Below, in pieces: positions 1-42,838 of a DNA stretch of 42,838 nt; the first letter of the stretch is position 1; each line of letters starts with the position of its first letter. The translations under genes and the position numbers were made by a program. The notes beneath the pieces are model-generated. The model was not told the origin of the DNA. It saw only the letters and a list, made by a program, of their open reading frames with translations, and did not search any database. The stretch is from contig JBNLDK010000070.1 of assembly GCA_050304295.1 (NCBI GenBank), positions 1-42,838 on the forward strand. The letters are read 5' to 3'. The stretch is from Polyangiaceae bacterium (lineage in GTDB: Bacteria > Myxococcota_A > Polyangia > Polyangiales > Polyangiaceae).

Positions 1-39
1 CGTCTGCCCGACACATTCCGGCTGTTTCTGAGGGGGCTT
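1..39. repeat. Copy A of a 39-nt direct repeat (38/39 identical to 36313..36351). Includes a perfect GC hairpin GGGGGC-TTG-GCCCCC at 32..46.
   Basis: Direct comparison of the two loci: cgtctgcccgacacattccggctgKttctgagggggctt with one mismatch at repeat position 25. Copy A is cut by the window edge and may extend leftwards. Confidence 0.8.
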
Positions 40-81
40 GGCCCCCAACCCGCTCGCGTGATGGGCAACCGCGGCCACCCA

Positions 82-2868
82 TCAGGGGCGCTCGAGCGCC
101 CCCAGGTCGGCGCGCGCTCCCACCACGCGGCTCCGTCCCGCCAGATCTACCGGCAGCACCTCGCTCACGTCACCGTCGCCGTCGAGGTCCCAGTCGTCCA
201 CGGGCAGCAGCGCGGGGGCGATGGCATCCACGCACGCTGATCCGGACGCCAGCTCGAGCTGCGCGAGGATGTCCGCCGGGAGCGTCACGACCTCGAAGGG
301 GCTCCCCGTCAGACCCACGTTCGTGCCCGTGGCAGCGGCCGCGTCCAGACAGGTCCGCTGGAACGTCGCCGTCCCCACGCCGCTGGTCAGCGTCGCGGTC
401 GGGGTCGAATCGCTCCAGAACACGGACTGGCTCGCGAGAAACGCTCCAGCACCTGGTTCGACGTCGTCGACGAGGTGCACGATCGCGCCCTCCACCTCCG
501 CCGCCCAATGCGCTGCCGTGACGTTGTGGAACTCCACCGGGAAGCGCGCCAGCACCAGCCCGCCGCGTCCGGACCGATCAGCGTGGTCCGGATCGGTGTC
601 GGTGGCGGAGGCGTTGCGGATCGCACTCTGGATGACGTGAACGTGACGCTGCGCGAACAGGAACCCGCCGGAGGCCGCCGTCTGGCCATCGAACGTGCAC
701 TGCACGAGCTGAACGGGCTGCGTGTCGTTCACGTCGTAGTTGCTCTCCCCGGCCATCACCGCGCCTCCCCCCTCGTCAGCGGAGTTGCTCACGAACGTGC
801 CGCGAAGCACGTCGAAGATGCCCGAACCTGCGTGGATTGCCCCGCCGAACATCCCGGCCGAGTTCCCCTCGAAGCTGCTGTCCTCGATCGTCACGTCCAC
901 GTGCCGTGTGCTGATCGCTCCTCCGAACGAGTTCGCGTGACTTGCCTCGAACGTGCAGCCACGAATGGCAATCACGTCGCCGTTCACGTTGGGGCCGCGC
1001 ACCTCGATGGCTCCACCGTAGCCGCGCGCCACGTTGTCGGTGAAGGTGCAGCCTTCGATCGCGGCGCTCGAACCACCGTAGAGCGAAAGGGCAGCGCCAT
1101 GCCCCCCCGAGGTACTCGTCACGTACCCGGTGTCACGACCAGCGCGGTTCCCGTCGAAGAGCGTGTCGCTGATCGTCGCCGTGACCCGTTCGCCATAGAC
1201 GGCCGCGCCATGCCCTCCGGACAGGTCGGTGCACTCGTTCCGGGTGAAGGTACTCCCCACGATGCTGAGTGTCAGATCGTACGCCCCGATGGCTCCGCCA
1301 TCCGTGCTGGTGTGATCGTCGTCGAACGTCGAGTTCTCCACCAGCAGGCTGCCCCCCTCCGCGAGGAGCGCGCCGTCGAAGCGCACGCCCCGCACGGTCG
1401 AGCCCGTGACGGTGAGATCCGTGTCGAAGGCCTCCAGACGCGCTTCCACGATCGTCGTATCGCGCACCGTCGCCGTGCTCCGGTGCAGGGACAGCGAGTA
1501 GCCACTGTACGTCTCGAGCCACACGTCGTCGACGAGGAGCGCTGCGTCCTCGACCAGCAACCCACCCAGTGAGTTGTCGAACGAGCTGTCGTTCACGACC
1601 AGTGTCCCGCCCGTCGTGTGAACCGCCCCGCCGCCGAGAGTGCTGCCCTGGGGGGTCGTCATGTCGAAGGTCACCTGGGCCAGCGTCAGCTGGCCGGCGT
1701 GGTGGCGCACTCCCGACCCGTACCCCACGGGCCCTTCTGGCGCCCCACCACGGATGGTCACGCCATCGACGACCGCCCCGCTGCCGCCATCCGGCACCGT
1801 CACGACGTGGTAAGCGTCGCCCCGCTGGTTCCAGCTCGACGGGTAGGTGTGGCTGTTGTTCCGATCGGCATCGCCGTCGAGGATGGTTCGGTGGCCAGCG
1901 ACGTTTCGGTCGTCGAACAGGCTCTCGTTCCCGGCGAAGCCACCGTAGACCCCCACGTCCGGCGGGATCGTGAAGGTCTCCTCCCGGGTGGTGCCGGTGT
2001 AGTACCGACCCTCCGCGACCCAGATTGCGTCACCGGCCGCGGCCACGGCCAGAGCGTCGTGCAGGTCGTCGAACGCAGTACTCCAGCACTGTCCATCACC
2101 CCCGGGAGCCGCGTCGATGTCGACGAACAGAAGTTGCGGGAACAGGTCGGTACACCGCCCGTTGTTGCTCGCCCACCCACAAGGGCAGTGACAGGTGTAG
2201 GGGACACCGAGGTTCTCCTCGCAGGTCCCCGGGGTGCAGGGGTTGCCCGTGCACGACTCGCCCGGCGACGTGCCGCCACCACCCCCCGCAGCCATTCCCC
2301 CGGCACCTGCACCCCCGGCGGTGATCGAGCCAGCAGCGCCCCCCGCCTCGAAACCTCCGGTGGGCGAGCCGCCAGCGAGTGAGCCACCGGTCGGAGCCTC
2401 CCCACCCGTCGGCGCACCTGCGCTGGGCGCCCCGCCCACCAGGCGGCCACCCTCGCCAGCGAGGGCTCCACCAGAGCTCACTCCACCCGCCCCCGCGGGC
2501 CAAGCCTCGCCACCGGTGCCAGCCCCGCCCGTGGTGCCAGCCCCGCCGGTGCCAGCCCCGCCGGTGCCAGCCCCACCGGTGACAACCCCACCGGTGCCAG
2601 CCCCGCCCGTGGTGCCAGCCCCACCGGTGCCAGCCCCACCGGTGCCAGCCCCACCGGTGCCAGCCCCGCCCGTGGGGATGCCACCCGTGAACGTTCCACC
2701 CGTCACGGCGCCGCCTGTGCCCCCTTCGCCTCCGGTGCTCGCGCTACTGCCCGTCGCCTCCGGCCAGGCCCGCGCCCCCTCGTCGTTCAGCCCGCACGCC
2801 GCCAGCAGCAACAGGCAAGCCGCCGCGCCCAGGAAGTGAGTGGACGTTCTCGGTACGTCGCGCTGCAT
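82..2868 (-). CDS. Secreted lipoprotein with a (TGGAG)n Gly/Thr-rich linker, an EGF-like Cys-rich module and right-handed parallel beta-helix (PbH1-type, pectin-lyase-fold) repeats.
   Basis: I place the start at the internal ATG (2868) that begins MQRDVPRTSTHFLGAAACLLLLAACG, a lipobox signal, preceded by GGGAG 5 nt upstream. The track ORF extends to 3048 with no signal peptide. Repeated GGAI/NSxGxxGGAI beta-helix motifs. Cys-rich CTGNPCTPGTCEEN...CHCPCGW. Confidence 0.7.
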   Translation of the reverse strand: MQRDVPRTSTHFLGAAACLLLLAACGLNDEGARAWPEATGSSASTGGEGGTGGAVTGGTFTGGIPTGGAGTGGAGTGGAGTGGAGTTGGAGTGGVVTGGAGTGGAGTGGAGTTGGAGTGGEAWPAGAGGVSSGGALAGEGGRLVGGAPSAGAPTGGEAPTGGSLAGGSPTGGFEAGGAAGSITAGGAGAGGMAAGGGGGTSPGESCTGNPCTPGTCEENLGVPYTCHCPCGWASNNGRCTDLFPQLLFVDIDAAPGGDGQCWSTAFDDLHDALAVAAAGDAIWVAEGRYYTGTTREETFTIPPDVGVYGGFAGNESLFDDRNVAGHRTILDGDADRNNSHTYPSSWNQRGDAYHVVTVPDGGSGAVVDGVTIRGGAPEGPVGYGSGVRHHAGQLTLAQVTFDMTTPQGSTLGGGAVHTTGGTLVVNDSSFDNSLGGLLVEDAALLVDDVWLETYSGYSLSLHRSTATVRDTTIVEARLEAFDTDLTVTGSTVRGVRFDGALLAEGGSLLVENSTFDDDHTSTDGGAIGAYDLTLSIVGSTFTRNECTDLSGGHGAAVYGERVTATISDTLFDGNRAGRDTGYVTSTSGGHGAALSLYGGSSAAIEGCTFTDNVARGYGGAIEVRGPNVNGDVIAIRGCTFEASHANSFGGAISTRHVDVTIEDSSFEGNSAGMFGGAIHAGSGIFDVLRGTFVSNSADEGGGAVMAGESNYDVNDTQPVQLVQCTFDGQTAASGGFLFAQRHVHVIQSAIRNASATDTDPDHADRSGRGGLVLARFPVEFHNVTAAHWAAEVEGAIVHLVDDVEPGAGAFLASQSVFWSDSTPTATLTSGVGTATFQRTCLDAAAATGTNVGLTGSPFEVVTLPADILAQLELASGSACVDAIAPALLPVDDWDLDGDGDVSEVLPVDLAGRSRVVGARADLGALERP
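2508..2680. repeat. Intragenic tandem array of about eleven 15-bp units (caccggtgccagccc) encoding (TGGAG)n in the lipoprotein linker.
   Basis: Seen directly in the DNA at 2511..2676. The unit length is a multiple of 3, so copy-number change would be in-frame. Confidence 0.8.
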
Positions 2869-3041
2869 GACTGCTCCCATCCTGGAGCCTGCCCCCCCCG
2901 TCGCGGGCGACTCCAGCAGAAAGGATACCATCGCCAGACCGCCCCATGTAGGGACCTCCAATGAAGGCTCGACAAAGCGGCCGCGGACACCGATGCTTCC
3001 AAGATCGGGCGTTGCGTCCGCCCGACGGGCAAAGGGAACGG

Positions 3042-6000
3042 ATGACACTCGACATTCTGAGAGCAGAACTGGAGCGACTATTCGAGCTCGAGCAATTGAC
3101 CGAGCTGAGCCAACGCACGCTCGGCCTCGATCTCGGCCAGGGCGGACACCGCACGAAGGGGTCCTTCGTCGCCGCGCTCCTCGCGCGCTGCGTCGAGGAC
3201 GATGCGATCGGCGCGCTGTGCGACGCTCTGGTGACGGCTCGCGAGGGGGTGGACCCGGAGGTCCAGGAGCTGCGCGCGCGGGGCTACCGTGCGGACCCGG
3301 CCATCAGGCCCGGGGCTCAGCTCGGTCCCTACCGGGTCGAAGCGCACCTCGGCACTGGGACGGCGTCGAGCGTGCTCGTAGTGCGACAAGGCGACGAGCG
3401 CTGGCGGATGAAGCTGATTCACTCGGCGGTGGCCGGGCATCGCGCCAGCGTCCAGCGATTCTTCGCGATGCAGCGTGCGGTGAAGGCGCTCGCGGCCCCT
3501 GGCTTGCCGACGGGTTTGCGCGTCGAGATGGTCGAGGGGCGCGCGGCGCTGCTGTCGGATCTGGTCGAGGGCCAGCCGCTGCGGCAGCGCCTGACGCCGG
3601 GAGAGCCGATCAAGCTACGCCAGGCATGGCCCCTCGTGAGAGCCCTGGTCGGGGCGGTGGCGAGCCTGCACAAGAACCGCCTCGTGCACGGAGGCATCTC
3701 CCCCGAGAACGTGCTGGTCCGGGCGACCAGCGGTGCCGATGACGCCCTGCTGCTCGACGCGGGTGCCCACCTGCTGCGGGTCGCGCCGGGGCTGGCAAGG
3801 CCGGGGGATCGCCTGGCGGAGGCGGTGGCGACTCGGTACGCAGCCCCGGAACAGCTGCGCGGCGAGCCACCCACGGCACGCAGCGACGTCTTCTCGCTCG
3901 GCGCCGTGCTCTACGAGCTACTCGCTGGTCGACCCGTCTTCGAGGGCGACGGGCTCGAGGCGCTGGTCGCACACTTCGGGGACGATCCCGAGCCGCTCAG
4001 CTTCGTCTCGCCCACCCGCTGGTTCGCCCCGGAGCTCGACGAGTTGCTCCTCAAGATGCTCGATCGCGATCCCGCCGAGCGCCCCATCGACGCGGAGGGG
4101 GTGCTCGACGTGCTCGAGATCGTGGCCGCCCAGTCCGTGCGCCTCGATGGCCAGTTTCCGAAAGACGAGCTCGCCCAGCTCACCGCGCGGCTCGTCGCTC
4201 ACCCCACGGATCACGAGACCGCGGGCGTGCTCGCCGCGTCGATCGAGCGCGGTGCCATGCCAGGCGAAGTCGCTGCCGCGTTTGTCCGCGCGGCGGAGCA
4301 ACTGGGGGACGACTCCGCGTCACGCGCGACGCGCCAGCGTTTGCTCACCCGAGCTGGCGTGATCTACGAGTCCAATGGCAACGACCCGCGGGCGGCGGTC
4401 GATTGCTACCGGGCACTGCTCGCGAGCAACCCGCAGGACGAGAACGCGCGAGCCGCGCTCGAGCGAATCTACCGGCACCAGGGCAACTACGAAGCCGCGG
4501 TGGAGCTGTTGCTCGAGACCGCGCAGAGCGAGCAGAGTCCCCCGATCCGAGGCCAGGCGTTCGCCAAGATGGGGCAGTTGCTCGCCAGCCGACTGGGCGA
4601 TTCCGAACAGGCGCTGTTCGCGTTCGCGCAAGCCTTCTGCCTGCAGCCGGAAGACTCGGCCCTGGTCGTCGAGATCGAGCGCCTGGCCGGGGCTCGCACC
4701 GAGGCCTGGCGGGAGGTGCTGACGACCCTGGCGGAAGGCGCTGCCGAGGACCTTCCGCCAGTGCACCAGAACCGGATCCTCGCCCAGCTCGCTCACTGGC
4801 AGACCGAGAAGCTGTCGCGGCCCGATCGAGCCCTCGCTTGCTACCAGCGGATCCTGAAAAATGATCCAGCCAGCGACATTGCGCTCAGCCGAACCGCCGA
4901 GATCTTGCGGCGTGCGCAGCAGTGGCGCGAGCTCGGCGACGTCCTGCTCCGCCGGGCTGATGCAGCGGTCGTTCCGGCGCGGGCCCGGGATCTGCGCGTC
5001 GAAGCCGCGCAACTCCTCGAGGAACGGCTCGACAACGTGCCGAGCGCCATTCGCCTCTACGAACAGGTATTCGCAGACGATCCGTCGCATGCCGGGGCGG
5101 GAGAGGCGCTGGCACGCCTGCACGCCGCGGCGGGCAATCACGCGGCGGTCGCCCGCATACTCGAGCAGCGCATCGCCGCCACCACCGGGGAGCAGGCATG
5201 GGCACTGCGCTGTCGACTCGCGGAGCTCCAACTGGCGCGCCTGGGCCAACCGGACGCGGCAGCGAAGCAGCACGAGCTCGTGCTGCGCGAGAGCCCAGGT
5301 CATCCGGGGGCGCTGCGCGGGCTCGAGCGAATCTACCTGGACCAGGAGCGCCACGCGGAGCTGGTGCAAAACCTCGAGACTCAGGTTTCCGTGGCGGTGA
5401 CCGCGCGCCAGAAGATCCGCCTCCTGGAACGCATCGCGACCATCCAGCAGGACGAGTTTCGCGACCTCGACATGGCAGCGGAGGCGTACCGCCGCATCAC
5501 GGAGATCGATCCCGATCACGCCGATGCACGAGCTCGCACCATCGAGTGTCTGACGTCGCGCGAGCGCTGGCCGAAGCTGGCAGAGTTTTACGAGCAGCAG
5601 GCGGAGACCGCCCAGGGCAGCGCACGCATCGACGTGCTGGTCGCCCTCGGTGAGCTGAGGCACCGTCATCTGGCCGACGCGCCGCGCGCCCTCGAAGCGT
5701 TCGAGGCGGTGCTCGCCATCGACCCGAAGCACCGGGTCGCACTGGGTGCGGTGGCCAGCATCCAGGCAGCAGCCGGTGACGACGACCAGGCGCTGGCCGC
5801 CATGGCCCGACTCGCCGACGAAGCCGGGAGTCCCGAGAGCCAGTCGGTCCACCTGATGCACGCTGCCAGGATCCTCGAGCGCAAGGGGGATCTCGACGGC
5901 GTGGTCGAACTCTGCAAGCGCGCGCTCGATGGCGACCCCGACGATGCCACCGCGGCGGAGCTGCTGCGTTCGACCTACGTCAAGCAAGGGGAGGTCCAGG

Positions 6001-8393
6001 TCGCGATCGAGTTGCTGGAGCGCGAGATTGGCCGGCGCGGCGGACGTGCCCGCGCCCAGCTGTGCGTCGAGCTGGCCGAGCTGTTCCGCACTTGCCTCCA
6101 CGACGCCAGTCGTGCCGAAGGAGCGCTCGCGCGGGCCCTCGAGTACGATCCCACCCACCTGCCCGCCCGCGCCCTGCAGGCCAGCATCACCTATGAATCG
6201 GGGCGGTACGACGAGGCCCTCCCCCACCTCGAGTTTGCGGTGCGCCGCCACGAGAGACTCGAGGCCGCGGACGCCGCAACGGTGACCGAGCGCTACCTCG
6301 ACACTCTGCGCCGGGTCGGCGAAGTCGAGCGGGCCCTGCAAGCCGCGGAAGACCTCGCCGCGCGCGCGCCGGACGCGCTCGACGTACTGATGCGCATCGC
6401 CGAGTTCTTCGCCCGGCATGCCCCGGCCGAGCGAGCGCGCGAGTTCGGCCGCGATTTGCTCGAGCGCTTCGGCGACCAGGTCGACAACCAGCGACGAGCG
6501 TCACTGCTCTGCAGCGTGGGTCGTGCGGCCTACCGCGCCGAGCAATTCGAAGAGGCGATCGCTCCGCTCGAGGAGGCCATCGCCCTGAGCCCCGCCTGTG
6601 CGCCCGCCATCCAGATCCTGGTGGAGGTGCGGCGCGCCCAGGAGCGGTGGCCGGAGGTGGCCGCCGCCATGCAGCGGCAGCTCGAGCTGGTCACGGGTGA
6701 CGACCGCGTCGACCTGCTCGCCGCCCTCGGCGATTTGCAGGCGGGCGAGCTCGACGACGCGGAGTCGGCCACCCAGAGCTACCTCGCAGCGGTCGCCGAG
6801 CGGCCCGGCGACCGCAAGCTGATGATCAAGCTGATGCAGCTCTACGGCAGCCAGGAGCAGTGGGGGGACCTCGTCGATGCGATCATCAGGCTGGCTGGGC
6901 TCGTCGATGATGGGCCCCGCAAGGCCAAGTACCTGCAGACCGCCGCCCGTGTGGTGGAACGGGAACTCGGCGACGCCGAACGCGCCGTGTGGCTGTTGAA
7001 CCAGGCCATCAAGGCCGACCCCAGCGTCGAGGACGCAGTGGTGCAGGCGCTGAGTCTGCACCGCTCCTTGGATGATCTCGAGGGGGCGCAGCGTCTGCTC
7101 GAGGCGCAGGTGCGCGCCGCGTCGGACGCGGGCGACCGCGAGCGGGCGATTCGCTTCGCGGAAGAGCTCGCCGACCTGCACCTGTCCGAGCTACGCGTGG
7201 ACGACGCGATCGAGGTCTACGAAGCCGTGCAGCGCATCGACCCGGGCCACCCACGGCTGCAGGAGCTGCTCGCCGAGCTCTACGTGTCGGATCCGACGCG
7301 CTATCTGGCCCGAGCCGTCGAAGCGCAGGAGAGGATCCTCGCCACCGATCCGTACCGACCCGATGCGTACCGGTTGCTGCGCCAGGTCTACGTGGGGGCG
7401 AAACGTCCGGACGCGGTCTGGTGCGTCACCCAGGTACTGACGGTGCTGCACCGAGCCTCCACCCCGGAAGAGCTGTTCTTCAAGCGAAACCGTCGACCAC
7501 ACGGCCTCAAGACGAACGTCACCCTCAACGAGCGGGACTGGTCCCACCTGGTCGCTCACCCATCGCTCGACCGCCGTCTGACCGACGTCATGGCGTCGCT
7601 GCAGTCCGCACTCATCGCTGCCCGGGCCATCCAGCCCGAACAGTTGGGACTTGGCGAGGAGACGCGCATCAGCGTCGAGCGCCGGCCCTACGGGATGGTC
7701 CTGGCGTTCGATCTTGCCGCGCGCATGCTGGGGATGCCGACGCCCCGGCTCCATCTGGCGGAGGGGGCCACCCGCGCGGTGAGCCTGCAACCGATGCAAC
7801 CGCTCGGCTTGATTCTCGGTCCGACCGCGCTCGACCCGAAGATCTCGGCGCGGCACGCCGCGTTCCTGGCCGCCTATCACCTGGTGAGCCTGCGGCCCGG
7901 ACCTGCCATGCGCTACCTCGTGCCCAACCCGATCGCGCTCAAGGCGTGGGTGCTCGCTTCCATCAAGCTGGTCTCCCCCCGCATTCCGATCGCGCCGCAG
8001 CTCGAGGGGGCCGTCGACTCCGCCCATCGAACCCTCTCCGAACGGATCACCGGGGCGGCCCTCGACCGCCTCGTCGCCCCCGTGCACCAGATGCTGAGCG
8101 AGGGGGGCCAGCTCGACATCGGCAAGTGGATGGCCGCGGTGGATCACACGGCCGATCGGGTCGGCTTCATCGCGTGCGACGACCTCGAGACCGCCCTGGG
8201 TGTCCTCGAGGCGGCGCAGCAGATCGACGTCGAGCTAGCCGCCGCCGACCGCGCCCGCCAGCTGCTGCTATACTCGGTCAGTCGACAGTACATCGAGCTC
8301 CGTGAGCGCCTGCAGATGGGCATCGACTGGCGCGAGACGAACGTGGAAGAAGTGGCGCTCGACGAGCTGCTCGAGGACGCGCCCGTCAGGTAG
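3042..8393 (+). CDS. Ser/Thr protein kinase-like protein (probable pseudokinase). It has an N-terminal kinase fold, about 750 aa of TPR repeats and a roughly 400-aa C-terminal region of unknown function.
   Basis: Kinase subdomain motifs are present: LGTGTASSV (Gly loop), RMKLI (Lys), YAAPEQL (APE) and DVFSLGAVLYELLAGRPVF. The catalytic loop reads LVHGGISPENVLV where HRDLKPEN is expected, and DFG is DAG. The ATG at 3042 (MTLDIL) is preferred over the track start at 2961 because it overlaps the divergent lipoprotein gene less and has AGGGAA upstream. Confidence 0.75.
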   Translation: MTLDILRAELERLFELEQLTELSQRTLGLDLGQGGHRTKGSFVAALLARCVEDDAIGALCDALVTAREGVDPEVQELRARGYRADPAIRPGAQLGPYRVEAHLGTGTASSVLVVRQGDERWRMKLIHSAVAGHRASVQRFFAMQRAVKALAAPGLPTGLRVEMVEGRAALLSDLVEGQPLRQRLTPGEPIKLRQAWPLVRALVGAVASLHKNRLVHGGISPENVLVRATSGADDALLLDAGAHLLRVAPGLARPGDRLAEAVATRYAAPEQLRGEPPTARSDVFSLGAVLYELLAGRPVFEGDGLEALVAHFGDDPEPLSFVSPTRWFAPELDELLLKMLDRDPAERPIDAEGVLDVLEIVAAQSVRLDGQFPKDELAQLTARLVAHPTDHETAGVLAASIERGAMPGEVAAAFVRAAEQLGDDSASRATRQRLLTRAGVIYESNGNDPRAAVDCYRALLASNPQDENARAALERIYRHQGNYEAAVELLLETAQSEQSPPIRGQAFAKMGQLLASRLGDSEQALFAFAQAFCLQPEDSALVVEIERLAGARTEAWREVLTTLAEGAAEDLPPVHQNRILAQLAHWQTEKLSRPDRALACYQRILKNDPASDIALSRTAEILRRAQQWRELGDVLLRRADAAVVPARARDLRVEAAQLLEERLDNVPSAIRLYEQVFADDPSHAGAGEALARLHAAAGNHAAVARILEQRIAATTGEQAWALRCRLAELQLARLGQPDAAAKQHELVLRESPGHPGALRGLERIYLDQERHAELVQNLETQVSVAVTARQKIRLLERIATIQQDEFRDLDMAAEAYRRITEIDPDHADARARTIECLTSRERWPKLAEFYEQQAETAQGSARIDVLVALGELRHRHLADAPRALEAFEAVLAIDPKHRVALGAVASIQAAAGDDDQALAAMARLADEAGSPESQSVHLMHAARILERKGDLDGVVELCKRALDGDPDDATAAELLRSTYVKQGEVQVAIELLEREIGRRGGRARAQLCVELAELFRTCLHDASRAEGALARALEYDPTHLPARALQASITYESGRYDEALPHLEFAVRRHERLEAADAATVTERYLDTLRRVGEVERALQAAEDLAARAPDALDVLMRIAEFFARHAPAERAREFGRDLLERFGDQVDNQRRASLLCSVGRAAYRAEQFEEAIAPLEEAIALSPACAPAIQILVEVRRAQERWPEVAAAMQRQLELVTGDDRVDLLAALGDLQAGELDDAESATQSYLAAVAERPGDRKLMIKLMQLYGSQEQWGDLVDAIIRLAGLVDDGPRKAKYLQTAARVVERELGDAERAVWLLNQAIKADPSVEDAVVQALSLHRSLDDLEGAQRLLEAQVRAASDAGDRERAIRFAEELADLHLSELRVDDAIEVYEAVQRIDPGHPRLQELLAELYVSDPTRYLARAVEAQERILATDPYRPDAYRLLRQVYVGAKRPDAVWCVTQVLTVLHRASTPEELFFKRNRRPHGLKTNVTLNERDWSHLVAHPSLDRRLTDVMASLQSALIAARAIQPEQLGLGEETRISVERRPYGMVLAFDLAARMLGMPTPRLHLAEGATRAVSLQPMQPLGLILGPTALDPKISARHAAFLAAYHLVSLRPGPAMRYLVPNPIALKAWVLASIKLVSPRIPIAPQLEGAVDSAHRTLSERITGAALDRLVAPVHQMLSEGGQLDIGKWMAAVDHTADRVGFIACDDLETALGVLEAAQQIDVELAAADRARQLLLYSVSRQYIELRERLQMGIDWRETNVEEVALDELLEDAPVR

Positions 8394-9225
8394 GACCGCC
8401 CGAGCTACCGGACGCGCCGCCATCCCACGGGATGCCGTACACCCCCGCGGCCCCGAACCACTCGGCCCCTTCGCCGCCCGCACCTGGATTGCCGCTGGAG
8501 CCACCCTGCGCCGCCCCCCCCAGCTCGGTGGGCAGCGCTCCCCCGTAGACGCCGCCGTTCGTGCTCGGTGGCCAGCCTCCTTGCGGTTCGCCGGCGGTGC
8601 CACCCAGTTGCGGCTCGCCTCCCGCGCCACCCGTTCGGTAGATGCCACCGGTCGGGTTGCCACCCATGCCCCAGTATCCCCCGAGGGGAGCTGAATAGAT
8701 CCCTCCGCTTCCGGGTTCCCATCCACCGGTACTGCCGCCGACCGGCCCCGGGTCGGCGCCGCCAGCACCGCCGGAATACGGGACGCCATACATGCCCCCC
8801 AGCCCGTCGAGACCCGTGCACGCCGCGGTCTCCGCGCAGTCGCTGTCGTCACAGTCGCCGCGACCATCGCGATCGTTGTCGACGCCGTCGGTGCACTCCT
8901 CGGTGCAGTCGCCACTCGTGCACTCGCTCGCGGCGGTGGACGTGCCCCCACAGGCCCCCACCAGCGCTCCGAACAGTCCCACCGCGACCGGCGCGCTCAC
9001 CTGTCGGCGCCACGCAGCCCAGGGAGTCACCGGCCGCGCAGCTCCGAGCTGATCCGCAACGTCGGCGAGGAACGTTCTGAGGGTCTCAGGATCAATGTGT
9101 GCCAAATGTGCCTCCGGGAGTTCGGCTCCGGCCGAGCGGTGGAGCAAGGATCGGACCAACGAGCACTGGCCCACTTCGGTGCTCTGAATCAAGGATTTCT
9201 GGCCCCAGTGGACGTGGAATGGCAC
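8386..9225 (-). CDS. Single-pass membrane protein with a MopE-like Cys/Asp-rich putative metal-binding motif and a Gly-rich GGxY/GGxxGG repetitive ectodomain.
   Basis: TM/signal-anchor VSAPVAVGLFGALVGACGG after a cytoplasmic N-terminus of about 75 aa. The motif CTDGVDNDRDGRGDCDDSDC resembles the myxobacterial MopE-type repeat. Start is GTG at 9225, so the 5' end is uncertain. The 3' end overlaps the kinase-like gene convergently by 8 nt. Confidence 0.5.
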   Translation of the reverse strand: MPFHVHWGQKSLIQSTEVGQCSLVRSLLHRSAGAELPEAHLAHIDPETLRTFLADVADQLGAARPVTPWAAWRRQVSAPVAVGLFGALVGACGGTSTAASECTSGDCTEECTDGVDNDRDGRGDCDDSDCAETAACTGLDGLGGMYGVPYSGGAGGADPGPVGGSTGGWEPGSGGIYSAPLGGYWGMGGNPTGGIYRTGGAGGEPQLGGTAGEPQGGWPPSTNGGVYGGALPTELGGAAQGGSSGNPGAGGEGAEWFGAAGVYGIPWDGGASGSSGGPT

Positions 9226-9514
9226 TGCGCGGCGCTTCGATTCCGGGTTCCCGCTCGAACGTGGACCATCCCATGGCCCACTCCCCTGGGGCCCCTACTT
9301 GCGCCACGTGTCCCGCAGGTGGCACGCCCCGACAAGCTCGCCGCCAGCGCGCCACCTGTGCCGCGTCGACCGCTGCGTCGGCCACTGCGCGACCAGGGTG
9401 CCGACATGCCGCGGCGCGCTCCCCTCACCGGACCAACCGACACTCCGATCTTCCGTGCGCGCGAGCTCCAGTCGGTTCCACCAGCCCGAGCGGAGTCGGC
9501 AACACCAGGGCCAT

Positions 9515-9550
9515 CTCGGATGTAAGTATCTGGAACTAAATATAAATAGC
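9515..9550. promoter_or_regulatory. Isolated AT-rich island in GC-rich DNA. It carries a TATAAAT -10-like box on the plus strand and TATTTAT on the minus strand, so it could serve as a promoter in either direction.
   Basis: The stretch ggatgtaagtatctggaactaaatataaatagctaacc is a sharp compositional outlier. It lies about 300 bp upstream of the 8386..9225 gene start. Confidence 0.3.
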
Positions 9551-9599
9551 TAACCGGGTCCGCGCCCGATCCGCACCGGGGGCGGGGCCGATCCTTGGT

Positions 9600-9980
9600 G
9601 GGGGTGGGGTCGCGGCGAAGGGGCGGTGGGGTCGAGACGAGCTGGCGGTGGGGTCCAGGCGAACCGGTGGCGGCCTCGGCGGCAGGGGTGCCCCCCTCGA
9701 TCCTGATGGGTGGGCGGTTCCCAGAGCGTTCCCTGCCAGCGGCGGCAGCATTCGGGCACCCGACCCACGAGAACCAGCGGTGCGCCGATCGACGACCGGG
9801 GTCGTGCCCGCGGCGAACCGGGGGTGGGGTCGCGGGTTGCTGGGGGTGGGGTCGCGGGTTGCCTGCGGTGGGCGAAACCAACGGGGTCACGAGGGAGCTG
9901 ACTGGGGTGGTGGTGCCTCCGAGCAGAGCGGTGGTGGGCCCGACCCTTTCTGGGGGTGGGCCCGGCCCTTTCTGGGGGTG
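9600..9980. repeat. Dispersed G-tract repeats (GGGGTGGGGTCGCGG, GGGGTGGGCCCGGCCCTTTCT and variants) that could form G-quadruplexes.
   Basis: Four or more GGGG tracts with short loops at 9601..9658. Near-duplicates lie at 9821..9863 and 9941..9990. Confidence 0.6.
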
Positions 9981-10067
9981 GGCCCGAGCTTCGCGGGGAT
10001 CGCCGCGATCGCCGGCGCCAACCCCGCCCCGCACCGGACGAAAAGACCACGACGGGCAACCACCGGA

Positions 10068-10199
10068 GCGGCGCTCCGACGCTCGCACGGCGGCGCTCCG
10101 ACGCTCGCAGGACGGCGCTCCGACGCTCGCTCGGCGGCGCTCCGACGAGCGCAGGGCGGCGCTCCGACGCTCGCTCGGCGGCGCTCCGACGCTCGCTCG
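10068..10199. repeat. Six tandem 22-bp repeats (GCGGCGCTCCGACGCTCGCWSG), a minisatellite.
   Basis: Units start at 10068, 10090, 10112, 10134, 10156 and 10178 with 1-3 mismatches. There are no spacers, so this is not CRISPR. Confidence 0.85.
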
Positions 10200-10305
10200 C
10201 TCTGGCGGGGACTGAGCGAGGAGCTGTCGCGGGAGGTGGAGCCCGCTGGCCGTGGCGGGTTCCTCACGGTGCGCCTGGCGCAGCATACGGGGCGCCAGCG
10301 CCACT

Positions 10306-11535
10306 TCAGTCCACTCTGCAGGTGAACTCATGCACTCCGAGCTCACCACCAGCACCGCCCGCGAAGATCTCGAAGCCGAAGAACACGTCCGTCAAGTAGA
10401 AGCTTGGGAGAATGCCATACTCGTCCGCGGCGTGGAGAAACTCGGTCAGGTCGAGCGACACCTGCGCGATGTCGGAGCGCGCCACGAAGGTGACGAGCGG
10501 GACGGGGCCGTAGCCGGCGGGTCCGTTCCAGGTGCCGACCCAGACGTCCCAGGTGTACCCCGCGATGACGGCGTCGCCCTCATCCACGCCGGGCGGCGAG
10601 GTGTCGCTCGGCGCGTGCAACCACAGCCTCATCATGCCGTCGATCGCGTCGAGGTAGGTGGTGATCGGCGGAGCGTGGGCCAGCCAGAGCTCGCAGTTGG
10701 TCGCGAAGCTCTCGGTGGTGCCGCCCCACGCGAGGGACGTCTCGATGCTGGCGATCGCTGAAACCTGGCGAGGGAGGCGGTCGGTATCGGCGGTGGAGAA
10801 GACGCCCCCGCGAGTGTCACCGTTGGAGCCGATGTAGAGGGAGGGGAACGACACGGGCTCGCCGGCGCGCGACGAGACGCCGTACCCCTCGACCACCGTG
10901 AAGCTGTTGTCGACGTACTCGAGGATCAGATCCGTGTTGAGGGGGTCGCCGTAGTTGTTGTTCTGGATGACGTACTGCTCACCGTCGCGCAGCACCTTCG
11001 CGCGGTCGAGATCTCCCTCGGGCGAGGACTCGGTCGAGCCCACCGTGCCGAACAGTGTTCCCACCCAGCCCCCCGTGGCAGCGCGCCCCCCCGTCGCCTC
11101 CACGCCAGCGGCACCGCCGCTACCCGCGCTGCCCGCGGTGCCGCCCGGCGCCCCGCCCAGAGAGAGCTGGCCTCCGGTCGCGCCCGTGGGCTGTCCGCCA
11201 CCTCCCGACCCACCCGACTCGGCGCCGCCCGTCGGCTCGCCGCCGGTCGCGACTCCCCCGGATCCAAGCCCCCCAAGGCTCTCGACGCCACCGGTGCCGC
11301 CTTCCCCACCCAGCGCGCTGCCTCCCGTCGTGGTCTCCTCCGCGCCCCCGAGACCACCGGTGCCCCCTGCGCTGGACGCGCCGCCCCCGTGGTCACCGCC
11401 GGTGCTCGGACCCACTTCGCCCCCGGTGCCGCCGAATCCCGATCGACCCCCCGTCTCCCCGCTCGTCGAGTCGATCCCTCCCGAGCAGGCGGTGAGTGCC
11501 AGTAGCAACCACTCCCCCCGGACCCTCGGTGCCAT
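10306..11535 (-). CDS. Secreted lipoprotein glycoside hydrolase family 12 (endo-beta-1,4-glucanase/xyloglucanase-like) with a Gly/Thr-rich linker.
   Basis: I place the start at the internal ATG at 11535, which begins MAPRVRGEWLLLALTACSGG (lipobox). The C-terminal domain matches the GH12 catalytic motifs as I recall them from Rhodothermus Cel12A: YVIQNNNYG (cf. YRVINNVWG), NCELWLAH (nucleophile Glu, cf. ELMIW) and FGFEIFAGGAGG (acid/base Glu, cf. GFELWEGGAGL). Confidence 0.65.
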   Translation of the reverse strand: MAPRVRGEWLLLALTACSGGIDSTSGETGGRSGFGGTGGEVGPSTGGDHGGGASSAGGTGGLGGAEETTTGGSALGGEGGTGGVESLGGLGSGGVATGGEPTGGAESGGSGGGGQPTGATGGQLSLGGAPGGTAGSAGSGGAAGVEATGGRAATGGWVGTLFGTVGSTESSPEGDLDRAKVLRDGEQYVIQNNNYGDPLNTDLILEYVDNSFTVVEGYGVSSRAGEPVSFPSLYIGSNGDTRGGVFSTADTDRLPRQVSAIASIETSLAWGGTTESFATNCELWLAHAPPITTYLDAIDGMMRLWLHAPSDTSPPGVDEGDAVIAGYTWDVWVGTWNGPAGYGPVPLVTFVARSDIAQVSLDLTEFLHAADEYGILPSFYLTDVFFGFEIFAGGAGGELGVHEFTCRVD

Positions 11536-11572
11536 GCCGAGCAGGGTAGCCGACTCGACGCGCGACCGCGAG

Positions 11573-14500
11573 TCAGCGCCCCACGCGCTGCTCTGCAACC
11601 TGCATCAGCTGCCGAACTTCGGCCAGCTGGGTCATCAGCTCCTGCAGCTTCTCCCCGAGGGCGCGGGTGTCCGCGCGACGGCTGCTCAGAGCGTCCACCA
11701 GGGGGTACACCATGCGCTCGACCAGGGCGACCTGGCGGTCGAGCAGCGTGTCGAGCCCCGGCGGGGGCTGGTTCTGGACCTCGATCTGGAGCTGGTGCCC
11801 GCCGAGCTGCGCCAGCGCTTGCCCAAGCCGCTCGAGCTGCGGTTCGATCCACGCCGGTGGAGCGTCCGTTGACGGCTCGAGACGGGGCTCGGCAGCTCGC
11901 CGGTCGGCAGCGGCGGTGGCGTCGGACACGGCAGCTCGGATCGCTTCCAGTCGCGATCCCAGGCCGGACAGCGTTCCCGTGAGGCGCGTGACCGGGTCGT
12001 CGTCCTGACCCCCCATCGTCTGCAGGCGGGAGAACTCGCTCTTGATCTGTTGCCAGCGCGCGCTCTGCTCGGGAGTCATCCTTTCCCGCAGCTCCGCCAG
12101 CCGCAAGAGGTTGGACTCGGCGCCGGTCGTCAGAGTCTGCGCCTCCCCGGCGTAGTGGTCGTCGAGCAGCGCCTCGAGCTCGTCGTCGTTGAGCGCCGCC
12201 ACCACCTTCTCCGCCAGCTTGTTCATGTTGCGGTAGCTGCCCTGCAACTTGAACGGAGGCTCGGTGCGGTAGGCGTCTTCCATCGACGCGCTCCGGATGT
12301 ACTCCTGGTTCACCTGGAGCAGGAGCTCCTGGCACTTGCCAAGCTTCTTGAGCACGCTCACGATCTCCTGCACCTCCACCGCCGAGTAGTCGTGTTCGAG
12401 CTCATTGGTGGGGATGTCTGCCCCCTGAGCCATGCACAAGAAACGGTACACGTCCGCGGGAGCGCGCCCCGCCAGGGGGGCGAGCACCGGGTTCGACGTG
12501 AGCGAGTTCTCCAGGTACGAGAGGGCGAAGTCCTGGCCCTTGCCCTCGAGAATGTCGCCCAGGTTGTAGGTGTCCGCGCGGTTGGCCAGCATGTCGGGGA
12601 TCTGGAATTTCTCCCCGCTCTCGGTGTACGGATTGCCCGCCATCACGACACAGAATCGCTTTCCGCGAAGATCGTAGGTCTGGGTCTTGCCGCGCCAGAC
12701 CCCTTCCACGCGGCGCTGCGCGTCGCACAGGCTGATGAACTTCTGGAGTAGCTCCGGATTGGTGTGCTGGATGTCGTCGAGGTAGAGCATCACGTTGTTG
12801 CCCATCTCGAAGGCGAGGTTGATCTTCTCCACCTCCTGACGCGCCGTCGCGCTGCTCGCCTCGGCGGGGTCGAAGGAGGTCACCGTATGCCCCAGGGAGG
12901 GTCCGTTGACCTTCATGAAGACGAGACCCAGGCGATTGGCCACGTACTCCATCAGAGTGGTCTTGCCGTACCCCGGGGGAGACACCACGAGCAAAAGCCC
13001 CATCGTGTCGGTGCGCTTGGTCGCCCCGGCCGCTCCGATCTGCTTGGCGAGGTTCTCACCGATGAGGGGCAGGTAGGTCCCGTCGATCAGACGATTGCGC
13101 ACGAAGGCCGAGAGCACCCGGGGCTTGAGCTCCTCGAGCCGCAATCGGCCGCGTTCCCGCTCCAGGACCTGGTGGCGCAGCTGCCGGTAGGCCTGGTACC
13201 GGGGGACGCGGTCCTCCACGAACTCGTCAAGGCGCGTCGTGAACTCGTCGAGACGGAGCTTCATCACCCCGTCCTCGATCCGTGGATGACGGCCGAGCAG
13301 TCCGGTCACGACCACCTGGCCCATCGCCTCGGTCGACTCGCGGTCGAGCTCCGCGCCGGTGATGAGCAGCACGGCGGCTTCCACCACCGCAGGAGCCAGC
13401 TCTGCGAGGCGCTCGGCCCGGAGCCCCAGCTCGTCGTCCCCGGTCGCGAGGAAGCCGCGTAGCCAGGCAAGCGCCACGCGGAACCGATCGGCGGACGACT
13501 GCCCGAGAGCGCGCAGGTCGTCCTCCAGCGCGAGACGCTGGGCGCGACGATCCAGGTTGGCGAGGAGCGCGTTCACGAGCTGTGTGGCCTCGCTGCTGGT
13601 GGTGAAGCGCAACCGCTCCTGCGCCAGCTCCGCGGCGAGGTACTGGCCGGCCGCGCGCACCTCCGCGCTGGAGGCGGGAAGCTCCTGGCTCCGCAGAAAG
13701 TTGGCAATCCGGGTCGCCAGCTCCGCAGAGAAGTCGTTCTGCGCTGCGGGACTGGAGAAGGTGCCGCGCAGGCGACCGAGACTCTGCCCCAGTCGGCCCA
13801 GGCGCGCCTTCAGCTCGCGGTCCTCGAGCTCCGACCAGAAGAACGCGGCCAGCGCCCGTGACGTCGGAGCAAATCGAAGCAGCCCCGCCGTGCTCCGCAG
13901 CGACAGCACCCGGTCTAGGACTGCGGCGCCGTCAGCGTCGTGGACCCCGCGCTCGTAGCCCTCGTCGTAGCGATTGGCGGCCCACTGACGCACGATCTCG
14001 AGCAGGCGCCCCGCGACGACCGCGTCGCTCAACTCCGCGAGCGTCAATCCCTGCTCGGCCCCCTCGGCCGCGCGCAAGACGGACGCAGCGAGGTACTCCC
14101 CACGATAGACGGTGGGACTCTCGCTCACCAGCGGCTGGTCCCAGAACTCCCGGGTCGCCTCGAACGCCGCGTCCTCGACCGCCGCCAGGTAGTCGGTGCC
14201 CGCCAGGTGGAACCGCAACTCGCCCTCCCGCGGGATCAGAGTCAGCTCCAGCGCCTGTCGATTCACGCTGAAGCGGTGCCGCCCCAGCTTGATCAGGTCG
14301 TCGCCCCCCTCGAACAGGTCGATCCTGTCCCGGAGCCCGCGGAGCGCGTCCTGACGCGCCGCCTTCAGCTTCGACTCGATCTCCTCGGCGTGCACCGCGT
14401 CCTCGAGCTCGCGCAGGCGCTCCGCGAAGTCGCGCACCTTGAGAACCAGTGCGTCCGCCGCAAAGTACGCGTTGAGCTCATCGGGCTCCCGGAACGACTG

Positions 14501-16885
14501 CACTCGCCGGGCGATCCCCTCGAAGATGCGGTTCGCCGCGGAGAGGATCGAGCCGGCTCGCCGCTGCCGCTCGTCGAGGAGCTGCTGCTTCTTCGCACCA
14601 AAGGCGTCGTAGACCTCTTCCCGCTTGGCCGTGAGATCACCGATGAACTCGTCGAACTCACCGAAGCGGCCCTCCAGCTCCTCGAGCTGCACCAGGAGCC
14701 GCGACAGCCCCTCGTCGCAGCGCGCCGGAGTGTCGGCCTGGGCAATCGCTCCACTCACACTCTGGGAGAAGAGCTGGAACTGGGCAGCAAACTCGGCCCT
14801 CCCCTCGCGCACCGCGATCGACTGGCGGCGGTTCTCCAGCAAAGCTCGGACGCGATTGAGCTGCGCCAGCACCTCGCTGATCCCTTCGAGCATCTTGGCC
14901 CGCGCCACGGGATCGTCCGTCTCGAGCCCAGTCACCACCTCGCCGAGCGCGTCGACCCCCTGCCCCGTCGCCTCGAGATCCTCGGTGAGGGGCGCGAGAT
15001 CCGTGCTCTTGTCCACCGCCTCGATCCGCCCAGCGATCGTCTCCAGGCGATCGAACAGTGGCCGCAGCGAGGCCTCGTCGAGGAGAAAGGAGACGCATGC
15101 CTGGCTGACCTCGTCGTACGCCGCGACGACCTCGGCCTCCAGGGTCGCGAGCACATCGAGGTCGATGTAGCGCAGCTCACGGAGGGTGATCACGTGTCCC
15201 CGCTGGCTTCGCAACGTGGTCAGCGTCTTCATGAACCCGTCCACGCTGGTCAGATTGCTGGGCTGGGTCCCTCGCAGGACGACGAGTTGGCGCTCCCGAG
15301 CGTCGGTCAGCGCCTCGCCCGCGCGACGCTGGAGCGCGACCACCTTCTCGTACTCGTCGATGACCAGCTCAGCCGTCTGCCGGATATCGTGCAGCGGAGC
15401 GGCGAGATCACCCACCGCCTCGTGGGCGAGCCAGTAGTATGCGTCCGTCGCACGCACGACCGCGGCCACCAGATCCTCGAAGGTCTCTCGCCGTGGCTCT
15501 GGATGCTCCGCCAGACGACAGATGCTCAGCGCGTCGGAGATCCCGCGCACCAGATCGGCATTCCCCACCTTCCCCAGGAAGCCACCCGCCGAGGGGGCGC
15601 GCGCCGCATGCTCCGCCGAGACGAAGGGAGTCTGCCAGATCTGCATCGGGTGCACGCGGGTGGGCTCATCGCCAGCGCTACGAAAGACGACCATCTTGCC
15701 GTCGTCGAACAGCGAGTACCCATGGCACGTCAGGGGCCGCTGCACCTGCTTCTGGATCAGGTTGTAGGGCAGCATCACGTACCGCCCCTCCTCGGCCTGG
15801 TAGAAGACGTAGAGCACGTCCTCGCCGTTGGGCGACCGGACCGCACGGTGGAACATCAGGCCCGCGACGTCCCCCTCGAAGGTCTTCGTTTCGCCACTGA
15901 CGAGGTAGTAGCCCCCGGGAAAGATCAAGCCGTGGTCCTCGGGCAGCTCGACGCACGCCTGTCCGATGTTGTCGATCCGATCGACGCGCTTGGTGCGGGT
16001 GTTGAAGACGAGGTAGCGATCCTGACTCTCACCGTAAGGACGCACCTTGAGCAAGATCAGCGTCCCGACCTTTGCGTACTGCACGTCGGCGTCGTCGACA
16101 GACTGGCGCGGGTCGTCCACCGGCTCCGAGTAGATACCCTCCCCGGTCGCCGTGTTGTTCTCGATCTTCACCGTGAGATCGCCACCGGTGGTCTCGACGA
16201 ACACCTGGTCCAGGATGTTCAAGTGCGGATAGCGCCCGGCGACCTGGTTGTCCCGGGTGGCCACACTCCACTCGAAGCCGTGAGTGGGCGGCACCTCGAG
16301 GTCGCGCTCGCCGCGGTTGTCGATGTAGCTCGTACGCCCCTGCGGATCGAGGGCCCAGCGAAACACTCGAACGTCATCGATCTGCCCGCCCACCTGGAAG
16401 ACCGCGAGCAGTTTCGTCTCCGTGGTGCGGAGTTGCACCAGACGAGCGTCCTTGTAGAAGCTGTAGAGTTCAGAGAACTCGCGCACGAACTGCGGGGACT
16501 CGAGGAGCGCGAATGTGTCAGGCGGAAGCTCGTGCAGATCGAATCCGTCGTCGCCCTGCCTGAGCTCGTGCAAACCCAGAACGTCCCGCACGTGGGTCTC
16601 GGTTCGCAGACCCACGAACACGTTGTAACCAAAGAGCAGGTGCCCCCCGACCTGGACGATGTCGCGGGGCACACAGTTGTTCTCGGTCCGGACCCGCGTG
16701 TTCCCGAGGACACTCAGCTCGATCCCGCCGAACACCTCCTGGCGCCTGGCGTTCAGGCGCTGCACCCGCCCGCCCAGCTCCGCTGCCTGTTGGGCGAGCC
16801 GGGCCCGCAGCACCTCGTAGCTGCCCCCAGCCGCTACGTCGGCACCCGAGCCCGCGTCCCTGGGGGTCGATTCCGACACCGCCAC
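11573..16885 (-). CDS. Giant (1,770 aa) AAA+ ATPase of the AAA_5 (MoxR/dynein-related) type. It has an N-terminal beta-rich region and a roughly 900-aa predicted coiled-coil/helical region; I cannot assign it to a named family.
   Basis: Walker A is VVSPPGYGKTTL and Walker B is VMLYLDDIQH. The sensor/Arg-finger region FCVVMAGNPYTESGEKFQIPDMLANRADTY fits the AAA_5 pattern. The GTG start at 16883..16885 lies 1 nt after the flotillin TGA stop. Confidence 0.7.
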   Translation of the reverse strand: MAVSESTPRDAGSGADVAAGGSYEVLRARLAQQAAELGGRVQRLNARRQEVFGGIELSVLGNTRVRTENNCVPRDIVQVGGHLLFGYNVFVGLRTETHVRDVLGLHELRQGDDGFDLHELPPDTFALLESPQFVREFSELYSFYKDARLVQLRTTETKLLAVFQVGGQIDDVRVFRWALDPQGRTSYIDNRGERDLEVPPTHGFEWSVATRDNQVAGRYPHLNILDQVFVETTGGDLTVKIENNTATGEGIYSEPVDDPRQSVDDADVQYAKVGTLILLKVRPYGESQDRYLVFNTRTKRVDRIDNIGQACVELPEDHGLIFPGGYYLVSGETKTFEGDVAGLMFHRAVRSPNGEDVLYVFYQAEEGRYVMLPYNLIQKQVQRPLTCHGYSLFDDGKMVVFRSAGDEPTRVHPMQIWQTPFVSAEHAARAPSAGGFLGKVGNADLVRGISDALSICRLAEHPEPRRETFEDLVAAVVRATDAYYWLAHEAVGDLAAPLHDIRQTAELVIDEYEKVVALQRRAGEALTDARERQLVVLRGTQPSNLTSVDGFMKTLTTLRSQRGHVITLRELRYIDLDVLATLEAEVVAAYDEVSQACVSFLLDEASLRPLFDRLETIAGRIEAVDKSTDLAPLTEDLEATGQGVDALGEVVTGLETDDPVARAKMLEGISEVLAQLNRVRALLENRRQSIAVREGRAEFAAQFQLFSQSVSGAIAQADTPARCDEGLSRLLVQLEELEGRFGEFDEFIGDLTAKREEVYDAFGAKKQQLLDERQRRAGSILSAANRIFEGIARRVQSFREPDELNAYFAADALVLKVRDFAERLRELEDAVHAEEIESKLKAARQDALRGLRDRIDLFEGGDDLIKLGRHRFSVNRQALELTLIPREGELRFHLAGTDYLAAVEDAAFEATREFWDQPLVSESPTVYRGEYLAASVLRAAEGAEQGLTLAELSDAVVAGRLLEIVRQWAANRYDEGYERGVHDADGAAVLDRVLSLRSTAGLLRFAPTSRALAAFFWSELEDRELKARLGRLGQSLGRLRGTFSSPAAQNDFSAELATRIANFLRSQELPASSAEVRAAGQYLAAELAQERLRFTTSSEATQLVNALLANLDRRAQRLALEDDLRALGQSSADRFRVALAWLRGFLATGDDELGLRAERLAELAPAVVEAAVLLITGAELDRESTEAMGQVVVTGLLGRHPRIEDGVMKLRLDEFTTRLDEFVEDRVPRYQAYRQLRHQVLERERGRLRLEELKPRVLSAFVRNRLIDGTYLPLIGENLAKQIGAAGATKRTDTMGLLLVVSPPGYGKTTLMEYVANRLGLVFMKVNGPSLGHTVTSFDPAEASSATARQEVEKINLAFEMGNNVMLYLDDIQHTNPELLQKFISLCDAQRRVEGVWRGKTQTYDLRGKRFCVVMAGNPYTESGEKFQIPDMLANRADTYNLGDILEGKGQDFALSYLENSLTSNPVLAPLAGRAPADVYRFLCMAQGADIPTNELEHDYSAVEVQEIVSVLKKLGKCQELLLQVNQEYIRSASMEDAYRTEPPFKLQGSYRNMNKLAEKVVAALNDDELEALLDDHYAGEAQTLTTGAESNLLRLAELRERMTPEQSARWQQIKSEFSRLQTMGGQDDDPVTRLTGTLSGLGSRLEAIRAAVSDATAAADRRAAEPRLEPSTDAPPAWIEPQLERLGQALAQLGGHQLQIEVQNQPPPGLDTLLDRQVALVERMVYPLVDALSSRRADTRALGEKLQELMTQLAEVRQLMQVAEQRVGR

Positions 16886-16886
16886 G

Positions 16887-19181
16887 TCAGCCCGCGCGAA
16901 GTTCCCCGAGACCCAGCTCCTGGACCTTCTCGATCAGTCCTTGCAGCCTCGACTGCTGGTCGGGAGTCGCCGCCACCATCAACTTGCCGAGCACCGCCGA
17001 CAGCGTCAGGCTCTGGATCTCGCCTGCCGAGAGCGCGGGTCGCGAGAGGATCTCCTTGAGATCCTGGCTCAGGCTCGAGTCGCCAGCGAGGTAGTCCTTC
17101 AGCACTTGCCGCGCCGTCTGACTGCTGTCGACGAAGCCGTCGATGCTCTGCCCCACGCTCACGGCCTTGATGAAGCGGTCGAAGAACTGACCGTCACCAC
17201 CGACGAGCTGCACCTTCGCGTTACCCAGGGCCTTGCCCATGACCTCGGCCTGGTGCCCAGCGACATCCTTGGCCACGCGAATCCGAGACAGCTCGATCTC
17301 CTTGTCCGCCTCCAGGCGGATGCGGAACTCCTCGTGCTCGCGGGCCGTGCCCTCCATCGCCTTGAGAGCGGCGGCTTTCTCGTGCAGACCCGCAGCCTCG
17401 GCGAGCAGTTTCTCGCGGGTCGCGGTGGCCTCGGCCTGCCCCTGCTTCTCGACCGCCACCGCGTCGGCCTCCTTGACCCGGGCCTGGGCGAGCCCCTGCT
17501 GCTCGGCGCCGGCGGCCTCGGCCAGGAGCTTCTCTCGTGTCGCCACGGCTTCCGCCTGGCCCTTCCTCTCGGCGCCGGCCGCTTCGGCGAGAAGCTTCTC
17601 CCGCGTCGCGACCGCCTCCGCCTGCCCCTGCTTCTCGATCGCCCCCGCTTCGGCTTCCCGGACCTTCACCCGCGCGAGCCCTTGCCGTTCCTCGCCGGCC
17701 GCCTGCGCCTGCATCGTCTCCAGGGTGACCCGCGCCTGCGCCAGGCCCTCCTTCTCGATCGCCTGTGCGTTGGCCTCCTTGACGGTGACCTCGGCGAGCC
17801 CCTTCGCCGCCTCCTCGGCCTTGACGCCATCGGCCAGGCGGATCTTCGCCTTGGCGTGCTTGTCGGACGCCTCGAGCGTCGCGTCGGCCTCGACGATCTT
17901 CTGTCGGGCGTGGAACTTCGCCGCCTCTTCCTGAGCCTCGGCGGCCTTGAGCATCTTCACGAGCTGCTCCTGCGCCTCGGCCTCCGCCATGATCCGCACC
18001 ACATCCTTGTTCCGGGTAGCCTCGGACACGGCGCGCAGGTCCTTGATCCGCTCCTCCTCCTCGGCCACCGTCCGATCGACGGCCACCCGGGTGCGCACCA
18101 CATCGGCGATCGCCTTCTTCTCGACCTCGATCGCCTTCTCCTTCTCGATGCGCTGCAGCTCCACCTCGCGCTCACGCGCGATGATCTCGAGCCCCTTCTC
18201 CTTCTCGACGCGCTCCCCTTCGACGGCGACGACGCGTTGCCTACCCCACTGCGCCACCTCCACCTGGCGCTGCTTGTTCTCGTCGGCGATCGCAATCTCC
18301 TCGTCCGACTTGATCCGCGCCAGTTCCGCCTTGCGGCGCTCCTCCGCCTGCACGCGGAGCGTCTCGGCCTGCTCGCGCGCCTGCATGGTGGCGATCTCGC
18401 GCCCCTGCTTCGCCTTCGCGTCCGCCTCCTGCCGCTGCAGCTCGAGGATCGCCTCCTCCGCCTCGACGTTCTGCTTGGTGATGATCTTGCGCTCGTTCTG
18501 CTGGTGATCGTTGGTGAGCACGTTCTGGGCCGCCGTCAGCTCCGTGATCTTGCGGATCCCCTGCGCATCGAGGATGTTCTTCGGGTCGTGGTCCTTGAGC
18601 GGGGTCTGCTCGAGGTAGTCGATCGCCGCGTCTTCGAGAACGAACCCGTTCAGGTCCTTGCCGATGACCTCGATGATCTGGTCGCGGAAGCTCTCCCGTT
18701 CCTTGTACAGCTCCTCGAACTCGAGTCGCTTGCCCACGGTCTTGAGCGCCTCGGAGAACTTCGCGGTGAAGAGCTCCTCGAGCGCGGCGTGCTTGCTGGC
18801 GCGCGCGCACCCGATGGACTGCGCGACCTTGAGCACGTCCTCCTGGGTCTTGTTGACGCGCACGAAGAACGCCACCTTGATGTCCGCGCGGACATTGTCC
18901 TTGCAGATCAGCCCGTCCGCCCCTCGGCGATCGATGTCGATGGTCTTGACCGAGATGTCCATGTACTCGGCGCGGTGAACCACGGGCAGCACCAGCGCCC
19001 CGGTGAAGGTCACGATGGGCTCAGCCGTCATCTTGTTCACGATGAGCGCCGTGCCCTGATCCACCTTGCGGTAGAACTTCCCGAGCAGAACGAGGAACCC
19101 AACCAAGACGAGGACCACGAACCCCGCCACCGAGCCGATCAGGATCAGGTTCTGATCGTCGAATAACCCCTCACCGCCCAT
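16887..19181 (-). CDS. SPFH/band-7 flotillin-family protein (YqiK/FloT-like) with a long Ala/Glu-rich coiled-coil.
   Basis: N-terminal TM LILIGSVAGFVVLVLVGFLVLL, then an SPFH core (ALIVNKMTAEPIVTFTGALVLPVVHRAEYMDISVKTIDI...). The ATG at 19181 has a GGAGGAG RBS 6 nt upstream, whereas the track start at 19202 has none. Internal near-duplicate 66-bp repeats encode GQAEAVATREKLLAEAAGAE twice. Confidence 0.85.
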   Translation of the reverse strand: MGGEGLFDDQNLILIGSVAGFVVLVLVGFLVLLGKFYRKVDQGTALIVNKMTAEPIVTFTGALVLPVVHRAEYMDISVKTIDIDRRGADGLICKDNVRADIKVAFFVRVNKTQEDVLKVAQSIGCARASKHAALEELFTAKFSEALKTVGKRLEFEELYKERESFRDQIIEVIGKDLNGFVLEDAAIDYLEQTPLKDHDPKNILDAQGIRKITELTAAQNVLTNDHQQNERKIITKQNVEAEEAILELQRQEADAKAKQGREIATMQAREQAETLRVQAEERRKAELARIKSDEEIAIADENKQRQVEVAQWGRQRVVAVEGERVEKEKGLEIIAREREVELQRIEKEKAIEVEKKAIADVVRTRVAVDRTVAEEEERIKDLRAVSEATRNKDVVRIMAEAEAQEQLVKMLKAAEAQEEAAKFHARQKIVEADATLEASDKHAKAKIRLADGVKAEEAAKGLAEVTVKEANAQAIEKEGLAQARVTLETMQAQAAGEERQGLARVKVREAEAGAIEKQGQAEAVATREKLLAEAAGAERKGQAEAVATREKLLAEAAGAEQQGLAQARVKEADAVAVEKQGQAEATATREKLLAEAAGLHEKAAALKAMEGTAREHEEFRIRLEADKEIELSRIRVAKDVAGHQAEVMGKALGNAKVQLVGGDGQFFDRFIKAVSVGQSIDGFVDSSQTARQVLKDYLAGDSSLSQDLKEILSRPALSAGEIQSLTLSAVLGKLMVAATPDQQSRLQGLIEKVQELGLGELRAG

Positions 19182-19383
19182 GCTGCTCCTCCGTGCTGGC
19201 ATCCCGCCATGGCAGGACGACCCTCGTTCCTCGGGGCACCCCGCTCCCGAGCCAGGCGGAGACTAGTGCGGGGACCGCGATGGAGCGACCAAAAAGCAGC
19301 GAGGAGGCACGCGGCGCTCCGCGGCGTGGCTGTGGACGAGGTCAGGCCGGTTGTCGCGCTCTTCTGCCACCGGAGCGTCGGCG

Positions 19384-20112
19384 CTACTCCTTGTTCCCCA
19401 GCATCGGGTCGAGGGGCTCCACCAGGTACGCCTCGCGCTGCTCGTCGTAGCCGATGATCAAGGCCCGGTCGCCGCGGCCGAGCTTCCCGGGTTCGGCACG
19501 GACCGCCAGGATGAGCCCAGCCCCGCCATCCTCCAACTGAGCCTGGCCGAAACCCTCGTCGACCCTGCCCGTGCTGACCACACAGACTTGACCCACGAAG
19601 TCGCGGCGCCGCTTCGCCGCCTGAATCTGGAATAGCTGGCCCAGGGGGCGCGTGACGACGCTGGCGATCGGTAGCGCCAGCACCAGCGCCACGAGGAGTA
19701 CCACGATCCCGCCCACCCAGATCGGGCCTGGGACCAGCGGCGCGAGGTAGCGAGACCCCACGAAGGACAGCACGAACCCCGCCGCCACGAGCACGCTCCC
19801 CACCACCGTCGCCGGGGCGTGACGGAGGCTGAGCGCCGAGAGCAGCCCAGTCAATCCCCCCCCAGTCGCGCTCCCGCCCGCGACCGCACCCTCGACCGCT
19901 CCCTCTGCGACCGCCTCCGCAGCCGCCTCCCCGAGCGCCTCGGCGGCCCCTTCCGCCGCAGCCTCGGCGGCGCCCTCTGCGGCCCCTTCGAAGAGACCGT
20001 CGAGGTCCACCGCTCCCACGATCACCAGCAGCCAGTACAGCACCGCCAGCACCAGACCGATCGTGAACACGATGGTGGGAAAACCGAGAACGATGGCGAT
20101 GAACTCCGACAT
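19384..20112 (-). CDS. NfeD/YqiJ-like membrane protein (N-terminal TM segments plus C-terminal OB-fold), the usual flotillin operon partner.
   Basis: MSEFIAIVLGFPTIVFTIGLVLAVLYWLLVIVGAVDLDG..., then a C-terminal beta-rich region VGQVCVVSTGRVDEGFGQAQLEDGGAGLILAVRAEPGKLGRGDRALIIGYDEQREAYLVEP. It sits immediately upstream of the flotillin gene on the same strand, the arrangement seen in yqiJK and yuaF-floT. Confidence 0.65.
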   Translation of the reverse strand: MSEFIAIVLGFPTIVFTIGLVLAVLYWLLVIVGAVDLDGLFEGAAEGAAEAAAEGAAEALGEAAAEAVAEGAVEGAVAGGSATGGGLTGLLSALSLRHAPATVVGSVLVAAGFVLSFVGSRYLAPLVPGPIWVGGIVVLLVALVLALPIASVVTRPLGQLFQIQAAKRRRDFVGQVCVVSTGRVDEGFGQAQLEDGGAGLILAVRAEPGKLGRGDRALIIGYDEQREAYLVEPLDPMLGNKE

Positions 20113-20270
20113 GCGTGGCCCTCGCCGCGGAGTCTACCACGGCGCCGCCCCCCACCCGGAACAACGCCCACGAGGGGCGCCGCCGTCCACCATGAGCGTC
20201 ACCGGCGCCAGCGCGCTGCAAGAGTGCCCCACACCGCCCGGCACGGCACGTGGGGGCCGCGGCTGCCACG

Positions 20271-21884
20271 CTACGGCGCCGTCGGTTCGGGGCGCCGCCG
20301 CTCTCGCCGGCGCGCCGGGCGCGCGCGCGGCACCCAGATCTCGTTCGGGCGAATCGCCATGCCCGCGCGGGTATGCCCGTGGTCGCTGGTGAACAGACTC
20401 CCGTCGCGTCGATAGTGGCGCCGGATGAGCGGACGGAGCGGGACAACGTGCGCGCTGTCGCCGAGAAGGATGGTCTGGTAGTGGTGACCTTTGATCTTGG
20501 CGGTGATGTCGTCGAGCATCGCGTCCTGGATGTCGTCGTTGCCCGTCTTGAGCACGTCGCGGATCGCCATATTGTGAGCCGACGTCTCGCCGTGCCCCGC
20601 GAGCTGGGCGTAGTGTCCCGTCCCCGGGCTGAACACGGGACCCGGCAGGGTCCTCAACTTGGCGAGGGCCGCCGCCACCGCCTGGCGGTCCTCGGTCGTG
20701 GGACGGACTCGCTCGTGCCGGAGATGGAGCAGGCCCAACGCGACGAGGACCGCCACATGGCAGACAGCCAGTGCTCGGGAGCGCCAGCGCTCGTCATCTC
20801 GCGTGGAAAACCAACCGATCAACAATCCCGCCAGCAGCGCGTCGGCGGCAAAGGCGGGAATGAGCACGTTCACCCAGCCGTCGGTGTGCAACATGGAGAC
20901 GTAGCCCGAGACGTTGCCCATCAACCAGAGCCCGCCGTACAGAACCGTCTTCGCCCAGCCGCGACCGGTCGTGATCGGGGCGGCGAGCGCGGCCACCGCC
21001 AGCACGCCATGGATCCCCACCGTTGACCAGAAGTGCCTGAGGAGGAACCGATGCCACTCGTTCCAGCGCCATTCGTGCTGACGCGGCGCCTCGAACACGT
21101 AGAACCAGAACCATCCGTCGGTGGCGGCCTCCAGAGCAACCAGCGCCGCCAACCCCACGAGCAGCGCCGCCAGCGCCAGCGCGAAGAATCGGCGCCGATC
21201 CGCGAACAGCGTGTAGCCGATCGGAGCCAGCGCCAGCAGGAACGCTTGCTGCTTGGTGAAGCACGCGGCCACTAGCAGCAACCCCGCGACCACGGCCGAC
21301 GACAACCCGCGCCGGAACCTGACGAGCCAGCACGCCCCCAGGACCAGCACCAGCATCAGCGTGTCGACCCGCGCGAGCCCGAACCAGAGCTCGGTGGCGG
21401 GAAACGTCGCGACGAACAGGACGACCGAGATCAACCCCGCCCACCAGCAGTGCGTCTCCCGACGCACGAAGTCGAAGAGCACCAGGAGCGACAGCCCCCA
21501 GGCGAGGACCGCCACCCCGCGCAACGCCGGAAGCCCGACCCCGACGAAACGCGCTGCAAGCGCCGAGACCCAGTAGTAGAGCGGCGGGTAGATGTAGGGC
21601 ACGAACTCGGCCCGGGGCGCCACGTACAGAGGCTGGCCCGCCACCACGCGCGCGACGTGGTCGACCATCGCGCCCTCCATCCACTCGATCTCGTACGGGT
21701 ACTGCACGCGAGTCACCGTGGTCACCGCCACCGCGATCAGGACGCGGATACCCACGTAGAGCGCGACCACGCGGAAACCGAGCTCGACCCAGCTCGTCAG
21801 CGTGCGGGGCGAGCGGGGCAGGAACTCGTCGATGCGGCGCATCACCCACGCAGTACTCACGCCGGTCAGCTCTAGCGGGTCCAC
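20271..21884 (-). CDS. Polytopic GT-C-fold membrane glycosyltransferase-like protein (ArnT/PMT-related superfamily).
   Basis: About 12 predicted TM helices. The first periplasmic loop carries the acidic YPYEIEWMEGAMVDH motif, and aromatic-rich loops follow. Start is GTG at 21884, or alternatively the ATG at 21842. Confidence 0.5.
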   Translation of the reverse strand: MDPLELTGVSTAWVMRRIDEFLPRSPRTLTSWVELGFRVVALYVGIRVLIAVAVTTVTRVQYPYEIEWMEGAMVDHVARVVAGQPLYVAPRAEFVPYIYPPLYYWVSALAARFVGVGLPALRGVAVLAWGLSLLVLFDFVRRETHCWWAGLISVVLFVATFPATELWFGLARVDTLMLVLVLGACWLVRFRRGLSSAVVAGLLLVAACFTKQQAFLLALAPIGYTLFADRRRFFALALAALLVGLAALVALEAATDGWFWFYVFEAPRQHEWRWNEWHRFLLRHFWSTVGIHGVLAVAALAAPITTGRGWAKTVLYGGLWLMGNVSGYVSMLHTDGWVNVLIPAFAADALLAGLLIGWFSTRDDERWRSRALAVCHVAVLVALGLLHLRHERVRPTTEDRQAVAAALAKLRTLPGPVFSPGTGHYAQLAGHGETSAHNMAIRDVLKTGNDDIQDAMLDDITAKIKGHHYQTILLGDSAHVVPLRPLIRRHYRRDGSLFTSDHGHTRAGMAIRPNEIWVPRARPARRRERRRPEPTAP

Positions 21885-21961
21885 CCCCTCGGCGCAACGC
21901 GCCAGCGTGACCGGTCGTCACCTCGAGCACGGGCCGCAGCGCGCGCGGCGTGACTCGCGGC

Positions 21962-23497
21962 CTACTCGAGCAGGTGGTCGTACACGCCGGTGTTCAGTTG
22001 CCAGATCAGCTTGAACCGCTCCGCGGAGAAGAGGGGACCGCGGATCACCGGTCGGAGCTTGTCGTAGTACTCGCGGAGCTTGGGGTCCTGGATCTGGTTC
22101 TGTCCCGTGCGCAGCGTCTCCAGATACCCCGGCGGCACGGGCCGACCATAGTGGGCGACACGCCACACCTTCCGGTGGGGCCAGTGCTCGTAGGTCACGT
22201 GGGCCAGCAAGGCGTCCGTCAGGTTCGCCAGATCGAGGATGTGCACATGGGGACCTGCCCCGAGCCCGGACAGCCCCGCGTTGCAATGCAGCTCCGCGAC
22301 CTTGCCAGCGTCAGCCATCTGCCGACCCTCCTGGTACCACCCGCTGCGCTTGAACCCGGTCCGGCGCAGGTTCGCCATGATCCCGGTGTTCTCGAGGTAC
22401 CAGTCACGCTCGTTGACAACTCCGCTCTCGGGCACCGCGGTCGGGCGGGGGTTCTCCCGGAACGGATTGTGGGGGGAGACGAGGATGACCAGCCCCAGTA
22501 CCGCTGCCATCCGCATCACTGCCGTTCGATCGGGCTGCTCGGGCACGTAGCTGGTCAGCAGACACACCGCACCCACCAGCGGCAAGCTGAGGAAACGCCC
22601 CGCCATGAAGTCGCCCGCCACCCAGGCGACGTACGCGAGCTGGAGCAAGATCCCGAGCGCCAGCAGCCGTCGCCCCCAGTCCCGGTGACTCCAGCCGGTC
22701 GCGATCCCCGCACCGATCAGCAGACCTGTCAGCGGATCCCGCTCGAGAGAATCGAGCAGGTAGATGAGGCCCTGGGCGATCATCGTGCCCTTCGGGATGT
22801 CTACGTTGAGCTTGGCGAGCGCCGTGTTGGGGATCAGAAACCCGTAGTAGACGAGAGAGAAGAGTTCCCAGGCGATGATCGGCGAGAGTCCGATGAGAGC
22901 GAGGCGCAGGGAACGACGCCAGGCCAGCTTCGTCCACAGGTAGGCGAGCGCCGGGATCGCGATGAGCGCACTGTCGAGGCGGTTGACGAACATCAGACCG
23001 CCCAGCAGCCAGGCCCACTGAGCGTACCGAATACGCCAGTCGGGGACGAGATAGATCGCCAGAAACCCAATCAGCAACAGGTGGCTCAGCGGGTTCTCCA
23101 GGCCGCTGGTCGAGAAGTCCGCGTAGGACTGGGTGAAGGCCAACGCGACGAGGGCCAGCGCCGCCACGGCACCATCGCGTGCGACTCGGTAGGAGAAAAC
23201 GAGCGCACCCGCCAGCGCGACCACCAGCGATGTCCCCACACAGCTCCAGTACGGCTGGCGAACGAAGGCGTGGGTCACACTGACCAGGAACACCCACAGC
23301 GGGTTGGTGAACCCCTGGACCCGCTCGTCAGGGTTGAAGGTCAACCCGTAGCCGCCCACGAAGTTGTCGACCACGCGCATGCTGATGAACGCGTCGTCGC
23401 ACATCCACGCGCGGCGCGTGACGATCAGGACGAAGGCGACGAGCCCCAGCACGCGGAGGGTATTGCGATCGAAGCCGAGGTCCTGGTCCTGCCGCAT
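21962..23497 (-). CDS. Polytopic GT-C-fold membrane glycosyltransferase-like protein with a DD-containing first loop.
   Basis: MRQDQDLGFDRNTLRVLGLVAFVLIVTRRAWMCDDAFISMRVVDNF..., with many TM helices. The track ORF starts at a TTG (23602). The first ATG is at 23497, so the start is uncertain. Confidence 0.45.
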   Translation of the reverse strand: MRQDQDLGFDRNTLRVLGLVAFVLIVTRRAWMCDDAFISMRVVDNFVGGYGLTFNPDERVQGFTNPLWVFLVSVTHAFVRQPYWSCVGTSLVVALAGALVFSYRVARDGAVAALALVALAFTQSYADFSTSGLENPLSHLLLIGFLAIYLVPDWRIRYAQWAWLLGGLMFVNRLDSALIAIPALAYLWTKLAWRRSLRLALIGLSPIIAWELFSLVYYGFLIPNTALAKLNVDIPKGTMIAQGLIYLLDSLERDPLTGLLIGAGIATGWSHRDWGRRLLALGILLQLAYVAWVAGDFMAGRFLSLPLVGAVCLLTSYVPEQPDRTAVMRMAAVLGLVILVSPHNPFRENPRPTAVPESGVVNERDWYLENTGIMANLRRTGFKRSGWYQEGRQMADAGKVAELHCNAGLSGLGAGPHVHILDLANLTDALLAHVTYEHWPHRKVWRVAHYGRPVPPGYLETLRTGQNQIQDPKLREYYDKLRPVIRGPLFSAERFKLIWQLNTGVYDHLLE

Positions 23498-23805
23498 GAC
23501 GATTCGAGTTGGGAGTACACCATCCCCGCAACCAACCTCAAGCGAACAAGCTCCGACGCCCAGCGCGCAGTTCCCTTCGGCACATCCCGAATTGGGTGAC
23601 AAGTTCCCGCTCCGACAGCGAAAATCGCCGCCCCAGCGCCATCGCCCCCGTTCTGGGCGCCTGCCGCAGCGTCGACTGGATTCGGTCAGTGGCGCGCCGC
23701 GGCCGGGGTCGGCCGCGCATTTCTTCCGCAGCGGACGACCGAGTCACCTCGTGCCACGGCGGCGACGTCGACCCAAGGGCCCGCCACCGCGGCGATCCCC
23801 GGGGC

Positions 23806-24312
23806 TCACTTCCCGTCTGGCGGGTTCACGCGGCACGAGAGCACATCGGCAACCCAAGCGGGGTCCGCCCGGTTGAAGGGCTCGTCGCGAAACCGGACCT
23901 GAAGGTCCGCGGCCTGCTCGACCAAGCGCACGCGACAGGTCGCCGTGAAGCGCTTCTGCGACCGCCGACCCGGTCCCTGGAGGTACTCGACCAGTGCCGG
24001 GTCCTGGAAGAGCCCGGCAGCGAAGAAGAGCTCACGCCCCACCGTGACGACGGGCACGATCGGACGATCGATGGAAGGGAGGCGGCGACCATCGGCGGCG
24101 TGCGCGCACCGATGGGTCCCGTAGACGCGGTCGGACGCGCAGCTGAGCTTGCTCGCATCAATGGGCACGAGCGTGAACTCTGCCTTGACCATTCCCCCCG
24201 CGTGCGGCGGCCGACCGCGGTAGAAAAAGCCCGCAACGGCAAGTCCGATCCCAACCAGAACGAGCCCCCAGTCCCATGCGGCCTGGCGCGCGGACCCCTG
24301 GATCCCCGCCAT
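23806..24312 (-). CDS. Small (about 168 aa) membrane-anchored protein of unknown function, translationally coupled to the upstream PMT gene.
   Basis: Its ATG overlaps the PMT TGA stop (TGATG). Signal-anchor WDWGLVLVGIGLAVAGFFY. Third-codon positions are strongly GC-biased, which supports real coding. The 289-aa track ORF was trimmed because its 5' part overlaps the PMT gene. Confidence 0.45.
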   Translation of the reverse strand: MAGIQGSARQAAWDWGLVLVGIGLAVAGFFYRGRPPHAGGMVKAEFTLVPIDASKLSCASDRVYGTHRCAHAADGRRLPSIDRPIVPVVTVGRELFFAAGLFQDPALVEYLQGPGRRSQKRFTATCRVRLVEQAADLQVRFRDEPFNRADPAWVADVLSCRVNPPDGK

Positions 24313-25667
24313 CAGCGCCAGCTCCGCATCCAGAGACGGGCCTCGAGGCCCTCCTGGGTGAGGGGGATTCGCGACCAGACTGGACTGTAGAACGCCCCCA
24401 CGTCCAGGGCGACGAGGAGGAAGATCAGGGCGAGACGCTTCCGGCGTTCCGCCACCCACGAGACAATGCCAGCCAGCAGGATCACCCCGAGCGCGTAGCA
24501 AGGGAGGTAGTGGTAGATGTAGGGATCCCGTCGGGTCAGCACCCAGGGCGACAGGAATGAGAGCCAACCGACGAGCAACAGCAGGATGCCAAACCCGTGA
24601 GTGGACCAGAGTCCCGTGCCCTCGGGAGTAGCGTGGGCCCGACGCTGGGCCACGGTATGGCGCACCCCATACCAAGCTACCCCACCGAGGGACCCCACGA
24701 CGGCCAGTGAGGTCACGTACCAGGTGAACGGATTGCCGAGGGTCGTCGCGAGGCGGACCGCGTCACGAGAACCGGAGCGCGTGATGACGAGCGGCTTGAG
24801 CGCAACCAGCCAGGTAGGCCAGCTCGAGGTCAGCGGGTGATCCATCTTCGTGGCCGAAGCGTGCTGCAAAGCGAGCCGGCGCGTTTCGGAGAGCGCCGTC
24901 CAGACGTCGGCAGTCTCCCCGGTCAGGGTGAGTCCAAGCCACCAGGGAAAGAGAAACCCCAGGGCATACGCGAGCCCGACGCCGCCGATCGCCATCCCCC
25001 GGCGCCGCGCCGAGAAAGGCGCCAGCCACAGCGCAAAGGCGATCGGCCCCAGCGTGGCCACGCCGGAGATCTTGATGTTGGTCGCCAGCCCCGCCAGCAA
25101 CCCCGCCACGATGAACGTCCAGACCCGCGGACGCAAGGCCACGAGGAGGATCGCCCCCATGGCCAGGGCGACGAGCTGACCGTCGATCAGACCGGTGCGG
25201 GAGTAGGCGATGAGGAATCCGTCCGCGGAGAGCAGACCCATCGCCACCCACGGCGCCAGGCGCCCCGGGAACAGACGTCGGGCCAGAGCGGCACCACAGA
25301 GCAGGATCGAGATACCCGCGATGAGCCCCGGCAGTCGCCAGGCGAACGAGCTATCGCCCAGCAGGTAGAGGCTCGCCGCGATCGTCAGCTTGCCGAGGGG
25401 CGGATGGTCGTTCCAGTCGTCCTTGCCCTGCAGGTAGTTGCGAGCATTCTCGACGAAGTGGTGCTCGTCGAAGGTGAGCGCGTCGGGTGCGCCGAGCGCC
25501 TGCACGCGCAGCACCACGCCCATGACAACCAGTAGCAAGCAGACGACAACCACCGGCGACGGGAGCCAGTCCCACGCCGAACCAGTCGTGCGGGGCCGAG
25601 CGCCGGACGCGTCGGGCTCTTCTCGGGGGTCTTCTCCACCCTCGGCGCGCTCGGGTTCCTGCGACAC
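24312..25667 (-). CDS. Protein O-mannosyltransferase-like glycosyltransferase (GT39/PMT family, GT-C fold).
   Basis: Diagnostic PMT loop-1 motifs LTFDEHHFVENARNYLQGKDDW and HPPLGKL, about 11 TM helices, and a cytoplasmic acidic N-terminus. Confidence 0.75.
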   Translation of the reverse strand: MSQEPERAEGGEDPREEPDASGARPRTTGSAWDWLPSPVVVVCLLLVVMGVVLRVQALGAPDALTFDEHHFVENARNYLQGKDDWNDHPPLGKLTIAASLYLLGDSSFAWRLPGLIAGISILLCGAALARRLFPGRLAPWVAMGLLSADGFLIAYSRTGLIDGQLVALAMGAILLVALRPRVWTFIVAGLLAGLATNIKISGVATLGPIAFALWLAPFSARRRGMAIGGVGLAYALGFLFPWWLGLTLTGETADVWTALSETRRLALQHASATKMDHPLTSSWPTWLVALKPLVITRSGSRDAVRLATTLGNPFTWYVTSLAVVGSLGGVAWYGVRHTVAQRRAHATPEGTGLWSTHGFGILLLLVGWLSFLSPWVLTRRDPYIYHYLPCYALGVILLAGIVSWVAERRKRLALIFLLVALDVGAFYSPVWSRIPLTQEGLEARLWMRSWR

Positions 25668-25702
25668 GGCCGCGCCCTTCTAACATGAGCCGGTAAGCCG
25701 CA

Positions 25703-25819
25703 CTAGAACACCGATCAGCTTGCCCGACGCGGAAAACACCTGTCTCCGGGCGCCAGCAGGGGCGAGACGCCCGGAGACAGGTGCTTCCCGCTGGCACTGC
25801 TGCCCTGTCGGTGTTCTAG
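25703..25819. promoter_or_regulatory. Nested inverted repeats in a divergent promoter region: an outer 12-bp perfect IR (ctagaacaccga/tcggtgttctag) encloses an inner 16-bp perfect IR (cacctgtctccgggcg/cgcccggagacaggtg) with a 15-nt spacer.
   Basis: Outer arms at 25703..25714 and 25808..25819. Inner arms at 25737..25752 and 25768..25783. The element lies between the PMT gene start (25667, minus) and the 25908 plus-strand gene. Confidence 0.6.
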
Positions 25820-25907
25820 GTCGTTGATTTGGAACAACAAACAACCGCTCCCCCTTGCGGTTGCGGTTGAGTCGTGCCTGGGGTCGAATCCTGGAGCCGC
25901 CTTCGCC

Positions 25908-28310
25908 ATGACGCGCGCCTCCCGAACCCGTGCCCCGACCGGAGGCGCCTCAGTCCACGCGCTCCCCGAGCCCCGCCGGGCCGTGGCGATCGGGATGGTC
26001 GCGGCGACGACGATCGTGCTGCAGATCGGGCTGACCCGGATTCTGAGCGTCGTCATCTGGTACCACTGGGCCTTCCTCGCGGTGTCGCTTGCCTTGCTCG
26101 GCATCGCGGCACCGGGGGTCTGGTTCTCACTGGTCACGCGCCGAGATCCTTGGCTGCCCCGCCTGCTGCTCCTGGCCGGGGTCACCGTCCCGGCGGGCGT
26201 CTTCGTCACGGTCCACGCGCCGGCGTGGGTCGGCGTGCAAGCGGCCCCCTGGCTGTGCCTGGCGGCGGCCCTCGTCGCCTTCCTGGCGCTCGGCGGAACC
26301 GCTTGCCTTCTGCTACTCTCGGCGCCGGGTGCCACGGTCGCTCGCCTTTACGCGGCAGACCTGGTGGGCGCGAGCGTCGGCGCCGCCGTCACCGTTCCGC
26401 TACTCTGGCTCGGCCCCACCCCCCTGGTCGTGGCGGCGCTGGGTCTGTTGCCCCTCGCGGCCCACACCACGCTCTGGCCGCGACGCTGGCTCGCGCCCGC
26501 GCTGATCGCAGTACCATCCCTGCTGGCGCTGACGATCGGAACCCCCTTCGAGGTCCATCACACGAAGACGTACAGCGAGATCGAGCCGGGTCGCGTCCCC
26601 CAGTACGAGCGCTGGTCCCCCACCGTCCGCGTCACGGTCTTCGACGACGTGTTCTGGACCTCCGCCCCGGGTGGCTTCCTCTGGGGCTCCGGTCGCGCTC
26701 GACGAGCAGGGACCGGGCCGCAGCAGTACTGGCTGGAGCAGGATGGATCGGCGGGCACGCCGATCACACGGTGGTCCGGCGATCCGACGGAGCTCGGGTA
26801 CCTCTTCGACGACGTCACGTCGATCGGCCACGAGCTGCGCCCCGGCCGCCGCGTGGCCATCATCGGCGCCGGGGGCGGCCGCGACGTGCTCGCGGCACTG
26901 GCGGCAAACGCGCGCCAGATCGATGCGATCGAGCTGCACGGTGTCATCCTCGAGACGGTGCGCGATCGGTACGGGGCGTTCTCGGGGCACCTCTACGACG
27001 ACCCGCGCGTCACACCCATCGTCGGCGAGGGTCGCCATGTGCTCAGCCAGAGCTCCACGCACTACGATCTGATCCAGATCTCGCTGATCGACAGCTGGTC
27101 GGCCACGACCGCGGGCGCCTACACCCTGGCGGAGAACCACCTGTACACGGTCGAGGCGTATCAGCTGTTCTGGTCGCGCCTGACGGACAGGGGGTTGCTC
27201 TCCACCAGCCGGTGGCTACGGGGTGACTTCGGGCTCGAAGTGCCGCGCCTCTTGCTACTCGTGCGCGCGGCGCTGGCGCGGGAAGGGGTCGCCAACCCCG
27301 CTGACCACGTCGCCGTCGTCCAGGGCGGGGCGGTGGGTACGGTGCTCGTTTCCCGTCTCCCCTTCGCTCCCGAGGAGTACGCCAAGCTGAACCGCATCGC
27401 CGCCAATCGGGGGTTCGTCGTGCACTTCCCCCCGGAAGCTGCCACCTCTGGCGACCGCCAGCTCGCGCAACTCTTCGCTCGAGGTCCGGAGGCACTCGCG
27501 GGCCAGGGCATCGACCTGACGCCCCCCACCGACGACCGGCCGTTCTTCTTCCAGGTGCTCTTGCCCTTCGATGAAGTGACGAGACCGACGGCCGTGAGCC
27601 TCGGGGTCAACAACGAAGGTGTGTGGACGCTCCGCCTGGTGATCACGATCGTGGTGGCAGCGGCACTGGGAATGCTACTTCTACCGTTTCTGTTCACGGA
27701 TCGCTTCGAGCGCCGCGGGCTATGGCGCGGGAGCGGCTTCTTCGCGTGCATCGGCTTCGGGTTCCTGCTGGTCGAGGTCACGTGGATCCAGAAGCTGGTG
27801 CTGCTGCTGGGCCACCCCAGCCGAGCCGCAACCGTAGTGCTGGGCGCGCTCCTGCTCGGCACTGGCCTCGGCTCCTTGGGAGCTCCGCACTTCGGTGTCG
27901 AGCGACTCCAGCGCTGGGGCTGGGCGACCGGCGTACTGATCCTCGGACTCACCCTCGGCGCCCGGCTCGCGCCGGCATTGCTCGCGTGGCCCGGTGGCGC
28001 GCTCGCGGCCGCTGCCGTGCTCGTCTTGCTGGTCGGCGGCATGACGATGGGGCCCTGGTTCGCGCTCGGGCTCGCCCGCTTCGGCGACGTCAACAAGCCC
28101 TGGTTCTGGGCGATCAACGGTGCGGCGAGCGTGGTGGCGGGCGCGGGCTCCCTCGCGGTCGCCATGCAGCTCGGGTACACTGTCGTCGGGTTGCTCGGCG
28201 CCGCCGCCTACGGTATCGCCTGGTGGTTGCTGCAGGGAGCGGCCCACGCCGAACCAGTCGAGGACGCCGCGAGCGTACCCGAGACGAGGCCACAGGCCCC
28301 CAGCAGCTGA
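25908..28310 (+). CDS. Polytopic membrane protein with an embedded spermidine/spermine-synthase-like (aminopropyltransferase-fold) domain.
   Basis: N-terminal and C-terminal TM bundles flank VAIIGAGGGRDV...IDAIELHGVI...DLIQISLIDSWSATTAGAYTLAENHLYT, which I read as an AdoMet-binding and spermidine-synthase-type signature. Start at the internal ATG at 25908. Confidence 0.6.
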   Translation: MTRASRTRAPTGGASVHALPEPRRAVAIGMVAATTIVLQIGLTRILSVVIWYHWAFLAVSLALLGIAAPGVWFSLVTRRDPWLPRLLLLAGVTVPAGVFVTVHAPAWVGVQAAPWLCLAAALVAFLALGGTACLLLLSAPGATVARLYAADLVGASVGAAVTVPLLWLGPTPLVVAALGLLPLAAHTTLWPRRWLAPALIAVPSLLALTIGTPFEVHHTKTYSEIEPGRVPQYERWSPTVRVTVFDDVFWTSAPGGFLWGSGRARRAGTGPQQYWLEQDGSAGTPITRWSGDPTELGYLFDDVTSIGHELRPGRRVAIIGAGGGRDVLAALAANARQIDAIELHGVILETVRDRYGAFSGHLYDDPRVTPIVGEGRHVLSQSSTHYDLIQISLIDSWSATTAGAYTLAENHLYTVEAYQLFWSRLTDRGLLSTSRWLRGDFGLEVPRLLLLVRAALAREGVANPADHVAVVQGGAVGTVLVSRLPFAPEEYAKLNRIAANRGFVVHFPPEAATSGDRQLAQLFARGPEALAGQGIDLTPPTDDRPFFFQVLLPFDEVTRPTAVSLGVNNEGVWTLRLVITIVVAAALGMLLLPFLFTDRFERRGLWRGSGFFACIGFGFLLVEVTWIQKLVLLLGHPSRAATVVLGALLLGTGLGSLGAPHFGVERLQRWGWATGVLILGLTLGARLAPALLAWPGGALAAAAVLVLLVGGMTMGPWFALGLARFGDVNKPWFWAINGAASVVAGAGSLAVAMQLGYTVVGLLGAAAYGIAWWLLQGAAHAEPVEDAASVPETRPQAPSS

Positions 28311-28397
28311 AAAAATGCAGGCACCGGAGCTCGCCATCGAGCCCCCCCGCGCAGAGAACCCAGCGCGAGCCCAGCGGGTCGGTGTAGAAGAGACGCG

Positions 28398-31300
28398 ATG
28401 CCGCGACCCGGTGACTCGCCTCGACGATCGATGTGGCGCGCCCTGCTCCGCTGGGCGCTCGTCACCGCGCTGATCGTGGCTGGCAGCCCACCCGCCGCCG
28501 CCCAGGAGCCCGATCCAGCGCCGGGTGACGTCCCGTCCCTGGTGGACCTGGAGGCGGATCCCGCGATCGAGTCCCTCCTCGGCCAGCGGGTGGCGCGTAT
28601 CGAGATCGTGGTCGAAGGTGAGGGCAGCGCCGCTCCGCCCGAGCTGCGGCGCGTGCTGGTGGGGGAGCCGCTCAGCGTGGAGATGAGCCAGCGGGCGATC
28701 GGTGAGCTGACGGACAGCGGGCGGTATTCCAGTGTGCGCGCCGCAGCCATCGCGACCCCGGACGGCGTGGTGCTAGAGCTCACCGCTGTGCGCCGCTACA
28801 TCGTCGAGCGGGTCAAGGTGCAGGGAGGCAAGCTCGACACTGGCCAGACGCTGCGCGCCGCCGAGATCCGTCCGGGGCAGGAGCTGTCGATTCGTGCCGT
28901 GCCACGACTCGAGAACGGTGTCGCCAGCTTCTACGCCCACCACGGGTATCCGAACGCGGCGGTCCACATCGAGCTTTTGGACACCGACGACCCGCTGCGC
29001 ACCGTCCTCGTGGTCCACGTCGAGCCGGGTCTCCCGCTGCGTGTCGAACGTCGCCGCTTCGAGCTGAGCCCCGACCCCGACGACCCGAGGGTGCTCGCGC
29101 TCGTCCGACGCTACTCGCTGCCCCGCGGCGACCGGGCCGATGAGGACCGCCTGAACGACGCCGACCGCGAGCTGGAGAACCGCCTCCGCGCCAGCGGCTG
29201 GCATCGTGCCCAGGTCGGTCACGAGGTGCGGCGGGTCGTCGGCTCCGACGTCGCCGCACTGACCGTCCGGGTCGCCGCCGGGCCCTCCTTCGAGATCCGC
29301 TTCGAAGGCAACCGCACCTTTGACGCGGCGCGCCTGCGGCAGGTGCTCGCGCTGGACAGGACCGAGGATCGAAGCCCGCTGACGCTCGTCGAGCGGCTCC
29401 GCGACCACTATGTCCGCCACGGCTTCTTCGATGTCGAGATCGAGGTCGAAGAGCGCGCGACCCCTGACGACGTGGTGCACGAGCTGTTCTTCGCGATCCG
29501 GGAGAACGGACAGGTGCGGGTCGCCGCGCGGGAGTACCCGTGCCTGACCGGCGACCGGACCCCCCGCGAGGTCGGTCAGGAGATCGACAGCTTTCTCGGT
29601 GAGGAGCTGCCCGGCACCAAGGTGTTCTCGTCGATGGACCCGGCCACCATCGACGCCCTCTACGGTCCCACCCAGAGAACCGGCGCCCGCCTGGCGCCCC
29701 CCTCGTTCAGCCCGTGGAGCACCTACGCGCCAGAGGTCTACGACCGCGCACGCAAGCACTTGCAAGATCTGTATCGCGCCGAAGGCTATCTGAGCGCGAC
29801 GGTGGGCCCGGTCCGGGTGATCCGCCGCGCGTGTGCGCCGCGTTCTCCACCCGGACAGTGCCTCCCCATCGGCCCGCGCGAGAGCCCGCCCGCCGTGTGC
29901 CGCTACGACGAGATCGGGGTCCCCATCAGCGAGCCCCAGCTGGACGGCAGCTGGACGTGCCAACCCGACCCTGCGCGCGGCCTGAAGTGCGAGCCCGAGG
30001 TCGTGCTCGTGATTCCCGTCAAGCTGGGCCCTCAGAGCATCCTCTACGACGTCCGCTTCGCTGGCAACGAGCGGCTGGCGGAGCAAGAGCTCGCCAAGAT
30101 TGCCCAGGTGAAGCTGGGCGATCCGGTCAGTCAGCCCGAGCTCGATCGCGCCACGCGACGACTGCTCGAGGCCTATGCCGAGGAGGGATTCGCCTTCACC
30201 TCCCTCGACGCCGCGCTCGAGCTCTCGCCGGATCGAACCCGGGCCCGTGTGACCTTCCGCATCAGCGAGAGCAATCGGGTCACGGTCCGCGACATCGTAA
30301 TCCGGGGTGCCCGCAAGACCAACGAGGGCGTGATCCGCCGGCGCATCGCCCTCCAGAAGGGGGAGCTTTACCGGCGCAGCGCGGTGCGCAAGACCGAAGA
30401 GCGGCTGGCCATTCTTGGCGTCTTCGCCTCCGTCACCGTGAGCCTCGAGTCACCGTACGTGCCGGCACGGGAGAAGGTCGTGGTGGTGACCGTGCAAGAG
30501 CGGGAACCCCAGTACCTCGACATCAAGGGCGGCTTCAGCTCGGGCGAGGGTCCCCGGGGAGCGCTCGAGTACGGGCACCGCAACCTGGGCGGCGGCGCGG
30601 TCCAGCTGCGCCTCCGAGCGGCACTGAACTACCTCCCGGACTTTCTCATTCTGGAGGACGACGTCAAAAAGAAGTTCCAGGAGCTGCAGCAGGACCAGGG
30701 CATCGGGGCGCGTCTGGAGCGGCAGATCTCGGCCTCGGTCGAGTTCCCCGACATCGGACTGGGACCGCTGTTCCGCCTCGGTGTCGAGGGACTGAGCGTG
30801 CGCGACAACTCTCGCGACTTTGGGATCAGCAAGAACGCCGGACTGGTCACCCTCATCTATCGCCCGACGAGAAGGATCACGGGACAGATTGGGCCCTCCC
30901 TCGAACTGAACGAGGCAGGGATCTTCGGCGAGGAGGAGAAGGGGGCACTTCAGGCATACCTCGTCACCAACCCCACACGCCGCAACCTGTTCCGCGTTCC
31001 CGAAGGCGAGACGGTCGCCTTCGCCCAGCAAGTGAGCGCCACCTGGGACCGCCGCGACAACCCCCTGGGGGCAACGCGGGGAACCTTCGTGAGCGCCCGG
31101 ATCGAGCACGTGCGGGCCACCCCCACCGATCAGCTGGACGAGCTGCTTCGGACCCGACCCGTGCGTGGCCAGTCGGACGAGGCCGACGTGTTCGACGCGA
31201 TCGTCAGCGACTTCGTCCGCGTCTCGAATCGACTCGCCGGGTACGTCCCTTTTGGGGACCGTGGCTTGGCGCTAGCACTCAGCGTCGGGTGGGGCGTCAA

Positions 31301-31784
31301 CATCCAGACGTTCTCGGGCTCGCAGACTTACCCGGACCGCCTGTTCACGTTGGGCGGCGTCGACAGCATGCGCGGCTTCCTCCAAGACAGCGTGATCCCG
31401 GAAGACATCGCGCAGCAGCTCCTCGACGAGGACTCGGGACTGAGCATCGAGCAGGTCGTGGTCCGGGGAGGCGACTTCTTCGTCAACCCCCGCAGCGAGC
31501 TCCGCATCCCGATCGCCACACCGAACGTTCAGACGGCCATCTTTCTCGACGCGGGAAATCTGTGGACCAGCGCCGCCAACTTGGGAGCCCGCGACCTGTT
31601 GAACCCGAAAAATATGCGCTACTCTGCCGGGACCGGCCTTCGGGTGGGAACTCCGGTGGGCCCCCTCGTTTTCGACTACGGATTCAACCTCCAGCGAGTT
31701 CTGGATGGCCTGGACGCGCGGCGAAGCAACCAGCGATTCTGGGAGGATCTCGGGGCGTTTCACTTCAGTATTGGGGTGTTCTGA
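28398..31784 (+). CDS. Omp85-family outer-membrane protein (BamA/TamA-like) with POTRA repeats and a C-terminal beta-barrel.
   Basis: Signal peptide MWRALLRWALVTALIVAGSPPAAAQ. The barrel carries the conserved GGVDSMRGF (RGY/F loop-6) motif and ends in the aromatic terminus FHFSIGVF. Alternative start at 28431. Confidence 0.75.
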   Translation: MPRPGDSPRRSMWRALLRWALVTALIVAGSPPAAAQEPDPAPGDVPSLVDLEADPAIESLLGQRVARIEIVVEGEGSAAPPELRRVLVGEPLSVEMSQRAIGELTDSGRYSSVRAAAIATPDGVVLELTAVRRYIVERVKVQGGKLDTGQTLRAAEIRPGQELSIRAVPRLENGVASFYAHHGYPNAAVHIELLDTDDPLRTVLVVHVEPGLPLRVERRRFELSPDPDDPRVLALVRRYSLPRGDRADEDRLNDADRELENRLRASGWHRAQVGHEVRRVVGSDVAALTVRVAAGPSFEIRFEGNRTFDAARLRQVLALDRTEDRSPLTLVERLRDHYVRHGFFDVEIEVEERATPDDVVHELFFAIRENGQVRVAAREYPCLTGDRTPREVGQEIDSFLGEELPGTKVFSSMDPATIDALYGPTQRTGARLAPPSFSPWSTYAPEVYDRARKHLQDLYRAEGYLSATVGPVRVIRRACAPRSPPGQCLPIGPRESPPAVCRYDEIGVPISEPQLDGSWTCQPDPARGLKCEPEVVLVIPVKLGPQSILYDVRFAGNERLAEQELAKIAQVKLGDPVSQPELDRATRRLLEAYAEEGFAFTSLDAALELSPDRTRARVTFRISESNRVTVRDIVIRGARKTNEGVIRRRIALQKGELYRRSAVRKTEERLAILGVFASVTVSLESPYVPAREKVVVVTVQEREPQYLDIKGGFSSGEGPRGALEYGHRNLGGGAVQLRLRAALNYLPDFLILEDDVKKKFQELQQDQGIGARLERQISASVEFPDIGLGPLFRLGVEGLSVRDNSRDFGISKNAGLVTLIYRPTRRITGQIGPSLELNEAGIFGEEEKGALQAYLVTNPTRRNLFRVPEGETVAFAQQVSATWDRRDNPLGATRGTFVSARIEHVRATPTDQLDELLRTRPVRGQSDEADVFDAIVSDFVRVSNRLAGYVPFGDRGLALALSVGWGVNIQTFSGSQTYPDRLFTLGGVDSMRGFLQDSVIPEDIAQQLLDEDSGLSIEQVVVRGGDFFVNPRSELRIPIATPNVQTAIFLDAGNLWTSAANLGARDLLNPKNMRYSAGTGLRVGTPVGPLVFDYGFNLQRVLDGLDARRSNQRFWEDLGAFHFSIGVF

Positions 31785-31835
31785 CGCATGGCCCCCCTTT
31801 ACCCGCGGGCTGTGACCGCTACCATCGCAGACTAG

Positions 31836-33428
31836 ATGAGCGACGCTGGTGATGGCGACCGGGGAGCGAAACCCCTCGACCTGGCCGAGTTCGGAGACAT
31901 CAGTGGTGTCTACGACGAAGTCGTCATCCAGGAGACCGAGCACCACGGGACCACTGGCCCCGCGCAGCAGAACCTCGGCGCTCGTACGGCGAGCATCCGC
32001 CCCGCCAACCCCAGTCTCGCCCCCCCCCGGGATACGTCCCGCCGCCGAAGCTGGTTCCGGATCGTCAAGCGAGCGATCGCCACGCTCATGGTGCTCGGCG
32101 TCGCCGGGACCGCTGTGACCTGGTGGGCCGTTCACACCTTCGACTGGGCGGGCCCGCTGGTGGCGGACACGCTGCGGGCGGTCATCGGTGTCGACAACGT
32201 CACGAAGCTCGAAGACTGGGTGTATGCCGTCGAGGATCGCTACAACCAGTGGTCCCGCCGCGACGAAGCGCCGCAAGCGTACTGGGAGGTTCCCGCCCCC
32301 ACGACTCCCACCGGCCCCCCGCCGATGGGCTCGAACTCGGCAGGAGCCGCCGAGCTCGAGCTGCCCCCATTCCAGCCGGCGGACGTGGGACCGGTGCACA
32401 GCTCGTGGTCAGCCCCCGGAGATGGCAAGTGGGTCCCGATCGTCGACTCCCGGCGTCCCGAGGAGCAGCCGTACATGTACAAGACGCTGCTCCACCCCGA
32501 TCGCAATCGGTCCTGGGCCGAGGTGTTCGTGGTCGCCATCGACCTGCGTCGTTCGCGGCTGCACCTGGTACCAGGGTACCAAGAACCGAAATCCCAGACA
32601 CCCGAGGCGAACGAGCGCCTGAAGGAGCGGACGGAGGCCCGCGGCGCCGTGATCCCCTCCAAGGACCACGATGAGCTCCTGGCAGCGTTCAATGGCGGCT
32701 TCAAGACCGAGCACGGCTACTACGGCATGATGCTGCACGGGCTGACCATCATGCCACCGCGCTCGAAAGCCTGCGTGGTGGCGATGTACCGCGGAGACGA
32801 GCTGAAGATCCGCGACTGGGAGGCACTCCAACCGACGACGGAGCAGATGGTGTGGTACCGGCAGACGCCGAACTGCATGTACGAGAACGGCAAGATGCAC
32901 CCGCTTCTCAACGACCCCAACGCGACTCGCTGGGGAGCCACGCTGGACAAGGAAACCGTGATCCGGCGCAGTGCGATCGGCCTCAACGCGGACCGGGACA
33001 TCCTCTACGTGAGCATCACCAACGCGACGACCGCTCAGACGATCGCCCAGGGCATGCACCACGCGGGAGCGGCACACGTGGCGCAGCTGGACGTGAACTG
33101 GTCCTACCCCAAGTTCCTACTCTACGAACCGGAGTACGAGGGGGGCCCGCGCAAGGCGGTGGCCCTGGCCAAGGGCTTCGAGTTCGATGAGGACGAGTTC
33201 ATCCGCACCCGAGCGATGCGCGACTTCTTCTACCTGACCCGCAAGCCCTCCGCGGACGCCCGCGCCTGGGTCGCGGCGCAGCGGAGCTCGCCGGCGAGCG
33301 CCCCGGCGAGCAGCGGCGCGCCCGCATCCAGCGGAGCCCCGGCGGGCAGCAGCGCGCCCGCGTCCAGCGGAGCCCCGGCGGGCAGCGGCGCGCCCGCGTC
33401 CAGCGCCGCCTCAGCCTCGGGGCGGTAG
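31836..33428 (+). CDS. Membrane-anchored phosphodiester glycosidase-family protein (DUF2233/NAGPA-like) with a (PASSGA)n low-complexity tail.
   Basis: N-terminal TM AIATLMVLGVAGTAVTWWAV. Family-typical AFNGGF motif. C-terminal PASSGAPASSGAPAGSSAPASSGAPAGSGAPASS. Confidence 0.6.
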   Translation: MSDAGDGDRGAKPLDLAEFGDISGVYDEVVIQETEHHGTTGPAQQNLGARTASIRPANPSLAPPRDTSRRRSWFRIVKRAIATLMVLGVAGTAVTWWAVHTFDWAGPLVADTLRAVIGVDNVTKLEDWVYAVEDRYNQWSRRDEAPQAYWEVPAPTTPTGPPPMGSNSAGAAELELPPFQPADVGPVHSSWSAPGDGKWVPIVDSRRPEEQPYMYKTLLHPDRNRSWAEVFVVAIDLRRSRLHLVPGYQEPKSQTPEANERLKERTEARGAVIPSKDHDELLAAFNGGFKTEHGYYGMMLHGLTIMPPRSKACVVAMYRGDELKIRDWEALQPTTEQMVWYRQTPNCMYENGKMHPLLNDPNATRWGATLDKETVIRRSAIGLNADRDILYVSITNATTAQTIAQGMHHAGAAHVAQLDVNWSYPKFLLYEPEYEGGPRKAVALAKGFEFDEDEFIRTRAMRDFFYLTRKPSADARAWVAAQRSSPASAPASSGAPASSGAPAGSSAPASSGAPAGSGAPASSAASASGR

Positions 33429-33432
33429 CGGT

Positions 33433-34371
33433 TCAACCCGTCGCGAGAGGGGCGTAGCCGACACCCGTCAGTTCCTCGGAGAGGATCCAGAGTCGGGCCG
33501 CATCCTCGACGCTCCGCGCCGCGGCCACTGGCTCCACCCGTCGTGGAGAGCCCCACAGCTCGAACGGTCCTGCGGGGCCGTAGTAGGCCCCCCCGACCAC
33601 CTCTGGCGCCGCGCACGCGTACAGCTGAGGGAGCGCGCCACGCGCGGCAGACTGGGCCAGCAACGCATTGCCCGCCGCCATCACCCCACCGGTCCAGGTC
33701 GCCCCCGCGAGACGAGGTCCGGCTTGCTGAAGGTTCGTGGCCGAGTATCCCGGATGGGCCGCCACGCTGATCGTGGAGTGGCCCGCCCCCGCCAGGCGCC
33801 GCTGCAGCTCGGTGGCAAAAAGCAGGTTGGCGAGCTTCGACATGCTGTAGGCGGGCCACTTGCGATAGGTCGCCTCGGAGCCGAGGTCGTCCCAGCGCAA
33901 ACGACCGAAGCGATGGTAGATGCTGCTCACCGTGACCACCCGCGAGTCCGGTGCCGCCAGCAGCAGGGGCAACAACCGTCCGGTCAGCGCGAAGTGGCCG
34001 AGGTGATTGGTACCGAACTGCATCTCGAAGCCGTCTGCGGTCTGGCGCCAGGGCAGCGCCATTACCCCGGCGTTGTTGCAGAGCACGTCGAGGCGCGGGC
34101 AACGCTCGGCGAGGCGCTCGGCAAAGTCCGCCACCGAATCGAGCGACGCCAGGTCCAGCCGCAGCAGTTCGAGGCGGGCCCGAGGGTGGTACCTCCGCAC
34201 TGCCGCGGCTGCGTCTTCGGCCCTGGCCAGGTCGCGGCACGCCATCGTCACCGTCGCGCCAGCGCCTGCCAGGGCGCGCACCGTCTCGAACCCGAGCCCG
34301 CTGTTGGCGCCCGTCACCACGATGTTTCGTCCCTCGAGGTTCGGCAGATCGGTCACGGTCCATGGCGCCAT
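33433..34371 (-). CDS. Short-chain dehydrogenase/reductase (SDR) family oxidoreductase.
   Basis: TGANSGLG cofactor motif, NNAG, and the catalytic YxxxK (YSMSK). Confidence 0.85.
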   Translation of the reverse strand: MAPWTVTDLPNLEGRNIVVTGANSGLGFETVRALAGAGATVTMACRDLARAEDAAAAVRRYHPRARLELLRLDLASLDSVADFAERLAERCPRLDVLCNNAGVMALPWRQTADGFEMQFGTNHLGHFALTGRLLPLLLAAPDSRVVTVSSIYHRFGRLRWDDLGSEATYRKWPAYSMSKLANLLFATELQRRLAGAGHSTISVAAHPGYSATNLQQAGPRLAGATWTGGVMAAGNALLAQSAARGALPQLYACAAPEVVGGAYYGPAGPFELWGSPRRVEPVAAARSVEDAARLWILSEELTGVGYAPLATG

Positions 34372-34508
34372 GCCCCAGTCGTGCGCCCGGCTGAACGGGT
34401 CGTCAACCTCTCACGCCGGAACGACCAGCGAGCGGGCACTCCGCCCGGGCCCTCCGGCCACCACCGGTGAGAGGACCCATCCGCCACGGGGAGCGCTATG
34501 CTGCTCCG

Positions 34509-35369
34509 GTGCCGGAGCTTCCCGAGGTGGAAGTCACGCGACGCCAGATCGCGCCACTTGTCACAGGACGCGAGATCGCGCGAGTGATCACGACACCACC
34601 GTCAAACTTCTTCCTGACCCAGCCGGGTCAATTGCGTCGACGCCTCACCGGACGCCGCATCACCACCCTGCATCGCCACGGCAAGTACATCGTGGCGCGG
34701 CTCGACGACGGCGGTCAGCTGCTCCTGCATCTGGGCATGACGGGACAGCTGTTCGGCGCGGGGGCGGCAGCCCCACCCCGGCACCGACCGTCGCCGCCGA
34801 CCGCGGTCCTGCCATTCGCTCCCGACCGACACACCCATCTCTGTCTGGAGTTCACCGACGGCGGCCCCAGCGTGCTGTTTCGGGACCCGCGCAAGTTCGG
34901 CAAGGTGCAACATCTCCGCAACGGGGAGACGTGCAAGCGACTCGATCGTCTCGGGGCGGACGCCCTCGCCGCCGACCCCCTCGAGCTCTGGCAGCGCACC
35001 CGCCGCCGGCGGGTCGCCATCAAGTCCGCGCTGCTCGATCAGTCGTTGCTCGCCGGTGTCGGCAACATCTACGCGGACGAGGCATTGTTCGGCGCGGGCC
35101 TCCGTCCCACACGCAGCGCCGGGCGGCTCTCCCGACGCGACTGGGAACACCTGCTGGCCGAGGCCCAGCACGTGATGCTGCGCTCGATCGAGGTCGGAGG
35201 AACGACCATCAGCGACTTCGTGCACCCCAACGGCGAGTCGGGAGCGTTCGCCATCGAACTGCAGGTGTATGGCCGCACCGGTCAGCCCTGCCCGAGCTGC
35301 GGAACTGCGATCCGCCGGGTGGTGTTGGGAGGCCGGTCATCGCACTTCTGCTCGAGCTGTCAGCGATAG
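34509..35369 (+). CDS. fpg: Formamidopyrimidine-DNA glycosylase (Fpg/MutM).
   Basis: PELPEVE N-terminus, H2TH region, and a C-terminal zinc finger CPSCG...CSSCQ. Start assigned to the GTG at 34509 so that the protein begins M-P-E-L-P-E-V, because Pro2 is the catalytic nucleophile. The track ATG at 34467 would add 14 residues. Confidence 0.8.
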   Translation: MPELPEVEVTRRQIAPLVTGREIARVITTPPSNFFLTQPGQLRRRLTGRRITTLHRHGKYIVARLDDGGQLLLHLGMTGQLFGAGAAAPPRHRPSPPTAVLPFAPDRHTHLCLEFTDGGPSVLFRDPRKFGKVQHLRNGETCKRLDRLGADALAADPLELWQRTRRRRVAIKSALLDQSLLAGVGNIYADEALFGAGLRPTRSAGRLSRRDWEHLLAEAQHVMLRSIEVGGTTISDFVHPNGESGAFAIELQVYGRTGQPCPSCGTAIRRVVLGGRSSHFCSSCQR

Positions 35370-35542
35370 CCGCCGCGGATTCCTGCCGGGACACCGACCG
35401 CGCTCGAGTGGGGGTGCGCACCGTCCCCGCCGGCCCCACTTCCCGCGAGAGCGCTCACATCGCACGACCTCATCGGACTGCGCTCCGCGACGCCGATGGC
35501 GCTTGACTTGGCACCCGTTCTTCCGCCATGTGAGCCGCATCC

Positions 35543-36235
35543 ATGGACCAGAACGAAGCCAAGGCGCTCGTCGCCCGCACTGCCCTCGAGTACCTCCCGG
35601 AGCACGGCGTGATCGGACTCGGTTCCGGGTCGACCGCGAAGCTCTTCATCGACGGCGTCGCCGCGTTGGTCAAGCAAGGGCACAATCTGATCGGTGTGCC
35701 CACGAGCTCCGCAAGCCGGACGCAAGCCGAGTTCCTGGGGATTCCGCTCCTCACCGAGGAAGGCCCGTGGCGCATCGAGGTCTGTGTTGACGGAGCCGAC
35801 CAGGTCTCCCCCGCGCTCGATCTGATCAAGGGTGGCGGCGGATTCCACACGCGTGAGAAGGTCGTCAACGCCGCGGCCAAGAAGAACGTGGTCATCGTCG
35901 ACGAGTCGAAGCTCGTCGAGAAACTCGGCGACGGCTTTCCCGTGCCGGTGGAGGTGCTGAGCTTCGGCCACCACAACACCGCGGCGGCGCTGAACCAGTT
36001 TGGTCAGGCGAACTTGAGACTGGTCGGGGGCAAGCCCTTCAAGACCGACGAGGGGAGCTACATCTACGATATCGAGAGCGGACCCATCGACGACCCCCGC
36101 GAGCTGGACCGAGCCCTGCGAGCTGTGCCGGGCGTGGTCGAGACCGGACTCTTCGTGAACCGCGCCGATGTGATCCTCGTGGGCGGGCCACAGGGCGTAC
36201 GGGTCATCGAGCGCGCCCCGAACGGCCAGCGCTAA
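35543..36235 (+). CDS. rpiA: Ribose-5-phosphate isomerase A.
   Basis: GLGSGSTA, DGADQV (the DGADE region) and KGGGG motifs. Length 230 aa. Confidence 0.85.
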   Translation: MDQNEAKALVARTALEYLPEHGVIGLGSGSTAKLFIDGVAALVKQGHNLIGVPTSSASRTQAEFLGIPLLTEEGPWRIEVCVDGADQVSPALDLIKGGGGFHTREKVVNAAAKKNVVIVDESKLVEKLGDGFPVPVEVLSFGHHNTAAALNQFGQANLRLVGGKPFKTDEGSYIYDIESGPIDDPRELDRALRAVPGVVETGLFVNRADVILVGGPQGVRVIERAPNGQR

Positions 36236-36312
36236 ATGAGCGAGCGCGATCCTCGATCGCTTCGTGCCCACCCCCCAGCAGAGTGAGGGCTGGGCACTGC
36301 GCTGTGAGGGCT

Positions 36313-36351
36313 CGTCTGCCCGACACATTCCGGCTGGTTCTGAGGGGGCTT
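36313..36351. repeat. Copy B of the 39-nt direct repeat, lying in a 600-bp non-coding gap downstream of rpiA.
   Basis: 38/39 identity to 1..39. The similarity decays with indels over the next 10-15 nt on the right. Confidence 0.8.
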
Positions 36352-36837
36352 CGCCAACTGAGCATTCATCACATCTCTGTCTGAGTGCCCAGGAGTGGCC
36401 TGGAAGCGGGGCTCCAACCAGCTCGCGCCGCTTCCTGTTCGTGCCTTCGGCCGGTCGTTGGTTGGAGTTCCCCGGCGGGGCTGGCGCAGTCTGCCAAGCC
36501 CCCTCCCCAAAGTCCGATGAGCCCGCGCGACGGTCGAAGTGCTCGACAATCGCGCTCCCTCGTTCAGCCCCTGGCACCAACGGCCCACACGACCGCACTG
36601 TCCGCGATGTGCGCCTCCCGGGCGCTCCGCCGGACACCGCCGAGGGGCGGGCAGCCGCTGGCTGCCTCGTCACGGGTCCAGGCACTGAACGCACGGCACG
36701 CTCCGACCGTCCACTTTCGCCACCAGTTCTGGGTGTCCCGCGGGACGAAAGCCGCTGCGCTACCGTCGCTCGATGCGGCAAGGGTTTTGCATGAACTGCC
36801 CCCCGGCGCGCAAGGAGACCCAGCCGTGGAGGAACCG

Positions 36838-38046
36838 ATGTGGAGATTCGAACCCTCGCCTGTCGATAAGGATAATACGAGCTACACTGCGGGTGTGACT
36901 GCCCGGCGACTGATCTCGATGGCGGGTGTCGCGGCGCTGGCCTGGCTGGTAGCGCCCGCGAATGCCCTGGCCCAGAACCAGAACTCGCAAGACACGGCTC
37001 GCGCGGCCAGCCAAGCCGCACGGTCGGCAGCGGATGCCGCGGAGGAATACGCCGACGGGGACATCGAGGCCGATCAGGAGCTGAATCCCCTCGACAAGGC
37101 GCGGCAGGGCGTCGTCGTGCTCGAACAGCAGGGCAAGCCCATCGGAGTGGGCACCGTGCTACGCGGGGATGGCCGGATCCTGACCGCCTTGTCGCCGCTG
37201 GGTCACGGTAACAACCTGGACGCGCGGTTCGCCGACGGCAGTGTCTCGCAGGTGCGGGTCGGGCACAGCGATCGTGCCTGGGACCTCGCCCTGCTGATCC
37301 CCCAGAACGGTCGGTGGCAAGACGGGCTGCGGGCCTCCCGCCAGGCAGCGACTCGCGCCGGGTCGGATCTGCGTTCGTTCAGTCTCGTCGGCGGCAAGAA
37401 GCTGATGCTGACTCGCACGATCGTGAAGGGCGAACGCACCCTGGTCGGGGGTGACAGCGAGCTACTCCGGGATGCCCTGGAAATGGCCAGTCGCTTCAAG
37501 GCAACGGACATCGGCAGCCCGGTCGTCGACGGTGAAGGCAACGTGGTGGCGGTGATCGCGAAGGCCTGCGCACCAGGCCCCAATGGATCCTGCACCCGAG
37601 TGCCCTACGGCGTCCCCGTTTCTGCGGTGAAGGCCTTCCTGCGCACGGTTCCGGCCAACGCCGTGCCGCCAGCACCATGGCTCGGTATCCAGGGAGCCGG
37701 GGAGGACACCGGCGTGGTCCGAGGTGTGCGTGTGCTTTCGGTCCATGCCTCGAGCCCGGCGGCGGCGGCCGGCTTGCAGGGTGGCAATGACGAGTCCCGC
37801 TCTGACATCGTTGTCGCGGTAGACGGCCGTCCCATCACCACCCCCGAACAGCTGGCCACCGAGATCAACTCTCGCGCGGTGGGGGACAGTGTGCAGCTGC
37901 TGGTGTTCGGCACAGGAAAGTTCCGTCAAGTGAGCTTGACCTTGCGCCCCACACCGGGAAGCCAGCCGCAGGCCCAGAGCGCACCCACGAGCCGCGCCCA
38001 GGTCGTCAGAGCCGGCAGCCACGCTCCGGCCCGCCGCTCCAAGTAG
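36838..38046 (+). CDS. Periplasmic trypsin-like (S1C, HtrA/DegP-like) protease-domain protein with one PDZ domain and a possible Tat-type signal.
   Basis: GGAGG lies 5 nt before the ATG at 36838. Signal TARRLISMAGVAALAWLVAPANALA. Protease-fold landmarks DLALL (Asp) and TDIGSPVVDGEGNVVAVI (Ser). The His position is ambiguous (TALSPLGH). PDZ: GVRVLSVHASSPAAAAGLQGGN...IVVAVDGRPI. Confidence 0.6.
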   Translation: MWRFEPSPVDKDNTSYTAGVTARRLISMAGVAALAWLVAPANALAQNQNSQDTARAASQAARSAADAAEEYADGDIEADQELNPLDKARQGVVVLEQQGKPIGVGTVLRGDGRILTALSPLGHGNNLDARFADGSVSQVRVGHSDRAWDLALLIPQNGRWQDGLRASRQAATRAGSDLRSFSLVGGKKLMLTRTIVKGERTLVGGDSELLRDALEMASRFKATDIGSPVVDGEGNVVAVIAKACAPGPNGSCTRVPYGVPVSAVKAFLRTVPANAVPPAPWLGIQGAGEDTGVVRGVRVLSVHASSPAAAAGLQGGNDESRSDIVVAVDGRPITTPEQLATEINSRAVGDSVQLLVFGTGKFRQVSLTLRPTPGSQPQAQSAPTSRAQVVRAGSHAPARRSK

Positions 38047-38146
38047 CGGCCAGGAACCCGCAAGAGCAGCGCGGATCCGGTCGACCAGACCCAAGCGCCC
38101 CCTCGGCCGTTCGGCTTGCCGGGGGGTGGGGTGAGTGTGACGGCGA

Positions 38147-38175
38147 TTGACATGCGACCGACGCGAGGCGAGGAT
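38147..38175 (+). promoter_or_regulatory. Putative sigma-70-type promoter: a perfect TTGACA -35 box, a 17-nt spacer and a weak GAGGAT -10, about 40 nt upstream of the PP2C gene.
   Basis: Sequence inspection only. The -10 box matches TATAAT at only 3 of 6 positions. Confidence 0.2.
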
Positions 38176-38213
38176 GGGCGCGAATCTTCAGCGTATTTTG
38201 CGATGAGCCACCC

Positions 38214-38987
38214 GTGTCGAACCCTCTGCGAATAGAGGTCGCCGGCCAGACCGACGTCGGCCGCAAGCGGAACCACAACGAGGACAACTTCGCCATCCTG
38301 GCGGAGTTTGGCCTGTACGTCGTCGCGGACGGGATGGGCGGGCACGCCTCGGGCGAGGTCGCGTCGAAGATGGCGGTGGATACCCTCCAGGAGTTCTTCG
38401 CGGCCACCGCGGACGATCCGGAGCGGACCTGGCCATACAAGATGGACCGGAGCCGCGGCTATGAGGAGAACCGGCTGATCACCGGTATCAAGCTCTGCAA
38501 CCTGCGCATCTACGAGTCATCGCAGCGCAATGCCCGCCAGCGCGGCATGGGCACGACCCTCGTCGCCTTGTTCGCGGTGGAGGATGGCATCTACGTGGCC
38601 CACGTCGGGGACAGCCGCGTCTACCGAATCCGCGACAGCAAGCTCGAACAGCTCACCGAAGACCACTCGCTGCTGAACGACTACAAGAAGATGAAGCACC
38701 TCACCGAGGAGGAGATCGCGAACTTCCCGCACAAGAACGTGATCGTGCGCGCCCTCGGCATGAAGGACACGGTGAAGGTCGACACGCGCTTCGAGACTCC
38801 CCGCGCCGGCGACACCATGGTGCTGTGCACGGATGGGCTGTGCGGGCCGGTGACCGACGAGGACATTCTCCAGATCACGCTCGAATCGCCCGATCTGTCC
38901 ACGGCCGCCAGCCGCCTCATCGACGCCGCCAACGCCAGCGGCGGTCCCGACAACATCACTTGCATCCTGGCTCGCTGGATCGAGTAG
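38214..38987 (+). CDS. PP2C-family Ser/Thr protein phosphatase.
   Basis: GTG start at 38214. Motifs: GQTDVGRKRNHNEDNF, VADGMGGHASGEVAS, GMGTT and DGLCGPV...GGPDNITCIL. Confidence 0.85.
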   Translation: MSNPLRIEVAGQTDVGRKRNHNEDNFAILAEFGLYVVADGMGGHASGEVASKMAVDTLQEFFAATADDPERTWPYKMDRSRGYEENRLITGIKLCNLRIYESSQRNARQRGMGTTLVALFAVEDGIYVAHVGDSRVYRIRDSKLEQLTEDHSLLNDYKKMKHLTEEEIANFPHKNVIVRALGMKDTVKVDTRFETPRAGDTMVLCTDGLCGPVTDEDILQITLESPDLSTAASRLIDAANASGGPDNITCILARWIE

Positions 38988-39049
38988 CCGCGCGCCAGCC
39001 CCCAAGGACCGCGCCAGCCCGATGACCGCCCGCCCGACGGCGCGCGTCT

Positions 39050-39097
39050 TCACCGGACGGCGCTGGCGCTCACCGGACAGCGCTGGCGCTCACCGGC
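39050..39097. repeat. A 20-bp direct repeat, tcaccggacRgcgctggcgc, in two full copies plus a partial third, at the convergent PP2C/hemE junction.
   Basis: Units at 39050, 39070 and a partial one at 39090. The last unit overlaps the hemE stop codon. Confidence 0.6.
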
Positions 39098-40118
39098 TGC
39101 TGAGCTCATGAACGATGTCGGCTGTGTACTTCACGGCGTCTGGGTTCGTGTCGGGGAGGATGCCGTGACCGAGATTGAAGATGTGCGCCGGCGACGGTCC
39201 GGCGCGATCGAGCACATCCTGCACCCGCTCCCGGAGCAACTCGCGCGGCGCATTGAGCAAGAGTGGCTCGAGGTTGCCCTGCAGTGCCACCTTGGGTCCC
39301 AGACGAGCACGCGCCTGGTCGATGGGCGTTCGCCAGTCGACGCCGATCACGGTGCCGCCCGCCTGGTGCTGTAGCTCCAGCAGCATGGCGGTCCCAGTTC
39401 CGAAATGAATCACCGGGACGCGGTCAGAGGGCAGCGCGGAGAGGATGGACTTCACATGGGGCAGGATGTGGCGCTCGTAGTCTGCCGGGTAGAGCGCTCC
39501 CACCCAGGAGTCGAAGAGCTGCACCGCTTGGGCACCCGCCTCGATCTGGGCCAGGAGGTAGCGACGCACGACCTCGGCGAGCTTTCCGAGCAGCTTGGAG
39601 AACAGCTCCGGAGCGTCGTACATCATCCGCTTCGTGTGCACGTAGTTGGTGCTCTTGCCGCCCTCGATGAGGTAACTGGCGAGAGTGAAAGGCGCACCAG
39701 CGAAGCCAATGAGTGGCGTCTTCCCGTCCAGCTCGGCGCGGATCTGTCTGATCGCCGCAAGCACATGCGGAAGAGATTCCTCCGGATCGACGAGACGGAG
39801 CGCATCGACGTCAGCTGCCGTGCGGACCGCATGGTCGAAGACCGGTCCCTCGCCCTTGGCAAACTCGAAGGGCGCCCCCATCGGTTCCAGAGGAAGCAGG
39901 ATGTCGGCGAAGAGGATGGCCGCATCGACGTCGAACGCGCGCACCGGTTGCAGTGTGACCTCGGTGGCGAGGTCGGGCTGTCGACAAATCTCGAGCAGAG
40001 TATGCCGCTCGCGGAGGGCGCGGTACTCGGCCATGTAGCGACCCGCCTGGCGCATGAACCAGACCGGCGTTGCGTCTCGCGGCTCACCGCGGCAAGCGCG
40101 CAGAAAGCGATCCCACAC
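39090..40118 (-). CDS. hemE: Uroporphyrinogen decarboxylase.
   Basis: PVWFMRQAGRY signature and full-length homology. Start moved to the in-frame GTG at 40118, which has GGAGA 7 nt upstream. This gives an N-terminus MWDRFLRACRGEP like canonical HemE and removes the overlap with ccmE. Confidence 0.8.
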   Translation of the reverse strand: MWDRFLRACRGEPRDATPVWFMRQAGRYMAEYRALRERHTLLEICRQPDLATEVTLQPVRAFDVDAAILFADILLPLEPMGAPFEFAKGEGPVFDHAVRTAADVDALRLVDPEESLPHVLAAIRQIRAELDGKTPLIGFAGAPFTLASYLIEGGKSTNYVHTKRMMYDAPELFSKLLGKLAEVVRRYLLAQIEAGAQAVQLFDSWVGALYPADYERHILPHVKSILSALPSDRVPVIHFGTGTAMLLELQHQAGGTVIGVDWRTPIDQARARLGPKVALQGNLEPLLLNAPRELLRERVQDVLDRAGPSPAHIFNLGHGILPDTNPDAVKYTADIVHELSSR

Positions 40119-40146
40119 GAAGCAATCTCCTTTGATGTCGCGCCGC

Positions 40147-40710
40147 TCAGTTCGGCGCAGATTTGTCCGGCGACTCCCTGGACGGACCACCCATGGCCGA
40201 GTCGCCCCCTTCGTACTTCGACGGGCACTTCGCCATGATCTGCGTCGCTTCGAAGCTTCCGCTCTTGGCGAGGCGTCCTTCGGCGGTCACCACCACGTCG
40301 GTGTAGGGAACGTCGCGGAAGGTATCGGGAACGGAGCACTGCGGGTACTCGACGGGGATCTGGGCACCGTTGCGCTCCAGCAGAAAGCGATACTCGCACG
40401 GATCATCACGCCGCTGCAGCGACCCCTTGACGAGGGTTCCCTCGACGCGAACGCTGCGGCCCGCGAGGCGATCGGCCTCCGCGAGCAGCTCGTCCACTCC
40501 CTTCGAGTAGACCACCGAGCTCTTGAAGCTGGTCAGCACCAGCACCAGCATGCCGCCACCGAGGATGAGCAGCATGACGACGAGCCCGAGACTGCGCTTG
40601 CCCGTCGCGGAGCGATCCCGATCGGCGTCCGCCTGCCGCGAAACGGGCGCGACCTCCGCGTGCTCCCCCTGGGCCACCGCCTCCGCTAGCTCTTGGTCGA
40701 GTTGACTCAC
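40147..40710 (-). CDS. ccmE: Cytochrome c maturation haem chaperone CcmE, the CxxxY variant.
   Basis: TM anchor, then an OB-fold region: VRVEGTLVKGSLQRRDDPCEYRFLL...VPDTFRDVPYTDVVVTAEGRL. The haem-binding motif is AKCPSKY where E. coli has AKHDENY. The 5' end is uncertain (GTG at 40710, while the track ORF runs to 40761). Confidence 0.65.
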   Translation of the reverse strand: MSQLDQELAEAVAQGEHAEVAPVSRQADADRDRSATGKRSLGLVVMLLILGGGMLVLVLTSFKSSVVYSKGVDELLAEADRLAGRSVRVEGTLVKGSLQRRDDPCEYRFLLERNGAQIPVEYPQCSVPDTFRDVPYTDVVVTAEGRLAKSGSFEATQIMAKCPSKYEGGDSAMGGPSRESPDKSAPN

Positions 40711-40720
40711 GCCGGGAAGC

Positions 40721-41215
40721 CTAGTCCCTGGCCTGGGTCGGGTCCACCCGGTCCGGACCACGCCCAGCCCAGCGGCGCCCCAGACTGCCGCCCAGCGCCC
40801 CGCCCAGGGCCCCCGTCATGCCCAGAACGAGAACACTGACCCCCGCGACAGTCCACGACTGGAGCGCTCCCGCTACCCCGGCGACCCCGCAGCCAACGAG
40901 CCCGGCAAGGGTTCCCCCAGCCACCGCGTCACGCGACGAGGCCCCAGCTGCCCCCCGGGTGATCGCCGCGGCGAAGACGACCGCTACCAGGAACGCGCCC
41001 AGCGAGATGCCTAGCGCGGCAAGACCCGCGGCCGGAAGAGCACCGGCTGCTTCGCCGGGCGGCAGCCATGCCTGGATCAACCACGCCGCCGCCAGGGAGA
41101 GCGGCAGCCAAGCGGTGAAAGCGACGACGCCAGTCACGATCGCCCAGTAGCCCGGGAACGGCGGAGCGAGATCGGACGTCGGACCCACGACAGGCAGCCG
41201 CCGCTTCTTCGACAT
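40721..41215 (-). CDS. Small polytopic Gly/Ala-rich membrane protein of unknown function.
   Basis: Internal ATG beginning MSKKRRLPVV..., followed by 3-4 hydrophobic helices. The upstream 240 codons of the track ORF look like a GC-frame artefact. Confidence 0.4.
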   Translation of the reverse strand: MSKKRRLPVVGPTSDLAPPFPGYWAIVTGVVAFTAWLPLSLAAAWLIQAWLPPGEAAGALPAAGLAALGISLGAFLVAVVFAAAITRGAAGASSRDAVAGGTLAGLVGCGVAGVAGALQSWTVAGVSVLVLGMTGALGGALGGSLGRRWAGRGPDRVDPTQARD

Positions 41216-41245
41216 CGGATCCAGGTATAGGTCGGCCTCGGCACA

Positions 41246-42097
41246 ATGCACACAACTGGGCCGCGAGACGGGCCGAAGGAGAGAGTAGTGTCCCAGGCTG
41301 CTGTCACCCTCGCCGTGCTGGTCCTCGCCATTTCCCCAGGAAAGCTCGTTTCTTGGGGGAAACTCGGGGGCTGGTCGCCGAGTGCGCCAAGGGTTGCCCA
41401 CAGCGGTGCCTCGCCGCCGCCACCAAGTCTTCCCTATCGAGTCTGGCTCGGTGAGGCTCTGCCTTCTCCCGGGCCGCCGAGTCCCGAGGTGCGCCCTCCC
41501 GCCGTCGGGCGCGCACAGCACGCCCGACGGCCACTGGAAGTCGCGGGAGGGGTCGGCGCTTGCCTGCCCCTCGAGGCGAGCGAAACACCCCGAGAAGAGG
41601 CCGATACCACTCCCCTCCCCCTGGGGTCGCTGGCGGTCCTCTGGCGCGTCCATCCCCACTTCGCCTGGGGCCCGGTCCTCGACCGAGCCGAGCGCGAACC
41701 GCTCACGTTCCGCCGCCGCCGTGGCGAACCCACGGCTCGCAACCGTTTCGTCGGGGTGGGAGCGCGCGTCTACGCGCGAGACCAGGGCGTGTTCGACCCC
41801 TACCTTCAGCTCGACCTGGGCCACGAGACTTCCCGCCTGTCGCGCACGGTCAGCGCCGGAGGCCGGATCGTGAGAACCACGGCCGGGCCCGCCGTGCGGG
41901 TAGGGGCCGGGGTCGACTGGTGGCTCGCACCCCACTGGCGAGTCGGCTTCGCTGGCTTCCTGACTCAGGAGCGTGCAAAACGCCGATCCTGGTGCGCTGG
42001 GCCCTGCTCGGGCTTCGAGCTGAACGATCGGGATCGCACCGCAACGTCCGTCGCGTTCTCCGCACGGCAGACGATCATGCTAGGGAGTCCACACTGA
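41246..42097 (+). CDS. Hypothetical protein. The C-terminal half shows an alternating hydrophobic pattern, so it may be a small beta-barrel or OMP-like protein.
   Basis: ORF only, with GC-biased third positions. No recognisable motifs. Confidence 0.25.
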   Translation: MHTTGPRDGPKERVVSQAAVTLAVLVLAISPGKLVSWGKLGGWSPSAPRVAHSGASPPPPSLPYRVWLGEALPSPGPPSPEVRPPAVGRAQHARRPLEVAGGVGACLPLEASETPREEADTTPLPLGSLAVLWRVHPHFAWGPVLDRAEREPLTFRRRRGEPTARNRFVGVGARVYARDQGVFDPYLQLDLGHETSRLSRTVSAGGRIVRTTAGPAVRVGAGVDWWLAPHWRVGFAGFLTQERAKRRSWCAGPCSGFELNDRDRTATSVAFSARQTIMLGSPH

Positions 42098-42188
42098 ATT
42101 CGTGCCAAGACACCCTCACTCGAGTCCGGTGGGCCAACCCAGCGGACTCCGCGAAGGGGGTCACGGGCGTGCTCCGGGGTGAAGGACG

Positions 42189-42838
42189 ATGAGCGACTTG
42201 GACGTGTTGGCGCTGGACCGGGATCTACAGCGGACCGCAAACGTCTGGCGACGCTGGCAGCGCGCGCTCACCCGCGGCGAAGCACAGGACTGGGATCCGT
42301 TCGCCGGGCTACCCGATGTCGCCCGCCGCAGCGTGCTGCATGAGGTGACGGAACTGCCAGAAGCCGACCCCCTCCGGCACCCCTTGCGACGTTGGGTGTA
42401 TCGACTCGCGGAGCAACGAATCAACCGTCGCAGCCTCGCGTACCTGGCGGAGCTGCGTCATCACGTCCGCCACGCCGTGGCCCAACCCGAGGGGGGGCAG
42501 TTCACCATCGCCGAACTCACCACCCAGTTCCTCACGGAGGCCGCACGCCGGGGCGCCTGGCTCGACGCGCTGTCGTCGGTGAGCGACTCCCTGAGCCGTG
42601 CCGAAGCGCTGCTCTGGGAGCGGCGACACGAGATTGCCTGCGGAATGCCCGTGGATCACGCCGACACGATCGAGTGCCCAACGGGAGCGATCGAAGCCGC
42701 ACAACGGTGGCTGGATGTGTCGGACGAGTTGCTGAGCGACACCGGGGCCACCAGCTGGTCACGCTGGGTCGAGCTGGCGCTGGGCGAAGGGGCGCGCGAA
42801 GGCTGGCCCGCACGGCTGACCCCGCGAGCGCTCGCGGA
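42189..42838 (+). CDS. Hypothetical protein, 5' partial: it runs off the window end and is absent from the supplied ORF track.
   Basis: ATG at 42189 with AAGGA 3-4 nt upstream. The open frame continues for more than 216 codons to the window edge with strong GC3 bias (MSDLDVLALDRDLQRTANVWRRWQRALTRGEAQDWDPF...). Confidence 0.4.
   Translation, partial: MSDLDVLALDRDLQRTANVWRRWQRALTRGEAQDWDPFAGLPDVARRSVLHEVTELPEADPLRHPLRRWVYRLAEQRINRRSLAYLAELRHHVRHAVAQPEGGQFTIAELTTQFLTEAARRGAWLDALSSVSDSLSRAEALLWERRHEIACGMPVDHADTIECPTGAIEAAQRWLDVSDELLSDTGATSWSRWVELALGEGAREGWPARLTPRALA

Follow-up and report, generated by a model that had tools for sequence, protein, structure and literature searches.

The window analyzed here, a 42.8-kb stretch of DNA from a Polyangiaceae bacterium, carries on its minus strand a three-gene unit encoding a YqiJ-type protein with three transmembrane (TM) segments, a flotillin and a giant ATPase (Table 1). 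The sequence agrees with a preliminary description of the locus on the three open reading frames (ORFs) and on the single base that separates the flotillin stop codon from the ATPase start (...GGC TGA C GTG GCG...). The ATPase start is identical in the public calls for the same DNA, and the public call for the flotillin begins at Met8, which brings the spacer behind the YqiJ-like gene to 202 nt. GC3 is of the coding type in all three ORFs (0.86-0.91).

Table 1. Features of the three-gene module in the order of the minus strand; nucleotide positions are those of the window.
Feature	Position (nt)	Strand	Residues (aa)	Basis or remark
Region 5' of the YqiJ-like gene, presumed promoter region	20113..20270	-		158 nt
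YqiJ-type (NfeD-like) inner-membrane protein, BacC orthologue	19384..20112	-	242	ORF translation
Spacer, YqiJ-like gene to flotillin gene	19203..19383	-		181 nt
YqiK-type flotillin, BacD/PaFlo3 orthologue	16887..19202	-	771	
SPFH/Band_7 domain of flotillin	18633-19085	-	40-190	PF01145
66-bp x2.5 repeat in long Glu/Ala-rich helical region of flotillin	17492-17654	-		Repeat search
Conserved flotillin C-terminal segment	17130..17339	-	622-691	HEEFR...IVGGDG-FFxxFxKAxSxGxxIDG
Flotillin stop/ATPase start junction	16885..16889	-		TGA-C-GTG, 1-nt spacer
Soluble ATPase, BacE (PA3728/PA14_16190) orthologue	11573..16885	-	1,770	GTG start
DUF3686 (PF12458) in ATPase	15434..16780	-	36-484	E 3.3e-205, profile positions 1-448 of 448
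DUF7902 (PF25472) in ATPase	14822..15070	-	606-688	E 5e-20
Conserved middle domain of ATPase	13094..14305	-	about 861-1264	Invariant columns, AF2 secondary structure
AAA+ module with lid and C-terminal helices	11966..13093	-	about 1265-1640	
Walker A of ATPase, SPPGYGKTT	12956-12982	-		Motif
Walker B of ATPase, LYLDDIQH, invariant Asp-Asp	12764-12787	-		Motif

The preliminary description had called the whole module tightly coupled. This is true of the flotillin-ATPase junction and is limited to it, because 181 nt lie between the YqiJ-like and flotillin genes. No promoter-like or terminator-like site was found on the module strand of that spacer, and the 1-nt spacing at the second junction, together with the lack of any terminator-like site on the module strand, is compatible with a single transcript. 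In the 158 nt upstream of the YqiJ-like gene we detected neither a sigma-54 consensus, allowing up to two mismatches, nor a sigma-70-like site. The neighbours of the module in the window encode a PMT_2 glycosyltransferase and a GH12 protein; the PMT_2 gene lies upstream, an adjacency not conserved in other loci.

Hydropathy analysis places three hydrophobic segments in the first protein (aa 14-32, 101-119 and 135-153), which continues with a linker rich in Ala and Glu, where a 36-bp x2.5 repeat occurs, and has a C-terminal beta domain. Searches returned no Pfam family at E-values up to 10, with the NfeD (PF01957) and DUF1449 models unmatched, no match in NCBIfam or PADLOC and no PDB relative by profile search. 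A profile of 27 sequences nevertheless matched Escherichia coli YqiJ (hhalign probability 95.1%, E 3e-8, 128 aligned columns) in an alignment that takes in TM2-TM3 and the C-terminal domain, and the Hymenobacter orthologue carries the NCBI annotation DUF1449 family protein. Both YqiJ and YuaF count as divergent homologues of NfeD (PMC2636767). The NfeD/YqiJ-like assignment of the 242-aa protein, made earlier from the sequence, thus holds at profile level only, through YqiJ and not through the Pfam models.

The flotillin identity is borne out by Band_7, obtained with an N-terminal fragment from which the low-complexity coiled coil had been removed (PF01145, E 2.2e-12, 47.8 bits against a cut-off of 23.6), and by BLASTP against E. 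coli YqiK (E 1e-38, 27% identity over 455 aa, covering the SPFH domain and helical region). A Pfam scan of the full-length protein matched nothing, presumably because of its biased coiled coil. The N-terminal TM or hydrophobic segment spans aa 20-38. At the other end of the protein, the conserved C-terminal segment is common to ATPase-linked flotillins of all sampled phyla, as seen in an alignment of 31 tails and in agreement with tblastn. E. coli YqiK, the one flotillin without an ATPase partner used as contrast, is not recognised by a profile built on these tails (score -15). From this distribution the segment is proposed as a possible docking site of the ATPase.

The preliminary description could place the giant ATPase in no named family. 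HMM searches resolve it into DUF3686, DUF7902 and AAA and so assign it to a family that counts more than 6,000 homologues and goes under the name "DNA repair ATPase" at NCBI; membership is taken to require collinear homology over the full length (1,600-2,000 aa), with DUF7902 and a C-terminal AAA+ module. The 120 listed homologues are collinear with the window protein at 55-62% identity and 92-100% coverage. DUF3686 comprises an N-terminal helix and a beta-rich, propeller-like domain, and DUF7902 sits inside a presumed helical linker region of about aa 490-860 that is highly charged and contains few Pro or Gly. An earlier estimate of about 900 aa of coiled coil proved too generous: residues 861-1260 are modelled as a helical domain in which short beta elements and many invariant residues occur, and no strong 3.5-residue periodicity emerged anywhere along the protein from a crude heptad test. 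In the AF2 model this middle domain combines a small beta element with the helical bundle that comes after it; the domain has no Pfam match, and its invariant motifs include RY(D/Q)EGYERGxHDxD and AGLLR(F/Y).

The AAA/AAA_5 matches span residues 1298-1423, and the AAA_5 motifs quoted beforehand (SPPGYGKT, LYLDD and GNPYTESGEKFQIPDMLANRADTY) are all present in the translation, accompanied by a sensor-1 GNPYTE and by PDMLANRAD. The nucleotide-binding motifs (SPPGYGKTT, hDDIQH, GNPYTE and PDMLANRAD) are identical in 84/84 loci, with Walker B reading h-D-D-IQH in every member and Asp-Asp replacing Asp-Glu. The AAA+ fold is closest to those of MoxR, midasin and dynein modules. Hydropathy gave no convincing TM segment, reading of the translation gave no aromatic pore-loop motif between Walker A and B, and the Pfam scan gave no protease domain, VWA adaptor or DNA-related domain. 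Our literature search found no experiment on the ATPase itself in any organism and no experimental basis for the family name "DNA repair ATPase", and the family is probably misnamed.

The linkage of the three genes was surveyed from the ATPase side. Upstream sequence is available for 87 related loci, and in 86 of these a flotillin gene precedes the ATPase gene on the same strand, a recurrence that places the arrangement far beyond chance. A YqiJ-like homologue lies upstream of flotillin in 76/89 loci. The co-occurrence across phyla anticipated for these genes is therefore found, and from the ATPase side the linkage to flotillin is essentially obligate. Among species representatives, flotillin is present in 77 of the 78 loci with any upstream sequence, and the order YqiJ-like, flotillin, ATPase is kept on one strand in 74/80. 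Linked loci come from at least eight bacterial phyla, including Myxococcota, Actinomycetota, Pseudomonadota, Acidobacteriota, Planctomycetota, Bacteroidota and Deinococcota; the order is also kept in Deinococcus, in Hymenobacter and on the megaplasmid pQBR103, and the linkage is kept in each of the five family representatives that diverge most (32-36% N-terminal identity, one locus at 24% GC). The exceptions are insertions, of PD-(D/E)XK transposase genes in one locus (L064) and of NYN-domain genes in another (L076). The genes flanking the module are not conserved among loci. PspA and DUF2170 occur in 16-19 of the 89 loci, PLD in 10/89, and rhomboid protease genes adjoin the module in 8. The constant partners of the ATPase are flotillin and YqiJ, rather than PspA. 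Pairwise divergences of flotillin and ATPase correlate (r 0.80-0.85) as tightly as those of two ATPase domains with each other, a mirror-tree correlation that is inseparable from shared species phylogeny. On these sequence comparisons, we regard the identity and linkage of the three-gene module as close to certain.

The spacing between flotillin and ATPase varies among lineages. The median gap is about 1.5 nt in Actinomycetota and about 118 nt in Gammaproteobacteria, where none is 13 nt or shorter. Co-translation, which had been deduced from the tight junction, is thus a fitting reading of the 1-nt spacing here and of the spacing in Actinomycetota, and does not extend to the Gammaproteobacteria. 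The fixed stoichiometry deduced along with it falls away, as spacing permits no inference on stoichiometry.

Taken as a whole, these data are probably best explained if the window holds the three-gene core of a known flotillin module in which the ATPase remodels the flotillin/YqiJ scaffold; for the scaffold-remodelling mechanism specifically our confidence falls somewhat short of an even chance. Under this explanation the flotillin and the YqiJ-like protein would together form an oligomeric scaffold at the inner membrane, on its cytoplasmic side. The ATPase would dock on this scaffold, probably by way of its own N-terminal propeller-like domain and of the flotillin C-terminal extension, and would spend ATP on remodelling the scaffold, be it assembly and disassembly or the loading and release of clients, in the service of membrane maintenance or envelope-stress handling. 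The Asp-Asp of Walker B and the lack of an aromatic pore loop argue against a fast threading unfoldase, and as judged from these motifs a slow switch or remodeller appears the more plausible type of ATPase. A sharper formulation, which we hold to be less likely than not, is that YqiK-type flotillins of this kind form a subfamily with an obligate, dedicated, non-proteolytic AAA+ motor that docks on the C-terminal extension and remodels the cage independently of PspA. If this were true, the ATPase would be a bacterial counterpart, for SPFH scaffolds, of Vps4-ESCRT-III or Hsc70-clathrin, and thousands of entries named "DNA repair ATPase" would be wrong.

Two alternatives retain the membrane setting and assign the ATPase another substrate. 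It could act as a chaperone or quality-control factor on clients, namely membrane proteins gathered by flotillin, as a non-proteolytic analogue of FtsH within HflK/C, the only SPFH scaffold for which an AAA+ partner is known. This reading, which we consider unlikely, draws on the report that Staphylococcus aureus FloA-NfeD stabilises unfolded proteins, on the MoxR-type relatives NorQ and CbbQ, which mature or remodel specific client complexes, and on the rhomboid protease genes beside the module in 8 loci; however, no client gene is conserved in the neighbourhood of the module, the ATPase lacks both a protease domain and a VWA adaptor, and sequence data alone do not separate the idea from scaffold remodelling. 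A still slimmer chance is given to a Vps4-like motor that disassembles PspA, with flotillin and the YqiJ-like protein serving only to recruit both PspA, which in this genome would be encoded elsewhere, and the ATPase. In Gammaproteobacteria and Bacteroidota the module directly follows DUF2170/Tir-chaperone and PspA genes; Ravi et al. drew the Snf7-Vps4 analogy and suggested that abbreviated operons use PspA encoded elsewhere (PMC11237479), and a Bacillus subtilis SPFH protein is reported to link PspA to the membrane (cited in PMC10948618).

The remaining alternatives move the module away from envelope maintenance. A role of the module in anti-phage defence or abortive infection, with a membrane scaffold coupled to an ATPase that serves as effector or sensor, is very improbable. 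Its patchy distribution resembles horizontal transfer (PMC13086221), cross-phylum identity is unusually high at about 50%, copies occur on megaplasmids such as pQBR103 and in 10 loci the ATPase gene is followed by one of the PLD family. Against this, the matches of the ATPase in PADLOC-DB v2 are confined to 30-50 residues of the P-loop (mad8, E 5e-4; IetA, E 5e-3), and the YqiJ-like protein and flotillin have none; the module is absent from IMG/VR viral contigs and found in only 13 of 72,556 plasmid records, most of which are chromids or chromosomes under a wrong label; the flanks in the window consist of housekeeping genes (Fpg, RpiA, HemE, CcmE and BamA-like) and no defence island; and sequence conservation is far above that usual for defence genes. 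We give least credence of all to the giant protein being truly a DNA repair ATPase whose membrane-gene neighbours are coincidental. The DUF3686 Pfam description and the NCBI name both say DNA repair, weak P-loop matches point to RuvB, RuvB is also the top Foldseek match (E 2e-6) and recJ lies two genes downstream of the ATPase gene in Pseudomonas aeruginosa, but we found no supporting literature and no DNA-related domain, and the context is one of membrane proteins.

Bacterial flotillins are notorious for weak deletion phenotypes, and their role is still to be settled. The window instance is an ordinary member of a described system and not a new one; an ATPase tied to flotillin in 86/87 loci nevertheless offers a concrete biochemical handle on flotillin function, and tractable hosts of the module exist in P. 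aeruginosa, Myxococcus xanthus and Stenotrophomonas. The survey also flags more than 6,000 proteins named "DNA repair ATPase" as a probable systematic misannotation.

To our knowledge, HflK/C-FtsH is the only well-understood SPFH scaffold that works with an AAA+ machine. An SPFH cage surrounds an AAA+ protease there, in functional analogy to flotillin and ATPase, and homology between FtsH and the window ATPase is limited to the shared AAA+ fold: FtsH is membrane-anchored, of the classical AAA clade and equipped with a protease domain, whereas the window protein is soluble, MoxR/dynein-like, devoid of a protease domain and about 1,100 aa longer. MoxR-type (NorQ, CbbQ, RavA) and other AAA_5 proteins (midasin, dynein) share about 14-16% sequence identity with it, and its AAA_5 match is marginal (30.6 bits against a cut-off of 22). 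Unlike the MoxR type, it has Asp-Asp and not Asp-Glu in Walker B, and about 1,260 aa of N-terminal domains are without a MoxR/AAA_5 counterpart. MoxR-type ATPases normally act with VWA partners. Neighbourhood clustering found no VWA gene conserved near the ATPase, despite its MoxR-type module, an observation that counts against the proposed mechanism. Vps4/ESCRT-III embodies the same concept, a soluble AAA+ motor recycling a membrane-bound polymer, and PspA, a bacterial ESCRT-III relative, is encoded in extended versions of the operon.

E. coli yqiJ-yqiK and B. subtilis yuaF-floT are homologous to the first two genes of the window and stand in the same order. E. coli has no third gene, sibD/ibsD coming after yqiK, and the flotillin of the window exceeds YqiK in length by about 220 aa and bears the conserved C-terminal extension, which is missing from YqiK. 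Closer still is the P. aeruginosa 'biofilm-associated cluster' bacABCDEF (PA3732-PA3727; Macé 2008 and Wallart 2024, PMC10948618), whose bacC-bacD-bacE are the orthologues of the three genes described here, with order and common strand preserved; recJ and lasB flank that locus and fix it to PA3732 through PA3727. Identities are 37% to BacC (E 7e-26), 55% over 669 aa to BacD and 50% over the full length to BacE (PA14_16190/PA3728). As tblastn (E < 1) found none of bacA (DUF2170/CesT-like), bacB (PspA) and bacF (PLD) in the window, its module represents the abbreviated three-gene form. The flotillin-ATPase gap is 149 nt in P. aeruginosa against 1 nt here, and a sigma-54 promoter has been proposed for the bac operon, the consensus of which is not seen upstream of the window genes. 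RT-PCR across the bacD-bacE junction demonstrates co-transcription of flotillin and ATPase in P. aeruginosa, BacB-F are jointly up 6-13-fold in a bacA mutant, and the phenotypes published (in biofilm, rhamnolipid and virulence) are those of bacA and bacB mutants and not of the ATPase (PMC10948618). Deletion of the P. aeruginosa flotillin paFlo3 reduced biofilm by only about 20%, with no other phenotype (PMC13086221), so the module is dispensable under laboratory conditions.

A third component of flotillin operons, believed undescribed when the locus was first read, had thus been recorded already, as bacE and in the YqiJ / Band-7-flotillin / beta-propeller-AAA+ neighbourhood that Ravi et al. 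(2024, PMC11237479) reported together with its abbreviated form. The domain architectures and gene order of their PSP-associated operon are exactly those of the window, which corresponds to the abbreviated form, and our neighbourhood clustering recovered their accessory genes in the same positions. Their account, which gives no Pfam identity (DUF3686) and no experiments, looks from the flotillin side and finds the ATPase "in some cases"; seen from the ATPase side, flotillin accompanies it in 86/87 loci. This suggests that YqiJ-flotillin-ATPase is the invariable core of the published operon and that PspA, DUF2170 and PLD are lineage-specific additions. The arrangement in the window is accordingly not new, and is a strongly conserved, understudied member of the system described by these authors.

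GC3 frame analysis of the window, whose GC content is about 69%, places a YqiJ-like (NfeD-like) gene, a flotillin gene and a giant ATPase gene in succession on the minus strand, as the preliminary description had correctly observed. A single base separates the flotillin stop from the ATPase start (TGA-C-GTG), and the same ATPase start is used in public gene calls for this DNA (NCBI MAG assembly GCA_050303275.1). The tight coupling ascribed to the whole module holds at this junction, but not between the YqiJ-like and flotillin genes, which lie 181 nt apart. No promoters were found in a sigma-70 scan, a sigma-54 consensus search returned 42 matches against 38 expected, with none in the region upstream of the module, terminator-like sites were no more frequent than in shuffled sequence, and an Rfam search of positions 8300-20400 gave no match.

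Coordinates of the module genes and of other features in the window
Feature	Coordinates	Strand	Remarks
YqiJ-like gene	20112..19384	minus	242 aa; GC3 within 0.86-0.91
Flotillin gene	19202..16887	minus	771 aa; GC3 within 0.86-0.91
ATPase gene	16885..11573	minus	1,770 aa; GTG start; GC3 within 0.86-0.91
Kinase/TPR protein	2952-8390	plus	1,813 aa
Spermine_synth-like protein	25707-28307	plus	867 aa
POTRA/Omp85 protein	28311-31781		1,157 aa
Candidate ORF with Beta_helix Pfam match	85-3303	minus	
15-bp tandem repeat	2510-2675		about 10 copies (CCACCGGTGCCAGCC)
Stretch without convincing gene	8393-10306		
22-bp direct repeats	9553-10221		about 670 bp
22-bp sub-array (example)	10068-10196		GCGGCGCTCCGACGCTCGCACG x5.9
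66-bp (22-aa) repeat, flotillin gene	17492-17654		in frame; x2.5; QGQAEAVATREKLLAEAAGAE...
36-bp (12-aa) repeat, YqiJ-like gene	19901-19989		in frame; x2.5

The ATPase, which had been placed in no named family, contains three Pfam-defined regions, PF12458 (DUF3686; aa 36-484, E 3e-205), PF25472 (DUF7902; aa 606-688) and an AAA/AAA_5 module (aa 1298-1423). Pfam describes PF12458 as 'ATPase involved in DNA repair', and NCBI applies the name 'DNA repair ATPase' to members of the family; homologues at E 1e-10 or better number more than 6,000. For the ATPase, NCBIfam gave only sub-threshold RuvB and CDC48 P-loop matches, and neither of the other two proteins had a match there; PADLOC returned nothing meaningful for the module proteins, and a PDB sequence search with the ATPase yielded only P-loop matches of 35-80 residues at E 2e-4 or weaker. 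The protein has no convincing TM segment. Its Walker A (SPPGYGKTT), sensor-1 (GNPYTE) and PDMLANRAD motifs are identical in 84 of 84 loci inspected, and Walker B reads h-D-D-IQH throughout these loci, with Asp-Asp replacing Asp-Glu. The segment from about aa 490 to 860, low in Pro and Gly and rich in charged residues, is described here as a helical linker; the earlier figure of about 900 aa of coiled coil is overstated, a crude and weak Fourier heptad test having detected no strong signal for a long canonical coiled coil.

In the 242-aa YqiJ-like protein, three hydrophobic segments are accompanied by an Ala/Glu-rich linker and, at the C-terminus, a beta-rich domain. The protein matched no Pfam or PADLOC model, and a PDB profile search with its alignment found nothing. 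A profile built from 27 orthologues nevertheless aligns with E. coli YqiJ (hhalign probability 95%, E 3e-8) over TM2-TM3 and the C-terminal domain, and YqiJ, like YuaF, is accepted to be a divergent homologue of NfeD (PMC2636767). The flotillin has a single N-terminal TM segment and resembles E. coli YqiK over 455 residues (E 1e-38). Its full-length Pfam scan is empty, which is a bias-filter artefact and not evidence against an SPFH assignment, because the N-terminal fragment, free of the biased helical part, does match Band_7/SPFH (E 2e-12). All ATPase-linked flotillins have in common a C-terminal extension (...IVGGDG-FFxxFxKAxSxGxxIDG), the profile of which does not match E. coli YqiK, a flotillin with no ATPase partner and the sole comparator. 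Searching with this tail alone was of little use, returning only 45 short fragments; the two that were looked up both adjoin frameshifted DUF3686 genes. Both the helical region of the flotillin and the Ala/Glu linker of the YqiJ-like protein contain in-frame tandem repeats, and these regions differ in length between orthologues.

A scan of one genome per GTDB species turned up at least 568 stretches that code for an ATPase relative. The best 80 of these, with 46-58% identity over the whole ATPase, come from Myxococcota, Actinomycetota, Gamma-, Beta- and Zetaproteobacteria, Acidobacteriota and Planctomycetota. Among these best 80, tblastn with the window proteins recovers the order YqiJ-like, flotillin, ATPase on one strand in 74, and an upstream flotillin in 77 of the 78 holding any upstream sequence, the other two contigs ending early. 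The trio is also present in Deinococcus, in Hymenobacter (Bacteroidota) and on the P. fluorescens megaplasmid pQBR103; an IMG/VR scan found no relatives. When aa 1-500 of the ATPase were compared, without a profile, to 1.84 billion cluster representatives, only 775 clusters matched (266 at 1e-30 or better), with full-length members always 1,600-2,000 aa long. The five most divergent full-length representatives, at only 32-36% identity and including one from a locus of 24% GC, all follow immediately after an SPFH protein, upstream of which comes a small protein of about 200 aa. Flotillin of the type of BacD, the P. aeruginosa orthologue, was detected in 85 of 89 loci, and a truncated flotillin C-terminus in locus L078 brings the count to 86 of the 87 loci with upstream sequence, leaving L049 as the only true flotillin-less locus. 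The linkage test put forward in the preliminary description is therefore positive: the association of the ATPase with flotillin is real, essentially obligate from the ATPase side, and spans at least eight phylum- or class-level lineages, and we reject chance adjacency of the module genes. Pairwise divergences of flotillin and ATPase correlate (r 0.80-0.85, similar to the 0.85 for two ATPase domains with each other), as expected if the two genes are inherited together, although species phylogeny is a confounder.

Insertions separate flotillin from ATPase in three loci. Two tandem genes for PD-(D/E)XK 'transposases' (PDDEXK_2, Rpn-like) lie exactly between them in a Zetaproteobacteria MAG (L064:6042-7942), and the 3.4-kb insertion of L076 includes one or more NYN-domain genes. 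The flotillin and DUF3686 genes of two long-read metagenome assemblies (L092 and L093) are split into many short ORFs, a sign either of frameshifts in the assembly or of module copies that have become pseudogenes.

The spacing of the two genes varies by lineage. The flotillin-to-ATPase gap is 13 nt or less, 4-nt GTGA/ATGA overlaps included, in 16 of 18 Actinomycetota and 9 of 21 Myxococcota, and never that short in 26 gammaproteobacterial loci (median about 118 nt, maximum 680 nt), start-codon choice being biased to short gaps and the gammaproteobacterial minimum being set by in-frame stops. Tight coupling is a lineage habit and not a property of the system. Unsupervised clustering of neighbours identified DUF2170 and PspA_IM30 upstream in 18 gammaproteobacterial loci and PLDc_2 downstream in nine. 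Six gammaproteobacterial loci (L022, L040, L044, L052, L055 and L079) carry an ORF of about 80 aa between flotillin and ATPase (e.g. L044:7578-7820), which may be a further operon component. Its similarity to TerB/EF-hand proteins is weak (E about 5e-3), and it appears in neither publication on this system (PMC11237479, PMC10948618). A gene for a rhomboid-family intramembrane protease adjoins the module in eight loci, downstream of the ATPase in L028, L040, L044, L048, L050 (Pfam Rhomboid, E 4e-19), L055 and L059, and upstream in L088 (3192-3857). On megaplasmid pQBR103 of P. fluorescens SBW25 (L086, 87166-106269) the module directly follows genes for DUF2491, DUF350 (YjfL), DUF1190 (YjfM) and a glutathionylspermidine-synthase-family protein, the other PspA-linked gene set, yjfIJKLMC of E. 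coli, here without PspA.

The remaining genes of the window have ordinary chromosomal functions (among them Fpg, RpiA, HemE, CcmE, PP2C, an HtrA-like protease, a BamA-like Omp85 protein, PMT-family glycosyltransferases and a Ser/Thr kinase with TPR repeats), and the module therefore lies in neither a mobile nor a defence island. The upstream PMT_2/PMT glycosyltransferase genes and the downstream GH12 gene were rejected as module members, both being absent from all of the best 80 of at least 568 related loci, and none of these loci conserves the window's own flanking genes. The kinase protein, in which a Ser/Thr kinase domain at the N-terminus is combined with a very long TPR array, is unrelated to the module; such proteins are typical of Myxococcota-like genomes. 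About 5.6 kb from the module, a protein with a weak Spermine_synth match (E 4.5e-4, below cut-off) adjoins the POTRA/Omp85 protein. PspA operons recurrently have membrane-bound spermine-synthase-like proteins as partners (Ravi et al. 2024, PMC11237479), and the proximity seen here may be coincidence. The 22-bp direct repeats form roughly 30 units in several sub-arrays, with differing unit sequences and spacings that are always multiples of 22; the array falls within a stretch without a convincing gene, its strict period is not a multiple of 3, and it has no Rfam match. The 15-bp repeat, located where the Beta_helix candidate ORF overlaps other candidate frames, gave false sigma-54 matches.

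Three parts make up the system: a flotillin anchored in the membrane, its YqiJ-type partner with 3 TM segments, and a soluble AAA+ protein whose nucleotide-binding motifs are intact and invariant. Their co-transcription and co-regulation are documented in one species, P. aeruginosa (PMC10948618). Flotillin and the YqiJ-like protein would form an SPFH-NfeD-type scaffold at the cytoplasmic face of the membrane, on which the ATPase would act. ATP-driven remodelling of this scaffold in membrane maintenance or envelope stress is the reading we tentatively put forward, at somewhat short of an even chance. We infer that the direct partner of the ATPase is the flotillin/YqiJ pair rather than PspA, because flotillin is adjacent in all but one locus and PspA in only 16-19 of 89, because flotillin and ATPase divergences correlate and, more weakly given YqiK as single comparator, because the ATPase-linked flotillins share their C-terminal extension. 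Of the main alternatives, a Vps4-like action of the ATPase on PspA is doubtful, and a chaperone role directed at clients is unlikely, if slightly less so. An ATPase that remodels slowly or acts as a switch seems to us a better fit than a threading unfoldase, given the Asp-Asp in Walker B, a fold of MoxR/dynein type and no obvious aromatic pore loop on reading the sequence.

A role in defence, for which PADLOC, viral and island evidence offers no support, seems improbable. Still more so is the nominal role in DNA repair, the case for which consists entirely of the name and a P-loop-level similarity to RuvB; we reject a stand-alone repair function, and the database name 'DNA repair ATPase' is likely wrong. 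As a well-conserved partner, the ATPase could help explain the function of bacterial flotillins.

The third flotillin-operon component, taken at first to be undescribed, belongs to a published neighbourhood. Ravi et al. 2024 (mSystems, PMC11237479; bioRxiv 2020) report an operon joining CesT/Tir-PspA and a YqiJ/YuaF-type 3TM protein, with a PLD-family hydrolase in some Proteobacteria, and the window module is the same system, because neighbour clustering recovers the same accessories (DUF2170, PspA_IM30, PLDc_2, rhomboid). Our analysis adds that the 'novel AAA+ ATPase' of that neighbourhood is DUF3686 / 'DNA repair ATPase' / BacE, together with the essentially obligate linkage from the ATPase side, the conserved flotillin tail and the invariant DD Walker B, and will not surprise a specialist versed in PSP comparative genomics. 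No mention of DUF3686 or PF12458 and no experiments on the ATPase itself were found in the literature, where PA14_16190 otherwise appears only in passing (PMC8855297) and PA3728 figures in a list of recurrently mutated genes from cystic-fibrosis isolates (PMC8190622).

The P. aeruginosa counterpart is the 'biofilm-associated cluster' bacABCDEF (PMC10948618), for which RT-PCR products cross every junction, bacD-PA14_16190 included, and a sigma-54 promoter has been proposed; mutation of bacA raises BacB to BacF 6-13-fold, and biofilm, rhamnolipid and virulence are lost in bacA and in bacB mutants. Deleting the flotillin paFlo3 lowers biofilm by about 20% with little other effect, and the patchy distribution of this flotillin has been interpreted as horizontal transfer (PMC13086221). 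The P. aeruginosa locus encodes, in order, DUF2170 (206 aa), PspA (231 aa), a 213-aa protein, a 688-aa protein, the 1,746-aa DUF3686 ATPase, PLDc_2, YaeQ, RecJ and LasB; with recJ and lasB as anchors, these genes are numbered PA3732 to PA3724, and BacE (PA3728/PA14_16190) is therefore the DUF3686 ATPase. The window proteins are 37%, 55% and 50% identical to BacC, BacD and, over its full length, BacE, but the window has no homologue of BacA, BacB or BacF and thus presents an abbreviated, three-gene form of the operon.

Follow-up and report, generated by a model that had tools for sequence, protein, structure and literature searches.

Eukaryotic PMTs use a MIR domain for acceptor recruitment or selection, mycobacterial Pmt relies on the Rv3212 beta-propeller, and C-terminal binding modules play this role in other GT-C enzymes. 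There is precedent for accessory subunits both in bacterial Pmt and in further GT-C enzymes (preprint 10.64898/2026.07.15.738315, PMC13041763), and for the mycobacterial Pmt (Rv1002c) an accessory complex of Rv0051, Rv3212 and Rv1209 has been proposed (preprint 10.64898/2026.07.15.738315). D74, R441 and Y444 are essential residues of MtPMT (PMC12331936). The view that the bacterial PMT family is characterised mainly in Actinobacteria, with which this locus was originally introduced, is not supported as stated: GT39 annotations are already widespread for homologues from other bacteria, and GT39 PMT homologues in more than 3,800 bacterial genomes are cited in PMC11727336. A second point of reference is mycobacterial AftB (GT89, PDB 9dlf), a terminal, retaining β-(1→2)-arabinofuranosyltransferase that depends on decaprenyl-phospho-arabinose and for which the donor-contacting and catalytic residues have been described in McAftB (PMC12041299).

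The locus analyzed here lies in a stretch of 42,838 nucleotides (the 42.8-kb window) and consists of four genes in a probable myxobacterial operon, in the order PMT/GT39 homologue (PMT451), 168-aa single-TM protein, AftB-like GT-C and PMT_2-type GT-C (GT-C537; Table 1). Every sequence feature of the original prediction was found at the locus, with the refinements given below. With a probability of roughly 0.5, these genes encode a glycosylation module of the PMT type that works in the periplasm and includes a non-catalytic partner dedicated to it, and this module is facultatively joined to a decorating sub-module of the AftB-like enzyme and GT-C537. The host lineage appears to be diderm, as judged from a BamA in the window and Polyangiaceae-like relatives.

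Table 1. Features of the locus and its surroundings (positions within the window).
Feature	Position	Strand	Length	Basis or remark
Four-gene locus	25667→20271	-		probable myxobacterial operon
GT-C537 ('YPYEIEWMEG' protein), PMT_2-type GT-C	20271..21884	-	537 aa	Pfam PMT_2
AftB-like GT-C ('DDAFI' protein)	21962..23497	-	511 aa	NCBIfam, PDB 9dlf
Gap between small gene and AftB-like gene	23498..23805	.	308 nt	gene calls
Small partner protein	23806..24312	-	168 aa	N-terminal TM helix + OB-like beta-barrel
PMT451, compact PMT/GT39-type GT-C	24312..25667	-	451 aa	Pfam PMT_4TMC, PMT_2, PMT
Nested inverted repeats, hairpin	25703..25819	.	~117 nt	within PMT/SpeE-like intergenic region 25668..25907
Polytopic SpeE-like protein	25908..28310	+	800 aa	Pfam, NCBIfam, PDB
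BamA-like Omp85 protein	28398..31784	+	1128 aa	POTRA 5.9e-44, Omp85 7e-29
NAGPA-like protein (sub-threshold)	31836..33428	+	530 aa	Pfam NAGPA 21.8 vs 25 bits

The PMT homologue

The assignment of PMT451 to the PMT/GT39 family, initially based on the motifs TFDEHHF...HPPLGK, is borne out by three Pfam models that all score above gathering (PMT_4TMC, 4e-22; PMT_2, 3.9e-10; PMT, 7e-9). The protein comprises a catalytic core and a C-terminal 4-TM module without a MIR domain. Searched against the PDB, its family profile retrieved yeast and fungal Pmt1/2/4 only (best E 3.4e-20) and aligned with both halves of these structures, while the MIR domain was skipped. DE, HPPLGK, R111 and R380..Y383 are conserved and correspond to the essential residues of MtPMT.

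PMT451 would act at the periplasmic side of the inner membrane, where Ser/Thr of exported proteins would receive a hexose, with mannose as the most likely sugar and a polyprenyl-phosphate as its donor. It counts against this reading that a GT2/Ppm1-like synthase of polyprenyl-phosphate sugars is absent from the 42.8-kb window, as are flippase, DprE1/E2 and UbiA-type genes, and that no acceptor protein is evident. Alternatively, the PMT-like enzyme might modify a glycan or lipid (LPS/O-antigen, exopolysaccharide or a peptidoglycan-linked polymer) instead of proteins. The OB-like domain of the small protein would then bind an oligosaccharide and the AftB-like enzyme and GT-C537 would add further side-chain sugars, which would resemble periplasmic post-polymerisation glycosylation of the Gtr/GT136 type. 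This is rather unlikely, given that only true PMTs were matched in the PDB and that the PMT-specific C-terminal 4-TM module is kept together with the R..[YF]..HYLP motif. Moreover, Wzx/Wzy, an ABC transporter, an initiating transferase, GT2 and a flippase are absent from the window, and none of these recur in the inspected PMT loci.

A small membrane-anchored protein encoded next to PMT

The 168-aa protein is previously undescribed. Its gene is translationally coupled to that of PMT451 by the TGATG overlap noticed before, in which 1 nt is shared between the PMT stop codon TGA (24314..24312) and the start codon ATG (24312..24310) of the 168-aa ORF; its standing as the conserved partner of PMT had been overlooked. 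In the predicted fold (pLDDT 94.9), residues 8-31 form a TM helix and the remainder an OB-like beta-barrel, which carries four invariant cysteines (C58, C69, C126 and C160). Matches to OB-fold proteins are weak and include periplasmic NlpE and YgiW. The OB-like domain would be periplasmic; it counts against the model that the charges flanking the TM helix give an ambiguous orientation and that a crude count of TM segments yields 8 and 9 for the two fusion proteins described below.

PMT and the small protein form the widely conserved unit of the locus. Homologues of the small protein adjoin PMT in L084, L086, L089, L090 and L091 (PMT identity 44-77%). When 79 metagenome loci with PMT relatives of 32-77% identity were searched with an HMM of the small family, an adjacent member was found in 59; the count was 39 of 44 for loci flanked on either side by 600 nt or more, and 34 of 38 once these informative loci had been de-duplicated at 90%. 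The four remaining groups, in which no partner is nearby, count against a partnership. With respect to PMT, the small gene lies downstream in 29 cases, upstream on the same strand in 19 and divergently in 11, and a distant family member (P0390) is likewise followed by a PMT. Two Rosetta-stone fusions, P0347 and P0360, combine a PMT_2-type GT-C with two tandem C-terminal copies of the small domain, and P0347 is one called gene on a 429-kb contig. However, their GT-C parts are only distantly related to PMT451, which counts against a partnership. The small protein would be a dedicated non-catalytic partner that physically interacts with PMT. Its proposed place is above or next to the active site, where it would recruit acceptors or select among them, and it may in this manner help PMT to choose its targets.

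The tight and widespread adjacency fits an enzyme/substrate pair equally well as a complex. Conceivably, the small protein could thus be the dedicated acceptor substrate of PMT, i.e. a membrane-anchored periplasmic glycoprotein, and not a subunit. There is precedent for O-mannosyltransferases dedicated to specific proteins (TMEM260, PMC10214176), and a common Thr in 'TLVPxD' directly after the TM helix is invariant within a set of 14 sequences. Yet, D52 and the four cysteines are the sole invariant residues across 114 family members, with no Ser/Thr among them, and the OB-like domain is compactly folded without the S/T-rich linker that PMTs usually modify. In addition, the tandem C-terminal fusion to a GT-C corresponds to the position of binding modules in EmbC, AftD and ORF12 (PMC11127046) and not to that of substrates, which makes a substrate role unlikely.

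A facultative pair of GT-C enzymes and the neighboring genes

Both polytopic proteins encoded downstream are GT-C glycosyltransferases and not permeases according to their Pfam, NCBIfam and PDB matches. That the 'DDAFI' protein is an AftB homologue with the AftB donor-binding residues kept had escaped notice. In the database, the gene is called from M36 of the ORF onwards, which defines it as listed in Table 1. The protein matches 9dlf with an E of 1.4e-14 as a single sequence and 2.3e-44 as a family profile, for which AftB is the only PDB match, and it is also recognized by the NCBIfam model beta_arabfuran_tase (1.4e-15). The family-invariant D35, T64, E134, R173, T225 and R301 align with McAftB D62, T91, E172, R221, T274 and R372, and all six donor-contacting/catalytic residues of mycobacterial AftB are thereby kept. 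The family is large and spans many groups, including Chloroflexota, Zixibacteria, Myxococcota, Acidobacteriota, Ignavibacteria, Bacillota and CPR; its neighbors are heterogeneous and uninformative on the donor, and no DPA-pathway genes lie nearby.

GT-C537, which has no assigned family, matches PMT_2 (2.5e-7, 31.5 bits; cut-off 26.1) and, below the cut-off, GT87 (5.4e-4), while no PDB relative was found even by profile search. Its first-loop motif R..YP[YF][ED][IL]EWMEG..VD is invariant down to 28% identity, and its homologues adjoin AftB-like genes in L060, L080 and L111. Most likely, the two enzymes would decorate or extend a glycan, possibly in sequence. The AftB-like enzyme would draw on a polyprenyl-phosphate donor carrying a furanose-type sugar and transfer this sugar with retention, in the manner of AftB. 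The gap upstream of the AftB-like gene may harbor an internal promoter, for which weak consensus promoter/terminator matches only were detected. At this position L086 carries an opposite-strand GT2 gene plus a gene for a methyltransferase, of which no remnant was found in the gap here (nor does it match Rfam); in L084 the gap spans only 49 nt.

Across the divergent intergenic region, the perfect 16-bp inverted repeat (25737..25752 / 25768..25783) was confirmed and extends to 24-nt arms. It is enclosed by a second perfect repeat of 12 bp (25703..25714 / 25808..25819), and the nested repeats have a predicted folding energy of -81 kcal/mol (z = -8). L084 and L086 lack the hairpin in their homologous intergenic regions, and no credible Rfam family was found for it. 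The spermidine-synthase-like call for the adjacent gene is consistent but weak (Pfam 4e-4, below cut-off; NCBIfam 1.5e-5): twelve PDB structures of SpeE align with residues 313-432 (best E 1e-4), and hydropathy places the central Rossmann domain (~residues 310-435) between roughly seven N-terminal and six C-terminal hydrophobic segments. The gene is syntenic in L084, L086 and L092, lies 2 kb from PMT in the distant L110 and is absent from the remaining PMT loci; its link to the glycosylation module is uncertain.

The Omp85-family barrel suspected beyond the SpeE-like gene is BamA-like, and BamA has general housekeeping functions. TIGR03303 reaches 224 bits, below its cut-off of 297, and the gene is syntenic only in the close relatives L086 and L092. 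The adjacent 530-aa protein possesses one TM segment and a Ser/Ala/Pro/Gly-rich C-terminal tail, and its proposed identity as a NAGPA-like glycosidase falls short of the Pfam cut-off and lacks PDB support. Neither gene shows a tie to glycosylation, and both are bystanders of the module, as are an NfeD/flotillin-like pair and DUF3686.

These data bear on the model of the original prediction, i.e. one fixed envelope-glycoconjugate pathway with three GT-Cs in sequential lipid-linked transfers, assisted by the SpeE-like, Omp85 and NAGPA-like proteins. The synteny it implied is found in part: PMT, small, AftB-like, GT-C537 and divergent SpeE-like genes are kept together in L084/L085, L086 and L087, three close relatives that are independent of each other, and the full arrangement is syntenic in L092 as well. 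The distant L111 and L121 hold four and three of the operon families, respectively, and L110 has its SpeE-like gene 2 kb from PMT. The two sub-modules are linked in the close clade and in the distant L111 and L121; this amounts to 3 loci in 278 kb of flank examined, where ~0.05 would be expected assuming a 9-Mb genome with 1-2 copies. Yet, the row of three GT-Cs with the SpeE-like gene is conserved only among close relatives (AftB-like identity at least 71%), and most AftB-like and PMT loci are without it. Already at 60-63% identity, the AftB-like gene adjoins VKOR instead. Among 80 loci with AftB-like relatives of 34-43% identity, one has a PMT homologue within 10 kb and two an adjacent GT-C537 homologue; conversely, an AftB-like gene is near PMT in 3 of the 79 PMT-relative loci. 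Together with the housekeeping nature of BamA and the weak NAGPA and SpeE matches, this renders a fixed pathway quite improbable, and the favored reading treats the second sub-module as joined to the PMT pair only in some lineages.

Very improbable is a non-catalytic structural role of one downstream GT-C as a heterodimer partner of PMT, in the manner of mycobacterial Pmt with Rv0051, a GT87-like protein that is catalytically dead, or of Pmt1 with Pmt2: such a complex and Paenibacillus GT39-GT87 fusions are reported (preprint 10.64898/2026.07.15.738315) and GT-C537, co-operonic with PMT in this clade, weakly matches GT87, but its acidic first-loop motif is invariant even beside AftB-like genes without PMT nearby, the AftB-like protein retains each AftB catalytic and donor residue, and most PMT loci contain neither gene.

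Comparison with known systems

Like M. tuberculosis Rv1002c, PMT451 has a GT39 core without MIR, the DE motif, HPPL(G/A)K and R..Y..HYLP (PMC12331936), and in both cases a separately encoded periplasmic protein is proposed to cap or assist the active site (preprint 10.64898/2026.07.15.738315). PMT451 does not qualify as an equivalog of actinobacterial Pmt, scoring 27 bits where the model has its cut-off at 800, which makes orthology of function uncertain and counts against the favored reading; it also stems from an apparently diderm lineage. Mycobacterial Rv3212 is an eight-bladed beta-propeller, whereas the small protein consists of an OB-like barrel of ~130 residues with a TM anchor and is encoded adjacent to or coupled with PMT and not, as the mycobacterial locus numbers indicate, far from pmt. 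With eukaryotic Pmt1-Pmt2/POMT, PMT451 shares both transmembrane halves of the catalytic core and a luminal/periplasmic accessory domain proposed for acceptor handling; it differs in having no MIR beta-trefoil, the separate partner being no beta-trefoil either, and there is no sign of Pmt1-Pmt2-type dimerisation.

The AftB-like protein resembles AftB in its GT-C_A module, DD motif and all donor-contacting residues (PMC12041299), and the C-terminal periplasmic domain aligns in part. The two proteins are roughly 25-30% identical where they align, the score is 56 bits against an equivalog cut-off of 1050, and the family occurs in organisms without known arabinan synthesis; the acceptor must differ from that of AftB. 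GT-C537, P0347 and P0360 match PMT_2 as do ArnT/PMT_2-type GT-Cs (PF13231), from which GT-C537 is set apart by its own first-loop motif and by having no solved relative detectable by profile search. Compared with three-component systems (GtrA/B/*, GT136 pentofuranose), the GT-C families differ and a donor synthase/flippase is not in the window; the inserted small GT2 and methyltransferase genes of L086 are of note in this context. The locus would share with these systems a GT-C that uses a polyprenyl-phosphate sugar periplasmically, sometimes with an attached binding module (PMC11127046).

Gene content and the genes around the glycosyltransferases

Since the G+C content of the window is ~69%, lists of its open reading frames are full of spurious frames; genes were called from third-position GC (see table). 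The nearest named relatives are Polyangiaceae and Myxococcales, and housekeeping genes (Fpg, RpiA, an HtrA-like protease, PP2C, HemE and CcmE) as well as a giant Ser/Thr kinase with TPR repeats lie elsewhere in the window. Taken with the base composition, the relatives and this kinase are suggestive of Myxococcota. All elements listed in the original prediction, which had joined them into a single envelope glycoconjugate system, exist in the sequence. The observation is confirmed and its interpretation is supported in part. The components of the locus belong to known GT-C families that have already been annotated by homology.

Features of the locus and its surroundings, with positions in the window
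Feature	Position	Strand	Remark
Beta-helix protein, 988 aa	82..3048	minus	
Ser/Thr kinase, 1810 aa	2961..8393	plus	
Protein with C-terminal GH12 domain	11598..10306	minus	
DUF3686/AAA ATPase, 1770 aa	16885..11573	minus	
771-aa protein	19202..16887	minus	
242-aa protein	20112..19384	minus	
GT-C537, 537 aa	21884..20271	minus	
AftB-like, 511 aa	23497..21962	minus	database gene call begins at M36 of ORF
Gap, 308 nt			between small gene and AftB-like gene
Small protein, 168 aa	24312..23806	minus	
TGATG stop/start overlap	24314..24310	minus	as predicted
PMT homologue (PMT451), 451 aa	25667..24312	minus	
Nested inverted repeats (hairpin)	25703..25819		between divergent PMT and SpeE-like starts
SpeE-like, 800 aa	25908..28310	plus	divergent from PMT operon
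BamA-like Omp85, 1128 aa	28398..31784	plus	
NAGPA-like, 530 aa	31836..33428	plus	
SDR	33433..34371		

The three divergent genes fared differently. The predicted spermidine-synthase likeness of the first product is reproducible, but weak and below the Pfam and NCBIfam cut-offs (PF01564, 20.4 vs 22.9; NCBIfam SpeE equivalogs, 18–24 bits vs 250–540). Its PDB matches to SpeE (E ~1e-4) are restricted to the Rossmann core, and its nucleotide-binding loop reads, by eye, GAGGGRD; judged from these matches, the likeness to SpeE is at the fold level only. The anticipated Omp85-family barrel is BamA-like, with POTRA matches in four stretches (5.9e-44) followed by Omp85 (7e-29), while the BamA model TIGR03303 scores 224 bits, below its cut-off of 297. 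The protein is unusually long, and its best BamA-model stretches are found beyond about residue 534. The assignment of the third product as an NAGPA-like phosphodiester glycosidase is not supported, as PF09992 stays below threshold (21.8 vs 25 bits) and no PDB match supports it. The C-terminal end of this protein is a repetitive Ser/Ala/Pro/Gly tail (..PASSGAPASSGAPAGSSAPASSGAPAGSGAPASS..). Low-complexity Ser-rich stretches are typical targets of PMT O-mannosylation, and the tail, encoded 6 kb from the PMT gene, is hence a conceivable acceptor.

The 16-bp inverted repeat noted in the divergent promoter region is perfect, with arms that reach 24 nt. It is the inner part (16–24 bp) of nested perfect repeats with a 12-bp outer pair; all of them fold into one hairpin of ~117 nt (−81 kcal/mol, z = −8). 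This hairpin is specific to the contig. The idea that it is a conserved regulatory element or riboswitch was rejected, because it is missing from the homologous intergenic regions of the related loci L084 and L086 and no credible Rfam family matches; a MITE-like insertion and an operator are both conceivable. The window, L084 and L086 have in common a short sequence (..CTAGAAGGGCGC..) that closely precedes the PMT start.

Downstream of the glycosyltransferases, the 242-aa protein (three TM) resembles by eye an NfeD-like protein, and the 771-aa protein, with a single TM and a long Glu/Ala/Lys-rich coiled coil, a flotillin/SPFH-like protein; no Pfam model matches either of them. Their genes are connected by a stop/start overlap to that of the ATPase, which combines DUF3686, DUF7902 and AAA domains, and the three form a unit separate from the glycosylation module. 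PADLOC, applied to the downstream genes and the small protein, returned nothing meaningful; its one match, to mad8, is marginal. At the far end of the window, a right-handed beta-helix protein with polymorphic-outer-membrane-protein-type repeats is encoded beside the kinase with its extensive TPR repeats, both of which are typical of myxobacteria-like genomes.

The PMT homologue and its proposed four-cysteine partner

PMT451 contains the TFDEHHF...HPPLGK signature on which the original assignment was based, and PMT_4TMC, PMT_2 and PMT all match above their Pfam cut-offs. Its FDEHHF motif aligns with FDEVHF of Pmt1, and D67 and E68 are invariant among 26 family members, in which HPPLGK is conserved as well. 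PF16192, the C-terminal four-TM module, matches across the full profile length (4e-22). Also conserved are R111, which aligns to the Arg in ...VLMRFF... of Pmt1, and R380, Y383, H386, L388 and P389 of an R..[YF]..HYLP motif. The counterparts of R380 and Y383 are R441/Y444 in MtPMT, both essential, and R649/F652 in ScPmt1, of which F652 is the equivalent of Y444 (PMC12331936); here, the Arg and Phe of ...QRQMF... in Pmt1 were counted as R649 and F652 from the profile alignment. Searched against the PDB, the 26-member profile matches only Pmt1, Pmt2, Pmt4 and one fungal PMT (best E 3.4e-20), covering both the N-terminal catalytic and the C-terminal four-TM modules. The MIR beta-trefoil is lacking: PMT451 comprises only 451 aa, and the alignment skips Pmt1 residues ~252–553. 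Since actinobacterial Pmt is likewise devoid of a MIR domain (preprint 10.64898/2026.07.15.738315), this does not exclude GT39 membership. NF058602, the NCBIfam equivalog of characterised bacterial Pmt, reaches 27.2 bits vs a cut-off of 800, confined to the N-terminal 130 residues. Judged by architecture and motifs, PMT451 belongs to GT39, but to a distinct, uncharacterised clade. To our knowledge, bacterial protein O-mannosylation has been studied experimentally in Actinobacteria only. A PMT outside this phylum is not new in itself, as databases label such proteins 'glycosyltransferase family 39' or 'dolichyl-phosphate-mannose-protein mannosyltransferase' and GT39 genes are reported from >3,800 bacterial genomes (PMC11727336). 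One related contig (L121) carries two PMT paralogues ~2.7 kb apart (1..1239, minus; 3953..5257, plus), only one of which is flanked by small-family and AftB-like genes.

PMT451 would O-glycosylate exported proteins at the periplasmic face, using a polyprenyl-phosphate hexose as donor; the annotated genes of the window include no Ppm1-like gene. That the acceptor is instead a non-protein molecule is unlikely: the family profile matches only PMTs among solved structures, and the enzyme keeps the PMT-specific C-terminal module with its R..[YF]..HYLP motif.

The unit that is conserved around the enzyme consists of the PMT and the small protein, whose predicted start within the PMT stop codon is indeed present. 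In three loci with PMT identities of 62%, 49% and 44% (L089, L090 and L091), the other GT-Cs are absent, and in each of them a gene for a 150–172-aa protein touches the PMT gene, downstream with a 4-nt overlap in the first two and immediately upstream in the third. These proteins are homologous to the 168-aa protein of the window and have four cysteines in common with it. A profile of the seven closest family members, searched against 1.84 billion cluster representatives, yielded 338 hits with E ≤ 1e-3, of which 160 have E ≤ 1e-10; almost all of these proteins are 150–200 aa long. The small protein itself is matched by no model from Pfam, NCBIfam or PADLOC. Metagenome contigs were scanned with the PMT alignment, which gave 79 loci with PMT relatives of 32–77% identity, and all of their ORFs were searched with an HMM from 114 small-family members. 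A small-family gene adjoins the PMT in 59 of these 79 loci. The partner is found in 39/44 loci that have at least 600 nt on either side of the PMT, and in 34/38 informative groups once PMTs >90% identical are collapsed. It lies downstream on the same strand in 29 loci (gaps −33 to +86 nt), upstream on the same strand in 19 and divergently in 11. Conversely, directly after the gene of the distant family member P0390, on a contig of 919 bp, comes an ORF that starts with ...WDENHFVENARNFLAGKPDWNDHPPLGKL. That the two genes have stayed neighbours although their order and orientation changed repeatedly argues strongly for functional coupling of the PMT and the small protein.

The fold of the small protein, an OB-like barrel, was modelled with AF2 from the 114-sequence alignment (the seven-sequence alignment gave a pLDDT of 49.8). 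Natural fusions bear on its location. P0347 (802 aa), which is called as one gene on a contig of 429 kb, and P0360 (841 aa) consist of an N-terminal PMT_2-type GT-C, a soluble region and two tandem four-cysteine domains. Because the relationship of their GT-C parts to PMT451 is only distant, the fusions tie the domain to GT-Cs generally rather than specifically to the PMT451 clade. In solved GT-Cs, soluble domains at the C-terminus lie outside the cytoplasm and frequently bind the acceptor (PMC11127046). On this ground, and because of the invariant cysteines, the OB-like domain of the small protein is proposed to be periplasmic. Two further proteins, P0374 (649 aa) and P0394 (426 aa), carry the four-cysteine domain at the C-terminus of an amidohydrolase-domain and a trypsin-domain protein, respectively, and are candidate fusions or merged gene calls.

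The small OB-like protein would be a dedicated, non-catalytic partner of the PMT that handles the acceptor. Conceivably, it could also be a dedicated substrate of the enzyme, which would likewise keep the two genes together; with the domain occurring within GT-C polypeptides, such a role is unlikely. The conserved family of PMT neighbours to which the protein belongs appears to be undescribed in the literature searched, where neither PMT systems of myxobacteria nor AftB homologues outside Actinobacteria are described.

The AftB-like enzyme, GT-C537 and their linkage to the PMT

The predicted GT-C nature of the 'DDAFI' protein is borne out by matches to the NCBIfam model of the terminal beta-(1->2)-arabinofuranosyltransferase AftB (1.4e-15) and to solved AftB (9dlf, 1.4e-14). 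Searched against all PDB sequences, the profile of its family finds AftB as the sole match (E 2.3e-44); the alignment is split into three segments and takes in part of the C-terminal periplasmic domain. CDDAFI aligns with ADDGLI of the DD motif, and none of 20 members deviates at D34 or D35. The key residues of AftB are D62 of the DD motif, which is the catalytic nucleophile of McAftB at the tip of JM helix 1, and the donor-contact residues T91, E172, R221, T274 and R372 (PMC12041299). D35, T64, E134 (SGLENP), R173, T225 (PNT) and R301 (GDFMAGR) align to these positions in that order, and all six are invariant in the 20-member alignment (34–72% identity). This supports an AftB-like retaining mechanism and, as donor, a polyprenyl-phosphate sugar that closely resembles that of AftB. 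With 56.4 bits vs the cut-off of 1050 for the equivalog NF041481, the protein is a homologue and not an orthologue of AftB.

Relatives number >649 in the protein collection and at least 584 genomic stretches in species-representative genomes, from phyla including Chloroflexota, Zixibacteria, Myxococcota, Acidobacteriota, Ignavibacteria, Planctomycetota, Bacillota and CPR groups. Tandem paralogue pairs or arrays occur in several loci (L021, L038, L045, L049, L056 and L063, at ~position 10000) and are frequent in genomes of Chloroflexota, Acidobacteriota, Latescibacterota and Ignavibacteria. Like the PMT partner, the breadth and residue-level conservation of this family outside Actinobacteria appear to be undescribed in the literature searched. 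When 125 immediate neighbours of its members were surveyed with Pfam, there was no recurrent partner and no DprE1, UbiA or GT2, but there were occasional other GT-Cs (PMT_2 in 6, TMEM260-like in 2), sigma-70 and unrelated genes. Within the window, genes of the decaprenyl/undecaprenyl-phospho-arabinofuranose pathway (PRPP-dependent synthase, DprE1/E2-type epimerase) are likewise missing; the SDR is a generic PRK06197 oxidoreductase and not DprE2-like, and RpiA is ordinary housekeeping.

The 'YPYEIEWMEG' protein, GT-C537, is assigned by Pfam to PMT_2 (PF13231, 31.5 vs a cut-off of 26.1), with GT87 below threshold (PF09594, 20.2 vs 25). It has no solved relative in the PDB, a profile search included. 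Its first-loop motif R..YP[YF][ED][IL]EWMEG..VD is invariant down to 28% identity and is also kept in L060 and L080, where a GT-C537 homologue lies directly upstream of an AftB-like gene and the PMT is absent. Judged from this conservation, GT-C537 appears to be catalytically active, and the gene that recurs beside it is the AftB-like one.

The row of three GT-Cs, from which sequential sugar transfers had been predicted, is conserved in close relatives, but only within a narrow clade. L084/L085, L086 and L087 (AftB-like identities of 71%, 82% and 84%) keep the full arrangement of a SpeE-like gene divergent from PMT, small, AftB-like and GT-C537 genes, with component identities of 60–84%, and L086 also has BamA beside the SpeE-like gene. 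AftB-like relatives at 60–63% identity have a VKOR neighbour and no PMT nearby, and at 47% the context is another again. When the 80 best of at least 584 AftB-like loci (34–43% identity, ±10 kb) were checked with BLASTP, a PMT451 homologue was present in one and an adjacent GT-C537 homologue in two, and no SpeE-like or small-protein homologue was detected. At lower PMT identities, GT-C537-like, AftB-like, small and PMT genes occur within ~5 kb in L111 (39%), small, PMT and AftB-like genes in a row in L121 (36%), and a SpeE-like gene 2 kb from the PMT in L110 (38%). Three occurrences of AftB-like genes in 278 kb of PMT flank compare with ~0.05 expected if 1–2 copies per ~9-Mb genome are assumed. 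Linkage of the two sub-modules is therefore facultative but probably not accidental, and shared ancestry may contribute, because all these loci have ~67–68% G+C. The fixed six-gene pathway that was originally envisaged matches the close relatives and is improbable in view of the 80 loci and the variable flanks. In a facultative linkage, the AftB-like and GT-C537 enzymes would, wherever they occur, decorate the glycan or make it longer.

Two local variations may be mentioned. In L086, genes for a 194-aa GT2 and a 161-aa methyltransferase lie on the opposite strand between the small and AftB-like genes (6079..7308, 82% identity), and this GT2 is a candidate for a synthase that supplies the module with a polyprenyl-phosphate sugar. 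The 308-nt gap of the window falls exactly at this position, yet blastn and tblastx found no remnant of such an insert. In L081 (11580..12785) and L088 (2065..3273), both at 60–63% identity, the VKOR gene directly follows the AftB-like gene, in L081 together with a thioredoxin-like/AhpC-TSA gene, which hints at a link to periplasmic disulfide chemistry.

Proposed function and comparison with known systems

Taken together, the small proteins may constitute a family of obligate, non-catalytic periplasmic subunits of a widespread MIR-less PMT clade in diderms, which would select acceptors in trans and in some lineages be coupled to an AftB-type retaining furanosyltransferase. This reading is tentative, with a probability of roughly 0.3. 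If true, protein or envelope glycans with AftB-style terminal pentofuranose would exist outside Actinobacteria. It also bears on how MIR-less bacterial PMTs choose their substrates. The two-gene module of PMT and partner is compact and is found again in dozens of genomes of uncultured bacteria that are rich in GC and apparently diderm, and this compactness and recurrence, along with the natural fusion proteins, make the accessory-subunit idea directly testable. Mycobacterial AftB is a drug-target enzyme, and a very large multi-phylum AftB-like family that keeps every donor-contacting residue raises the question of which polyprenyl-phosphate furanose donors and acceptors are used beyond Corynebacteriales.

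Accessory subunits have been proposed for mycobacterial Pmt only recently, in a July 2026 preprint that reports its co-purification with three proteins, namely a GT87-like one that is catalytically dead, a DivIVA-like one and a periplasmic beta-propeller that was modelled above the active site, and that argues for an almost universal dependence of GT-Cs on protein partners (10.64898/2026.07.15.738315). AftB, in turn, requires the periplasmic FecB–Rv3035 complex (PMC13041763). The small protein is unrelated in fold to the partners of either enzyme; it is an OB-like barrel and not an Rv3212-like beta-propeller cap. A heterodimer of the PMT with a dead GT-C, modelled on the Rv0051-like GT87 partner, is highly improbable, since GT-C537 keeps invariant acidic loop residues whereas that partner is catalytically dead. 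For the PMT and its small partner, the likeness to the mycobacterial Pmt holo-complex is a functional analogy only.
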